The translations under genes were made by a program, and so were the position numbers. Shown piece after piece: positions 1 through 64,000 of a DNA stretch of 64,000 bases. The DNA is from Macrostomum lignano (Eukaryota). How positions within the stretch are numbered: position 1 is the first letter of the stretch; every line of letters starts with the position of its first letter. Below the pieces are notes generated by a model. It had not been told where the DNA came from. It did no database searches and was given only the letters and a program-made list of their open reading frames with translations. The DNA is taken from positions 1 to 64,000 of the forward strand of contig NIVC01000192.1 in the NCBI GenBank assembly GCA_002269645.1, read 5' to 3'.

Positions 1-2160
1 AATAGGCCTGGCTGCAATGTCCCAAATAAATGCCCAACAATTATAGCCTGACTAGGCTGGCTGTGTTTACTATTCAGCGTTTGTACTGTGTCCCAACAAT
101 GCACTGAGATTGTTATTGCTTTTGAATTGTGCTCTACCAATAAACAAGTACTCTGGTGTACAATACTTCTACAGCAGATAATACTCACCCAAAACAGATC
201 GTCTCTTTCTCTTTAATCCTGTGCCGGACGGGTTTTCTTCAGATCCACCAGAAAATTCACAAATAGAGACTGACTGCCTGCACGGATAGCGGCTGCTGCT
301 GCTGCGGCTTGTGAGCAGCAAGTGAACCAAATGACGGATGCAGCGGCGAGATCAGAATGCTCGCTGCTGATCGTTAAAGCGCATTCTTGTCTCTTAGGCA
401 TGTCGCTGGCGTGCTGACTTCAGAATCTGCGAGGAAAAGAAATCAATTAAGATAGGCTTGCTTTAGTAATCATTAATAGGCTATAAAGGAACCCTTTAAT
501 AGAACGTGTTCAACTAATGCTGGGTCTGTTTTGAAAAGTCAGAACTCAGAAGTAGTCGCGATTAGAATCAGTATTGTCCAATAAGTGCGACCCAACAAAT
601 GCTGTTCAAAAAATAGCCTGGCTGCAATGTCCCAATAAATGCCCAACAAATTACTAGCCTTGAGCTAGGCTGGGCTGTGTTTACTATTCAATGCGTTTGT
701 AGCTTGTGTCCCAACAATGCCACTGAGATTGTTGCATTGCTTTTGAATTGTGCTCTACCAAGTAACACAAGTACTCTGGTGTACAATACTTCTACAGCAG
801 ATAATACTCACCCAAAACAGATCGTCTCTTTCTCTTTAATCCTGTGCCGGACGGGTTTTCTTCAGATCCACCAGAAAATTCACAAAGAGACTGACTGCCT
901 GCACGGATAGCGGCTGCTGCTGCTGCGGCTTGTGAGCAGCAAGTGAACCAAATGACGGATGCAGCGGCGAGATCAGAATGCTCGCTGCTGATCGTTAAAG
1001 CGCATTCTTGTCTCTTAGGCATGTCGCTGGCGTGGCTGACTTCAGAATCTGCGAGGAAAAGAAATCAATTAAGATAGGCTTGCCTTTAGTAATCATTAAT
1101 AGGCTATAAAGGAACCCTTTAATAGAACGTGTTCAACTAATGCTGGGTCTGTTTTGAAAAGTCAGAACTCAGAAGTAGTCGCGATTAGAATCAGTATTGT
1201 CCCAATAAGTGCGACCCAACAAATGCTGTTCAAAAAATAGGCCTGGCTGCAATGTCCCAATAAATGCCCAACAAATTACTAGCCTTGAGCTAGGCTGGGC
1301 TGTGTTTACTATTCATGCGTTTGTAGCTTGTGTCCCAACAATGCCACTGAGATTGTTGCATTGCTTTTGAATTGTGCTCTACCAAGTAACACAAGTACTC
1401 TGGTGTACAATACTTCTACAGCAGATAATACTCACCCAAAACAGATCGTCTCTTTCTCTTTAATCCTGTGCCGGACGGGTTTTCTTCAGATCCACCAGAA
1501 AATTCACAAATAGACTGACTGCCTGCACGGATAGCGGCTGCTGCTGCTGCGGCTTGTGAGCAGCAAGTGAACCAAATGACGGATGCAGCGGCGAGATCAG
1601 AATGCTCGCTGCTGATCGTTAAAGCGCATTCTTGTCTCTTAGGCATGTCGCTGGCGTGGCTGACTTCAGAATCTGCGAGGAAAAGAAATCAATTAAGATA
1701 GGCTTGCCTTTAGTAATCATTAATAGGCTATAAAGGAACCCTTTAATAGAACGTGTTCAACTAATGCTGGGTCTGTTTTGAAAAGTCAGAACTCAGAAGT
1801 AGTCGCGATTAGAATCAGTATTGTCCCAATAAGTGCGACCCAACAAATGCTGTTCAAAAAATAGGCCTGGCTGCAATGTCCCAATAAATGCCCAACAAAT
1901 TACTAGCCTTGAGCTAGGCTGGGCTGTGTTTACTATTCAATGCGTTTGTAGCTTGTGTCCCAACAATGCCACTGAGATTGTTGCATTGCTTTTGAATTGT
2001 GCTCTACCAAGTAACACAAGTACTCTGGTGTACAATACTTCTACAGCAGATAATACTCACCCAAAACAGATCGTCTCTTTCTCTTTAATCCTGTGCCGGA
2101 CGGGTTTTCTTCAGATCCACCAGAAAATTCACAAATAGACTGACTGCCTGCACGGATAGC

Positions 2161-2196
<36 letters not shown>

Positions 2197-5100
2197 GCTT
2201 GTGAGCAGCAAGTGAACCAAATGACGGATGCAGCGGCGAGATCAGAATGCTCGCTGCTGATCGTTAAAGCGCATTCTTGTCTCTTAGGCATGTCGCTGGC
2301 GTGGCTGACTTCAGAATCTGCGAGGAAAAGAAATCAATTAAGATAGGCTTGCCTTTAGTAATCATTAATAGGCTATAAAGGAACCCTTTAATAGAACGTG
2401 TTCAACTAATGCTGGGTCTGTTTTGAAAAGTCAGAACTCAGAAGTAGTCGCGATTAGAATCAGTATTGTCCCAATAAGTGCGACCCAACAAATGCTGTTC
2501 AAAAAATAGGCCTGGCTGCAATGTCCCAATAAATGCCCAACAAATTACTAGCCTTGAGCTAGGCTGGGCTGTGTTTACTATTCAATGCGTTTGTAGCTTG
2601 TGTCCCAACAATGCCACTGAGATTGTTGCATTGCTTTTGAATTGTGCTCTACCAAGTAACACAAGTACTCTGGTGTACAATACTTCTACAGCAGATAATA
2701 CTCACCCAAAACAGATCGTCTCTTTCTCTTTAATCCTGTGCCGGACGGGTTTTCTTCAGATCCACCAGAAAATTCACAAATAGACTGACTGCCTGCACGG
2801 ATAGCGGCTGCTGCTGCTGCGGCTTGTGAGCAGCAAGTGAACCAAATGACGGATGCAGCGGCGAGATCAGAATGCTCGCTGCTGATCGTTAAAGCGCATT
2901 CTTGTCTCTTAGGCATGTCGCTGGCGTGGCTGACTTCAGAATCTGCGAGGAAAAGAAATCAATTAAGATAGGCTTGCTTTAGTAATCATTAATAGGCTAT
3001 AAAGGAACCCTTTAATAGAACGTGTTCAACTAATGCTGGGTCTGTTTTGAAAAGTCAGAACTCAGAAGTAGTCGCGATTAGAATCAGTATTGTCCCAATA
3101 AGTGCGACCCAACAAATGCTGTTCAAAAAATAGGCCTGGCTGCAATGTCCCAATAAATGCCCAACAAATTACTAGCCTTGAGCTAGGCTGGGCTGTGTTT
3201 ACTATTCAATGCGTTTGTAGCTTGTGTCCCAACAATGCCACTGAGATTGTTGCATTGCTTTTGAATTGTGCTCTACCAAGTAACACAAGTACTCTGGTGT
3301 ACAATACTTCTACAGCAGATAATACTCACCCAAAACAGATCGTCTCTTTCTCTTTAATCCTGTGCCGGACGGGTTTTCTTCAGATCCACCAGAAAATTCA
3401 CAAATAGACTGACTGCCTGCACGGATAGCGGCTGCTGCTGCTGCGGCTTGTGAGCAGCAAGTGAACCAAATGACGGATGCAGCGGCGAGATCAGAATGCT
3501 CGCTGCTGATCGTTAAAGCGCATTCTTGTCTCTTAGGCATGTCGCTGGCGTGGCTGACTTCAGAATCTGCGAGGAAAAGAAATCAATTAAGATAGGCTTG
3601 CCTTTAGTAATCATTAATAGGCTATAAAGGAACCCTTTAATAGAACGTGTTCAACTAATGCTGGGTCTGTTTTGAAAAGTCAGAACTCAGAAGTAGTCGC
3701 GATTAGAATCAGTATTGTCCCAATAAGTGCGACCCAACAAATGCTGTTCAAAAAATAGGCCTGGCTGCAATGTCCCAATAAATGCCCAACAAATTACTAG
3801 CCTTGAGCTAGGCTGGGCTGTGTTTACTATTCAATGCGTTTGTAGCTTGTGTCCCAACAATGCCACTGAGATTGTTGCATTGCTTTTGAATTGTGCTCTA
3901 CCAAGTAACACAAGTACTCTGGTGTACAATACTTCTACAGCAGATAATACTCACCCAAAACAGATCGTCTCTTTCTCTTTAATCCTGTGCCGGACGGGTT
4001 TTCTTCAGATCCACCAGAAAATTCACAAATAGACTGACTGCCTGCACGGATAGCGGCTGCTGCTGCTGCGGCTTGTGAGCAGCAAGTGAACCAAATGACG
4101 GATGCAGCGGCGAGATCAGAATGCTCGCTGCTGATCGTTAAAGCGCATTCTTGTCTCTTAGGCATGTCGCTGGCGTGGCTGACTTCAGAATCTGCGAGGA
4201 AAAGAAATCAATTAAGATAGGCTTGCCTTTAGTAATCATTAATAGGCTATAAAGGAACCCTTTAATAGAACGTGTTCAACTAATGCTGGGTCTGTTTTGA
4301 AAAGTCAGAACTCAGAAGTAGTCGCGATTAGAATCAGTATTGTCCCAATAAGTGCGACCCAACAAATGCTGTTCAAAAAATAGGCCTGGCTGCAATGTCC
4401 CAATAAATGCCCAACAAATTACTAGCCTTGAGCTAGGCTGGGCTGTGTTTACTATTCAATGCGTTTGTAGCTTGTGTCCCAACAATGCCACTGAGATTGT
4501 TGCATTGCTTTTGAATTGTGCTCTACCAAGTAACACAAGTACTCTGGTGTACAATACTTCTACAGCAGATAATACTCACCCAAAACAGATCGTCTCTTTC
4601 TCTTTAATCCTGTGCCGGACGGGTTTTCTTCAGATCCACCAGAAAATTCACAAATAGACTGACTGCCTGCACGGATAGCGGCTGCTGCTGCTGCGGCTTG
4701 TGAGCAGCAAGTGAACCAAATGACGGATGCAGCGGCGAGATCAGAATGCTCGCTGCTGATCGTTAAAGCGCATTCTTGTCTCTTAGGCATGTCGCTGGCG
4801 TGGCTGACTTCAGAATCTGCGAGGAAAAGAAATCAATTAAGATAGGCTTGCCTTTAGTAATCATTAATAGGCTATAAAGGAACCCTTTAATAGAACGTGT
4901 TCAACTAATGCTGGGTCTGTTTTGAAAAGTCAGAACTCAGAAGTAGTCGCGATTAGAATCAGTATTGTCCCAATAAGTGCGACCCAACAAATGCTGTTCA
5001 AAAAATAGGCCTGGCTGCAATGTCCCAATAAATGCCCAACAAATTACTAGCCTTGAGCTAGGCTGGGCTGTGTTTACTATTCAATGCGTTTGTAGCTTGT

Positions 5101-5358
5101 GTCCCAACAATGCCACTGAGATTGTTGCATTGCTTTTGAATTGTGCTCTACCAAGTAACACAAGTACTCTGGTGTACAATACTTCTACAGCAGATAATAC
5201 TCACCCAAAACAGATCGTCTCTTTCTCTTTAATCCTGTGCCGGACGGGTTTTCTTCAGATCCACCAGAAAATTCACAAATAGACTGACTGCCTGCACGGA
5301 TAGCGGCTGCTGCTGCTGCGGCTTGTGAGCAGCAAGTGAACCAAATGACGGATGCAGC
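1..5358. repeat. Tandem array of ~625-bp units (about 8.5 copies, open at the window edge), each containing a (CTG)n tract
   Basis: Identical landmarks recur at 2478/3102/3727/4352/4977 (period 624-625). Copies 1-4 carry scattered 1-bp indels. The array ends at ~5358 within a unit. Confidence 0.97.
812..4816 (-). other. Putative tandemly repeated symmetric exon (237 nt, phase 1-1), one per 625-bp unit
   Basis: Minus strand: acceptor TTAATTGATTTCTTTTCCTCGCAG|ATTCTG and donor TTTTGG|GTGAGT. Intact copies at 812-1048, 1436-1672, 2706-2942, 3330-3566, 3955-4191, 4580-4816. One frame is open across the exon (SEVSHASDMPKRQ...GLKRKRRSVL); the other two have stops. Confidence 0.5.
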
Positions 5359-7147
5359 GTTGTAAATGCAGGATGCAGGATGATTGGCTGTTGTAAATTA
5401 ATTGATAAATAAGGTGATCGTGCCGCCTCTTTTATATTTCACTGAGCTCAGAGTATTACTAGGCTGCTTATTATTTTTTTCAACGTACAAAAAATACGAC
5501 ATATACGAGTACGAGACAAGACTTACTTGACAATGAAGGCAAATCTGTTTGTTATAGAAGAAAACGGTAGCTTATCGATATCAACGTATCTGGAATTTTA
5601 GAAAAGTACATATGTAAATTCCAGTTAAGTTTTTATTTAATCATAAAATTTTAAAAAGAATTTTAAATTCTACTTACATATGTGTAATGGTTCCTAGCCA
5701 AGTCTTTTCATGCCAGGTCATGCATGGAAACTCTTGTGACGTGGCACATTTTGTCTGTGTAGTGCAGGTCTCGTAAATGAATTATATTCGCTTGAACATA
5801 TGCAGTACCGCCAGTACGCCGTTTGTCAAAGGGAACTTCTACATGTACCTTTCCGTTAGAATTGGCTCTTCCTCTTGTAGGCCTCAACTTCAGTGTAAAC
5901 TTTATCCCGACTCCCTTGCGCCCGCCTCTCCTCCCCGCTTCCCCCCGCCGCGATAGGAATGTACGCGTGGCCTGGGTAAGGGATTGCCTGGGTCTTGTAC
6001 ACGCTTGTCCTAACACTTCTGCACTGTACGTGGGTTTATCTTTACGATCCAAGATAAGCAGAATTGTTTTCCAGGAAGGCCTAGTAGTTAGTTTTGGGCC
6101 AAACTAGTCATCGATTTCGACTTTACAGTGACAGTGACACGCAAACATGTGCTAGCAGTCCATGCAGTCATCTTAAGTTTCTTGGTATCTCAGTACATTT
6201 CAGTATACCAGACGATAATTATCATAATTCTAGGAAAAATTTTTCTACATAGTATAGCTGCCCAAACCCAGGCCAATAAGGAAGTCATTTAAAGCCTTAG
6301 AGATTAAACGTTTCCCTCTAATACTCGTCCTCGGTTTTCTCGGGAAATGCAAAGTTTTTCTTTGCCCTTTATTTCTTTGCTCTAAAAGCGCTTCATAAGA
6401 CTGTGAGAATTTCCACCGGAAAACTACCTCACTCAAAGTGTCACTTTACGTTAATGGCCTCCAGTCACTAACTTGAGTCAGTTAATACCCATTCACATAT
6501 GACAAATAGATTAATGCAGCTGACTGAAAACGAGAATTTCAGTTAAAATGGCCGAGGGCACAGGCGGATGTAACCTTAATTTGCCATGTTTCGTGTATAA
6601 GTGAAATTGGAAGCTAATGAATTTAGATGCTAGCTGTTTCTATGCAAAAATCTAAATATACTAAATCTATAAGGTTTGTATGCTTGATTGTAATATTCTA
6701 AATCTTTATTAAATTATTTCATATTTTATAGTAAACACGATGCCAAATGTCAGGATCCTTTCAAGTGTCGATTGGCAGCCCTGTGGAGAACCTCTATCTG
6801 TTACTTGTAGTAGACTTTCTTGATATTGTAAGAAATATTGTAATAAAACGAGAATTCCGATTTGAGACCCAATTGTTCTGTTGGATCAGACCATCAGTTC
6901 GCATAATTTTTTAAACTTCTTAGGACACTGCAAATCATTAGATTCCCCGTGTTTGATTAAAAATATGAAAAAATGACATTGATTTTTGAAAGGAGAATCG
7001 AAAGACGGTTCCAATGAATATTTTTTCATTTCAATAGAATTCATTTTTGGAAGTGTCGGGACGCACTTATTGGGCCTGGCCCAACACATTTTTGGTCCTA
7101 ATAGCACGGGTCAGTTTATACACGCTTGTCCCAAGAAATGCCTAATG

Positions 7148-7149
7148 CA

Positions 7150-7196
<47 letters not shown>

Positions 7197-7200
7197 ACAC
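7148..7200. repeat. (CA)n microsatellite
   Basis: About 26 CA units seen directly. Confidence 0.95.
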
Positions 7201-8637
7201 AGATATTCTGTTGGATTGCCCACTATTACCCCCTATAAACCAAACTTCAAAGTTTTGACTTTTGAACTTCATTATGTTTTCTAGTGATATCCTTGCAGTT
7301 TTAACCATAGGCCTAGACAATAGCTAAAAGACAGTTGTTGCTTCACTTTCTTATATATTTTGGTGCTATTTTAATTTCATGCTTTTCTAAAGGCTACAAA
7401 GGTTTCTACAACATACTATTATTGTTTTTTTTTGCTTCAAGTTTTTACTATTCCCTATTTTACTCAAACAAAAAATTAATTTAATGAATGAAAGAGGAAA
7501 ATAAAACTGCCAGATGAGATATCCTGATATACAATAGACCTAAGGTATTCATTATTTTTTAGTATTACATTAGTTTATATCCTGGTGAATAGGCTCTATA
7601 ACACAGTGGCACAAAAACCTAGTATAGTATATTATATAAACAAGGTCTCATACTTTTTATAGGCCTAGTATAAAACCTAGTGTATACCAATATATGATCC
7701 ATTATATGCACGGCCGCTGTGCACGCAAGCTCTTTGAACAAAAAATGCTAATAAAAGAAATTACATGGTATTTTTTTCTGCAAAAATATTGTCTCACTGA
7801 AAGTTTTTGTTTTGCAACAAATTGTGCATTTTTTATGTCTTGCACTTGCACCATATTATTGTGTTGAGTGTTTGATTTTTTTCCTTTGCCTACTGTTGCG
7901 CCAGAATGCGCCAGTGTAGCGAATTCATGTTAACTCCCATTTGCACCACAATTTTCTGTGAAATTGGCATCTTCCTGACTATGGTGACATGTCACACTGA
8001 CTACATAGGCCTATGACATGACAGACATATCTGAATCTGTGACCTTATAGAAGATAGAAAAGAAAGATCTGAAGATTCTAAACATAGGCCCTAAGCAAAA
8101 TATCAAACAATTTGCGTACAACTACAACACAAATAACATTGGAGAGCTAGGCCCTTCTTGAATTTCTTGCTTTAGCCTTAACTATAAGCCAAGTCAGATA
8201 GTGAGTTACAGAAAAATAGTTGGGGTTGGGTGATATTCTTATCGAGAGTTACGTAGGTGGTTTTTCCAAGTGGGGTTCCAAGTGTACGAAATACGAGGAA
8301 TGCCTTTAGTAAAACAAAATCTAGATTATTTCTTAAAAACAACTGAAAGAATTTATGCGTTTAGACAAATAATTATATATATTTAGAGTCCAAACATTTA
8401 GACTCTAAACATTTAGAGTCCAAAACTCTAACATGCAACCAGTGCGAGGTGCCTTTTACACAGGGTCTGTTAAAGGTTTCAAATTCATTCATCCTCATTC
8501 AATACTCTTTTTTTAATTCCTTACTTATTAATTCTTGCTTCGTTTTTCGTTAAAGCTCGTTAGAAGTTTCGTAGAAAAACTGAGGCGCTCTTTCAAATAC
8601 TATATTATTGCAAAACTGCACATAGTCAGAACAGTTT

Positions 8638-9172
8638 AGGCTGTGCTCATCTCCACGGTACCGTAGGAATAATTTCTGTCTTATTCCAACGGTACCGTGG
8701 GAATAATTTTCTGCTTATCCGCACGGCACGTCGGCACACTGACGAGATAGCTACCATATCTTCTGCATATGCTGTATGTGAATAGTTTACACATACACAT
8801 AGTTATACACATACACATAGTTACACATAGTTTATAGCTTTTTGAAAGGGAATTTGAATTGAGGATACTAAGAAGCTGTTGATCTGGATCAACACTACGA
8901 CCAGCGTTTTTTGCATAAAAGGCCATTAAATCTTTACTTCTATTAAACAAATTGTCATGTCAAGCAAAGTTATGTTGTTATACTGCACTTAAACCGTAGG
9001 CGTAGTACTAAAGTAAATTATTCCCTTGGGCATATGTAGGTAGAAAATGGGCCAGCTAGGCCCTATCTCATCAGTGTGCCATGCAGATAGGTCTAAGCAG
9101 AAAATTATTCCCATGGTACCGTTAGAATAAGACAGAAATTATTCTTATGGTACTGTGGGGATAAGCACTGCC
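8638..9172. mobile_element. hAT-like MITE with long (~120 bp) imperfect terminal inverted repeats
   Basis: 8641-8750 is the imperfect reverse complement of 9061-9170. 8-bp direct repeat AACAGTTT at 8630-8637 and 9173-9180. Confidence 0.75.
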
Positions 9173-9861
9173 AACAGTTTATGCATAAGGTTTTCCATCA
9201 ACTTTTGAATTTTTAATAAATACACTGACGTCTAGCCAAACAGGCTCCCTGCCTGAGCCAACTTAATTACTTACTATCTCTGGCTCTGATCTCATTAAGA
9301 TTAACTTAACTTATATTCTAATTATTCTATGACTATGTAATTGTAACATTCATTGTATGCCAGCATTACAGCATATTGTATGTCAAAATGAATGAACTAA
9401 GTGGACATTTACAGCTAGTAGTAATGTTTTATCGTTTTGCATAGGGGATCTATGCCAATCATTGTCAAGTGTCAACCTCAGTAAAATGAATTAATGCCTA
9501 ATAAGAATGGTTGCCTTTTCTTCGTTTTCTATAACTAGACTAGGTAGTAAGTAAGCTAGGGGCCTGGGCCTATTTTATTTAACTAAAGTTTTCTTTTGAC
9601 TCCATTGTCACAGTGTCACATTAAGCTAGTGAGCTAGGCTTAATTAAATAACTTAGGGGCTATAAAATATTGTTCCTTATTTTCAATTTTTTGAACCTAG
9701 AACTTGATACATAAAGATTTGGCATTATTTTGTTAGATGATCCCCAAGCAGGTCAAGTTTCAATTTATGATCTCCATAAATTTTTTTCTAGAAGCACTAT
9801 AGTATATTAAATAATTGCATTAAAAAAATTTTTTTCATAGCATTTTATTTTTAGGCCTACT

Positions 9862-10885
9862 CATATATGCTTAACACCTATCTGAACTGGACAGGTAAAA
9901 TGGCCGCCGGCCAAGGTAAGTTGCAAAATCAAAAGTGGGAAAACAAAAAAATTAAGGGAAGAAAAAAAGGAGAGGAAGAGAAAAGGAAAAGAAAGGAGGA
10001 AGAAAATAGAGTAGAAAGAGGAGAGAGAAGGATAAAGAGAAGAAAATAGAACAGAAAAACTAAGTTGCAATCAGGAGGAACTAAGTTGCATTCGGGAGGA
10101 ACTAAGTCACAATTAGGAGGAACTAAGTTGCAATCAGGAGGAACTAAGTCGTATTCGAGAGGAACTAAGTCACAATTAGGAAGAACTAAGTTGCAATCAG
10201 GAGGAACTAAGTCACAATTGAGAGGAACTAAGTCGCAACCAAGAGGAACTAAGTCCAGTGGTGTGATTCAGGCGCAAATTCTGGGGGTCTGGCGCAAAAT
10301 TTTGTGGAACCATGGGCGCAAAAATTGCATTCTTATTTTCTGCTTTTTACACTTATTCTCTTGTCAGACAGTATGAAATACAAGAATGTCATAGCTTAGG
10401 AGATTAATCTAACAAACTGAGTTCAATCTTTATCATTTTACTTCATGTCTTAGTCAATGTCGTCAATCACCAACACAAGCAGTCGTCTGCCTGCAGACAT
10501 CGCCAACAAGAAATTCAGGCGGGACACGGCTAGGACTTGAGAGACATGCTAATTGGTAGCCAGACGCATAATCAAAAGTGTCATCAATTGACTTTTTTGG
10601 CTGTCAGTAGAATATTATTGGCATGGCACTAAAATTTTTAGTCCGTGTGAAATTTGGCAAACTCCAATCACACCACTGACTAAGTCCCAATTGGGAGGAA
10701 CTAAGTCGCAATTAGGAGAAACTAAGTTGCAATTAAGAGGAACTAAGTCACAATTAGGAGGAACTAAGTTGCAATCAAGAGGAACTAAGTCAATCGGGAG
10801 GAACTAAGTTGCAATCAGGAGGAACTAAGTCCCAATTAGGCAGAACTAAGTTGCAATCAAGAGAAACTAAGTCGCAATCAGGAGA
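9862..10885 (+). mobile_element. Truncated hAT-like MITE (same family as 24626-24948) with purine-rich tract and 21-bp AGGAACTAAG minisatellite
   Basis: 5' end CATATATGCTTAACACC...GAACTGGACAGGTAAAATGGCCGCCGGCCAAGGTAAGTTGCAAAATCAAAA matches the reverse complement of 24870-24948. 21-bp repeats at 10065-10255 and 10679-10885. No right TIR found. Confidence 0.7.
10256..10678. mobile_element. hAT-like MITE nested in the 21-bp minisatellite of another MITE
   Basis: Perfect 13-bp TIR CAGTGGTGTGATT / AATCACACCACTG. 8-bp TSD ACTAAGTC at 10248-10255 and 10679-10686. Confidence 0.9.
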
Positions 10886-10894
10886 TTTTTTGCC

Positions 10895-11092
10895 TGTCAT
10901 CTAGGCATTGTAGTAGTGTATCTAGATGTTGTATATATGGCAAATTTTCAAAGGCATGATACATAGAAGGCTCCAATTTGTGTGCAGCACAATGGTGTTA
11001 GAAGAAATTTTTTCTTGCCTGTGGTTTTAGCAAACTTGTAAGTCCAACTCAACTTCCTGTCATCACAGATGCTTTATCTGTTGTAATGCCCT
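10895..11092 (-). pseudogene. Fossil hAT-family (ZNF862/ZMYM-like) transposase fragment
   Basis: In-frame minus-strand translation GITTDKASVMTGS*VGLTSLLKPQARKNFF*HHCAAHKLEPSMYHAFENLPYIQHLDTLLQCL matches the hAT DGASVM and CxxHxLEL motifs, with two stops. May extend toward ~12000. Confidence 0.75.
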
Positions 11093-12059
11093 ATAGACTT
11101 GCAAAACAACTATCATAACTGTCACATCTTGAGTAAATAAATCTTTTAGCATATCATGCTTTGTCTTTTTTCTGTGACTGACAGTTGCTTAAATCTTTAG
11201 AAGTACATTATTGGTTTGCTCTTCTCAAGCATCCGGAAATATATCATTAGGTAACTATTTGTAACTGTTTGTATAACTATATATCTTTTTCTTGGAGGAC
11301 TCTCACTTCTTTGGCCATCAGTCTCAGTCTCCGAATCTGAGTCCAAATGAATTGCTGTATGTGGTCATTGGATCCACGCTTCAATATCAGCATCAGTTGA
11401 TGGGCAATATTCTATAGCAATATATTCAGCATGAGCATTGTGCCATCATAAAAATTCTGTCTCAAGACATCTAGTTTCTTCATTAATTTCAAAAACAGCT
11501 TCTATTTCAGCTGAATTATTTGAGAAGAGCAATATATGTGGGTTGTTGCATCTGCACCATGAATCTTAATTTTTGAATTCTGCACAGATAGATCTCTATT
11601 AGAAGCAACAACCTGTGGATTTTGCACCGCCATTAACAGTCCCTCTCTATGTGAGCTTGCTGAACATTGTGATGGTGGTGCTTCTAGTTCCCTTGAATGT
11701 GCTGTAGCTGCACATTACCTGATCCCCAGACTGCACTTAAGATTGCTAGTAAATTTTCTTCTAATATCCAATGCACACCAGAAAAATCATTACCTTCTCT
11801 AGGAGTTACATGACCAAGTTTCCATTGTGTAAGAGCAATGGCTTTTGCTCTTCAGCTGCAGAAAGAGGGGTACTGGTTGATAGATTAGTCTTCATGGCCT
11901 TTTTCATCCTATTCACATGCAGGATTCAGTAAACGAGAGCTAAGCAATAAGTTTCTGGGTGTGCATAGTTGAGGGGCAGCTGACAAAATCTGACACCATA
12001 GGTGTCAAGTACATTAGATAAGTACAATGTTTGTATACTTTCAATAAAAAATCAAGTCT

Positions 12060-12380
12060 TGTGCTATGCTTCCACACTGCATTTTCAATACTATGATGCA
12101 ATTCAATTTAGTATCAAAATTCAGTCAGTATACAGATGAGAATTAAAAAGCATTTTGTGATGCAATCTATTTCAGAATCAGAATTCAACCAGTCAGTTTT
12201 TTGCTAGCATTCTTACAATGCATTTTAAGTTTAAAGGGCTGCTTGACCTTTGTAAAAAACATGTTTTTCAAATATTTAATCCCTTTAGCATTGAGCAATT
12301 TCTTAGCCACATTGCATGTATTGTCACAGAAAAAATTCTGATTGAATGGTGCAAGTTCGAAAAAAAGGGTTGAGCCATTT
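12060..12380 (-). mobile_element. Inverted fragment of the Helitron-like core block
   Basis: Reverse complement of ~13745-14070; lies head-to-head with the copy starting ~12511. Confidence 0.8.
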
Positions 12381-12510
12381 TTTCTTTAATTGATCACATG
12401 GATAGACACAGAGAGACCATTTTTAGTATCTGGAGAAGATGGAGATGGGAGATGGAGACTAGTGTAAAAAATCACATGTGAGTATGTGATTTGGTATAAT
12501 TTGTTATATA

Positions 12511-13695
12511 GGACATATACTAATATAAATTGGCTCAACTGATTTTCTTTAAACTTGTACCATTCAATCAGAAATTTTCCTGGGATAGTACATGTATTGT
12601 GGCTAAGAAATTGCTCAATGTTAAAGGGATTAAATATTCGAAAAACATGCTTTTTTGCAAAGTTAAAGCAATTTTTTTGACTTAAAATGCAATTGTAAGA
12701 ATTTTAGAGAAAAATCTAACTGATTGAATTTTAATTCTAATAAAGATAGCATCATAACAAGTTGAAAACAGTGCCAAAGAAATGCACACAAGACTTGATT
12801 TAAATTGCATAACCAATATTGCTAACTTGAATTGAGACTGATACTGGCTGACTAAGAAATTCATTGTGTCATAACTTTTTACTGTAACTGACTTGCTATT
12901 AGAATTGAAGTATAAGGGCAACAGTTCATGTTCTCCAATTGAAAAGAGATAGCCTAGATGCAAACAGACTGGACTGCTAATGTAGCGACCTAGGTTCAAA
13001 TTTTAGTAGTGCAAAATGATTTTTTTATTAAAACACCTTAAAAACACAAAATGCTAAACATAAAAGAAGCACAATATCAAACAGAAAAGTGGCATGATGT
13101 CAAAAGTTATAGAGCTACCATGTTAAACATAAAAGAGCCACTATGTCAAACAAAAAAGAGCCACCATGTCAAACATAAGAGCCTCCATCTCAAATGTAAA
13201 AGAGCCACCATGTCAAACATAAAAGAGCTACTATGTCAAACATAAAAGAGCCACCACTTTAAACTTAAAGAGCCATCTATGAGGGGGTTGCTAGCTATCT
13301 ATAAGGATTCTTTGTATCCAGGGTTGCTTGCTATCTGGGTTATGCTTGCTATCTGGGGTTGCTTGCTATTGGGGGATGCTTGCTATCTGGGAGATGCTTG
13401 CTGTCTATGGGATGTTTGCTATTTAGGGGATGCTTGCTGTTTTGGGGATGTTTTCTATTAAGGGGGAATGTCTGTTATCTTTGTGAAAACTTTATTTTGT
13501 TGTCTTTCTATTAATTTAAAAAAGAGATTCATAGCAAAAATCTTTGTCCATAACAATTTTACTCAAATAAAGTGATTCTTAAAACTGAAACAGGAAATGT
13601 GCTTAAGAAAAAAGGTGCTTTTTTAATTGTTTTTCATAAATAATTTTTGCTCCTTACTTTTTTCATGCCCCAAAGAAAGGCACTAGAATTGCTAG
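12511..13695 (+). mobile_element. Non-autonomous Helitron-like element, copy H1 (degraded)
   Basis: Shared core (GGCTCAACxGATTTTC..AAACTTG..CCATTC), tRNA-like module ~12950-13000, 23-bp repeats 13080-13275, TGCTTGCTAT repeats, degenerate hairpin TGCC..GGCA, terminal CTAG at 13692-13695. Confidence 0.6.
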
Positions 13696-14365
13696 TCTAA
13701 TATACTAAAAATGAAATGCTTGGTTGCTTGCTTGTAATTGATTTTCTCCCGAACGGCTCAACCGATTTTCTTCAAACTTGCACCATTCGATCAGAAATTT
13801 TCCCGGGACGGTACATGCATATTGGCTAAGAAATTGCTCAATGTTAAAGGGATTAAATATTCGAAAAACATGATTTTTTGCAAAGGTCAAGCAGCTCTTT
13901 CGACCTGAAATGCATTGTAAGAATGCTAGAGAAAAATCTGACTGGTTGAATTCTGATTCTGAAATAGATTGCATCACAATACACTTTATTTATCGTCTGT
14001 GTACTGGCTGAATTTGACACTCAATTGAATTGCGTCACAGCTTTGAGGGTGAAAGTATAGTGCAGTACTGAATTTATATTACGTAACCATATTGTTAACT
14101 TTCATAGACACTGGTACTGACTTGCCTAAGAAATTGATTATGTCATAACTGCTTCGCGTGACTTTTTACTCTACCTGACTTGGTGTGAGTGTTGAATTAA
14201 TTATATAAGTGGTACAAATTCACTGATAACTTCGATGAGAGCTAGCCTAGAGCTGAGCAGACCAGACTGCTAATGCAGCGACCTGGGTTCGAATCTAAGT
14301 AGTTTAAAAGTAGTAGTGTAAAATTTTTTATTAAAAGCTTTTATTAAAGGACTAAATAAAAACAC

Positions 14366-16275
14366 TTAGATTACTGCACTCGATAAGCTAAGGATTATTG
14401 CTCTTGGCAAACCAAGGAATACTGCACTCGATAAGCCAAGGATTATTGCTCTTGGCAAACCAAGGATTACTGCACTCGATAAGCCATGGATTATTGCTAT
14501 TAATAAACCAAGGATTACTGCACTCGATAAGCCAAGGATTATTGCTATTAATAAACCATGAATTACTGCACTCGATAAGCCAAGGATTATTGCTATTAAT
14601 AAACCAAGGATTACTGCACTCATAAGCCATGGATTATTGCTATTAATAAACCAAGGGTTACTGCACTCGATAAGCCAAGGATTATTGCTATTAATAAACC
14701 AAGGATTACTGCACTCGATAAACCAAGGATTATTGCTATTAATAAACCAATGATTACTGCACTCGATAAGCCAAGGACTATTGCTATTAATAAACCAAGG
14801 ATTACTGCACTCAATAAACCAAGGACTATTGCTCTTGGCAAACCAAGGATTACTGCACTCGATAAGCCAAGGACTATTGCTCTTGGCAAACCAAGGATTA
14901 CTGCACTCGATAAGCCATGGATTATTGCTATTAATAAACCAAGGATTACTGCACTCGATAAGCCAAGGATTATTGCTATTAATAAACTAAGGATTACTGC
15001 ACTCGATAAACCAAGGATTATTGCTATTAATAAACCAAGGATTATGCACTTGGCAAACCAAGGATTACTGCAATCGATAAGCCAAGGATTATTGCTATTA
15101 ATAAACCAAGCATTACTGCACTCAATAAACCAAGGACTATTGCTATTAATAAACCAAGGATTACTGCACTCAAAAAACCAAGGACTATTGCTCTTGGCAA
15201 ACCAAGGATTACTGCACTCGATAAGCCAAGGATTATTGCTATTAATAAACCAAGGATTACTGCACTCGATAAGCCAAGGATTATTGCTATTAATAAACCA
15301 AGGATTAATGCACTCGATAAACCAAGGATTATTGCTATTAATAAACCAAGGATTACTGCACTCGATAAGCCAAGGATTATTGCTATTAATAAACCAAGGA
15401 TTATGCACTTGGCAAACCAAGGATTACTGCACTCGATAAGCCAAGGATTATTGCTATTAATAAACCAAGGATTACTGCACTCAATAAACCAAGGACTATT
15501 GCTATTAATAAACCAAGGATTACTGCACTCAATAAACCAAGGACTATTGCTCTTGGCAAACCAAGGATTACTGCACTCGATAAGCCAAGGACTATTGCTC
15601 TTGGCAAACCAAGGATTACTGCACTCGATAAGCCATGGATTATTGCTATTAATAAACCAAGGATTACTGCACTCGATAAGCCAAGGATTATTGCTATTAA
15701 TAAACCAAGGATTACTGCACTCGATAAACCAAGGATTATGCACTTGGCAAACCAAGGATTACTGCACTCGATAAGCCAAGGATTATTGCTATTAATAAAC
15801 CAAGGATTACTGCACTCAATAAACCAAGGACTATTGCTATTAATAAACCAAGGATTACTGCACTCAATAAACCAAGGACTATTGCTCTTGGCAAACCAAG
15901 GATTACTGCACTCGATAAGCCAAGGACTATTGCTCTTGGCAAACCAAGGATTACTGCACTCGATAAGCCATGGATTATTGCTATTAATAAACCAAGGATT
16001 ACTGCACTCGATAAGCCAAGGATTATTGCTATTAATAAACCAAGGATTACTGCACTCGATAAGGCATGGATTATTGCTATTAATAAACCAAGGATTACTG
16101 CACTCGATAAGCCAAGGATTATTGCTATTAATAAACCATGAATTACTGCACTCGATAAGCCAAGGATTATTGCTATTAATAAACCAAGGATTACTGCACT
16201 CGATAAGCCATGGATTATTGCTATTAATAAACCAAGGATTACTGCACTCGATAGCCAAGGATTACTGCGCTTGAT
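14366..16275. repeat. 24-bp minisatellite with 48-bp higher-order alternation (CCAAGGATTACTGCACTCGATAAG / CCAAGGATTATTGCTATTAATAAA)
   Basis: About 80 monomers seen directly; explains the 8-aa periodic ORFs. Confidence 0.95.
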
Positions 16276-16669
16276 AAGCTTGGCTACATGTATAGGATTA
16301 TTTCTATCCAGGGATGCTTGCTATTTAGGGATTCTTGCTATGTGCAGGATGCTTGCTATCTGGAAGGATGCTTCTACATTATTTGGGGTATGCTTGCTAT
16401 CTGCAAGATGCTTGCTATCTGCAAGATGCTTGCTATCTGCAGATGCTTGCTATCTGGGTGGATGCTTGCTAGGAGTATTAGGGGATGCTTGCTACTGGGG
16501 GATGCTTGCTGTCTTGGGAATATTTTCTATTTAGGGGTAATGACTAAAATTCATGAGAGCTAGCCTAGAGGTAAACAGACTAAACTGCTAAATGCAGGGA
16601 CGATGGTTCGAATTTTTAGAGAGTAGAGTTTTTTTAATTAAAGCCTTTTAACGCCAAGACAAAAAAAAT

Positions 16670-17580
16670 TATGGAAGCGTCATGTAAACAATCATACAAG
16701 CGTCATGTAAACAATCATAGAAGCGTCATGTAAACAATCATAGAAGCGTCATGTAAAAATCATAGAAGCGTCATGTAAAAATCATAGAAGCGTAATGTAA
16801 ACAATCATAGAAGCGTCATGTTAAAATCATAAAAGCGTCATGTAAACAATCATACAAGCGTCATGTAAACAATCATAGAAGCGTCATGTAAAAAAATCAT
16901 AGAAGCGTCATGTTAAAATCATAAAAGCGTCATAAAAAATCATAGAAGCGTCATGCAAGCAATCATAGAAGCGTAATGTAAACAATCATAGAAGCGTCAT
17001 GTTAAAATCATACAAGCGTCATGTAAACAATCATACAAGCGTCATGTAAACAATCATAGAAGCGTCATGTAAAAAAATCATAGAAGCGTCATGTTAAAAT
17101 CATAGAAGCGTCATGTAAACAATCATAGAAGCGTCATGTAAACAATCATAGAAGCGTCATGTAAAAATCATAGAAGCGTCATGTAAAAATCATAGAAGCG
17201 TCATGTAAACAATCATAAAAGCGTCATGTAAACAATCATAGAAGCGTCATGTATACAATCATAGAAGCGTCATGTAAACAATCATAGAAGCGTCATGTAT
17301 ACAATCATAGAAGCGTCATGTAAACAATCATAGAAGCGTCATGTAAAAATCATAGAAGCGTCATGTAAAAATCATAGAAGCGTCATGTAAAAATCATAGA
17401 AGCGTCATGTAAAAAATCATAGAAGCGTCATGTAAAAATCATAAAAGCGTCATGTAAAAAATCATAGAAGCGTCATGTAAACAATCATACAAGCGTCATG
17501 TAAACAATCATAGAAGCGTCATGTAAAAATCATACAAGCGTCATGTAAACAAGCATAGAAGCGTCATGAAAAAATTATAG
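16670..17580. repeat. 22/23-bp minisatellite (TAGAAGCGTCATGTAAACAATCA)
   Basis: About 40 copies, degenerating downstream. Confidence 0.95.
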
Positions 17581-18538
17581 AAGCCTCATATAAAAACTAA
17601 TGAAAGTGTGTCATTTAAAAAATTAAGGAGCATCATGGAAGAATAAAAGAAGCGTAACGTAAAAATCAAAAGAAGCGTCATGTCAGACATGAAAGAAATG
17701 TCATATAAAAATTAAATGAAGCTATAGTACAGTGCTGTGCTGGGGAGAATTACTGAGACGTCAAGGCTCACAGAGAATAACTGAGATTACAGGGGGGTTT
17801 CTGAGATGTTAAAGCAAAAGTCAGAAGCTACTTCAAAGTACATGTACTTTACTTAAGTTTTTTATTGCATTCTTTGTTGGCTTGCCACGGTGGGGGGGAG
17901 GGCGCTGATAGAAGAAGAGTCATGTAAAAATAAAAGGAGCACTATGTATACATAAAATAAAAGTCATGTCAAAGTTAAAAGATTCATTTGGGAATTGCTA
18001 CGATGTCAAAGCTTGGAGGGAATCGTTATAGTGCTGTGATTCTTAAAGAAGGAATCACTTAAATGCCAAGGCTTAGGGAAGAAGAATTGCTGTGATTTCA
18101 AGGCTTTAGGTTGGGTGAAAGTTAGGTTTACGTCAGGTTTGGGTTGAGGGTTAGATTTTAGCGCGTTTCAAGGTTAACAGGGGATTTTTTAGATTTCAAG
18201 GTTTATGGGGGGCATCGCTGACATGTCAAGGCTTACGAGGGGAATCTATCTATCTATCTATAGCTGAGATGTCAAGGCTCACGGGGAATAAATGAGATGT
18301 CAAGGCTAATGTCAGAAGCTACATGTAGTTTATTGGAAAAAAGTTATTACATTATTTGTTGGCTCCTCACGGGAGGGATCGCTGATAGAAAAAGCGTAAT
18401 GTAAAAAAAAAAGAAGCTTCATGTCAAAGTTAAGAGATTCATTTGGGAATCCCTACGATGTCGAGGCTTGCAGGGAATCGCTATAATGCTGTAGTAGTGC
18501 TATAGACTCTTAGAGAGAATTACTGAAATTTCAATGCT

Positions 18539-18572
18539 TTAGGGTTAGGGTTAGGGTTAGGGTTAGGGTTAG
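18539..18572 (+). repeat. Short interstitial telomeric tract (TTAGGG)5
   Basis: Five perfect TTAGGG units plus TTAG. Confidence 0.9.
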
Positions 18573-19156
18573 AAAATAGACAGATTTTTTAAGATTTCAA
18601 GGCTTGTGGGAGCATTGCTGAGATGTCAAGGGGGGAGTTGATATGTTAAGGCTTGTGGGGGGGGATTGCTGACATGTCAAGGCTTACAAGGGTACTGGTA
18701 GCGTACTGAAGCATACTGGTAGAAGTAGCTCTGAAAGAAGGCAAGTATGGTTGAATTTCAATGTCTGTTATAAAATTCTGCACAAACATGTTTTATTGGT
18801 ACATAAGCCTGGAATTAAAATGAAAATTCGATTCCTAGCCCCCCTCCCTAAGAATTTTTTTTTTCATTTAAAAGGATTCGTCCCTTGCTTATTGGCCACC
18901 CCGAAGGCCATTTTTTATCAAAAATGATAAAAATAATTTTTATCAAACACGTTGACATATACAGGGCTCTAAACTAAAAACTGTAAAAAGTTGATAGTTT
19001 TGTTTTACCTAAAATGCGTTATTAACGATCTCCAAAAATTCCTATTTTAAGCTTAAGCTTAAGAAAAACACTTAAAGTACTCCTGCTAAAAGGTATATTA
19101 TATTAGACGAATATTAATTATTTCTGCTCCCCGAAGGGGGGCAATACTTTAGCTAG

Positions 19157-22100
19157 TCCATATACTAAAAATGGTCTGTCGGTATGTGTGTGTGTGTATG
19201 TGTGTGTGTGTGATCGATTTTAGCAAAAACGGCTCAACCGATTTTCTTCGAACTTGCACTGTTCGATCAGAAATTTTCCCGTGACAGTACATGCATCGTG
19301 GCTAAGAAATTGCTTGATGCTAAAGGGATTAAATATTCGAAAAACATGCTTTTTTGCAAAGGTCAAGCAGCTCTTTCGACTTGAAATGCATCGTAAGAAT
19401 GCTAGCAGAAAAACTGACTGGTTGAATTCTGATTCTGAAATAGATTGCATCACAATACACTTTATTTATCGTCTGTGTACTGGCTGAATTTGACACTCAA
19501 TTGAATTGCGTCACAGCTTTGAGTGTGAAAGCATAGCGCAGTACTGAATTTATATTACGTAACCATATTGTAAACTTTCATAGACACTGGTACTGACTTG
19601 CCTAAGAAATTGATTATGTCATAACTGCTTCGTGAGACTTTTTACTCTACCTGACTTGGTGTGAGTGTTGAATTATATAAGTGGTACAACATCACTGATA
19701 ACTTCGATGAGAGCTAGCCTAGAGCTGAACAGACCAGACTGCTAATGCAGCGACCTAGGTTCGAATCTAAGTAGTTTAAAAGTAGTAGTGTAAATTTTTT
19801 TATTAAAAGGTTTTATTAAAGGACTAAATAAAAACACTTAGATTACTGCACTCGATAAGCCAAGGATTATTGCTATTAATAAACCAAGGACTACTGCACT
19901 CGATAAACCAAGGACTATTGCTCTTGGCAAACCAAGGATTACTGCACTCAAGAAGCCAAGGATTATTGCTATTAATAAACCAAGGATTACTGCACTTGGA
20001 AAACCAAGGATTACTGCACTCGATAAACCAAGGACTATTGCTCTTGGCAAACCAAGGATTACTGCACTCAAGAAGCCAAGGATTATTGCACTTGGAAAAC
20101 CAAGGATTACTGCACTCGATAAACCAAGGACTATTGCTCTTGGCAAACCAAGGATTACTGCACTCAAGAAGCCAAGGATTATTGCTATTAATAAACCAAG
20201 GATTACTGCACTTGGAAAACCAAGGATTACTGCACTCGATAAACCAAGGACTATTGCTCTTGGCAAACCAAGGATTACTGCACTCAAGAAGCCAAGGATT
20301 ATTGCACTTGGAAAACCAAGGATTACTGCACTCGATAAACCAAGGACTATTGCACTTGATAAACCAAGGAATATTGCACTTGATAGGCCAAGGATTACTG
20401 CACTTGATAAACCAAGGATTATTGCACTTGATAGGCCAAAGATTACTGCGCTTGATAAACCAAGGATTATTGCACTTGATAAACCAAGGATTATTGCACT
20501 TGATAAGCCAAGGATTACTGCGCTTGATAAACCAAGGATTATTGCACTTGATAAACAAAGGATTATTGCACTTGATAAACAAAGGATTATTGCACTTGAT
20601 AAACAAAGGATTATTGCACTTGATAAACCAAGGATTATTGCACTTGATAAGCCAAGGATTATTGCACTTGATAAGCCATGGATTATTGCACTTGATAGTA
20701 AAGAATGTTGCACTTGATAAGCCAAGGATTAATGCACTGGATTATTCAAGGATTATTGATATTAATAAACCAAGGACTACTCCACTCGATAAACCAAGGA
20801 TTATTGCTCTTAATAAACCAAGGATTACTGCACTTGGAAAACTAAGGATTACTGCACTCGATAAACCAAAGACTATTGCACTTGATAAACCAAGGATTAT
20901 TGCACTTGATAGGCCAAGGATTACTGCACTTGATAAACCAAGGATTATTGCACTTGATAGGCCAAAAATTACTGCGCTTGATAAACCAAGGATTATTGCA
21001 CTTGATAAACCAAGGATTATTGCACTTGATAAGCCAAGGATTATTGCACTTGATAAACAAATGATTATTGCAGTTGATAAGCCAAGGATTATTGCATCTG
21101 ATAAACCAAAGATTATTGCACTTGATAAACCAAGGATTATTGCACTTGATAAACAAAGGATTATTGCACTTGATAGGCCAAAGATTACTGCGCTTGATAA
21201 ACCAAGGATTATTGCACTTGATAAACCAAGGATTATTGCACTTGATAAGCCAAGGATTATTGCACTTGATAAACCAAGGATTATTGCAGTTGATAAGCCA
21301 AGGATTATTGCATCTGATAAACCAAGGATTATTGCACTTGATAAACCAAGGATTATTGCACTTGATAAACCAAGGATTATTGCACTTGATAAACCAAGGA
21401 TTATTGCTCTTGGCAAACCAAGGATTACTGCACTCGATAAGCCAAGGATTATTGCTCTTAATAAACCAAGGATTACTGCACTTGGAAAACTAAGGATTAC
21501 TGCACTCGATAAACTAAGGATTATTGCTCTTGGCAAACCAAGGATTATTGCACTTGATAGGCCAAGGATTACTGCACTTGATAAACCAAGGATTATTGCA
21601 CTTGATAAACCAAGGATTATTGCACTTGATAAGCCAAGGATTATTGCACTTGATAGGCCAAGGATTACTGCGCTTGATAAACCAAGGATTATTGCACTTG
21701 ATAAACCAAGGATTATTGCAGTTGATAAGCCAAGGATTATTGCACTTGATAAACCAAGGATTATTACACTTGATAAACCAAGGATTATTGCACTTGATAA
21801 ACCAAGGATTATTGCACTTGATAGGCCAAGGATTACTGCACTTGATAAACCAAGGATTATTGCACTTGATAGGCCAAAGATTACTGCGCTTGATAAACCA
21901 AGGATTATTGCAGTTGATAAGCCAAGGATTATTGCACTTGATAAACCAAGGATTATTTCACTTGATAAACCAAGGATTATTGCACTTGATAAACAAATAT
22001 TGCACTTGATAAACCAAGGATTATTGCACCTGATAAGCCAAGGATTACTGCGCTAGATAAACCAAGGATTATTGCACTTAATAAACCAAGGATTATTGCA

Positions 22101-23095
22101 CTTAATAAACCAAGGATTATTGCACTTGATAAACCAAGGATTATTGCACTTGATAAACAAAGGATTATTGCACTTGATAAACCAAGGATTATTGCACTTT
22201 ATAAGCCAAAGATTACTGCACTTGATAAACCAAGGATTATTGCACTTGATAAACCAAGGATTATTGCACTTGATTAATCAAGGATTATTGCTATTAATAA
22301 ACAAGGATTATTGCACTAGCTGAGAAGCTGATTACTGCGCTGTCTAAAAAAGAGATTATTGCGCTCGCTGAGACGTGGATTGTTGCACAACCTGAGAAAG
22401 CGATTATTGCATTAGCGGAAGTAACATTTGCACTAGCTACTTGCTGTCTCGTGGATGCTTGCTCTCGAGGGGGGATACTTGCTATTTGGGAGAGGGGGTA
22501 CTGGCTACATGCATGGGATTCTTTCTATCCAGGGATGCTTGCTATTCAGGGATTCTTGCTATCTGCAGGATGCTTGCTATTTAGGGATTCTTGCTATCTG
22601 CAGGATGCTTGCTATCTGGGTGGATGCTTCTATAATATCTGGGGGGTGCTTGCTATCTGCAGGATGCTTCTATAATATCTGGGGGTGCTTGCTATCTGCA
22701 GAATGCTTGCTATCTGGGTGGATGCTTCTATAATATCTGGGGGGTGCTTGCTAATCTGCAGATGCTTGCTATCTGTGGTGATTCTTGCTATGAGCATTAG
22801 AGGATGCTTGCTATCTGCGATTGTTCACTTTTGGAGGGGGTTGCTTGCTGTCTTGGGAATATTTTCTATTTAGGGAAACGATATTTTGTTGACTGTTTGT
22901 TAATTTTAGAGAAAAAGTGATTTTTTAATTTTGCAAACATCTTAGTCCGTGACAATTTTACACGAATAAGGTGATTTTTAAAATGTGAAGAAGGAATTAG
23001 TGTTTAAGAAAATGTGTTTTTTTATTGTTTTCCATGAACTATTTTTGCTCCTTTCTTATTGGGCGCCCCGAAGGGGGGCCGCACTAGATTGCTAG
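19157..23095 (+). mobile_element. Non-autonomous Helitron-like element, copy H3
   Basis: Starts TCCATATACTAAAAATGGTCTGTC followed by (GT)n. Core is near-identical to H2. Ends GCCCC-GAA-GGGG hairpin (23065-23077) and CTAG (23092-23095). Another 5' end with (TCTG)n begins at 23110. Confidence 0.75.
19836..22330. repeat. 24-bp minisatellite (CCAAGGATTATTGCACTTGATAAA), same family as 14366-16275
   Basis: About 100 monomers; source of the spurious 728-aa ORF. Confidence 0.95.
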
Positions 23096-24625
23096 TCAAG
23101 TGCTAAAAGTCCAAATATACTAAATGTCTAAGATCTGTCTGTCTGTCTGTCTGTCCATCTGTAACACTAGAGATTGCAATTCTAGACCAATTTCGATCAC
23201 ATTTTCACCAAATCAAGTGCTAAATGTACTGCTATTTTACTTTGAACAAGATTTCCAATGTATGCAAAAGTAACTATTTAACTATCAGTAATATGTTCAA
23301 AAAATAAAAGTAAAATTATAGCAAATTTGCTCTTTTGTCTGTCTATTTTTTCATTTTGTTTAGTAGGCCTATACTATTTTAGGTCTAGGACAAAAAAGAT
23401 AAGTATAAATTACTAGTCAAATTAAATAGCATTTATTAAATAATTAATGTTCCAAAATTTAATATTAGAATTGGGCCTTGAAAATTTCAGTTTTGATTTC
23501 AAATCTTTATGGCATCTATATTTTCCTTAAATGGAAATATAGATGCCATATAAGAAGCTGAAGGATTAAGATAATTTGAGATACAATCTACATATAAAAT
23601 AGAAAAGAGATTAGAGATAAAAGAACAAAAAGTAGAAAAAAAGGCTAAGGAGAGAGTGAGACAATAAAGGAAATAAGAAGAGTAGCAAATCCTCAGACTT
23701 AAGAAACACAAAGAACCAAAATGTTAAATCAATATGCAGGGATAACTATAGATTGACTAATATTCTTTATGAATTAAATTCTTTTTTTCTTGTTTGTAAG
23801 GTTTTTTTACAATGTGCCATTTAGATTTATGATTCCTTTAGACTAAACAATGTGTTTTGCATATTACCATGCAATAATTCCTTTGGGTTTCCAGTTCCCA
23901 CCTGTTTCTTTATTAGGCCTAGTCTTAGTCTACATATGCATCCGAGGTATACACATCCCATTTCTATTATCTTGATCTAGAATCCTATTAGTTGAGACTT
24001 TGTATCTCACCCACTGTCTAAAAAGCTACAATTTTAACAAATCTTAGATTTTAAAACCTTTAACCTATAGATTTAGTATATACACATATTGAGATTTACT
24101 AAACTGGATATTAGTACATATTTAAAAATTCAGTATATAGCAATGTTAAAGCAATCTAGTGCAGCCCCCCTTCAGGGTGCCCAATAAGCAAGGACGCCCA
24201 ATAAGCTTTTTTGTCTCTGCTTCTTATCTTTTGATTGCATTGTTACCATTAGAAATATATTTAAAAAATTGACTTAAATTTTAATGTCAACTTACAAATC
24301 AGTTTGATCTATCTTTTGTATTAAATTAAAAAATGTTATTTAAATTTATATTTTATTTGCATTTTGATTACTTAAAGAATTACTCATACTTTTCTAGAAT
24401 TTGTTAAAGTAAAAAATGAACCTTGAGCATGAGACTCCTACTTTTTAAACCTATTTAGGAACTCAAAATCTTCTAGAAATGGCTCTATGAATGATAGGTG
24501 CTTCAAGTTAAATGCCACAAAGACTGAAGCAAACACCATTTTGCACTCAAGGACTGAAGAGCTGCTTGAATTGCAATGTTGGACTCAGAAGCAACATGAA
24601 TGGTCATATTCATCAGATTAATAAA

Positions 24626-24948
24626 CATACATGCCCAAACTCAAAATTTTACCTGTCCAGTGAAACTTAGTTCCTCCCAATTGCAACTTAGTTCCTCTTG
24701 ATTGCGACTTAGTTCCCCTGATTGCGACTTAATCTTCACTTTGTATATGACTTTTCTTGCCTTTTTCTCTTTTCTTCTCTTTCTCTCTCCTCTTTCCCCT
24801 CTCTCTTCTCCCTCCTTTCTTTTCCCTTTCCTCTCCTTTCTTTCCCCAATTTTTCCTTTTTTGTGTTTTTGATTTTGCAACTTACCTTGGCCGGCAGCCA
24901 TTTCACCTGTCCAGTTCGGACTTGTCGGACAGGTGTTGGGCATGTATG
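24626..24948. mobile_element. hAT-like MITE (323 bp)
   Basis: Perfect 13-bp TIR CATACATGCCCAA / TTGGGCATGTATG. 8-bp TSD TTAATAAA at 24618-24625 and 24949-24956. Confidence 0.9.
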
Positions 24949-25746
24949 TTAATAAAGACTAGTTGGTGCTTGTCAAATGGCCTAGCTGAAGGTACCTTTA
25001 GCAAAACTAGTAAGTAAATTTAGGCCAACAAAATTGCTAAGGTTTAATGTTGACCTTTTGGCCTTTTTGAGTCCTTAGCTAAGTCCATTAGCTTCATTCT
25101 AAAATCTGCTTGATCAATCTCATTTAGTGGGTTGCAGTTGCTCTTCTTAGGCTTCACATACAATGAGCTCATCATATAAGTCTCAATGAAAAGCAGCTTA
25201 GAAGTTTGTAGCAAGGGGAACTTTAACAACCTCTATCAAGGTGGCCTCCTATAGAATCCTGCTTTGGTTGAATCACAAGTACACTAGTGAATTTCACTTC
25301 AAATGGTTAAATCAGTCTCATTTCTTGAACAAATGAAGAAACATTTTTCTCCTTTGAACTTTTCTGGTAGACCTGGTTGAAGTAAATAAAAAAGTCAACA
25401 ATACCCATAGCATGCATTAATTTATGTGAGGGTCTATTTAAAATAGCAATTCTTTTGTTACAATCATGAAACTGTTTTGGCGCAATTACTGCTCTATTGA
25501 AGCAGTTCTTTTATAACATTAGAAGGTCAGCCTGAGTTTGTAGCAATTGCTAATGCCCCTAATGCCAGTTGATACTAATTTCTTGTTCAGGGTATGTAGG
25601 TAGCTTGAGTGCGCCAGATATTATCTCTCTGACTGTGCCTCTAGTACTGTCATGTCACACCACACTGGCTGCTATCAGTACCCGCTATGTCTGTGGTTGG
25701 CCTTTCAGGTTGGGGTTGGCTGGGGGCGTGGCAAGGTGCTCTCTTT

Positions 25747-25754
25747 TATAAAAA
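25747..25754 (+). promoter_or_regulatory. Candidate TATA box upstream of GDH
   Basis: TATAAAAA about 120 bp upstream of the ATG at 25871; motif match only. Confidence 0.3.
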
Positions 25755-25870
25755 TACACGCAATAGCAACTATTACTTGCAGAGAGCGAGTTCTTCTTCA
25801 ACTGTTGAACACAAAATAGTAAAAGAAGAAAACAAAAAACCAGCAAAGGAACTTTTTGATTCTCTAAAGA

Positions 25871-28800
25871 ATGCTTTCACGCCGGCTTTTCAATTCCTCC
25901 TCCGCCATCGCGATGCGGCGCGGCAGCTGGCATCGATCGACGGCGGCTCTGTCCTCTGCAGCCGCCGCCGACGGTCAGGCTGAGCCGCCGTTCTTTGAGA
26001 TGGTCGAGAAATTCTTCGACAAAGCGGCAGGCCTACTCGAGCCGAAACTAATTGACGAGATGCCGTCGAAAATACCAATTGAAGAGCGCAGCAAACGCGT
26101 TCGAGGCATTCTGAGCACAGTGAAGCCTTGCAATCACGTGCTCGAGGTGACGTTCCCGGTTAGGCGCGACGACGGCCGATTTGAAATCATTCGCGGCTGG
26201 AGGGCGCAGCACTCGCTGCACAGGATTCCGTGCAAAGGCGGCATCCGCTGCGCCACGGATGTTAATAAGAACGAGGTTCGTGTCTAGTAATCCCGGTATG
26301 AATTGGGATCCTGATCCCGGAATCCCAGGATATCCGCAAAAATGGAGCTCCTGTTCCCGAAGTCCCGGGATATCCGCAAAAGTTAGGATCCTGATCCGGA
26401 AATCCTGGGATATCCGCAAAAACTGGGATCCTGATCCCGAAATCCTGGGATATCCGCAAAAACTGGGATCCTGATCCCGAAATCCTGGGATATCCGCAAA
26501 AACTGGGATCCTGATCCTGAAATCCCAGGATATCCGCAAAAATGGGCTCCTGTTCCCGAAGTCCCGGGATATCCGCAAAAATTGGGATCCTGATCCCGGA
26601 ATCCCAGGATATCCGCAAAAATGGAGCTCCTGTTCCCGAAGTCCCGGGATATCCGCAAAAGTTAGGATCCTGATCCCGGAATCCCAGGATATCCGCAAAA
26701 ATGGAGCTCCTGTTCCCGAAGTCCCAGGATATCCGCAAAAGTTAGGATCCTGATCCGGAAATCCTGGGATATCCGCAAAAACTGGGATCCTGATCCCGAA
26801 ATCCAGGGATATCCGCAAAAATTGGGATCCTTAACCCGGAATCCCAAGATATCTGCAAAAATTGGAATCCTCATCCCGGAAACCCAAGATGTTCGCAAAA
26901 ATTGGGATTCTGATCCTGAAATCCCAGGATATCCTCGAAAATTGGGATCCTGATCCCGGAATCCCAGGATATCCGAAAAAATTGGTTTTTGATCCGGAAA
27001 TCCCAGAATTCCGCGAAAGTTGGGATTCTGATCCCGAACCCCCGCGATCCCTACTCCATTCCTGGTTGATGATGACCAAGACCTTACTAAAGACGCATTT
27101 TACACACACGTCAATCCAGGTGATGGCCCTGGCCGCTCTAATGACCTACAAGTGCGCCGTAGTTGACGTCCCATTTGGCGGCGCCAAGGCCGGCTTAGCC
27201 ATCAACCCCAAGGACTATTCGGAGAACGAATTAGAAAAAATCACCAGACGATTCACGGTCGAATTGGCTAAGAAAGGATTTATTGGGCCCGGCGTTGACG
27301 TGCCCGCGCCCGATATGGGCACTGGAGAGCGGGAGATGAGCTGGATTGCCGACACTTACTCTAATACACACGGTGAGGCTGCTCAGGCTGGCTAATTTTT
27401 CGCTGATGGAATTCTACTGTCCGTCTGTCTTCACTGTCTGCTTAGATTTTTTTCTGCTGTCTACTCGCGCTGTCGTACCCTCTTCGTGGTCTGCTGTACC
27501 CAGTCCGCTGTCTACTCTTCCCAGTCCGCTATCTACTCTTCCCAGTCCGCTGCATGTCTACTCTTCCCAGTCTGCTGTCTACTCTTCCCAGTCCGCTGTC
27601 TACTCTTCCCAGTCCGCTGTCAACTCTTCCCAGTCCGCTGTCTACTCTTCCCAGTCCGCTGTCTACTCTTCCCAGTCCACTGTCTACTCTTCCCAGTCCA
27701 CTGTCTACTCTTCCCAGTCCACTGTCTATTCTTCCCATTCCACTGTCTACTCTTCCCAGTCCACTGTCTACTCTTCCCAGTCCACTGTCTACTTTTCCCA
27801 TTCCACTGTCTACTCTTCCCAGTCCACTGTCTACTCTTGCCAGTCCGCTGTCTACTCTTCCCAGTCCACTGTCTACCCTTCCCAGGTCACTGTCTACTCT
27901 TCCCAGTCCACTGTCTAATCTTCCCAATCCGCTGTCTACCCTTCCCAGTTCACTGTCTACCCTTCCACAGTCTGTTTTCTACCCAGTCTATTGTCTACCC
28001 AAACGCTCACTTGTATTAGGCTTCAAGGATCTGGACTCGTACGCCTGCGTCACTGGCAAGCCAATCTCTATGGGCGGCATTCACGGCCGGATTTCCGCCA
28101 CCGGACGGGTGAGTAAGGGAGAACAATTTTATTTAACGGAGTAAACATTCAAATTTGACTACTTAAAGTAGAAATGGGACATTTCAAGCAGTATTTTATG
28201 TATTTCTATATTATGTATAAAAAATCAGAAATTTCTACCTTCATAGTTTAAGTTATCGAACATACACAAAGATAAACGCCACATCAGTTTTAGTATATGT
28301 AGATTTATAACTATGAAAAAGTTTCCAGTATTCGAGCATCGCCGGATTCTTTATAAGCTATGAGCTAGCGGAAGTGACCAGGCCTAAAACACTTATAAAA
28401 GGTGAAATTTGAAGCTTGTAAGGCTATGAAAAATGTACATACTCAATTGCACAGGGCGTGTTCCACGGCATTGAGAACTTCATCAACGAGGCCAGCTACA
28501 TGAGCCAGGTGGGCCTCACGCCCGGCTTTGGCGATAAGACCTTTATTATACAGGGCTTCGGCAATGTTGGCCTGCACTCCATGCGCTACCTGCACAGGGC
28601 CGGAGCCAAGTGCGTGGGCGTCATCGAGTTTGACGGAGCCATTTACAATCCTGACGGCATTGATCCCAAGGATTTAGAGAATTATAAAATTGTAAGTTGG
28701 GCAGCAGCGGCATTGTAAGTCGCGTATTATTGAACTAATGAGTCGGGTATTACTAAACTAAAGAGTCGGGGTATTACTAATGAGTCGGGGTATTACTAAT

Positions 28801-30167
28801 GAGTCGGGGTATTACTAATGAGTCGGGGTATTACTAATGAGTCGGGGTATTACTAATGAGTCGGGTATTACTAATGAGTCGGGTATTACTAATGAGCCGG
28901 GAGTGTTACTAATGAGTCGGGGTATTACTAATGAGTCGGGGTATTACTAATGAGTCGGGTATTACTAATGAGTCGGGGTATTACTAATGAGTCGGGGTAT
29001 TACTAATGAGTCGGGTATTACTAATGAGTCGGGGTATTACTAATGAGCCAGGGGTATTACTAATGAGCCAGGGGTATTACTAATGAGTCGGGGTATTACT
29101 AATGAGTCGGGTATTACTAATGAGCCGGGGGTATTACTAATGAGTCGGGTTATTACTAATGAGTCGGGGTATTACTAATGAGTCGGGTATTACTAATGAG
29201 TCGGGGTATTACTAATGATTCTGGGTATTACTAATGAGTCGGGGGTATTACTAATGAGCCAGGGGTATTACCAATGAGTCGGGGTATTACTAATGAGTCG
29301 GGTATTACTAATGAGCCGGGGGTATTACTAATGAGTCGGGTTATTACTAATGAGTCGGGGTATTACTAATGAGTCGGGTATTACTAATGAGTCGGGTATT
29401 ACTAATGAGTCGGGGTATTACTAATGATTCTGGGTATTACTAATGAGGGGGGTATTACTAATGATTCGGGTACTACTAATGAGCCAGGGGTATTACTAAT
29501 GAGCCAGGGGTATTACTAATGAGCCGGGGGTATTACTTTACAGGAGCAGGGCAGCATCGTGGGCTTCCCCGGAGCCAAGGCCTACGAGCCCAAGGACGAG
29601 CTGATGTTCGAGAAATGCGACATCCTGGTGCCGGCCGCGTCAGAAAAGGCCATCAATGCTGGCAACGCGGATCGAATCCAGGCCCGCATCATAGCCGAAG
29701 GCGCCAACGGTCCGACCACAGGCGGAGCCGAGCAGATCCTGCGCGACAAGAATGTGCTGGTGATTCCGGATCTGTACCTGAACGCTGGCGGCGTCACCGT
29801 GTCCTATTTTGAATGGCTGAAGAATCTCAACCACGTGAGCTATGGCCGACTCACGTTCAAGTACGAGCGCGACTCCAACTACCAGCTGCTGGAGAGCGTG
29901 CAGCAGTCTCTAGAGCGCAAGTTCGGCCGTCACGGCGGCAAGATTCCCGTGACTCCCACTAGCGAATACGAGGCTAGAATGGCTGGCGCTAACGAGGTGG
30001 ACATTGTCCACTCTGGCCTGGCCTACACAATGGCCAGATCGGCTAATAACATGATGCGAATTGGCATGAAATACAACCTGGGCCTGGACCTGCGCACTGC
30101 AGCCTTCATCGGAGCTATTGAGAAGATCTATCAGGTTTACCGCACGTCTGGCATGCTGTTTATCTAA
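25871..30167 (+). CDS. GLUD1: Mitochondrial glutamate dehydrogenase (animal type with antenna), 535 aa, 5 exons
   Basis: Exons 25871-26275, 27120-27372, 28020-28108, 28455-28691, 29544-30167, all GT-AG and frame-consistent. Motifs [77 protein letters not shown]. Arg/Ser-rich N-terminal mitochondrial presequence. Confidence 0.97.
26290..27050. repeat. 40-bp minisatellite in GDH intron 1
   Basis: Unit AACTGGGATCCTGATCCCGAAATCCTGGGATATCCGCAAA, about 19 copies. Confidence 0.93.
27490..27990. repeat. 21-bp minisatellite in GDH intron 2
   Basis: Unit CTGTCTACTCTTCCCAGTCCR, about 23 copies. Confidence 0.93.
28735..29536. repeat. 18/19-bp minisatellite in GDH intron 4
   Basis: Unit TATTACTAATGAGTCGGG(G), about 43 copies, running to within ~7 nt of the acceptor AG. 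Confidence 0.95.
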
Positions 30168-30278
30168 TCGGATGTACTTTTATTGTCTATGTATGGTGTA
30201 GAATTATTGGTGTCTGAGGTATTCAGGCCAAATTGCTATGATAATTACTATTCCATATTTTAGTTTAAGATTCCTCTT

Positions 30279-30430
30279 ATCTCTGTATGAGATTTATCCC
30301 ATCTCGCTCTGAGATTCACCCCCCCCCATCTCACAGTGAGATATTCTTCCCATCTCACTATGAGATGCATCCCATCTCATTGTGAGAGTCATCCAATCTC
30401 ACTATGAGATTCATGCCATCTAACTGAGAT
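30279..30430 (+). repeat. Array of ~7 small palindromes ATCTCA-NNN-TGAGAT downstream of the GDH stop codon
   Basis: Seen directly; spacing about 22-29 nt. Confidence 0.75.
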
Positions 30431-31259
30431 TATGTGAGTCCTCCTATCTTTTGATATGCAATAGCAATCGTAGTGTGAGATTGTAATTTTTAAAAATATG
30501 TATCATCCAAGATCTTTTTTCATTTATCTCATCTGTCCAAGATTATCCCATTCGCTGTCGATGTAATTTATATTCTAAAAATTGGATTAACTTTACTGCT
30601 GGCTCTCTTAATATTATAACTGGTGTACACGATAGACTACTGCAGTAGTATATAGCAAAGAGATAGTCTATTAAAACTATTGGAAATCTGCTGCAACAAA
30701 CTAGTAAAGTCCTCAGTCTACTGTCTATTATTGCCCATATTTTCTTCAGACAATAAATCTCTTAGGTTGTACTTTTAAATGCATATTTGCTAATTCCTTT
30801 ATTGCTTAGTTGAGCAGTATGCTCAGTCTAAATATAAATTAATTTTAGTTAATTTTTATTCTGTAGTCATTATTTTGCTAATTGGTTTGCATTTTTTGTT
30901 ATTTGTTTAGTTCGAACGAAGTTCTTAGAGATTACTGTGTTTTACTATTATTATTAGTTTATAATGAACATTCTAATCATTATTTCTCCTACATCTGCTG
31001 CTTTTGTCATGCCCCGATGCAGTCATCTTTAAAAAATACAATTTTCTCTTTTTAATTGGCTTTAAACGGTAGCATAAAGCTTCTTAGTACTAATAGTAGT
31101 GTAAATTTATTTTGGATTTGTTTAGTTTCAAGGTCAAATAAACGGAGACTTATTTTATGTTAGGTCTGTTCTTCTATGAGTTTCCATTTATTAACGCCAT
31201 TAAATAGATTTGACGTGTTAGAAATGTTAGAAATCAAAGAGCATCATGTCCCATTAGTT

Positions 31260-33185
31260 CAGGGCTCGGCAAAATCTGGCCCACGAAGCCTCTCTCCGGC
31301 CCTCCGGTTCTTTGATGCTTCACTATAGAAATCCGGTCCGCTCAAGGCTTGTGTCTTTTCTCAGCTCTCTTTTTTCTCCTCTCCTCATCTCCCCTCCTCT
31401 CTCCTCTGGCTCCCCTCTTCCCTCTCCTCTCCCATCTCCCCTCTCCTGTCTCCCTCTCCTCTCCCCTCTCTTGTCCCCCTCATTTCCCCTCTCCTCTGGC
31501 TCCCCTCATCTCCCCTCTCCTCTGGCTCCCCTCATCTCCCCTCTCCTCTGGCTCCCTTCATCTCCCCTTTCCTCTGGCTCCCTTCATCTCCCCTCTCCTC
31601 TGGCTCCCTTCATCTCCCCTTTCCTCTGGCTCCCCTCATCTCCCCTCTCCTCTGGCTCCCTTCATCTCCCCTCTCCTCTGGCTCCCCTCATCTCCCCTCT
31701 CCTCTGGCTCCCTTCATCTCCCCTCTCCTCTGGCTCCCCTCCTCTCCCCTCTCCTCTGGCTCCCCTCATCTCCCCTCTTCTCTGGCTCCCCTCCTCTCCC
31801 CTCTCCTCTGTTTCTCTTCTCCCATCTCCCCTCTCCTGTCTCCCCTCCTCTCCCCTCTCTTGTCCCCCTCATCTCCCCTCTCCTCTTTCTCTTCTCTCCC
31901 ATCTCTTGTCCCCCTCATCTCCCCTCTCCTCTTTCTCTCCTCTCCCATCTCTTGTCCCCCTCCTCTCCCCTCTCCTCTGGCTTTCCTCCTCTCCCCTCTG
32001 CTCTGGCTCCCCTCATCTCCCCTCTCCTCTGGCTCCCCTCCTCTCCCCTCTCCTCTGGCTCCCCTCATCTCCCCTCTCCTCTGGCTCCCCTCCTCTCCCC
32101 TCTCCTCTGTTTCTCTTCTCCCATCTCCCCTCTCCTGTCTCCCCTCCTCTCCCCTCTCTTGTCCCCCTCATCTCCCCTCTCCTCTTTCTCTTCTCTCCCA
32201 TCTCTTGTCCCCCTCATCTCCCCTCTCCTCTGGCTCCCCTCCTCTCCCCTCTCCTCTGGCTCCCCTCATCTCCCCTCTCCTCTGGCTCCCCTCCTCTCCC
32301 CTCTCCTCTGTTTCTCTTCTCCCATCTCCCCTCTCCTGTCTCCCCTCCTCTCCCCTCTCTTGTCCCCCTCATCTCCCCTCTCCTCTTTCTCTTCTCTCCC
32401 ATCTCTTGTCCCCCTCATCTCCCCTCTCCTCTTTCTCTCCTCTCCCATCTCTTGTCCCCCTCCTCTCCCCTCTCCTCTGGCTCCCCTCCTCTCCCCTCTC
32501 CTCTGGCTCCCCTCATCTCCCCTCTCCTCTGGCTCCCCTCCTTTCCCCTCTCCTCTGGCTCCCCTCATCTCCCCTCTCCTCTGGCTCCCCTCCTCTCCCC
32601 TCTCCTCTGTTTCTCTTCTCCCATCTCCCCTCTCCTGTCTCCCCTCCTCTCCCCTCTCTTGTCCCCCTCATCTCCCCTCTCCTCTTTCTCTCCTCTCCCA
32701 TCTCTTGTCCCCCTCCTCTCCCCTCTCCTCTGGCTCCCCTCCTCTCCCCTCTCCTGTGGCTCCTCTCATCTCCCCTCTCCTCTGGCTCCCCTCCTCTCCC
32801 CTCTCCTCTGGCTCCCCTCATCTCCCCTCTCCTCTGGCTCCCCTCCTCTCCCCTCTCCTCTGGCTCCCCTCATCTCCCCTCTCCTCTGGCTCCCCTCCTC
32901 TCCCCTCTCCTCTGGCTCCCCTCCTCTCCCCTCTCCTCTGGCTCCCCTCCTCTCCCCTCTCCTCTGGCTCCCCTCATCTACCCTATCCTCTGTTTCTCTT
33001 CTCCTATCTCCCCTCTCGTGTCCCCCTACTCCCCCCTCTCCTCTCTCATCTCACCTCTCTCTTCTCTACCCTCCTCTCCACTGTCCTTTCTCATATGCCC
33101 TCTCACCTTTCTTCTCTCTCTGACCCGCAGTCATGCGCTAGGTTCCATATCTCGTCCTTGAGTTGAAAATGTTTGCTGACCCCTG
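31260..33185. mobile_element. hAT-like (CAGGG-ended) MITE inflated by a ~1.75-kb polypyrimidine minisatellite
   Basis: Ends CAGGGCTCGGCAAAA / TTTGCTGACCCCTG. Both termini are homologous to the 48616-49054 copy. Degenerate TSD CATTAGTT / CCTTAGGA. Interior CCTCTCCCCTCTCCTCTGGCTCC repeats at 31370-33120. Confidence 0.8.
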
Positions 33186-34045
33186 CCTTAGGAACAAAAA
33201 TTATATTTCCCACCGCCTTTATTCATTTCAAAGATAACAATAGATTTATGTAGATTATGTACATTTTTATGTACGTTTAATAGGCCTGCTATTCACTTTT
33301 TTGTTGTTTTCTTTATAGTCCCCACAATAGCAAGGGTTTAGTCTGCTGTAGGATTTCATCTTTTCATCAAGGTAGACATTTTGGTCTACCTCATGGCTCT
33401 GCGTGTGGAAGATCCGAAGAAGATCCGAAAGACCAAGTACACCCAGCAATATGTTAAAGTCACCGGAGCCGTCACAATTTGAACAAGTTGCTGAGTTCAC
33501 ATATGCATGCAATATTTACTCAGCAAAATAGTCACCCGCAGTTGATCCAGGATCCCCTTTTCTTCAACTCATCTTCGTTGGTGAACTTTTTCTTGGCCAA
33601 AAAGTAGGGTTAGGGATAACAAATAAAAGTCAATCTCAAGAGGAGAAATGTTTGGGCTGCAAGCTCGATGCGAGAACAGCTCCCAGCCCCAGCTGTAGAA
33701 GCTACAGAACTTACACAGAATGCTCAATCAGTCTACATCAGGGCTCGGCAAACTTTTTTACGTCAAGTGTCAGATAGGGAACCTGTACATGTACCTGTAC
33801 CTGTACATGTACGTGAATTCGGGTCAGAGGACAGAGAAAAGAGAAGAGTGATGGGAGAAAGGAGAAGCGAGGGAATAAAAGGGAAGAGAGGAGAGAGAAG
33901 AAAGAAGATATTTTTAGTTAGTACTAGATAGTATTTTTCTAGCTCCATAAGTGTATAGCAATCAGTACTATTTTGCCTAAATTCGCAATGACTGCTTATT
34001 TGAAAGACGAATTTCATGCATGCCCAGACCGGCTTACCTGGCAAC

Positions 34046-36019
34046 ATGGCACCTCCCGCTAAGCGCCCCGCTGCTGCTGCCGCTGCTGCAAAAAAGAAGC
34101 CGGCAGGTGTTAGCAAACGAACGCCAGCCAAGATTCAATTGCCCGAAGGCACCCGCCTTGTCGACTTAAAGAAGCAAATCTGGCGAGTTGGTCGCGTCAT
34201 CGGCGAGGGCGGCTTCGGCTTGGTGTACCTCGGCACCGGCGGTGGCGGCGAAGACGGCGCCCAGCCAATTGACTGCGTGATCAAAGCCGAGCCCAAGGGC
34301 AACGGGCCGCTGTTCTGCGAGATGCACTTTTATCAGCGTGCCGCCGACGGCAGCCGGGTTGGCGACTGGGCCGCCGCTAAGCGTCTCGACTATGTCGGCG
34401 TGCCGAGATTCTACGGCTGCGGCACCGCCAGCCATGCCGGTCAGGATCACAGGTTCCTGGCCATCGAACGGCTGGGCGAGGATCTTGAGAAGCAGTTCGA
34501 CAAGCAGCGGGACAGTCTGGGCCGCGTGCCCGCTAGGCGCGCTTTTGCCGTGGCCGTTCGCGTGCTGGACGCTCTGGAGTTTGTTCACGACAGCGGCTAC
34601 GCCCACGCCGATGTCAAGGCGTCCAATTTGTTAACGTCTGGCGCCGACCGGGTGTACCTGGCCGACTTTGGCCTGGCGTTTCGGTACTCAGCCGATGGTC
34701 GCTGGCTGAAGGAGGAGAAGGTTAGCAGCTCTGTTGCCCATCCGGCCTTACTGAAGTATTTCCCGATTTCTGTGTCGTGTGTGTGCCGGGGCTGAGCAGC
34801 TTAATGTGAATCTCTAGTGTGAATCTCTAGTGTGAATCTCACCTGCAGCCAATATAGAATCTAGTGTGAATCTCACCTGCAGCCAATGTAGAATGTAGTG
34901 TGAATATCACCTGTAGCCAATGTAGAATCTAGTGTGAATCTCACCTGTAGCCAATGTAGACTACAGTGTGAATCTCACCTGTAGCCAATGTAGACTACAG
35001 TGTGAATCTCACCTGTATCCAAGGTAGAATCTATTGTGAATCTCACCTGTAGCCAATGTAGAATCTTGTGTGAATCTCACCTGTAGCCAATGTAGGATCT
35101 AGTGTGAATCTCACCTTTCTAACTTTTCCCCCCCGGCCGCACCGCCCAGGAGGACCCAAAGCGTCGTCACGACGGCACCTCCGAGTACTGCAGCCGCGAC
35201 GCCCATCGCGGCCTCGCGCCGACGCCCCGCGCCGACCTTGAGAATCTTGGCTGGTGCCTGCTGGCTTGGCTGACTGGCGACCTGCCGTGGCAACAATATC
35301 GCAACGAAAACGAGCGGGTGCAGCGCGCGAAAGAGGCTGCCATGGCGGATCTGGCCGGCTTTCTCGGCCGCTGCCAATTTGCTAGAGGCTCCGCCGACGC
35401 CGAAGCCGTGGCCGAGGTGCTTCGCCACGCCGCCGGGCTGGGCTATCACGAGAGGCCGCAGTATGCCCGGCTGCGGGCCCTTCTGCAGCGGCGGGCCGAC
35501 GCGTCTGCCGACAAAGTCGACTCTACTACTAGCAATGGCGTTGCCAAGGCGACAGCAAAAACTGCCGCAGCGGCGGCTTCTGCTAGGCCGAAGTCCGTTG
35601 CTAAGGCGCCTACTAAGTCAACAACGCCCGTTGCTAAGGCGTCTCCGAGGTCGAAAACGCCCGTTGCTAAGGCGTCTCCGAGGTCGAAAACGTCCGTTGC
35701 TAAGGCGTCTCCAAGGTCGAAAACGCCCGTTGCTAAGACAACTCCAAAATCAACGCGTGTTGCTAAGGCATCTCCAAGGTCAACAGCGCCTGTTGCTAAG
35801 GCCTCTTCATCGAATACGAAATCGTCAGCAGTTGCTAGGGCGGCGGCATCGTCAAACAGTTCGTCATCGATAGTCGAAGAATCGGTTGCCATTAGCGACG
35901 GGGCCAACGGTGCCGCCGACGTTGCAACGATGGCTCGCAAGCGAAAGTCCGGCTGCTGTCAGACGTCGCCACATCTGCTGAAAGAGGCGAAGCGGCTGGC
36001 CCGAGCTGCCCGCAAGTGA
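34046..36019 (+). CDS. VRK1: Vaccinia-related kinase (VRK/NHK-1 family), 514 aa, 2 exons
   Basis: Exons 34046-34720 and 35150-36019 (phase 0, GT-AG). IGEGGFG, CVIKAEPKGNGPLFCEMHFYQRAA, HADVKASNLL, VYLADFGLAFRY, EDPKRRHDGTSEYCSRDAH, DLENLGWCL match VRK1. An upstream ATG at 34016 is an alternative start. Confidence 0.93.
34803..35115. repeat. 34-bp minisatellite in the VRK intron
   Basis: Unit AGTGTGAATCTCACCTGTAGCCAATGTAGAATCT, about 8-9 copies. Confidence 0.92.
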
Positions 36020-36677
36020 CGACCCATCCGATGACGGCAATCTGACGAAAAAATGACATCTCAACTTGATACTTTTCAAAATCAATTTTACTCCAGCTGG
36101 CGTTACCGGCAATCTTTGAAATCCGGTTTTTTTCAATGTAATTCAAACAAAACAAAATTTAAATTCGATTTATTTTAAAAAGCGACGCTCACGAGGATTG
36201 CGACTTTATTATTCATTATTCTAAAAATGTGTATTTTTTCTGTCGGTTTTTTCAACTCAACTGTATCTGCTTAGTTGTTATTCCTGCAAACGCTTACTTA
36301 TTACGTAACTCTGTGCTAGTTACGTAACTCGGAGCATTTTTGCAATCTTTTTGTGTTTTTGCATTTTTTTCGCTAGCTTATTTAGTTAACTGTACCGAAT
36401 AATCTATAAAATTAGTGCTTGTATTTGTCTTCACCACAATTAAATTTGTTATTTTTTTATAGTCCATACTTGTCAGTACTTTAGTATAGTAGTGTCTACT
36501 CTTTAAATATCGGTGTGATGCTGTAATATTTATTTCATCATAAACTTATTTTCATATTTTATTCTCGAATTTTTTTAGCTGGGCTTGCTTTCCTGGCGTT
36601 TTTCCGGCTTTGAAATTTTTTGTTTAATGAACAGCGGCTCCGGTTGAGAAATATGTTTATTTCTTAGAAACTAGCTT

Positions 36678-36792
36678 TTATACTACTGCTGCTGCTACTA
36701 CTACTACAACTACTAATACAACAACAACTATTACTACTACTAATACTACTACTAATAATACTAATACAACAACAAAAACAACAACAACAACA

Positions 36793-36826
<34 letters not shown>

Positions 36827-36965
36827 ATACTAATACAACAACAAAAACAACAACTACTACTACTACTACTAATACTAATACAACAACAAAAACAACAACT
36901 ACTACTACTACTACTACTACTGCTACTGCTACTACTACAACTACTAATACAACAACAACAACAAC

Positions 36966-37015
<50 letters not shown>

Positions 37016-37134
37016 ATACAACAACAACTATTACTACTACTAATACTACTACTACTAATACTAATACAACAACAAAAACAACAACAACTACTACTACTAC
37101 TAATACTAATACAACAACAAAAACAACAACAACA

Positions 37135-37169
<35 letters not shown>

Positions 37170-37196
37170 AACTACTAATACAAAAACAACAACAAC

Positions 37197-37278
<82 letters not shown>

Positions 37279-37293
37279 GCTACTACTACTGCA

Positions 37294-37326
<33 letters not shown>

Positions 37327-37327
37327 G

Positions 37328-37362
<35 letters not shown>

Positions 37363-37363
37363 G

Positions 37364-37396
<33 letters not shown>

Positions 37397-37415
37397 TTAC
37401 TACTACTACTACTAT

Positions 37416-37452
<37 letters not shown>

Positions 37453-37453
37453 G

Positions 37454-37498
<45 letters not shown>

Positions 37499-37499
37499 T

Positions 37500-37545
<46 letters not shown>

Positions 37546-37546
37546 G

Positions 37547-37594
<48 letters not shown>

Positions 37595-37595
37595 T

Positions 37596-37627
<32 letters not shown>

Positions 37628-37628
37628 T

Positions 37629-37678
<50 letters not shown>

Positions 37679-37680
37679 TA
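36678..37680. repeat. ~1-kb compound (TAC)n/(AAC)n trinucleotide microsatellite
   Basis: Seen directly. Confidence 0.97.
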
Positions 37681-37880
37681 AGCCTAGGCCCTAAGGCATA
37701 CATGTACATGGTATCGAATTGAATGCATTAGCGCTTTCAATTATCATGAAATCGTTAACGCATACAAGAAAAAATATGCAATGTTTAAGCATTAGCCTGT
37801 TTGCATTGGTTTCCGAAATTGATGCAGTGTTGAAGCAGTGGCGCACAAATAGCTAATAAAATAAGCGCTAGGCAGTCAGC

Positions 37881-38228
37881 ATGGGCCAGACGCTGATCTC
37901 GGAGCGGTTGCGTCACTCCGTAGAGACAATTCGCTCGGCCGCGGACAACTCGGACAATGAGCAGTCGGACCCGATGGGCGGCGGTCTGCGCTGCTACTCC
38001 ACCGCGCTGCAGCCTGGCAGCGACTATTTCGCCAGCTGGTACGCGGCCGCCACTCGCTGCCGGCAGGAGCACCCGTCTGGCGACTTGGCTAAGTGCTCCG
38101 ACGTGCTGCGCCAGCTGGATCGACGGCAGGGCGACGCGCTGGCCGAACGGGAGGCCTGGCTGGCTCTGCTGGAGAACTGGCCGGCGGGGTTGGCCGAAGC
38201 TGACGTGTCCGCTGTTCAGCAACGGTGA
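37881..38228 (+). CDS. Hypothetical 115-aa protein (or first exon of an unresolved gene)
   Basis: GC-rich island with codon style like the neighbouring exons, set in AT-rich flanks. No recognisable family. Confidence 0.5.
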   Translation: MGQTLISERLRHSVETIRSAADNSDNEQSDPMGGGLRCYSTALQPGSDYFASWYAAATRCRQEHPSGDLAKCSDVLRQLDRRQGDALAEREAWLALLENWPAGLAEADVSAVQQR

Positions 38229-38352
38229 CCTGGGCTGACCTTGCAATTGCTAAATGCTGCTGTGATGCTTTAAAGGGGATTTGAGCCCAAGTCTGGGATT
38301 CTCTTCAACTCAAGTCTCTAGAATTGAATTCGAAGTAAAGCTCCATCTAGCC

Positions 38353-38590
38353 TGCAGTGCTAAACTGGCGCTAAAATCTATTCTGCAGCGCTAAATTGGC
38401 GCTAAAATCTATTCTGCAGCGCTATATTGGCGCTAAAATCTATTCTGCAGCGCTAAATTGGCGCTAAAATCTATTCTGCAGCGCTAAATTGGCGCTAAAA
38501 TCTATTCTGCAGCGCTAAATTGGCGCTAAAATCTATTCTGCAGCGCTAAATTTGCGCTAAAATCGATTCTGCAGCGCTAAACTGGCGCTC
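38353..38590. repeat. 31-bp minisatellite
   Basis: Unit GCGCTAAATTGGCGCTAAAATCTATTCTGCA, about 7.5 copies. Confidence 0.92.
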
Positions 38591-41052
38591 TTCCGCGGCG
38601 AATGACTCTGTTACAATGACATTAGCTATAGGTACTGTGGCTCTGGCTCGTGACCCGTCGCCCCAGATAAAAATCTTCGCTATACGCTACTAATTAATTG
38701 CAGTCTGTTCGGTTCAGAGCGTTACTTCGGACTCCATTGTAGCGCTTTTGTTGGCGTCCCATTTGTTATATATTTTAAGCAAATTTGTAAAATTTTCTTT
38801 TTAATAATATCTTATGCGATTACACTAACGCATTGTGTTTCATAGAGAGATCATTATATTGTTGAAAGCTCCCGCATCACTCTTATTTTAGAGAGCATAT
38901 CTTTTCTTTCATATCATGTGCTCCATGACTGGAAAAAAGCTACAGATTTTTTAGATTTTACTGCGAGTCAATTTGTACTTATATAAATAGCTCATTAAGC
39001 TTGTGAACCTGGTTGGCAAATCATTTTTCGTTGCTTAATATACTAATACCTAGAATGCAGTGTGTTGCTATGCTCTGAACACTGGGATTTTGTGTCACAG
39101 CGTGTCATTTGGACCCCAAAGTGTCACTCTGTATTTTTCTAATCTGAATTCCATTCAATTTAAGTATCAATTATTTTATAATATATTGGTATTCTTGGGA
39201 TTTCAAGACTTCTTTCAATTATCAAATTTGAGAGTAATCTGTCAACATGGAGTCTGCAAGTATTTTATTTTATTTGTTTCCAGCTGGCATCCTTCGACCC
39301 CGCATGCTAAATGGCACTGCAATTCTGACGCTAAAAAACCCTGCTCTAAACTCGTTCCTGTCTCGAACCAATACTCTTTATTTTGACTACTAATAGTAGG
39401 CATCGTTTGTTCGATAGGTCATAACTGTTAATTGTATGTTGCGCTCTTGAAAGAACTGCTTCTTAATCTCGCGCAGCTATGCAAGTAGTTTCGCTTGCTA
39501 AATTTTACTCATTTGAGAAATGCTTCCAAACTTCATTCAGTTGTTTTTGACTTTCGGAAATGATAGATGAAATACACAGTTTATTATTATTCAGTACCTT
39601 TTTTATCCGTGATCTTAGCTTACGCCGGGTGTCCAAAAAGTGATATTTTTGCCGATGTATCTTTTATTCGTGCCTGAAATTCAAAAGATTTATTAGAGAC
39701 ATTGGAAAGTGGATAAAAAATCTCATCTTTATTTTGGCAACAAACGTTTGTTTTTGTTAATTTTAAATCAAAATCTCAGCTCTCATCCCTGCAAACATTC
39801 ATTTCAAGGACATGCACGCAAGTGCTGCTCGGGATCCTCTTTGATATGCAATCTTCACTTCACAGGAAAATTGTCAAGTTAGCTACACAGCTAAAACAGA
39901 TTGTACTTAAAGGAGAAATAACAGACAATTTAACTGTCATTGGTTTTGTTCCGAGCATATCTGGATAAAAAAGCGAAATCGGATCAAACAAAATCACAGA
40001 ATTGTAGAGATCTCCAAAACATAGCAGACTACTAGTAGTAAGACAAAACTACGAAAAATACAAATTTTAAATGTCACGCGTGATTCATACTTCGTTTTTA
40101 GTAGTATCACATCACGAAAACAGCGAATGACTATTTCATTGTGTGGAACACGGTTCGCAACATTTAATTTTAGAACTCCCAAAAAATATGGTAAATGTTA
40201 ACCTGAAATTGACCCTTAAGTTTCACCTTTTCTATTCAAAAATCCCACCTGTCAAATAATAAAATTCGTTTCTTGACATCATCAAAAAGACCGGTTGAGG
40301 CCAAGGTCGACTTAAAACTGTGTATAAATACTCGTACAAGTAAATAATCCGAGCTGAAATCTCAGACTCGGAGCAGCCTCGAGGACTTGAGACCAACCAA
40401 GAACTAAGAGGCTACATCTCAGAGAAGTTTATTCCGATCGTTAAGCCTTTGTCGAAGTCTTTGTTATTTGATTATTGAGAGCGGTGCCATTGCCGGCCGT
40501 TATTGATCAGTTGATTTCTATTAAGTTATTGAAATTTATGCCTCCCTATTCCTAAGGGATTGGATAGGATCCACTGGACCGTTTCCGATACTCTTAGACG
40601 AATTATTGATTTGAGTGATTTTAGTACCCTGGATTAACAGATAAGGGCACACGGCTCCGATTCCGTTATTTCTAGAAGAAGACGCCCTTTCTGGAGGACC
40701 TCGTTGTTATTAAAGAGTTGATTCTATTATTAGGGCGCATCCCGGATATCCCTGATTACTGATCACAAGGAATATATAGTAACGTCGATGGATTAAATTG
40801 TTACGTTCTCGGCTGACTTCAGAATCCAACAAGCTCCGGAGAGAACATGGGCAAAAGATGTCAGCCGTGCATGACCACCTGATGATATGCAAAGAATGCT
40901 GTGACAGCCAAATTGATAAAAAATTTCCACCATCCATACGTGTTCAAATGAGTGCAGACTAAAAGTGCTTGAGGCCCTGTACGAGTATATAAAATCGCGT
41001 AAACCAATCCTAAATAAGCAACTTGCCAATCATGTGCCAGTGCCCTCCTTAG

Positions 41053-42233
41053 CGGTGTTGGCCTGGCACTTCCGTTACCGAGTAACTTGCAAATGGTAAC
41101 GCAAGTTACTTTTTTATTTTAGTAACGGAGTAACGGGGGCCGGAGCCCAGCGGTAGCGCAGCTGCTCTGGTGTGCCGCGACCCAGGCTCGATTCCAAGTG
41201 CAGCCACATTAATTTGGGGCTGGATTGGAATCTTGGCTTGGCTCGCTTGTGCAATTAACGGCCTTGAGAGCCAACCCCCCAAGGCGCAGTGAAGTGTACA
41301 GGCCTAACAATTGATTAAGTTAGGGCCGCTGTACACTCCTGTGTGAGTGTGTGCCTGCGTAACGTATCCGCGCGCTTGTATGCCTGCTCAGGGGAGTCGG
41401 CGGAATGGGCAGTAATGCCTCTCGCCGGTTGTGCCAATGACGCTTAAATTGCGCCAGGGTGCACACAACCCCCTGCCTCTGATAAAAATAATAAAAAAAC
41501 GGTAAGTTACTCAAATTTCGAAAGTCCGTTACAGTTACTTTGCAACAATCGCAATAATTAAATTCAAAACTGAAATGCTTAGCTAGTACGCCGCGGTTGT
41601 CACATGTTTTTTGCATTTTTCATTCCTAAATTCAAAATTAAGTGAACAGTATCATATGGTATTGCGCTTAATTAATGAAGAAATACTTGAAACATGTTTT
41701 ACTTTGTTAATTTCGGTAAAATATTTTCGTCTTTCATTTTTGTTACTAAAAATTTTCAAGTTTGATTCAAACAAACAACCAAAGAAAGAAATTCATCTGT
41801 AGCCTCCACAAGTCCCTCCACTGGCACTGCAGTACACTATACCATTTTATACAGTTCTATTTATTTTACTCTATTGAATTATTGATATTCGTTTATTTTA
41901 TCATTTATAATTTTAATTATTGATTGCCATTGCCCATTGGTCCTTCTACTTGCCTCACATCGTGTCGCCAATTCCTGTCTCTGTCTGTTAATCGGTTAAT
42001 CCCAATGCCCAATGGCAAATTTCGGTAACAACAATGTGAAAAAATGTGCACTGTGAAAAAAGCAGAAAAATTTGTTAATAACATGGGTAACGGAAGTGAG
42101 TAACGGACAGTAACTTAAAAGTGACCAAGTTTTTGTCTAAAGTTACTAGGCTAACGTAAGTTACTTTTTAAAAATTGGTAACTTAAGTTACAGTAACGCA
42201 AGTTACTTTTTTTGAGTAACTTGCCCAACACTG
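41053..42233. mobile_element. hAT-like non-autonomous DNA transposon with GTAAC/GTTAC subterminal motifs
   Basis: Ends CGGTGTTGG / CCCAACACTG. Perfect 8-bp TSD CTCCTTAG at 41045-41052 and 42234-42241. Confidence 0.85.
41135..41395 (+). mobile_element. tRNA-derived SINE, family B (nested in the hAT element)
   Basis: A-box-like GGAGCCCAGCGGT and B-box-like GGCTCGATTCC. Homologous to the reverse complement of 62545-62805. Confidence 0.75.
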
Positions 42234-42451
42234 CTCCTTAGAGTATTCTAGGTGTACACTCGAGCTCATCTCACTCTCTCTCTCTCCATCTCTCTCCCCC
42301 CTCATTGCAACTGTGTGCGTTCCACCGGACTGTGCAATCTTACTGTTGATTTACATACATTTTCTGACTTTTATCGACCCGTTTGTTGTCTAAATTGTTT
42401 AATATAAATATAAATATAAATATAAATACAAATAAGTCGTTACTAATTTTT

Positions 42452-42500
42452 AAGAGCCTGACGGTGCCTGACGCGAGGCGAAACATGTCGCATAACAAAA
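42452..42500 (+). ncRNA. Degenerate minimal type-I hammerhead ribozyme motif (Penelope-like element remnant)
   Basis: CTGACGG-T-GCCT(gacgcg)AGGC-GAAACATGTC. The core CUGANGA has one mismatch; stem II and the palindromic ACATGT stem III are present; stem I is weak. Confidence 0.4.
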
Positions 42501-43307
42501 AGTTATAGCGCTCACGTTCTTAATTTTGCTTTTCATCAGACGCGCAACTTTGCCACAAGATCACTAAATTCTGTTCCCAGACTTTCGGTCAGGAAGTGGG
42601 AGTTTTTGATTGACTGATCACCACTATTAAACTCTTCAGAATTTAAGATTAATCTAAAAGTAAGAAAATCAAATACGTTTACTGTACGCGGAGCTAGGGA
42701 TGCTATTCAGCATTTTTCATGTATTAGTACAAGTCTGAATAACAAGTCTACGTGTTAATTTCCGCGGCTTTTTAACCATCTTAATTTAAATGCAGTGTAA
42801 GACGTGGGTTGAAGTGAGCAAAAATAAGCGTGAGGAACTCCTAACTGGCGTGCACCCTGCCTTTATTTCGAGTAACTGTGTGGTTGGCGCAACCCATGGG
42901 TATAGCTCGTATGCATGATCTATGGTGCCACCACCGCCAGAGTACGCATGCAAGATTTTTTTTATTTTTCGACGATGTAAAATTTCGAGCTTATGAAAAC
43001 GCCCCCGAACTAGACCCGGTGTACCTAATGAGGGCCTGCCCGAATCGACCGACGAAATTATCTGGTTGTGTGACCCAGCACGTCATTTTGTTTACTTCTT
43101 AGCACCCCCCGTGCTAACTACGAGTATAATTATTTTTGTTACATTCCCATAAACTAAACCAGATACAAAGTGCATTGCATCGCTTAACTGTTCAGTTTTT
43201 TACTATGCGTCGCCTGGTCTTTTCTCCCTTTTATGGATAATATCCATTTTAACGCTGGTGACTCAGACAATGATATGTGCAACCATTACTCGTCATTCTC
43301 ATTGCAG

Positions 43308-44433
43308 TTTTTATCGTATGCTACGGCAATTTCAAATATCACCGTAGTAACTGCGATCCTCGATTCAGGCGCTCCGGATTGGAAGGATGCGGCTGCAGAA
43401 GACTTTCAGTGTGCCGGCTTCAATACAGAGCATTCCGAACTCAACCGAACCGTCTTCAGCGTGCAAGTGAGGAAATCTGCCCGTCCCTTCGCGCTCCAAG
43501 GACTGGCTGCAGAGTACTTTGCGCTACTCAAAGAGGGGGAAGCGCCATGGCACAAAGCAACTGTGCGAGAGTTCCTTGTATCCGACTTGAAAAAAATACG
43601 TTCAAACAGCCTTTCGTTCTTCTCAATACTTGCGAGATTCTTCAGGTAGCGACGTTTTTATTTCAGGAGTTCAACAGGTTGAATAAAATCGTACCAGTCG
43701 TCAAGCCTTTCACGACTGCCGTCATCATTCCAAGGACGCGACGTGCAGGACTCGATCCAGCACTGCTATGCCCATTTCGATTTGAGAAACTTGCGGGAGC
43801 CAATCAATTTAACCTCAATGATGACGACTGGAATCCAGGCCAAGTGACATCAGCTACCCCCCTCAAATCTGATGCAAGACAGAATCATGATTCAGAGTCT
43901 GTCAGAAAAATATGCAACTGCGAATCTGATCGCAGAGGTGCAGATGGTTTTGCACAATCAACTGCTGGAAACCCGTCCTCTAAGCAGGCGTCCCCGGGCT
44001 ACATTGTTCATCGCCAAACATCACAAAGGTCCTCTGTGTCCTCACCTAAACGATTCAAGCTGGAGGAAACAAGCATACCCGTTCTCAACTGTTTTGCGCA
44101 TTGGACACATTCTGTCACTGGCGGCTATCTGATGATGGAAGACCTCGAGGTTTGTTAACGGACAAGAATTAGGTTCAAATTACAAGTACCTTTTTTCAGC
44201 TCAGGTGCATTCGTAGACTATAACTCCCGTGATTTTTGCAGATATATTCCGAGTCGGTGCCCGACGAAGCAGGCGAGGCCCTGATAAAAAGTGCCAAGAT
44301 TCACTGCCTGGATGTCACTCGCTTTCTGCCATGGAACTTGGGCAAACCCGGCATCCGGAGGTACTTTCAGAAGCACAAGTGCAACAACTGGTGCAAGGAT
44401 ATGAGGCTGCAAAGAGTGCTTATCGAAAAGTAA
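43308..44433 (+). CDS. Divergent alpha-kinase (eEF2K/ALPK/TRPM7-type) domain protein, probably a pseudokinase; 5' end unresolved
   Basis: Motifs RPFALQG, ATFLFQEFNR, CFAHWTHSVTGGYLMMEDLE, KIHC..F..WNLGKPGIRRYFQKHKCNNWCKDMRL. Exons ~43308-44149 (needs +1 nt at the A7 run 43590-43596, or a 68-nt intron 43578-43645) and 44242-44433. Confidence 0.72.
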
Positions 44434-45777
44434 ACACTTCTCAACTATTTGTAGTGTTTGTGGTGTTTTTGAAGTTTACCGATTTACGAGTAGTTACTGT
44501 CATAATTCATTAGCTTTAAATTAACTTATAGATCTTTTAACTGGCTAATTTTAAAATAGTTGAACAAGCGAGAACTAATATAATCTAAGCAAAGTACAAA
44601 CAAGAGTCTGCTTAAAAAAATAATTAGCATAGTAAAATTAGTTTGAGATTTACTTTCGATTATTGCAGATTTAATATTAGACAAATAGACAGGTTTATGT
44701 ACAAGTAAGTTGGCATGCTACTTATTGTTTGTATCTTTTGAATTAGTTTAGTTTAATTTATTTTGGTATGCACTTTGCTAGTTTGATTTCATGTAGCTAT
44801 ATACGAGCGTAGTAAGAAATCGATCACATAGATACCTACCGACAAACCATATTTAGTATATGGATTTAAAAAGTAAAAACTTGCGAAATACTACTGTGTT
44901 GATTTTATAATAATTTTTTCTTTTTAGTAATGTAATACTTTATCCGAGGCATGTGTATTATGATTTTATTTAATTTTTCTAAGTACTTTCACTTCGTTTT
45001 ATTGTCGGCTTGCAAGTGCCATTTCTTTTTTACAGCATATGAAAGTAACTTTTGCGACAAGCTTATTTTTAAAGAACGTAGTTTTAATTTTTGTAAAATC
45101 CCAGGTTGAAGAGCGATAGCGGACGGTTCCTACATTAAGCTGCACAATATACTTTTACCAACCAGTTTATTAATTATACTGTGTTATTCTGCCCCTATCA
45201 CTCTACTTGCAGTAGAGCTGACAGCAAAATCTTTTTACTCCTGTCGCTTGGCCAATCATTTTTGCACCCTGGGAAGGCAACAGCAGAGGGAGAAAGGAAG
45301 GAGTCGGCGAGCTTGGCTGCGACCTGCGCAGTCTTCCTTCCTGACATAATTATCTTGCTTGAGTTGGCGGTCTGCGTGACGCGGCCTTGCAGTGACATAG
45401 GCGGGCGGGAACGTGAACTGAACTTTGCTGTGTTTAAGCACGGTGGATGATACGGGAAATTTGTTGTAATTTTTTACCTATTGTAATTATTTTAATCATC
45501 ATATGTGATGGTTCTTCTCTGAGATGAATATTCATATGAGTTCTTACTTTAAAAATATATATAAAAACTTGAAGACTGACGATCGGAGGGAACGGACTAT
45601 CTTCCTATAAAGTCGAATTCAAAGAAATATCTCTATGTTTTGAACAGGAGATACAATACAAATACCGTATTGTTGTTATAACACGTGACGCAAAAATGAT
45701 GCAACAGTATGTTTTAAGCAAGAAAGCTAAAAGAAACATGTCAATCAAAACTGACAAGTTGACAGTGTTGGGCAAGT

Positions 45778-45875
45778 ACGCAGCCTTCAGATGCGCCGCG
45801 CAATAGCTGCGGCTGAGCCGTCGGTTGCACATCTGCCCATTGGGGCAGGTGTAATCAATTATTAATTATTAATTA
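45778..45875 (+). mobile_element. 5'-truncated SINE family A fragment fused to a hAT TIR (45763-45777)
   Basis: Matches the 3' end of 47334-47624. The preceding CAGTGTTGGGCAAGT is the reverse complement of the 42219-42233 TIR. Confidence 0.75.
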
Positions 45876-46494
45876 ATATTATGGTTTCTATGCACCTCCG
45901 CTTCGGAATCGCTGAAGACATAGACCTCGCTCGGGAAATCAGATACTTTTAAAAATTGAGTTGATTTCTCAGATTGAATTCTGCGTATTACAGCTTCAGA
46001 AGCATCACAGCTCACGCAAGTCTGGAATCGTGCAGAAAGAAACACCCGGGCGCAATCAACGGTAGAGCCACGAGAGACGAGACTAGTGAAAATTTCGAGT
46101 TCTCTCGCCTCCCCAAATCTCCTTGACTCGCCTCGTCCGTCCCCTTCGAATTCGAAGGAGAGTCGCCCAACCTCTCTCACTCTCTCCGCTTGATTCGCTC
46201 AGACAGATTATGACGCTCAGGTGCGCGCTGGCGGGACGGGCAAAGGCGAAAAAGACGACTGCGGGGGGGGGTGGCGTGCGGCGTGCGCGATCCCCAAGAT
46301 TCCGAGCTTCCCTTCCCAGACGTGCTCGGCCTCTGATGGGGGATTTATTCTCTCGCACGGCTGAGTCACGGTCGGGCGGAATCGGCCAGCAGGGAGGGAC
46401 GGCAACGCTGAGTTCTTAGAAGCAGAAAATCGATTCGAATTGAAAACAAAGACTTCCGGGGGAGACGAATTTCTAATCGGATTTCACCGACATC

Positions 46495-49400
46495 ATGCTG
46501 ATGCTGCTGCTGCTGTCTGCTGCCGTTGGCTTGTCGACCGCTGCCACTGTTGAAGTCTGGGTGCTGACTCAGGGCGACAACTGCGGCACCGTCAGGGTCA
46601 ACTCCAGCAGCTTGATCATTGGTGGCCTCTTCAACACCACCGCCTCGCTGATGCTGCCGCCAGCTGTCCCAGCCAGCTCGCTGACCGTCCGAGCCGTGCC
46701 GCTCACCTGCGACCCGGTGACCGGCCGGCCCGGCCGCGACTCCCTCGGCGCCGCCGTCGCCGATGTCCTCGCCCGTCGGGAGCCGCTGATCTGGCTGGGC
46801 TTTCCAGAGCCCGACCTCTGCCAGCTCGCCGCCTCGTGGACCGGCGTTGGCGCCGCCAATGCCACCGCCGTGTCGTGGAATTGCGTCGACCCGCCCGCGC
46901 CGGCGCTGCCGAGTCTGGCGCCGTCGCTGACGACGCTGGTCAGCGGCGCTGTGACCCTGCTGAGCCGGTTCCGCTGGCAGGGCCTGGCGGTGCTGTGGCA
47001 GTCTGGCTCGGACTATTGGCAGCGGGCGGCCTACCAGCTCGGTGCGCAGCTGTCGCTGCTGGACTACGAGATCCCGGCGGCCGCCTTCCTCAGCGTCGGA
47101 GCCGACGGAGGGGCCGCTGCGGACGCGCTGGCCCGGCTAAGACGAGTGGCCAACGTCAAGGGTACAGCGGGCTGTTCGATGGCTGCATTTTGTAGCTGGG
47201 CAGAGCAGACCCTTCAAGCACCAGCTTGACAATACCCTTTTTTATTTTCATTAAAGTACCTCTAGAAGATACCCTCCATATACCCTTCTGTAAATGCCCT
47301 TACAACCGATTGGAGATAATGTCACTTGCTTGAGGGGGTTATAGCCTAGTGGTTAGTGGAATTGAAGGTCTGGGTTCGATTCCCGTTCCCACTAGAAAAT
47401 TTGTGTCCTTGAGCAAGACACAGTTACATTGCTTCAGCTTACCCAGCTGTAAAATGGTTGCCAGCATTAGCTGGGGTAATTGAGGGTGTGTGGCGACCCC
47501 CCAGTCCTTGGACTGAACAGCCGTACGCAGCCTTCAGATGCGCCGCGCAAATAGCTGCGGCTGAGCTGTCGGTTGCACATCTGGCCCAATTGGGGAAGGT
47601 ACAGTAATCAATTACTATTACTATTGAAGCATCATGCGGATGTACCCTTCTTACACACTTTCAAAGACAGATAACTTCCATAAATACCCTCCATACACTC
47701 TCTTTCAAACGACACCCTTCCTTCAATCACAATGACTTATAAATTTTTACTATTTAGAGCCCATGTCTATGAATCGCTTCGTTAGTAAAAGAAAACAGCT
47801 TTAACTGAAAGCAGAGGCACAGGCGAAAGCACACAGCAAACGCTATAATCCGTGGCTTATCCTGCCCGATCCCTCCTCCCTCATCTTAACCGGCCGAGAG
47901 GAGAGCAATTATACCTGCGCCACCCAAGAGCTCATCGGTAATTAGCCACAGGGAGGTTCAGTCGTCCGTTTGTCCGCTCTGTTAAAAGGAAGCCAGCAAT
48001 TTCCCGCCTTTTGCTGCTGCTGCTGCTGCTTTCTCTGCTTCCAGGAGACTCGCTAGCAAGGCCCTTCGCTCGGTTAAGAATCTCAAAAGACAAAATTCGC
48101 AACAAGTCGGCGCGAACAAGAAGAAGACGAAGCAAGAGAAAAAATTGCGAGCAAACGCGACAAATGAGAAGGCAGAGCTTTGCGCTTCTAATCACGGGTT
48201 CCCGGCGGAGGGAGGGGAGTGGGGGGCGGCGGAAGGGGCACCCGAGCTACAGTTGGAATCCAGTTGCTCATTCGGATATCAAGATGGATACTCTCGCTTG
48301 CCTTTGAAATTTATCTATCCTTGGCTTGAAATTTATTTCGCCCATAGCAACCAAGCGAAATTTGAGACGACTTGCATAGTAACCGAATTTCCTTTTTAAA
48401 ACTGGGAGCCCACTGCTAGCACTGCCTTGCTACATGCCGAATGCATTGCTTCTGTGCATTCAGTTTGCATTGGTACTCATCTGTGAACCTTTTTCACACC
48501 GTACGCTCATTAAATATCGACTCTCACGGCCGTGTGCTCCAGATATTATTCGGTATTTGAGATTGCAGAGAGTAGATTGGCATTGTTGGCAAAGGAGCAA
48601 ATGATTAACTTAGAGCAGGGGTCAGAAAACTCCGGCCCACGAAGCCTCTCTATCCGGCCCTCGGGTACTTTGAAATTTCACAATAGCAATCCGGCCCGCT
48701 CAAGGTGTGTCTTTTCTCAGCCCCTAGTCGAATCTACTCTCTCCTCTCCTCTCCTCTCCTCTCCTCTCCTCTCCTCTCCTCTCCTCTCCTCTCTCCTCTC
48801 CTCTGTTCTCCTCTGTTCTCCTCTCCTCTCCTCTCCTCTCCTCTCCTCTCCTCTCCTCTCCTCTCCTCTCCTCTCCTCTTCCCTCCTCTTCGCTCCTCTC
48901 TCTTCTTTCCTCTCCTCTTCTCCTTTATTCCCTCGCCTCTCCCTTTTCCTATCTCTTTTCTCTATTCCCTCTCCTCTCTTTTCCCTCCTCTGGCCCACAG
49001 TAATGCGCTTTGTTTTCTATCTGGCCTTGAGGTAAAAAATTTCGCCGGTCCCTGACTTAGAGGGTAGAAAAGAACAGGCTTTTTGCAACTTTTAAAGCCA
49101 CCCGCATCTGGCCCCGCAGTGGTCATCATGCTGATGGAGACCCCGGCAGCGGTTCGCACTATCCTGGAGACCAGGAGCCTGGGCTACACCGATGCCACCT
49201 ACATATTTGTGCTAATTAGCGACATCTTCCTTCTGCCGGATCTGAAGTTCACCTGGGACAGCCTGATGGCAGCTGGCGGTGATCTGACTGCGTCAGCCGC
49301 CGGGTCCCTGGTAATCCTCGGCGCCCTGCCCGCCGGCGCCAATGCGAGCGCCGTCTCCACTGACGGACGGGTCGGACAGGTGAGCCTCGGAGCAGCTGCT

Positions 49401-52400
49401 GGTTTGGCAGTTCGGGATAGGAGGGAGTGAATTGAAACAGAAGATGGATCGAGAGGAATTAAGGGGAAGGGAGGGATCGAGAAGGGAATGGATTGAGAGG
49501 GGAAGGGATCGATGGGGAAGGGATCGATGGGGAAGGGATCGATGGGGAAGGAATCGATGGGGAAGAGATCGATGGGGAAGGGATCGATGGGGAAGGGATC
49601 GATCGGGAAGGGATCGATGGGGAAGGGATCGATGGGGAAGGGATCGATGTGGAAGAGATCGAGAGGAGAAGGGATCGATGGGGAAGGGATCGAGAGGAGA
49701 AGGGATCGATGGGGAAGGGATCGATGGGGAAGGGATCGATGGGGAAGGGATCGATGGGGAAGGGATCGATGGGGAAGGGATCGAGAGGAGAAGGGATCGA
49801 TGGGGAAGGGATCGATGGGGAAGGGATCGAGAGGAGAAGGGATCGAGAGGGGAAGGGATCGAGAGGGGAAGGGATCGAGAGGGGAAGGGATCGAGAGGGG
49901 AAGGGATCGAGAGGGGAAGGGATCGAGAGGGGAAGGGATCGAGAGAGGAAGGATCGAGAGGAGAAAGGATCGAGAGGGGAAGGGATCGAGAGGGGAAGGG
50001 ATCGAGAGGGGAAGGGATCGAGAGAGGAAGGATCGAGAGGGGAAGGGATCGATGGGGAAGGGATCGAGAGGGGAAGGGATTGATGGGGAAGGGATCGAGA
50101 GGGGAAGAATCGAGAGGAGAAGGGATTGATGGGGAAGGGATCGATGGGGAAGGGATCGAGAGGAGAAGGGATCGAGAGGGGAAGGGATCGAGAGGGGAAG
50201 GGATCGAGAGGGGAAGGGATTGATGGGGAAGGGATCGATGGGGAAGGGATCGAGAGGAGAAGGGATCGAGAGGGGAAGGGATCGAGAGGGGAAGGGATTG
50301 ATGGGGAAGGGATCGATGGGGAAGGGATCGAGAGGAGAAGGGATCGAGAGGGGAAGGATTGCGGAAAGGTCCTTGGAGCCTCGTGAGCGAGCATGTCACA
50401 TCTGAAGGTCATCAAAGGTATGTAGTCAATCGCAATAAAAAGAGAGTTGCTCACTTTCGCGATTCCAGCAGGTGCACTTCGGCATGCAGACCAGCGTAGC
50501 CTGGACCGCCTTGGCCAGCGCATCGCCGAGCTTTCCAGCTGTCGGCACCTTCGTCAACCTGACTGTTCCTCTGGCGAACTCCAGCTCCTTCGACCAGCTG
50601 GTCATTGACTCCGACGGTCAAGCGCTCCTAGACCTTGTGCTGCTAGATTACTGGCCTACCCGGAACCAGTTCATGCCAGTGCTCACCATTAACTGGCCTG
50701 CGTACAACTCAGTGCAGGCTTTGGCTAGCGAGCTGGGCGCTGTGCCGGGCGAGGACTCGTGCTTCCTCTCTGTTTGCCCGGAACCGGAAGTGGCGGGTAA
50801 GCCTGTGCCTTATTGAGCTACCTGTTCTAAGCCAAATTGGCTCGTACTCCTCATATTCCTACCCCACTACCGACAAACCCACTCCCCTCATTCCTACCCC
50901 ACTATCGACAACCCCACTCCTCGCATTCCTACCCCACTAGCGACAACCCCACTCCTCGCATTCCTACCCCACTACCGACAACCCCACTCCCCTCATTCCT
51001 ACACCACTACCGACAACCCCACTCCCCTCATTCCTACACCACTACCGACAATCCCACTCCCCTCATTCCTACCCCACTACCGACAACCCCACTCCCTCAT
51101 TCCTACCCCACTACCGACAACCCCACTCCCCTCATTCCTACACCACTACCGACAACCCCACTCCCCACATTCCTACCCCACTACCGACAACCCCACTCCT
51201 CGCATTCCTACCCCACTACCGACAACCCCACTCCCCACATTCCTACCCCACTACCGACAACCCCACTCCCCACATTCCTACCCCACTACCGACAATTCCA
51301 CTCCTTGCATTCCTACCCCACTACCGACAATTCCAATCCTTGCATTCCTACCCAAGTACCGACAACCTACTCCCGTGATTATAAATGTACAGAATTATTC
51401 TAGATTGCTCTATTGCAAACTTATTTTGAAGGAACGGAACAGACAAATATTCAAGCAATTTCATCTGGTGCCTTTACCGATTCTAAATGCGTGATGAGTG
51501 ATTAAATCAGCCAAGTCCCGCCTTTGACTCCCAGGTGGATTTACGGCAATGCACGGCGTGATTCTCCTGGCTTCGCTCCTCTTCGTTGCCGGCGCCGGAT
51601 TTGTTATTTTCCTGCTGGTCAGGTGAGCCAAACATCCAAGGTGGGGCTTGTGGGATCCGACAGAGCTCAGGTGCGTAACGGCTTAAACACTAGCACTGCT
51701 TTCGCTGGAAAACCATCATCATCATCAAGAGCCTAATTCTTGATTTCTTGAGTCCATCGCGTGCTCCGAGACGTTAAAAGGGCGGATGAAGATATCAAAA
51801 CTGAAGCAACTAATGCAGGCAGACAGAAATCCGATTTTCGGGCTCCGGGCGGTGCTCGGGGGCCTCGCTTTTTAGTTTTGAATCTGCATTATGAACTAAA
51901 GATCGCTAATCTGATGAGGAACGGGAAAATCCCTTTTTTGCAAACCTTCTCCAGGCGATACCAAAGCCGGAAGGAGCTGGCCAAGGGGCCCAACAAGATG
52001 CTGCTCTATCCCATGGATGTGGAGTTCCAGAAGAACCGAATCAACAAGAGCGTTCCGGTGAGCATTGGTTTGAGACTGTTCGGCCATTAATTGATTTGAA
52101 ATATGTTGCTGCATGCATCAAATGCTGAGGGCTGTGGTACCCTGTTCTACTGCAGCCCAGAGCTGCTACCAAGGACCACTGTAGTATAACAGTACGTAAA
52201 ACTCAAAGAGTATGCAATTTTTAGGAGGCCGATTTCCTAGAAAAGTACACTGCGGAGATAAGAAAAAATCATTTTATTCATCAAAAATCAATGATTGCAT
52301 TTGAACTGGGGCTGAGAAAGCTACCTTTTCTTAATTTAGCATGCACAACATGTTACTCTGTTGTACTCGTATTTTATATAGTCGTGTAGTGAAAGTTTCA

Positions 52401-55400
52401 TTTTCATATTGTTTTCTAGCTATTTCATAAGCCCCAGCTAAATTTGTAAATACTCACAAGTGAAATTTGCGTTCTTGGCTTCAAAATTGATAGATATCGA
52501 AAAAGTCAACAATGAGAAAAGATAATTGGTAAACGTTGTCTACATAAAATTATTTAGACAAACAAAAATTTAATTATTTAAGGGCTTGTCTAGACAGGTC
52601 TAGGAATACCTAAACATATGCATTTGAATGGAACTATACCTACAATAATGCCTAAATTAAAAAAGTAATCTTCACTGCCCCAAATCAAATGCAAAATCTT
52701 TGATTTTGTGATGAAAAAAATGACAAATGATTTTTCCTATCTCCTTAATGTATTTTTTTCAAGGAAATCGGCCTCCTTAAACTTACACACTCTTTGAGTT
52801 TTACGTCCTGTTATTCTACAGTGGTCCTTGGCTGATGAACGCTAAACGCTAAATAAACGCTGATTTTTGCAGAGTCTGAAGGCGGCGGACGTCACAGTGG
52901 CAGAGGTGGCCCTGCCAGGACTGCTGCAGAACCAAAACCACCAGGCTGAGACGCTCCGGAACGCTGTGGCCGAGAGGCGCTCGCTGAAGAGCCCGACCAG
53001 CGAGAACGAGGCCACGGACTCCAACACTGCGAAGTACAATGTGAGAGCTCCCTTTAATACTTTTAACGCACCGTGTAGGGCACTGATAAAGCTTGTGCAT
53101 TTACTATCTATTCTTCATTTTCAGGGAGATTTCATTCACGTTAGCTACCTGCAGTTGCCCGGTCACTCTGTGAAGAGCCGAATGATGTCGTACATTCGGA
53201 TGCTGAGAGAAATCCGCAACGAAAATGTCAATCCGTTTGTTGGCTTACTGGTTGACATGGAGTACCTGGCCATGGTTTGGGATCACTGCACCAGGGGTAG
53301 CCTGAAGGTGCGTTTTGACAAACAATATTTGATAATAATGAACAATTGATTACACCTGCCCCAATTGGGCCTTATGTGCAACCGACAGCTCAGCCGCAGC
53401 TATCGCGCGGCGCATCTGAAGGCTGCGTACGGCTGTTCAGTCCAAGGACTGGGGGGTCGCCACACACACCCTCAATTACCCCAGCTAATGCTGGCACCCA
53501 TTTTACAGCTGGGTTAACTGAAGCAATGCAGAGTTATATCTTGTTCAAGGACACAAATTATTCCAATAAGATCGGGAATCGAACTCCCGACCTTCCAGTC
53601 GTAAGTCCGACGCTCTCACCACTAGGGTACAACCGCCGCAAACAAGCATACATGTGCATTAGTTGAACCAGTAGCTCTCAGTGATCAAAATCTCTCAACT
53701 CTCTCGCCTCCCAGGACATCATCAACAACCCATCGGTGAATCTTGACTGGGAGTTCAAGCTGTCACTGCTAACGGATTTGGTCAGGGTGAGTCTTGTTGT
53801 CCATGGTAAATCTGGTAAAGCTATTCACTTCTGCTCTTTGTAAGGTAAAAAGATGCTGATCTCTCTTTCAGGGCCTTCGCTACCTGCACCACAGTCCCGT
53901 GTCAGTGCACGGAAGCCTCAACTCCAGCAACTGCGTAGTGGACGGGCGCTGGGTGCTGAAGCTGACTGACTACGGCCTAAATCAGGTGTACAACATCTAC
54001 AACCATCGGCCGCAGCTTACTGACGAGCAGATGCTCTGGACGGCTCCTGAGCTGCTTCGCGAGCCGCCACCGCCCACCGGCACGCATCCGGGCTCGCAGA
54101 AGGCCGACGTCTACGCGTTCGCCATCGTCATGCAGGAGATCATCACGCGGGACTCGCCCTTCGGCATGATGGGCATGTCGGCCGAAGAGATTCTTCGTAA
54201 AGTGCGCAAGCCTCCGCCGCTTTGCCGACCGCAGGTCACTCAAAGCGAGGCGCCGCCAGCCTATATTCAGGTAAAATTGACGATGCCTCAAAACACCTGT
54301 GACTGGAGACACGTGTGTCTCGTAAAGCTCTTTTGTCTAAGCACCAGAAAGCGTCAATACGCTGTCTTGTTTTTGTCTCATCCAGGTGTTAAAACAGGCC
54401 TGGGCTGAGAATCCAGAGATGCGGCCAGACATGGACTCAGTCTACCAGACATTCAAGAGTCTCCTGCAGGGACGCAAGATGAACATCGTGGACCACATGT
54501 TCAAAATGATGGAGAAGTACTCGGCAGATTTGGAGGAGACTGTGCGGGAAAGAACAACGGAACTTGAGGTTGAAAAAAAGAAGACCGAGATGCTGATTGC
54601 TCGAATGCTACCAAAGTAAGTTTTCCGCTTCCAGATTACATGAGCATCCTGCTGTCCCAGTAGCCAAGTATCCCGCTGTTCCATTAGCCAAGTATCCCGC
54701 TGTTCCATTAGCCAAGTATCCTGCTGTTCCATTAGCCAAGCATCCTGCTGTTCAATTAGCCAAGTATCCTGCTGTTCCATTAGCCAGGTGTCCTGCTGTT
54801 CCATTAGCCAAGTATCCCGCTGTTCCATTAGCCAAGTATCCTGCTGTTCCATTAGCCAAGCATCCTGCTGTTCAATTAGCCAAGTATCCTGCTGTTCCAT
54901 TAGCCAGGTGTCCTGCTGTTCAATTAGCCAAGTATCCTGCTGTTCCATTAGCCAAGTATCCCGCTGTTCCATTAGCCAAGTATCCTGCTGTTCCATTAGC
55001 CAAGCATCCTGCTGTTCAATTAGCCAAGCATCCTGCTGTTCCATTAGCCAAGTATCCTGCTGTTCCATTAGCCAAGTATCCTGCTGTTCCATTAGCCAAG
55101 TATCCCGCTGTTCAATTAGCCAAGTATCCTGCTGTTCCATTAGCCAAGTATCCTGCTGTTCAATTAGCCAAGTATCCCGCTGTTCCATTAGCCAAGTATC
55201 CCGCTGTTCCATTAGCTAAGTATTCCGCTGTTCCATTAGCCAAATATCCTGCTGTCCCAGTTAGCCAAGTATCCTGCTGTTCCATTAGCCAAGTATCCCG
55301 CTGTTCCATTAGCCAAGTATCCCTCTGTTCCATTAGCCAGGTGTCCTGCTGTTCCATTAGCCAAGTATCCCGCTGTTCCATTAGCCAGGTGTCCCGCTGT

Positions 55401-58400
55401 TCCATTAGCCAAGCATCCTGCTGTTCCATTAGCCAAGTATCCTGCTGTTCAATTAGCCAAGTATCCCGCTGTTCCATTAGCCAAGTATCCCGCTGTTCCA
55501 TTAGCCAAATATCCTGCTGTCCCAGTTAGCCAAGTATCCCGCTGTTCCATTAGCCAAGTATCCCTCTGTTCCATTAGCCAGGTGTCCTGCTGTTCCATTA
55601 GCCAAGTATCCCGCTGTTCCATTAGCCAAGTATCCCTCTGTTCCATTAGCCAGGTGTCCTGCTGTTCCATTAGCCAAGTATCCCGCTGTTCAATTAGCCA
55701 AGTATCCCGCTGTTCAATTAGCCAAGTATCCTGCTGTTCCATTAGCCAAGTATCCTGCTGTCCCAGTTAGCCAAGTAATCCGTTGTTCCATTAGCCAAGT
55801 ATCCTGCTGTTCCATTAGCCAAGTAATCCGTTGTTCCATTAGCCAAGTATCCTGCTGCCTCAGTAGCCTGTTGTTGTTAGCAGACTGCTGTCTAGTAACT
55901 AAGTATTGAGATTTTTTAATAAAAATATCAGGTAAATCTCAATCAGCCATGAAATACTGGTGAGGGTTCATTGAGTACCCTGACTGTACAGTAGTAGAGT
56001 TAAGCATTCATAGTTGCCCAATTAATTAGGATATCTGTCTGAACTCCAATTGTTTATTGAACTATCGAACAAAGGGGTGGGACGCACCTGTGAACTCACG
56101 ATTCTCCTAACCTTCACTCCTCTTTCACTTCCTCAGTATTTTTTCTTGAAAAGTGTAAAAAAAAACACTGGCGAAAGAAAACAGACATCGAATATTTGAG
56201 GCCTATATTTTTAATTAACTCTATCCTTACCTGACGACCTTGAGACAGCAAAAATTTTTCCCGTTGACCATCGTGAGAATCAGTGTTCAAGATGAATTTT
56301 GCTACGTGGGATGCAAGCCGTCTCTCCCCCCCCCTTGCCAGTCGCTCTGTTTGTTTCTGTACTGGCCAGCCAGCACCACCCCCGCTAGATCGGACGAATG
56401 CACGATGCATCAGCCCGAGCTCTACACTGCCAGCTTAATCAGTTCAGGAAGGCTTTGAGCGGGCGATCGGCCTGTCCGTTTTGATAGCGCTGGGCAGGTG
56501 CTGGCTTGAACGGCAGGAGAGAACTCGCAGTTTGATTTCCGGCCCCAGTTATGAAATAGAAACCGGGATCGAGTCGTTTAACATTCCCCCATCAGCGAGT
56601 ACAGAGACTGAGTCGGCTAAACTGCAGCAGGTCGAAATTTAGCCTTGCTTTTTAAACTAGCGTATGCGTCTCCAGCTAATTAGTGCATCTACTATCCTAT
56701 TAGAGATTCCCAGTATAAACTCGTTACAGAAACTTTCGCATTGCCCGAGCTCTTTAACTCAAAGAGTTCCTCAGTCCACTAGCCATGGTCATTAGCCGTT
56801 GGACTGACGAATAAGTAGAATAAGCCTGCAAGGAGTGTAGGATCACGGCCCTAGGCGAAGGCGCTGGAGATGCAACGCACGAGGTGACGCGTAGTGGCTT
56901 ATATGGCTGTGAGGCTGGCAGAGAGGAGGGAGGACGTCAGTAGCGAGGAAGATTAGAGCGCCACGGCGAAGCGCGGACGAGCAGCGCCTCTCGCCTTGAA
57001 ATTTGAGCCGGGCAAAGAAGGAAAAGGCACGACCAGAGGATGGAAGATAGCTCAGTGAGGACGAAGAGGAACTCCTAACTGACTGAGATCGGGAGAGTAG
57101 TTGCGAACCTGCTAATTACCAGGCGAAGCGAGAGGTGCTTATGCTTAGTGACTTTCGCCAGCAGCTAAGAAGTTGCAGCTGGATGGGATGAAGCAAACGA
57201 GGGGAAAATTATCAAGTAAAAATCTTTTCCCTTGACTGATTAAACCGCTCATTTCTGCATCCCATGATGCCATTGTCCAGCCGAATGCTGCAAAACACTT
57301 TGTTGGACAGAAACTCAGAAACCTGTCACAAACCGCCACCACTCCGATCTCGCGCAGAATCGTGGCGAAAAGCCTCATGGAGGGCCAGGCTGTGGAACCG
57401 GAGGAGTTCGACGAGGTGACCATCTACTTCAGCGACATCGTCGGCTTCACAACAATCTCGGCGCTGAGCACGCCACTGCAGGTGGTTGACCTGCTCAACG
57501 ATCTGTACACAATGTTCGACGAGACCTTGGAGGAGTACGATGTGTACAAGGTAATCAAGTACGCTAGGGGGGCAACTTGTTTGTAACCACCTCTTTGTCT
57601 TGCACCTCTTGCACCTCTTTGCACTGGTGCATTTTTCTCAAAACCAATGTATCTTTAGACAGTCTTCCTACTGAGCGAAGTAACTTGATCAGTCAGTTTT
57701 AGCCAGCTGTTCTGCGCCCTGTCTGACTAACCCAGATACGCTTTATAACTCTAAGGCTTTACTGTAATACTTCAGTTGACCTTGAAGTTTTCTTGAAGTG
57801 AGACTCATTTTAAACTCTGCTTCAGACCATACGGAGTCGAAGCCATTCTCAAACAGCAGCCAAATAACTTTTTAGAGAACTTTTTTGCGCTAGCATGGAT
57901 ATACTCGTACAAAGTTGAAGTTCAGGTGTTTCTGTGTTCTAAACGTATTACTTTTCAAGTTGTTTCGAACTGAATGAAAGTTCATTAGCAATTTGACGAT
58001 CATTATTCACATTTTTAATGCAGAACAATCCATTACTACAAACAATGCATTGTCTGTAGGATCGTCATTACTACAAACAATGCATTGTCTGTAGGATCGT
58101 CATTACTACAAACAATGCATTGTCTGTAGGATCGTCATTACTACAAACAATGCATTGTCTGTAGGATCGTCAAACAGAAAAACAATGCAAAGAATCAGCG
58201 GTCGCAGCACGTGACAACGATTGTCTGGCGAGCGCCGGATTTATCCATTGCTTCTCACTTTCTGTAGGATACCTAAAAGAGTAAAAAAGCTAAATCATCG
58301 TCACAAATTTAATTCTGCATGATGACGTTTTCAAGTACGACTTGAAGTAGTTTCAAGTAATAACACAGGTCGTCACACCGTTGAATATTGGCAAATTTCG

Positions 58401-61400
58401 AAAAGACCGATTGGATTCAATGTGTCTGAATGAAGCTTTAGTAGTCTTTACACCTTAAGAAAACGAAGACTAGTGTAATTCAAAGTGGCATTTCGAAATC
58501 TAGAAATATATTCGGAAGTGCAACATCCTGTGTTCTGAAGCTGTCTTAGTACATTTTATGCTCGTAAGGGTCTCTGGCCTATTTCCGCATACAAGAAGCT
58601 CAACCAAGAAACAGGAAACGCCGTTGGGATCGCCACGCTAAATCTCTCTCAGGTCACGACTGAAATCCAGCTCTATCTGTAGCATTTTCCCTACAGACAG
58701 CATTATAACAGCAGATCGTTCAACTCCACTCCTGCTTACCTGCCCAGGTGGAGACCATCGGCGACGCCTACATGGTCGTCTCCGGCCTGCCAACCCGCAA
58801 CGGAAACCGGCACGCGGGCGAGATTTCCACTGTGGCGCTGGACCTGCTGTCCCGGTGCGGCAGCTTCACCATTCGCCACATGCCGGATATACCGCTGCGA
58901 CTGCGCATCGGCCTGCACAGCGGCAGTTGCGTGGCTGGGGTGGTTGGACTCACCATGCCCAGGTGAGCGACGGCTGAACCCGCTATTCACGTTAGCCGAG
59001 TTCACCTCTTTTTGCTCGAATTTCCTTTTGAGAAAGTTATGCTAACAGGATGCAACGGTGCACTGCGGCACGACAGTTGCACCAATTACAATCAAATCAC
59101 ATTCCACAGCCGTTCCTCCTAATAATTCCTCCTGTAATTTTTAACAATTGGTATAGCATTTTACAGTTCATTTGGGCTTACGCGCATTTAATTTAGTCCA
59201 AGATACGTTTGCCAAAGAAACGGAGCTTTTGTCTATGGTAGCAAGGCTGGCACAGCGGCATCTGATTTGGTCCAACAAGCATCAATTTGGTCCAAACACT
59301 AGTGAGTCATTCGGAAGCTCTTGAATTCTCGCGACTGTCTGCAGGTTGTTGTGTACCGCTGGAATGTCAGCGTCTCTACCGAATATTTTCAGTCGCTTTT
59401 CCAGAGCTCTGCTGATAGTCGAAATCTGATAACCAACTGGAACTGTTCCTTCAACTTCTGCTGTATTTTCTGCAATATCGAGTAGCAGCTGGACTTGAGG
59501 CTCTTGAGCAACTTGCCTTGGCGATTGCCACCCTTTCGCAGGCGACCGGCAGTGGTTCAACGCGCTGATGGATGCTGGAAACCAATTTTCTTTTCCATTC
59601 AGCAGCCTTGCAATGTCCTTTTGTGTGTTCACCTCTGCCGAGTGCTTCGATCACAAGCCAATGGCATTCATTCGACAGCCTAGCATATGATCAACAATCA
59701 TGGGGCTGATCTTGCTCCTCCGCAGCAGTTGCAAATTAAGCTATGGACCAAATTGATGCTTGTTAGACCAAATCAATTGCCGCGTAAGCCTGAATGGGCT
59801 GCAAAAAGCTATATTTGCTAACTGTTGAATGCTACCTAAATACCTTGTCCAGTTTAAAAACATATTCCGAATGGCAGTAGCCCTGACTACCCTGTCTACG
59901 TTGCAAATCCTTGGCAACAGTCTGTACAAGGTTTGGCCATAGACATGACAGTTTCCAGACTTCGTTAACTTCGTTGTCTATGGCCCAACCAATCTTTATT
60001 CTATACTGCTTTCAACTTAGCATGACAAAAACAATAATTTTAATTTTACGTGACAAAGTGACAGCAGTAAAAAACTGGGTGGCTCATACGTCCTTGCCTC
60101 ATGTAGCTGTCAAATTGTCACTCATCACTCTCCAATTGTGAAAACTTCACTGGATGCCGGTTTTTGTCTGTTATGTAACTCAAACTATTAAGGATTACCT
60201 TCTGAGTTTCCGAATTACAAATATAGCAAACTTGTGTTTTTCCGCGAGGCTGATTCACAAGTTAGAATAGTTTATAAAAGTTAATCAGTATTTCTTTTGT
60301 CAGTCAAGCTTATAACTAAGCCGATTAAGTAAAGAATCCAAAATTTTCTTGGATTTTCTTGGATATAACTAAGCCGATTAAGTAAAGAATCCAAATTTTT
60401 CTTGGAAGAAGCCACTGCCGCAGAACTGCACTCGGCCATAGACAATACAGCCAATCAAGTTAATAAAAAGCCAATGATTTGGACAGCTCGCAATGGCAGC
60501 CACTGCCGCAGAACTGCACTCGGCCATAGACAATACAGCCAATCAAGTTAATAAAAAGCCTATGAATTGGACAGCTCGCAACAGAAGCCACTGCCAAAGA
60601 ACTGCACTCGGCCATAGACAATACAGCCAATCAAGTTAATAAAAAGCCATTGAATTGGACAGCTCGCAATGGCAGCCACTGCCGCAGAACTGCACTCGGC
60701 CATAGACAATACAGCCAATCAAGTTAATAAAAAGCCAATGAATTGGACAGCTCGCAATGGCAGCCACTGCCGCAGAACTGCACTCGGCCATAGACAATAC
60801 AGCCAATCAAGTTAATAAAAAGCCAATGAATTGGACAGCTCGCAACAGAAGCCACTGCCACAGAACTGCACTCGGCCATGGACAATACAGCCAATCAAGT
60901 TAATAAAAAGCCAATGAATTGGACAGCTCGCAACAGAAGCCACTGCCACAGAACTGCACTCGGCCATAGACAATACAGCCAATCAAGTTAATAAAAAGCC
61001 ATTGAATTGGACAGCTCACATTTCACCTTTAGAAGATTTAGTTGAGAAAATTCCACAAAAGACGCAATAAAGGAATAACTGGTGTTAATTATGATTGCCA
61101 GCGGTTCCCAATCTAATCTGTAGGCTCTGTAAAGCATGGAAATCTTTTTGTCTTTCAGGTACTGCCTCTTCGGAGACACGGTGAACACTGCAAGCCGCAT
61201 GGAGTCCACCGGAGCGGCTTTCCGTATCCACGTGAGCCCGTTTACTAAGGCCATCCTTGACCAGCTGGGCGGCTATCACCTGCAGCTGCGAGGCGAGGTC
61301 GAACTGAAGGGCCGCGGCATGGTGAAGTCGTACTGGCTGGTTGGCAAGGACAACTTCAATAAGCCGCTGCCGGAACCGCCTGAAATTGTTGAAGGGACCG

Positions 61401-63566
61401 ATAATCACGGGTGAGCGGCGGGGACGGAGCCATTTTGTTTAAGTGGGCGCCATTTCACTTGAGTGAGTGCCATTTTACTTGAGTAGGCGCCATTTCACTT
61501 GAGTGAGTGCCATTTTACTTGAGTAGGCGCCATTTCACTTGAGTGAGTGACATTTTACTTGAGTGAGTGCCATTTTACTTGAGTAGGCGCCATTTCACTT
61601 GAGTGAGTGCCATTTTACTTGAGTAGGCGCCATTTCACTTGAGTGAGTGCCATTTTACTTGAGTAGGCGCCATTTCACTTGAGTGGGCGCCATTTCACTT
61701 GAGCGGGCACTTTATTTTGTCAGTAGGGGTCAGAAAAATTCAGTACTCAGAGAGAAGTTTCATTTTAACTGAATTCTTGTCCTGCTGATAAAATGAATGA
61801 TAATAATTGGAGTTTCAAACAGTAAAAAGCAGTTTCTAAAACTTATATATACTTGAATATTTTAATGAAAATTCTTCAACTTAAGCAGACTCAGCGTTTT
61901 CAAAAATAATATGAATTTGAGATAATAAAAGCATAGTACAGAGAGAACTCTTTCGGCTCCAAACAAGCATTATTTTAAATCAACCCTGGAAACTGCAGTA
62001 GCAAAGTTTAGTGAGAGACGCAACTGATGAGGCTCGAGCTGCAGCTTCCAATTAAAAAACAGCCTACTTTTTCTTGCTCATGCCTTTCTAATTTTATCGA
62101 ATGTCTAGGCTGCAAAACCTAAGCAGGTCTGTCTGCCTATCCCTTCCCAGCTATAATGCCTTACCTTACCTGCCTGTGAATCAGGTAATTGAGCACAAAC
62201 GGTGACGTGACTCGGCTTACATCACGCCAGCGAGCAGCCGGGATGGGCGGTTGAGTTGATTCGCACATTCAGGGCCGCGGCTGTAGCAGGGCTGGCTGGG
62301 GTGTTGATGTGCGAGGATTTAATTAGATTTAACATTCTCCGACTCCCTGCTCCCTTGATCTTCCCCTCTCTGCCTCTTCTTTTATCCCTTTTAGTCTTGT
62401 TCCCCTTCAGTAGCTTTAGTATCCTCTTCCCTACAAAGCGGGTCAAAGCTGCTCTGAAATAATCAACCAATATAAGGCAGGATGGAAGAGCATTAAGCCA
62501 TGTATTAAAATTCGATAAAACCATACATAAATTGGTTCTAATCCCCTTGAGCAGGCACACAAGCGCGCGGATACGTACGCAGTCATACGCACAGGCACAC
62601 ACTCACACAGGAGTGTACAGCGGCCCTAACTTTATTTATCGTTAGGCATGTACACTTCACTGTGCCTTGGTCCCCTTGGTCCCCTCAAGGGCGTTAATTG
62701 CACGTGCAGAGCCAAGCCGAGATTCCAATTTAGCGCCTGCACTTGGAATCGAGCCAGGGCCGCTGGCACATCAGAGCGCCGCACTAGACCACTGGGCTAC
62801 GGCCCGCCTTTCAAGTCAATTTACTAAGTCGGGATTCATTTGGACAGAAAAATAATTCGGTTTCACCTTGATGCTTAGGCTGAACTGGTCATTAGGATGG
62901 CTGTGAGGGCTTGAGCAAGACAGACAGCTTACTGTTTGGCTTACAGGCTTATCTGGGATACTCTGAGCTGCTCCATTCAAAGAGCAGAGTGAGATGCGGG
63001 CTTTCAATGCGCGATTGTTTCAGCCTAGCAGTGGCGAGAGAGGCAGCTGGGAGACTGCGTGGGGGAGCGAGCTGCAGCCAGGCCGTGCTTAATGAGGCCT
63101 TTCCCGCGGTCTTCCCTCGAGCAGGGGTAGGGTATTCGGGAATTTGTTAAATTGGGATCTCGGAAGAAGCTGATATCACTGCGAAGATTACTCGCATTCT
63201 TGCCAGGATTCGTGGCGAATCGCTGCTCCCCTAATTTTGATCCCCTCGCTCGCTCTGCACCCCAGCCTGGCCTCCCTCGGTCTGAAGAAGCCGCCGCCCC
63301 CCACTGCGGAAGCGAAACCGGACAACCCGGACCGGAAAATTGACGACAACGAAGCTCGGACTGAGACGGAGTCGCCTGAAAAGCAGCAACTGCAGAAGCA
63401 GAAGCAACATCAAGGGAATCAGAAGCAACAGCATCAGGAGCATGAGCAGCAGTCGACCAACTTGACCGCCTCGGAGAGCAACGACTCCGGCTTCGTGGGA
63501 GGAGCAACTGTGGCCAATGGCAAAGTGGCGCAGAGCTCGCTGCCCCCGATTGAAACTGACGCCTAG
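46495..63566 (+). CDS. Single-pass receptor guanylyl cyclase, retinal/sensory (GUCY2D/GUCY2F-like) type, 1151 aa, 14 exons
   Basis: Exons 46495-47161, 49120-49379, 50472-50796, 51535-51622 (TM), 51955-52057, 52873-53040, 53125-53307, 53715-53786, 53872-54270, 54386-54615, 57358-57550, 58748-58962, 61159-61410, 63266-63566 join in one frame (3456 nt), all GT-AG. Signal peptide, kinase-homology domain ([23 protein letters not shown]), coiled-coil, and cyclase motifs [36 protein letters not shown]. Confidence 0.93.
47334..47624 (+). mobile_element. tRNA-derived SINE, family A (CORE/MIR-like central block)
   Basis: A box TAGCCTAGTGG, B box GGTTCGATTCC, central GTGTCCTTGAGCAAGACAC..CCCAGCTGTAAAATGG, (ATT/ACT) tail. 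Second copy at 53342-53637 (-). Confidence 0.8.
48616..49054. mobile_element. hAT-like MITE with internal (CTCCT)n tract, in rGC intron 1
   Basis: Ends CAGGG / CCCTG. Perfect 8-bp TSD ACTTAGAG at 48608-48615 and 49055-49062. Confidence 0.9.
49440..50360. repeat. G-rich 15-17-bp minisatellite (GGGAAGGGATCGATG / GGGAAGGGATCGAGAG) in rGC intron 2
   Basis: Seen directly. Confidence 0.93.
50850..51360. repeat. 35-bp C-rich minisatellite in rGC intron 3
   Basis: Unit CATTCCTACCCCACTACCGACAACCCCACTCCYCN, about 14 copies. Confidence 0.92.
53342..53637 (-). mobile_element. tRNA-derived SINE, family A
   Basis: Reverse-complement homologue of 47334-47624 with a more complete tRNA head (CCTAGTGGTGAGAGCGTCGGACTTACGAC...GTTCGATTCCC). 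Confidence 0.8.
54645..55860. repeat. 24-bp minisatellite in rGC intron 10
   Basis: Unit TAGCCAAGTATCCYGCTGTTCCAT, about 50 copies. Confidence 0.95.
58031..58170. repeat. 35-bp x4 tandem repeat in rGC intron 11
   Basis: Unit CATTACTACAAACAATGCATTGTCTGTAGGATCGT. Confidence 0.92.
59200..59950 (-). mobile_element. Possible Tc1/IS630-like transposon relic
   Basis: Inverted repeats at 59260-59300 and 59745-59785 bracket a minus-strand frame with HTH-like text (KDIARLL; [13 protein letters not shown]). No DDE motif seen. Confidence 0.3.
60410..61017. repeat. 88-bp tandem repeat (~7 copies) in rGC intron 12
   Basis: Unit AGCCACTGCCGCAGAACTGCACTCGGCCATAGACAATACAGCCAATCAAGTTAATAAAAAGCCAATGAATTGGACAGCTCGCAATGGC. 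Confidence 0.93.
61443..61705. repeat. Alternating 20-bp minisatellite in rGC intron 13
   Basis: GCGCCATTTCACTTGAGTGA / GTGCCATTTTACTTGAGTAG. Confidence 0.92.
62545..62805 (-). mobile_element. tRNA-derived SINE, family B
   Basis: Minus strand GGGCCGTAGCCCAGTGGT...GGCTCGATTCCAAGTGCAG; homologous to 41135-41395. Confidence 0.75.
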
Positions 63567-64000
63567 ACTGCCAAGCCACAGCCAATCAGAATGCGGAGTG
63601 GGGTTGCTGTATGAGAGTGGAATGAGGCGGGCGACCATTGTACATTTACCAGACTGAATAGTGATGTACACACTGACCTTTTGCATTGCATGTGAGCAAA
63701 AATTGGAGAATAAGGTACTCATAATTGACCTTTTGCACCCTTTAATTCACAGAGAATCCTGCGTGGATGGCATTGCAAGCCCAGATATTCCCTGTGAGCA
63801 AAGCTTGATGAAGCACGCGCCACTTCACTTGGAATTCCCTGCACTTTTATGATCGCTAATTTTTTTTGCTTTCAGCACCGAAAGAGTTGCAACTAAACTC
63901 TCATGAGCAAGCTTTGAGCACTATTTTTTTATAATTAGAGTATTGTTTCCCTTGTGGTCCATTTCAATTTTTTTGAACCATGAATTCTGCGCACACTGGG

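What the first reader, a model, noticed from the sequence alone, without database searches (positions are those of the whole stretch)
1..5358. The 625-bp 'satellite' is built like a tandem array of one in-frame, symmetric exon ending in a furin-like site
Seen: each unit has, on the - strand, a polypyrimidine/CAG acceptor and a GTGAGT donor exactly 237 nt apart (79 codons). The only open frame enters and leaves in phase 1, so exons would splice to each other indefinitely without a frameshift (G+AT = Asp at each junction). Six copies are intact. The encoded unit contains a poly-Ala run and ends in KRKRR|SV. Knowledge: RxKR/RxRR is the proprotein-convertase consensus and KRKR is also an NLS; symmetric exons are the substrate for exon amplification. 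Inference: this could be an exon-amplified repetitive polyprotein cut into ~79-aa peptides, a cassette for variable-length isoforms or circRNAs, or an amplified dead gene fragment.
Basis: partly seen in the sequence, partly recalled or inferred. Interest (0 to 1): 0.72.

Follow-up and report, generated by a model that had tools for sequence, protein, structure and literature searches.

The report
Spliced exon array inside a flatworm transposon
The 625-bp "satellite" is a real, spliced array of one in-frame exon, but it sits inside a crippled copy of a mobile element of the flatworm Macrostomum lignano, so KRKRR is more likely a nuclear-import signal than a secretory cleavage site.

Summary
Window 1-5383 holds about 8.6 tandem units of 624-625 bp. 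On the minus strand each unit has a 237-nt phase-1/phase-1 exon between ttttcctcgcag| and |gtgagt. Six exons are intact, and only one of six frames is open.

The organism is Macrostomum lignano. Public transcript-based gene models splice these exons to each other, removing 385-387-nt introns.

The array is not a free satellite. In ten other loci it is bounded (5-19 units). It lies in a dispersed element with identical ends, (TG)n on both sides and unrelated flanks.

Related 13.6-14.9-kb elements share those ends. One intact copy runs from an ATG through four exons, nine 240-nt phase-1 exons (each with KRKRR) and a 2.6-kb exon, giving 1,741 aa. Its C-terminal region carries tyrosine-recombinase-like motifs, but no profile or fold search confirms this.

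The window copy is a non-autonomous derivative. Its start exon has no ATG and an in-frame stop, about 706 bp are deleted, and loci that keep their 3' end show the catalytic exon is lost in this family. 36 of 114 units are broken.

The furin-polyprotein reading is not supported. Exon amplification, splicing and "amplified dead gene fragment" are.

The parts
7148..7201 (.). (CA)n/(TG)n microsatellite abutting the 5' end of the element
   Evidence: TRF row. In all loci the element is bounded by (TG)n on both sides, and the sequence beyond is unrelated.
7128..7153 (-). 5' terminal sequence of the element, TTTGTGCATTAGGCATTTCTTGGGAC. It includes one TTGGGAC box. An inverted box, CACTTATTGGGCC, lies at 7064-7076 (+).
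   Evidence: Exact match. The same terminus is present in type A loci and in the long type C elements.
5385..7173 (-). Left arm of the non-autonomous element. No long ORF was found in the homologous arm of L001.
   Evidence: 96.4% identical to L001 4420-6192. Homology begins at the same point in L004, L008 and L011. ORF list.
5678..5905 (-). Degenerate homolog of coding exon 1 of the long element. It has no ATG, a frameshift, and an in-frame TGA at 5710-5708.
   Evidence: tblastn with the type C N-terminus: 39% identity over 62 aa, E = 1.7e-7. Translation and coordinates.
5526..5589 (-). Homolog of exon 2 of the long element (ccag|ATACGTTGATATCG...GTCAAG|gtaagt)
   Evidence: Read (compare ATACATTGATGCAGACCCACTACCGTTT in L012). 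Coordinates.
5423..5439 (-). TATA-like box (aaatataaaagaggcgg), with a CCAAT at 5380-5390. Promoter function is inferred only.
   Evidence: Sequence read, coordinates. The box is conserved in L001. No transcription-start data were available.
5359..5385 (-). Junction of a deletion of about 706 bp relative to L001. Most of the exon 3 homolog and the following intron are missing.
   Evidence: Window homology to L001 stops at L001 6192 and resumes in the array. The same junction is translated in UniProt model P0050.
5205..5358 (-). Truncated first repeat exon (unit positions 471-625), ending in the first GTGAGT donor
   Evidence: All other arrays start at unit position 456.
2706..4816 (-). Four consecutive intact 237-nt phase-1 exons (4816-4580, 4191-3955, 3566-3330, 2942-2706), separated by 388-nt introns
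   Evidence: lengths and translations. (99.8-100% identity to the reference unit).
2061..2317 (-). Broken exon, 257 nt. The (GCT)11.7 expansion at 2162-2196 plus a frame loss changes poly-Ala to poly-Gln and leads to a stop.
812..1672 (-). Two further intact 237-nt exons (1672-1436, 1048-812)
189..426 (-). Last complete exon in the window, 238 nt, frame broken. The array runs off the window start.
   Evidence: Unit 1-188 is 92.6% identical to the reference, with indels.
4967..5034 (-). Intronic box cluster: CATTTATTGGGAC (5034-5022), CATTTGTTGGGTC (4993-4981) and CACTTATTGGGAC (4979-4967). It recurs in every unit, for example at 4409-4342, 3784-3717, 3159-3092, 2535-2468, 1890-1823 and 1266-1199.
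   Evidence: TTGGGAC occurs 28 times in the window against 6.8 expected, and 0 of 100 shuffles reach that. These boxes are the longest exact words shared with the diverged type C unit.

Best explanation
Window 1-7173 (minus strand) is the 5' two-thirds of a non-autonomous copy of a dispersed DNA element of Macrostomum lignano. The element is flanked by (TG)n.

Autonomous relatives are 13.6-14.9 kb. They carry one gene with this layout:
- a start exon and three short exons;
- a tandem array of nine or so 240-nt phase-1/phase-1 exons, each followed by an intron of about 415 nt;
- one 2.6-kb exon that begins as a repeat copy and continues into two zinc-finger-like motifs and a C-terminal domain with tyrosine-recombinase-like boxes.

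Because the exon is symmetric, unequal crossing-over changes the number of units without breaking splicing or frame. Each unit adds about 80 residues of low-complexity sequence with one KRKRR motif, most likely a nuclear localisation signal.

The 625-bp family in the window descends from such an array. In this family the start exon is dead, and at loci that keep their 3' end the catalytic part has been deleted. It still has splice sites, and those loci show a short terminal exon with a stop and AATAAA. It is transcribed and spliced, but its ORF is a decaying relic.

Shown: the anatomy, the dispersal, the shared termini, the splicing in public transcript models, and the intact 1,741-aa ORF in L013.

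Inferred: mobility by a tyrosine recombinase acting through (TG)n (Crypton-like); KRKRR as a nuclear localisation signal; the conserved intronic CAYTTATTGGGAC boxes as cis-acting protein-binding sites, which would explain why the array is kept in non-autonomous copies.
For: Organism and family:
- The unit hits only M. lignano proteins.

Splicing:
- GenBank models come from RNA evidence.
- P0007 and P0004 equal the genomic exons joined at the predicted GT/AG sites.
- P0001 differs from its locus only in poly-Ala length, so it comes from a transcript.
- P0046 shows intron retention.

The element:
- All arrays start at unit position 456 and end at about 524-574.
- Homology starts at L001 4420 and ends at 12458 in all loci. 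(TG)n lies at both ends and the flanks are unrelated; one copy is in a myosin intron, one is antisense in a TIR-domain gene, and one is next to a cathepsin gene.
- L001 has a terminal exon with TGA and AATAAA.

Link to a long element:
- P0058 (971 aa, transcript-based) joins type C repeat exons to a long unique ORF.
- L013 has an intact 1,741-aa ORF in which E1-E4 total 424 nt and so deliver phase 1 into the array.
- Three copies are 99.8% identical, lie in unrelated flanks, and have the same termini.
- Type A shares 315 bp of the 5' end (79% identity) and 814 bp of the 3' end (97% identity) with type C.
- Type A keeps a dead exon 1 homolog.

Decay:
- 36 of 114 units are broken. Eleven share the W34 stop and eight share a -1 frameshift.
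- Every array has a broken unit.
- Exons are no less variable than introns.

Boxes:
-.

Recombinase-like boxes:
- They occur in the right order. The composite pattern appeared in 0 of 200,000 shuffles, but the pattern was written after seeing the sequence.
- Crypton features in the literature (no terminal inverted repeats, short direct repeats at both ends, a target-like sequence at the terminus) come from PMC3212892 and PMC9977147.
Against: - No profile or structure search recognises a tyrosine recombinase, or any transposase, in the long ORF. Pfam, NCBIfam, PHROGs, PDB sequences and phage tblastn are all negative. The single-sequence AlphaFold model has pLDDT 38, so its fold matches are meaningless. 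The box reading rests on my memory of the family, and the first His of the tetrad would be an Arg.
- No empty site or excision product was seen. Mobility and (TG)n targeting are inferred from unrelated flanks only.
- 68% of type A exons are still open, and two further diverged repeat types keep the same frame. This leaves room for a protein-level role.
- I saw transcript models, not reads. Strand, promoter use and abundance are unknown.
- The window lacks the 3' end of its own copy.
Confidence: 0.78

Rival explanations
1. This is a host gene for a secreted repetitive polyprotein. Translation starts at MPKRQE. The segment LAAASVIWFTCCSQAAAAAAAIRAG acts as a signal peptide or hydrophobic segment. 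Furin-type convertases cut after KRKRR to release peptides of about 79 aa, or a short SVL[A/D]SEVS[N/H]ASDMP peptide that is bounded by KRKRR and KR and spans the exon junction.
For: - RxKR/KRKRR is present in every unit, and the region around the junction is the best conserved peptide stretch among types A, B and C.
- UniProt names several MPKRQE-starting models 'Secreted protein'.
- Spliced transcripts exist.
Against: - The array is part of a dispersed element with dead upstream exons.
- In full-length relatives the repeats are internal to a 1,741-aa protein with a basic, non-hydrophobic N-terminus.
- The hydrophobic segment, the Met and the cysteines are absent from type C.
- Every array has frame-breaking units.
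- There is no exon-versus-intron constraint.
- There are no homologs outside M. lignano.
Confidence: 0.04
2. The array in the non-autonomous element is kept because its product matters. The product would be a catalytically dead repeat protein rich in nuclear localisation signals, or the RNA itself. It could act, for example, as a regulator or inhibitor of the family's recombinase, as truncated transposase products do in other families.
For: - 77 of 114 exons are open and all splice sites are intact.
- The family is transcribed and spliced.
- Frame and unit length (79-82 aa) are conserved across three diverged repeat types.
Against: - Nonsense and frameshift variants have spread within arrays.
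- Four to five of the nine exon polymorphisms outside the GCA run change the amino acid or introduce a stop, and exons are not less variable than introns.
- The start exon is dead, and a splice-created upstream ATG opens a different frame in L001 (my reading).
- The open frames may simply reflect young age.
Confidence: 0.12
3. It is an ordinary non-coding satellite or minisatellite whose open frame and splice-like signals are accidents.
For: - Shuffled 237-mers are open in at least one of three frames 6.8% of the time.
- Within this window exon and intron are equally homogenised.
- The window is full of other tandem repeats.
Against: - Transcript-based models use exactly these splice sites.
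- Arrays are short and bounded, and have a terminal exon with a stop and AATAAA.
- A homologous array is in frame with flanking coding exons of a 1,741-aa ORF.
Confidence: 0.03

Closest known systems
Crypton DNA transposons (tyrosine-recombinase elements; Goodwin et al. 2003; Kojima and Jurka 2011, PMC3212892; active CryptonF-1_cRei, PMC9977147)
   Same: - A single long intron-containing gene.
- No terminal inverted or long terminal repeats.
- The same short sequence at both junctions, here (TG)n, as expected from recombination between a terminal donor sequence and a like target.
- Multiple near-identical copies in unrelated flanks.
- No reverse transcriptase.
- C-terminal boxes resembling R...K...[H/R]xxR...H...Y.
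   Different: - No profile (Pfam Phage_integrase or DUF3504) detects the domain.
- The junction repeat is a microsatellite of variable length rather than 4-6 bp.
- The gene contains a tandem array of amplified exon-intron modules. I have not seen this described for any Crypton.
In-frame tandem exon amplification in host genes (for example the LPA kringle IV-2 copy-number repeat, NBPF Olduvai exon doublets); from my own knowledge
   Same: - A unit made of whole exon(s) plus intron.
- Symmetric phase, so copy number can change without a frameshift.
- Copy number differs between loci or alleles.
- All copies are spliced into one mRNA.
   Different: - Here the gene is carried by a mobile element.
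- The repeat encodes low-complexity sequence with a basic motif rather than a folded domain.
- Many units are broken.
Transposons with internal tandem-repeat arrays (for example DINE-1/Helentron-derived elements and bivalve elements with central repeats); from my own knowledge
   Same: Dispersed elements with conserved left and right arms, a central tandem array of variable copy number, and microsatellite-associated ends. Such arrays can be mistaken for satellites.
   Different: In those elements the arrays are non-coding. Here each unit is a spliced, in-frame exon plus an intron that carries conserved boxes. No Helitron hallmarks were tested or seen.
Convertase-processed repetitive polyproteins (nematode polyprotein allergens, Drosophila Baramicin A, yeast alpha-factor); from my own knowledge
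   Same: Tandem units of similar size, each ending in an RxK/RR-type basic motif.
   Different: - No signal peptide in the full-length relatives.
- No conserved mature peptide or cysteine pattern.
- The repeats are internal to a large putative recombinase.
- Arrays are interrupted by stops.

Membership tests
In-frame tandem exon amplification | The repeat unit contains a complete exon with acceptor and donor, plus an intron. | tested here: met
   Donors GTGAGTAT 114/114 and AG acceptors 113/113 across 10 loci.
In-frame tandem exon amplification | Exon length is a multiple of 3, with the same entry and exit phase. | tested here: met
   237 nt, phase 1/1. The type C exon is 240 nt, and phase 1 is delivered by E1-E4, which total 424 nt.
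In-frame tandem exon amplification | Exons are spliced to each other in RNA. | tested here: met
   Transcript-derived GenBank CDSs P0007 and P0004 are reproduced by joining the exons. The annotation method is described. Reads themselves were not seen.
In-frame tandem exon amplification | Copy number varies between copies. | tested here: met
   5-19 units per locus. Type C has 8-9 complete repeat exons.
Convertase-processed secreted polyprotein | An N-terminal signal peptide directs the precursor into the secretory pathway. | tested here: not met
   The full-length relative starts MRQKAAKKLKAQRKVRKRPLEV..., with no hydrophobic core. The type A start exon is dead. No signal-peptide predictor was available, so the internal MPKRQE... 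start remains untested.
Convertase-processed secreted polyprotein | A basic cleavage motif lies between units. | tested here: met
   KRKRR is present in every intact unit and in types B and C. The sequence alone cannot separate a cleavage site from a nuclear localisation signal or a purine-rich splicing enhancer.
Convertase-processed secreted polyprotein | An uninterrupted ORF through the array and a conserved mature peptide. | tested here: not met
   Every array has at least one broken unit. The cysteines and the hydrophobic segment are not conserved among types.
Crypton (tyrosine-recombinase DNA transposon) | Encodes a tyrosine recombinase with the catalytic R-H-R-Y residues. | tested here: inconclusive
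   Boxes RRRSSEIS, GKRGRSVP, FLRKHCAT and LGHDITVHRQFY occur in order. Pfam, NCBIfam, PHROGs, PDB sequences and phage tblastn are negative. The AlphaFold model is unusable.
Crypton (tyrosine-recombinase DNA transposon) | No terminal inverted repeats and no long terminal direct repeats. | tested here: met
   Termini read. The repeat search of the arms found none.
Crypton (tyrosine-recombinase DNA transposon) | A short direct repeat at both termini that matches the target. | tested here: inconclusive
   (TG)n lies on both sides in all copies. No empty site was available to show that (TG)n is the target.
Crypton (tyrosine-recombinase DNA transposon) | Multiple copies in unrelated genomic contexts. 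| tested here: met
   At least 6 different 5' flanks and 5 different 3' flanks for type A. Three unrelated flank pairs for type C.
Non-autonomous derivative of an autonomous element | Shares termini with the autonomous element but lacks its coding capacity. | tested here: met
   315 bp of the 5' end (79% identity) and 814 bp of the 3' end (97% identity) are shared. The long exon is absent: the type A terminal exon stops after about 20 unique codons. The exon 1 homolog is dead.
Classical satellite DNA | Long homogeneous non-coding arrays that are not embedded in a larger repeated unit. | tested here: not met
   Arrays of 2-12 kb with fixed start and end points inside a dispersed element.
Known structured RNA gene arrays (spliced-leader RNA, snRNA, 5S, hammerhead-bearing repeats) | A match to a curated RNA family. 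| tested here: not met
   Rfam, E-value up to 1, window 1-8000: no match.

The most novel reading that the evidence does not exclude
A recently active, Crypton-like tyrosine-recombinase transposon of a transgenesis-ready flatworm integrates into (TG)n microsatellites. Its recombinase gene has amplified a module consisting of one symmetric exon plus one intron. The exon adds units bearing nuclear localisation signals to the protein. The intron adds copies of the same CAYTTATTGGGAC boxes that sit at both termini. Protein length and the number of cis-acting binding sites would therefore expand and contract together. This would also explain why non-autonomous copies keep the array after losing the enzyme.
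Probability: 0.3. Interest if true: 0.75.

Novelty: new variant of a known kind. Interest (0 to 1): 0.58.

Why it matters
- It turns an apparent coding satellite into a concrete, testable mobile-element family in a model flatworm whose genome is rich in tandem repeats. Simple and tandem repeats are put at 15% of the assembly in PMC5730564.
- It explains dozens of odd UniProt and GenBank "proteins" made only of this repeat. Some carry misleading names such as Dymeclin or UCH domain.
- If the long ORF is a tyrosine recombinase, near-identical 14-kb copies with an intact 1,741-aa ORF would be a rare candidate for an active animal Crypton with a microsatellite target.
- The co-amplified exon-intron module would be an unusual way for a transposon gene to vary its own length and its cis sites.
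- For annotation, such arrays should be masked as TE-derived and not called secreted proteins.

Tried and rejected
- RNA families: an Rfam scan of window 1-8000 at E up to 1 found nothing. I dropped the spliced-leader, snRNA and hammerhead-repeat ideas.
- Pfam on the repeat proteins gave only sub-threshold, summed low-complexity hits such as Bd3614_N. I rejected them.
- AlphaFold on a three-unit protein gave pLDDT 42, which is uninformative.
- Paralog comparison of arrays for coding constraint found too little divergence. What there is shows no exon-versus-intron difference.
- DNA for the diverged type B repeat (P0045/P0028) could not be obtained. It has no GenBank model and is absent from the loci held.
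- Expression look-ups for Mlig029855, Mlig026960, Mlig003618 and Mlig020682 in the full text and in the supplements of three papers found nothing.
- Recombinase identification by Pfam, NCBIfam, PHROGs, PDB sequence search, phage tblastn and AlphaFold plus Foldseek was negative or unusable throughout.
- The UniProt names (Dymeclin, UCH, BAF250_C, Rho-GAP, DRIM, SANT, Kazal-like) cannot be traced in the sequences fetched: those contain nothing but the repeat, and P0053/P0056/P0057 carry added sequence in which I saw no such domain.
- The conserved-cysteine and disulfide-rich peptide idea was rejected because the cysteines are not conserved in types B and C.
- A literature search for Macrostomum satellites or Cryptons found no description of this element.

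Full report
**1. The observation**

Direct-repeat search finds nine register-matched copies over window 1-5383, with spacings of 621-625 bp and one of 645 bp. TRF did not report the repeat because its longest period is 500.

On the minus strand every unit reads ttttcctcgcag|ATTCTGAAG...TCTGTTTTGG|gtgagta.
- Six exons are exactly 237 nt: 4816-4580, 4191-3955, 3566-3330, 2942-2706, 1672-1436 and 1048-812. In phase 1 they give a 79-aa unit ending KRKRRSVL.
- One exon (2317-2061) is 257 nt. A (GCT)n expansion at 2162-2196 has cost it the frame.
- One exon (426-189) is 238 nt.
- The uppermost copy is truncated in mid-exon at about 5358.

Only one of the six frames is open. A shuffled 237-mer is open in at least one of three frames 6.8% of the time. 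The ORF by itself therefore proves little.

**2. Organism and transcript evidence**

The two-unit peptide hits 30 proteins, all from Macrostomum lignano and all built from this repeat. An exhaustive search of 1.84 billion representatives found no relative outside that species.

Several hits are GenBank BOX15_Mlig models. According to PMC5730564 that annotation was built from RNA-seq (StringTie/TACO), BLAT-mapped de novo transcripts, and experimental trans-splicing and poly(A) boundaries.
- Joining genomic exons at the predicted GT/AG sites, which removes 385-387-nt introns, reproduces P0007 at L002 and P0004 at L003 exactly.
- P0001 differs from its locus only in poly-Ala length. One 130-aa product is placed on eight contigs with different spans. 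This is what one expects from a short assembled transcript mapped onto arrays.
- P0046 reads into the intron (..RRSVLGEY).

I did not see reads.

**3. The array is bounded and sits in a dispersed element**

In ten further loci the array always begins at unit position 456, with a truncated exon preceded by its own acceptor. It always ends at about 524-574 and has 5-19 units.

L001 shows the 3' end. A last exon is homologous to the repeat for about 170 nt. It then reads ..AIRAGSQLIDEFSGRAGYFLSF, a TGA stop, and AATAAA about 80 nt later.

Homology among loci begins at one point (L001 4420; window 7173) and ends at one point (L001 12458). Beyond these points the sequences are unrelated. One copy lies in a myosin intron, one is antisense in a TIR-domain gene, and one lies beside a cathepsin-like gene. 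Both ends abut (TG)n:
- 5' end: (TG)nTTTGTGCATTAGGCATTTCTTGGGAC...
- 3' end: ...AATAAGTGCCTCGTGCACGTTTG(TG)n

. The left arm has no long ORF. The window copy also lacks about 706 bp present in L001. The same junction is translated in UniProt model P0050.

**4. Diverged repeat types and the long element**

UniProt models reveal two further repeat types with the same unit length and frame.
- Type B: ASKVSNASDMPKRED...GLKRKRRSVL (P0045).
- Type C: ASEVESSADASRIEPN...ANAKRKRRSAQ (P0053, P0056 and P0057).

The conserved peptide features are KRKRRS..ASEV, which spans the exon junction, and an SQ[S/T] motif. The cysteines, the internal Met and the hydrophobic/poly-Ala segment are not conserved.

A transcript-based GenBank model, P0058 (971 aa), joins type C exons to a long unique sequence. 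Its loci (L012-L014) carry nine or ten units of 655 bp (a 240-nt exon plus an intron of about 415 nt), followed by one 2.6-kb exon.

Upstream lie an ATG exon (239 nt) and three short exons (62, 63 and 60 nt). Together these total 424 nt and so end in phase 1. In L013 the frame runs unbroken from the ATG through the nine repeat exons and the long exon, for 1,741 aa. The transcript model then splices on to one more small exon.

The three copies are 13.6-14.9 kb and 99.8% identical. They lie in unrelated flanks and are bounded by (TG)n with the same terminal sequences as type A. Type A shares 315 bp at the 5' end (79% identity) and 814 bp at the 3' end (97% identity) with them. Type A also retains a homolog of their exon 1, at 39-44% amino-acid identity. 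In the window (5905-5678) that homolog has no ATG, a frameshift and an in-frame TGA.

The window's array is therefore the internal module of a non-autonomous, deleted relative.

**5. What the long protein is**

After the repeats come two C2H2-like motifs. These are followed, in order, by RRRSSEIS, GKRGRSVP, FLRKHCAT and LGHDITVHRQFY. From memory these resemble the Arg, beta-hairpin Lys, HxxR and LGH...Y boxes of tyrosine recombinases, with an Arg in place of the first His. A composite pattern written after seeing the sequence occurs in 0 of 200,000 shuffles.

Against this, Pfam, NCBIfam, PHROGs, PDB sequences and phage tblastn give nothing. The single-sequence AlphaFold model has pLDDT 38, which makes the Foldseek output meaningless.

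Several features fit the published description of Cryptons (PMC3212892; PMC9977147):
- no terminal inverted repeats;
- no reverse transcriptase;
- the same short repeat at both junctions;
- a single intron-bearing gene.

Membership is not established. I put it at about 0.55.

**6. Coding constraint in type A**

Among 114 units from ten loci, 77 exons are intact and 36 are broken. Eleven share TGG to TAG at codon 34, and eight share a -1 frameshift. These are inherited changes rather than random assembly errors. Every array has at least one broken unit.

Variable sites number 13 of 237 in the exon and 11 of 388 in the intron. Of the nine exon polymorphisms outside the GCA run, most change the amino acid and one is a stop.

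Between type A and type C, exon and intron are about equally diverged. The longest exact shared words are intronic: GGCATTTATTGGGAC and GCACTTATTGGGACAA. Next come AATGATTAC and the exon start TTCTGAAGTC.

The TTGGGAC core is over-represented: 28 occurrences in the window against 6.8 expected. It also occurs at the 5' terminus, in inverted form near both termini, and in the 38-bp minisatellite of the right arm. This suggests a DNA-level role for the intron boxes. That is inference only.

**7. Verdict**

The polyprotein/furin reading is not supported.
- The repeats are internal to a large, probably nuclear, transposon protein.
- There is no signal peptide at the true N-terminus.
- No mature peptide is conserved.
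- The arrays in this family are decaying.

KRKRR is best read as a nuclear localisation signal. A role of the purine-rich AAGAGAAAGAGACGA as a splicing enhancer cannot be excluded.

The feature is a new variant of a known kind. It is a non-autonomous copy of a probable tyrosine-recombinase element with an unusual amplified exon-intron module.

Noticed in passing
window 10058-10885, 13321-13458, 14369-16268, 16304-16514, 19841-22317, 22515-22818, 24665-24731: The stretch from 10 to 25 kb is a mosaic of related minisatellites. The 21-bp AACTAAGTCGCAATCAGGAGG repeat at about 10.1-10.9 kb reappears as its reverse complement at 24.7 kb. The 18-bp GGGATGCTTGCTATCTGG blocks flank 24/48-bp GATTATTGCACTTGATAAACCAAG arrays. 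This looks like a composite repeat structure, possibly another element with internal arrays.
   Followed up: no
window 19937-23097 and L002 16702-19882: The 24-bp minisatellite block of the window is 95% identical, in inverted orientation, to a block lying about 650 bp downstream of the type A element in L002. It is a second repeat family that tends to sit near these elements, or is simply common.
   Followed up: partly
window 18539-18572: An interstitial TTAGGG run of 5.7 perfect copies.
   Followed up: no
window 36681-37678: A (TAC)n microsatellite of about 1 kb (333 copies, 89% matches).
   Followed up: no
window 29559-30167 (+): The ORF matches the Glu/Leu/Phe/Val dehydrogenase domain (Pfam ELFV_dehydrog, E = 2e-30). 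It is probably an exon of a glutamate dehydrogenase gene.
   Followed up: partly
window 34016-34795, 46495-47229, 52867-53349, 53899-54408 (+): The ORFs have protein-kinase domain matches (E = 5e-12 and 6e-13) and a weak ANF_receptor match (E = 1e-4). They may be exons of one or two receptor-kinase or guanylate-cyclase-like genes, interrupted by GC-rich minisatellites.
   Followed up: partly
L013 15890-16249 (-): Inside the long type C element, an antisense 119-aa ORF (..SKMTVYRWMEQFSEGRIDLADQHWTGRP..) looks to me like the N-terminal helix-turn-helix of a mariner-type transposase. It may be a nested fragment. It was not run against Pfam.
   Followed up: no
L001 6320-6335 and 6890-6900: In type A the splice of ..AAATACTAT|gtgagt to cacag|GTTCATCC.. 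would create an ATG across the junction. It would open a different frame (MFIRIQTRRCIRHLVHLLLTSRSS...RYPCRQSVYL), an upstream short ORF ahead of the KRKRR frame.
   Followed up: no
L012 9796-10034 and L014 9796-10034: Two of the three long copies, at different loci, share the same 239-nt (frameshifted) repeat exon. L013 has the intact 240-nt version. Either a defective copy transposed, or both assemblies carry a shared error.
   Followed up: partly
UniProt models P0012, P0023-P0027, P0029, P0030, P0053, P0056: Repeat-only or repeat-led ab initio proteins carry names such as Dymeclin, UCH domain-containing, BAF250_C, Rho-GAP, DRIM, SANT and Kazal-like. I could not trace any of these in the sequences themselves.
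   Followed up: partly
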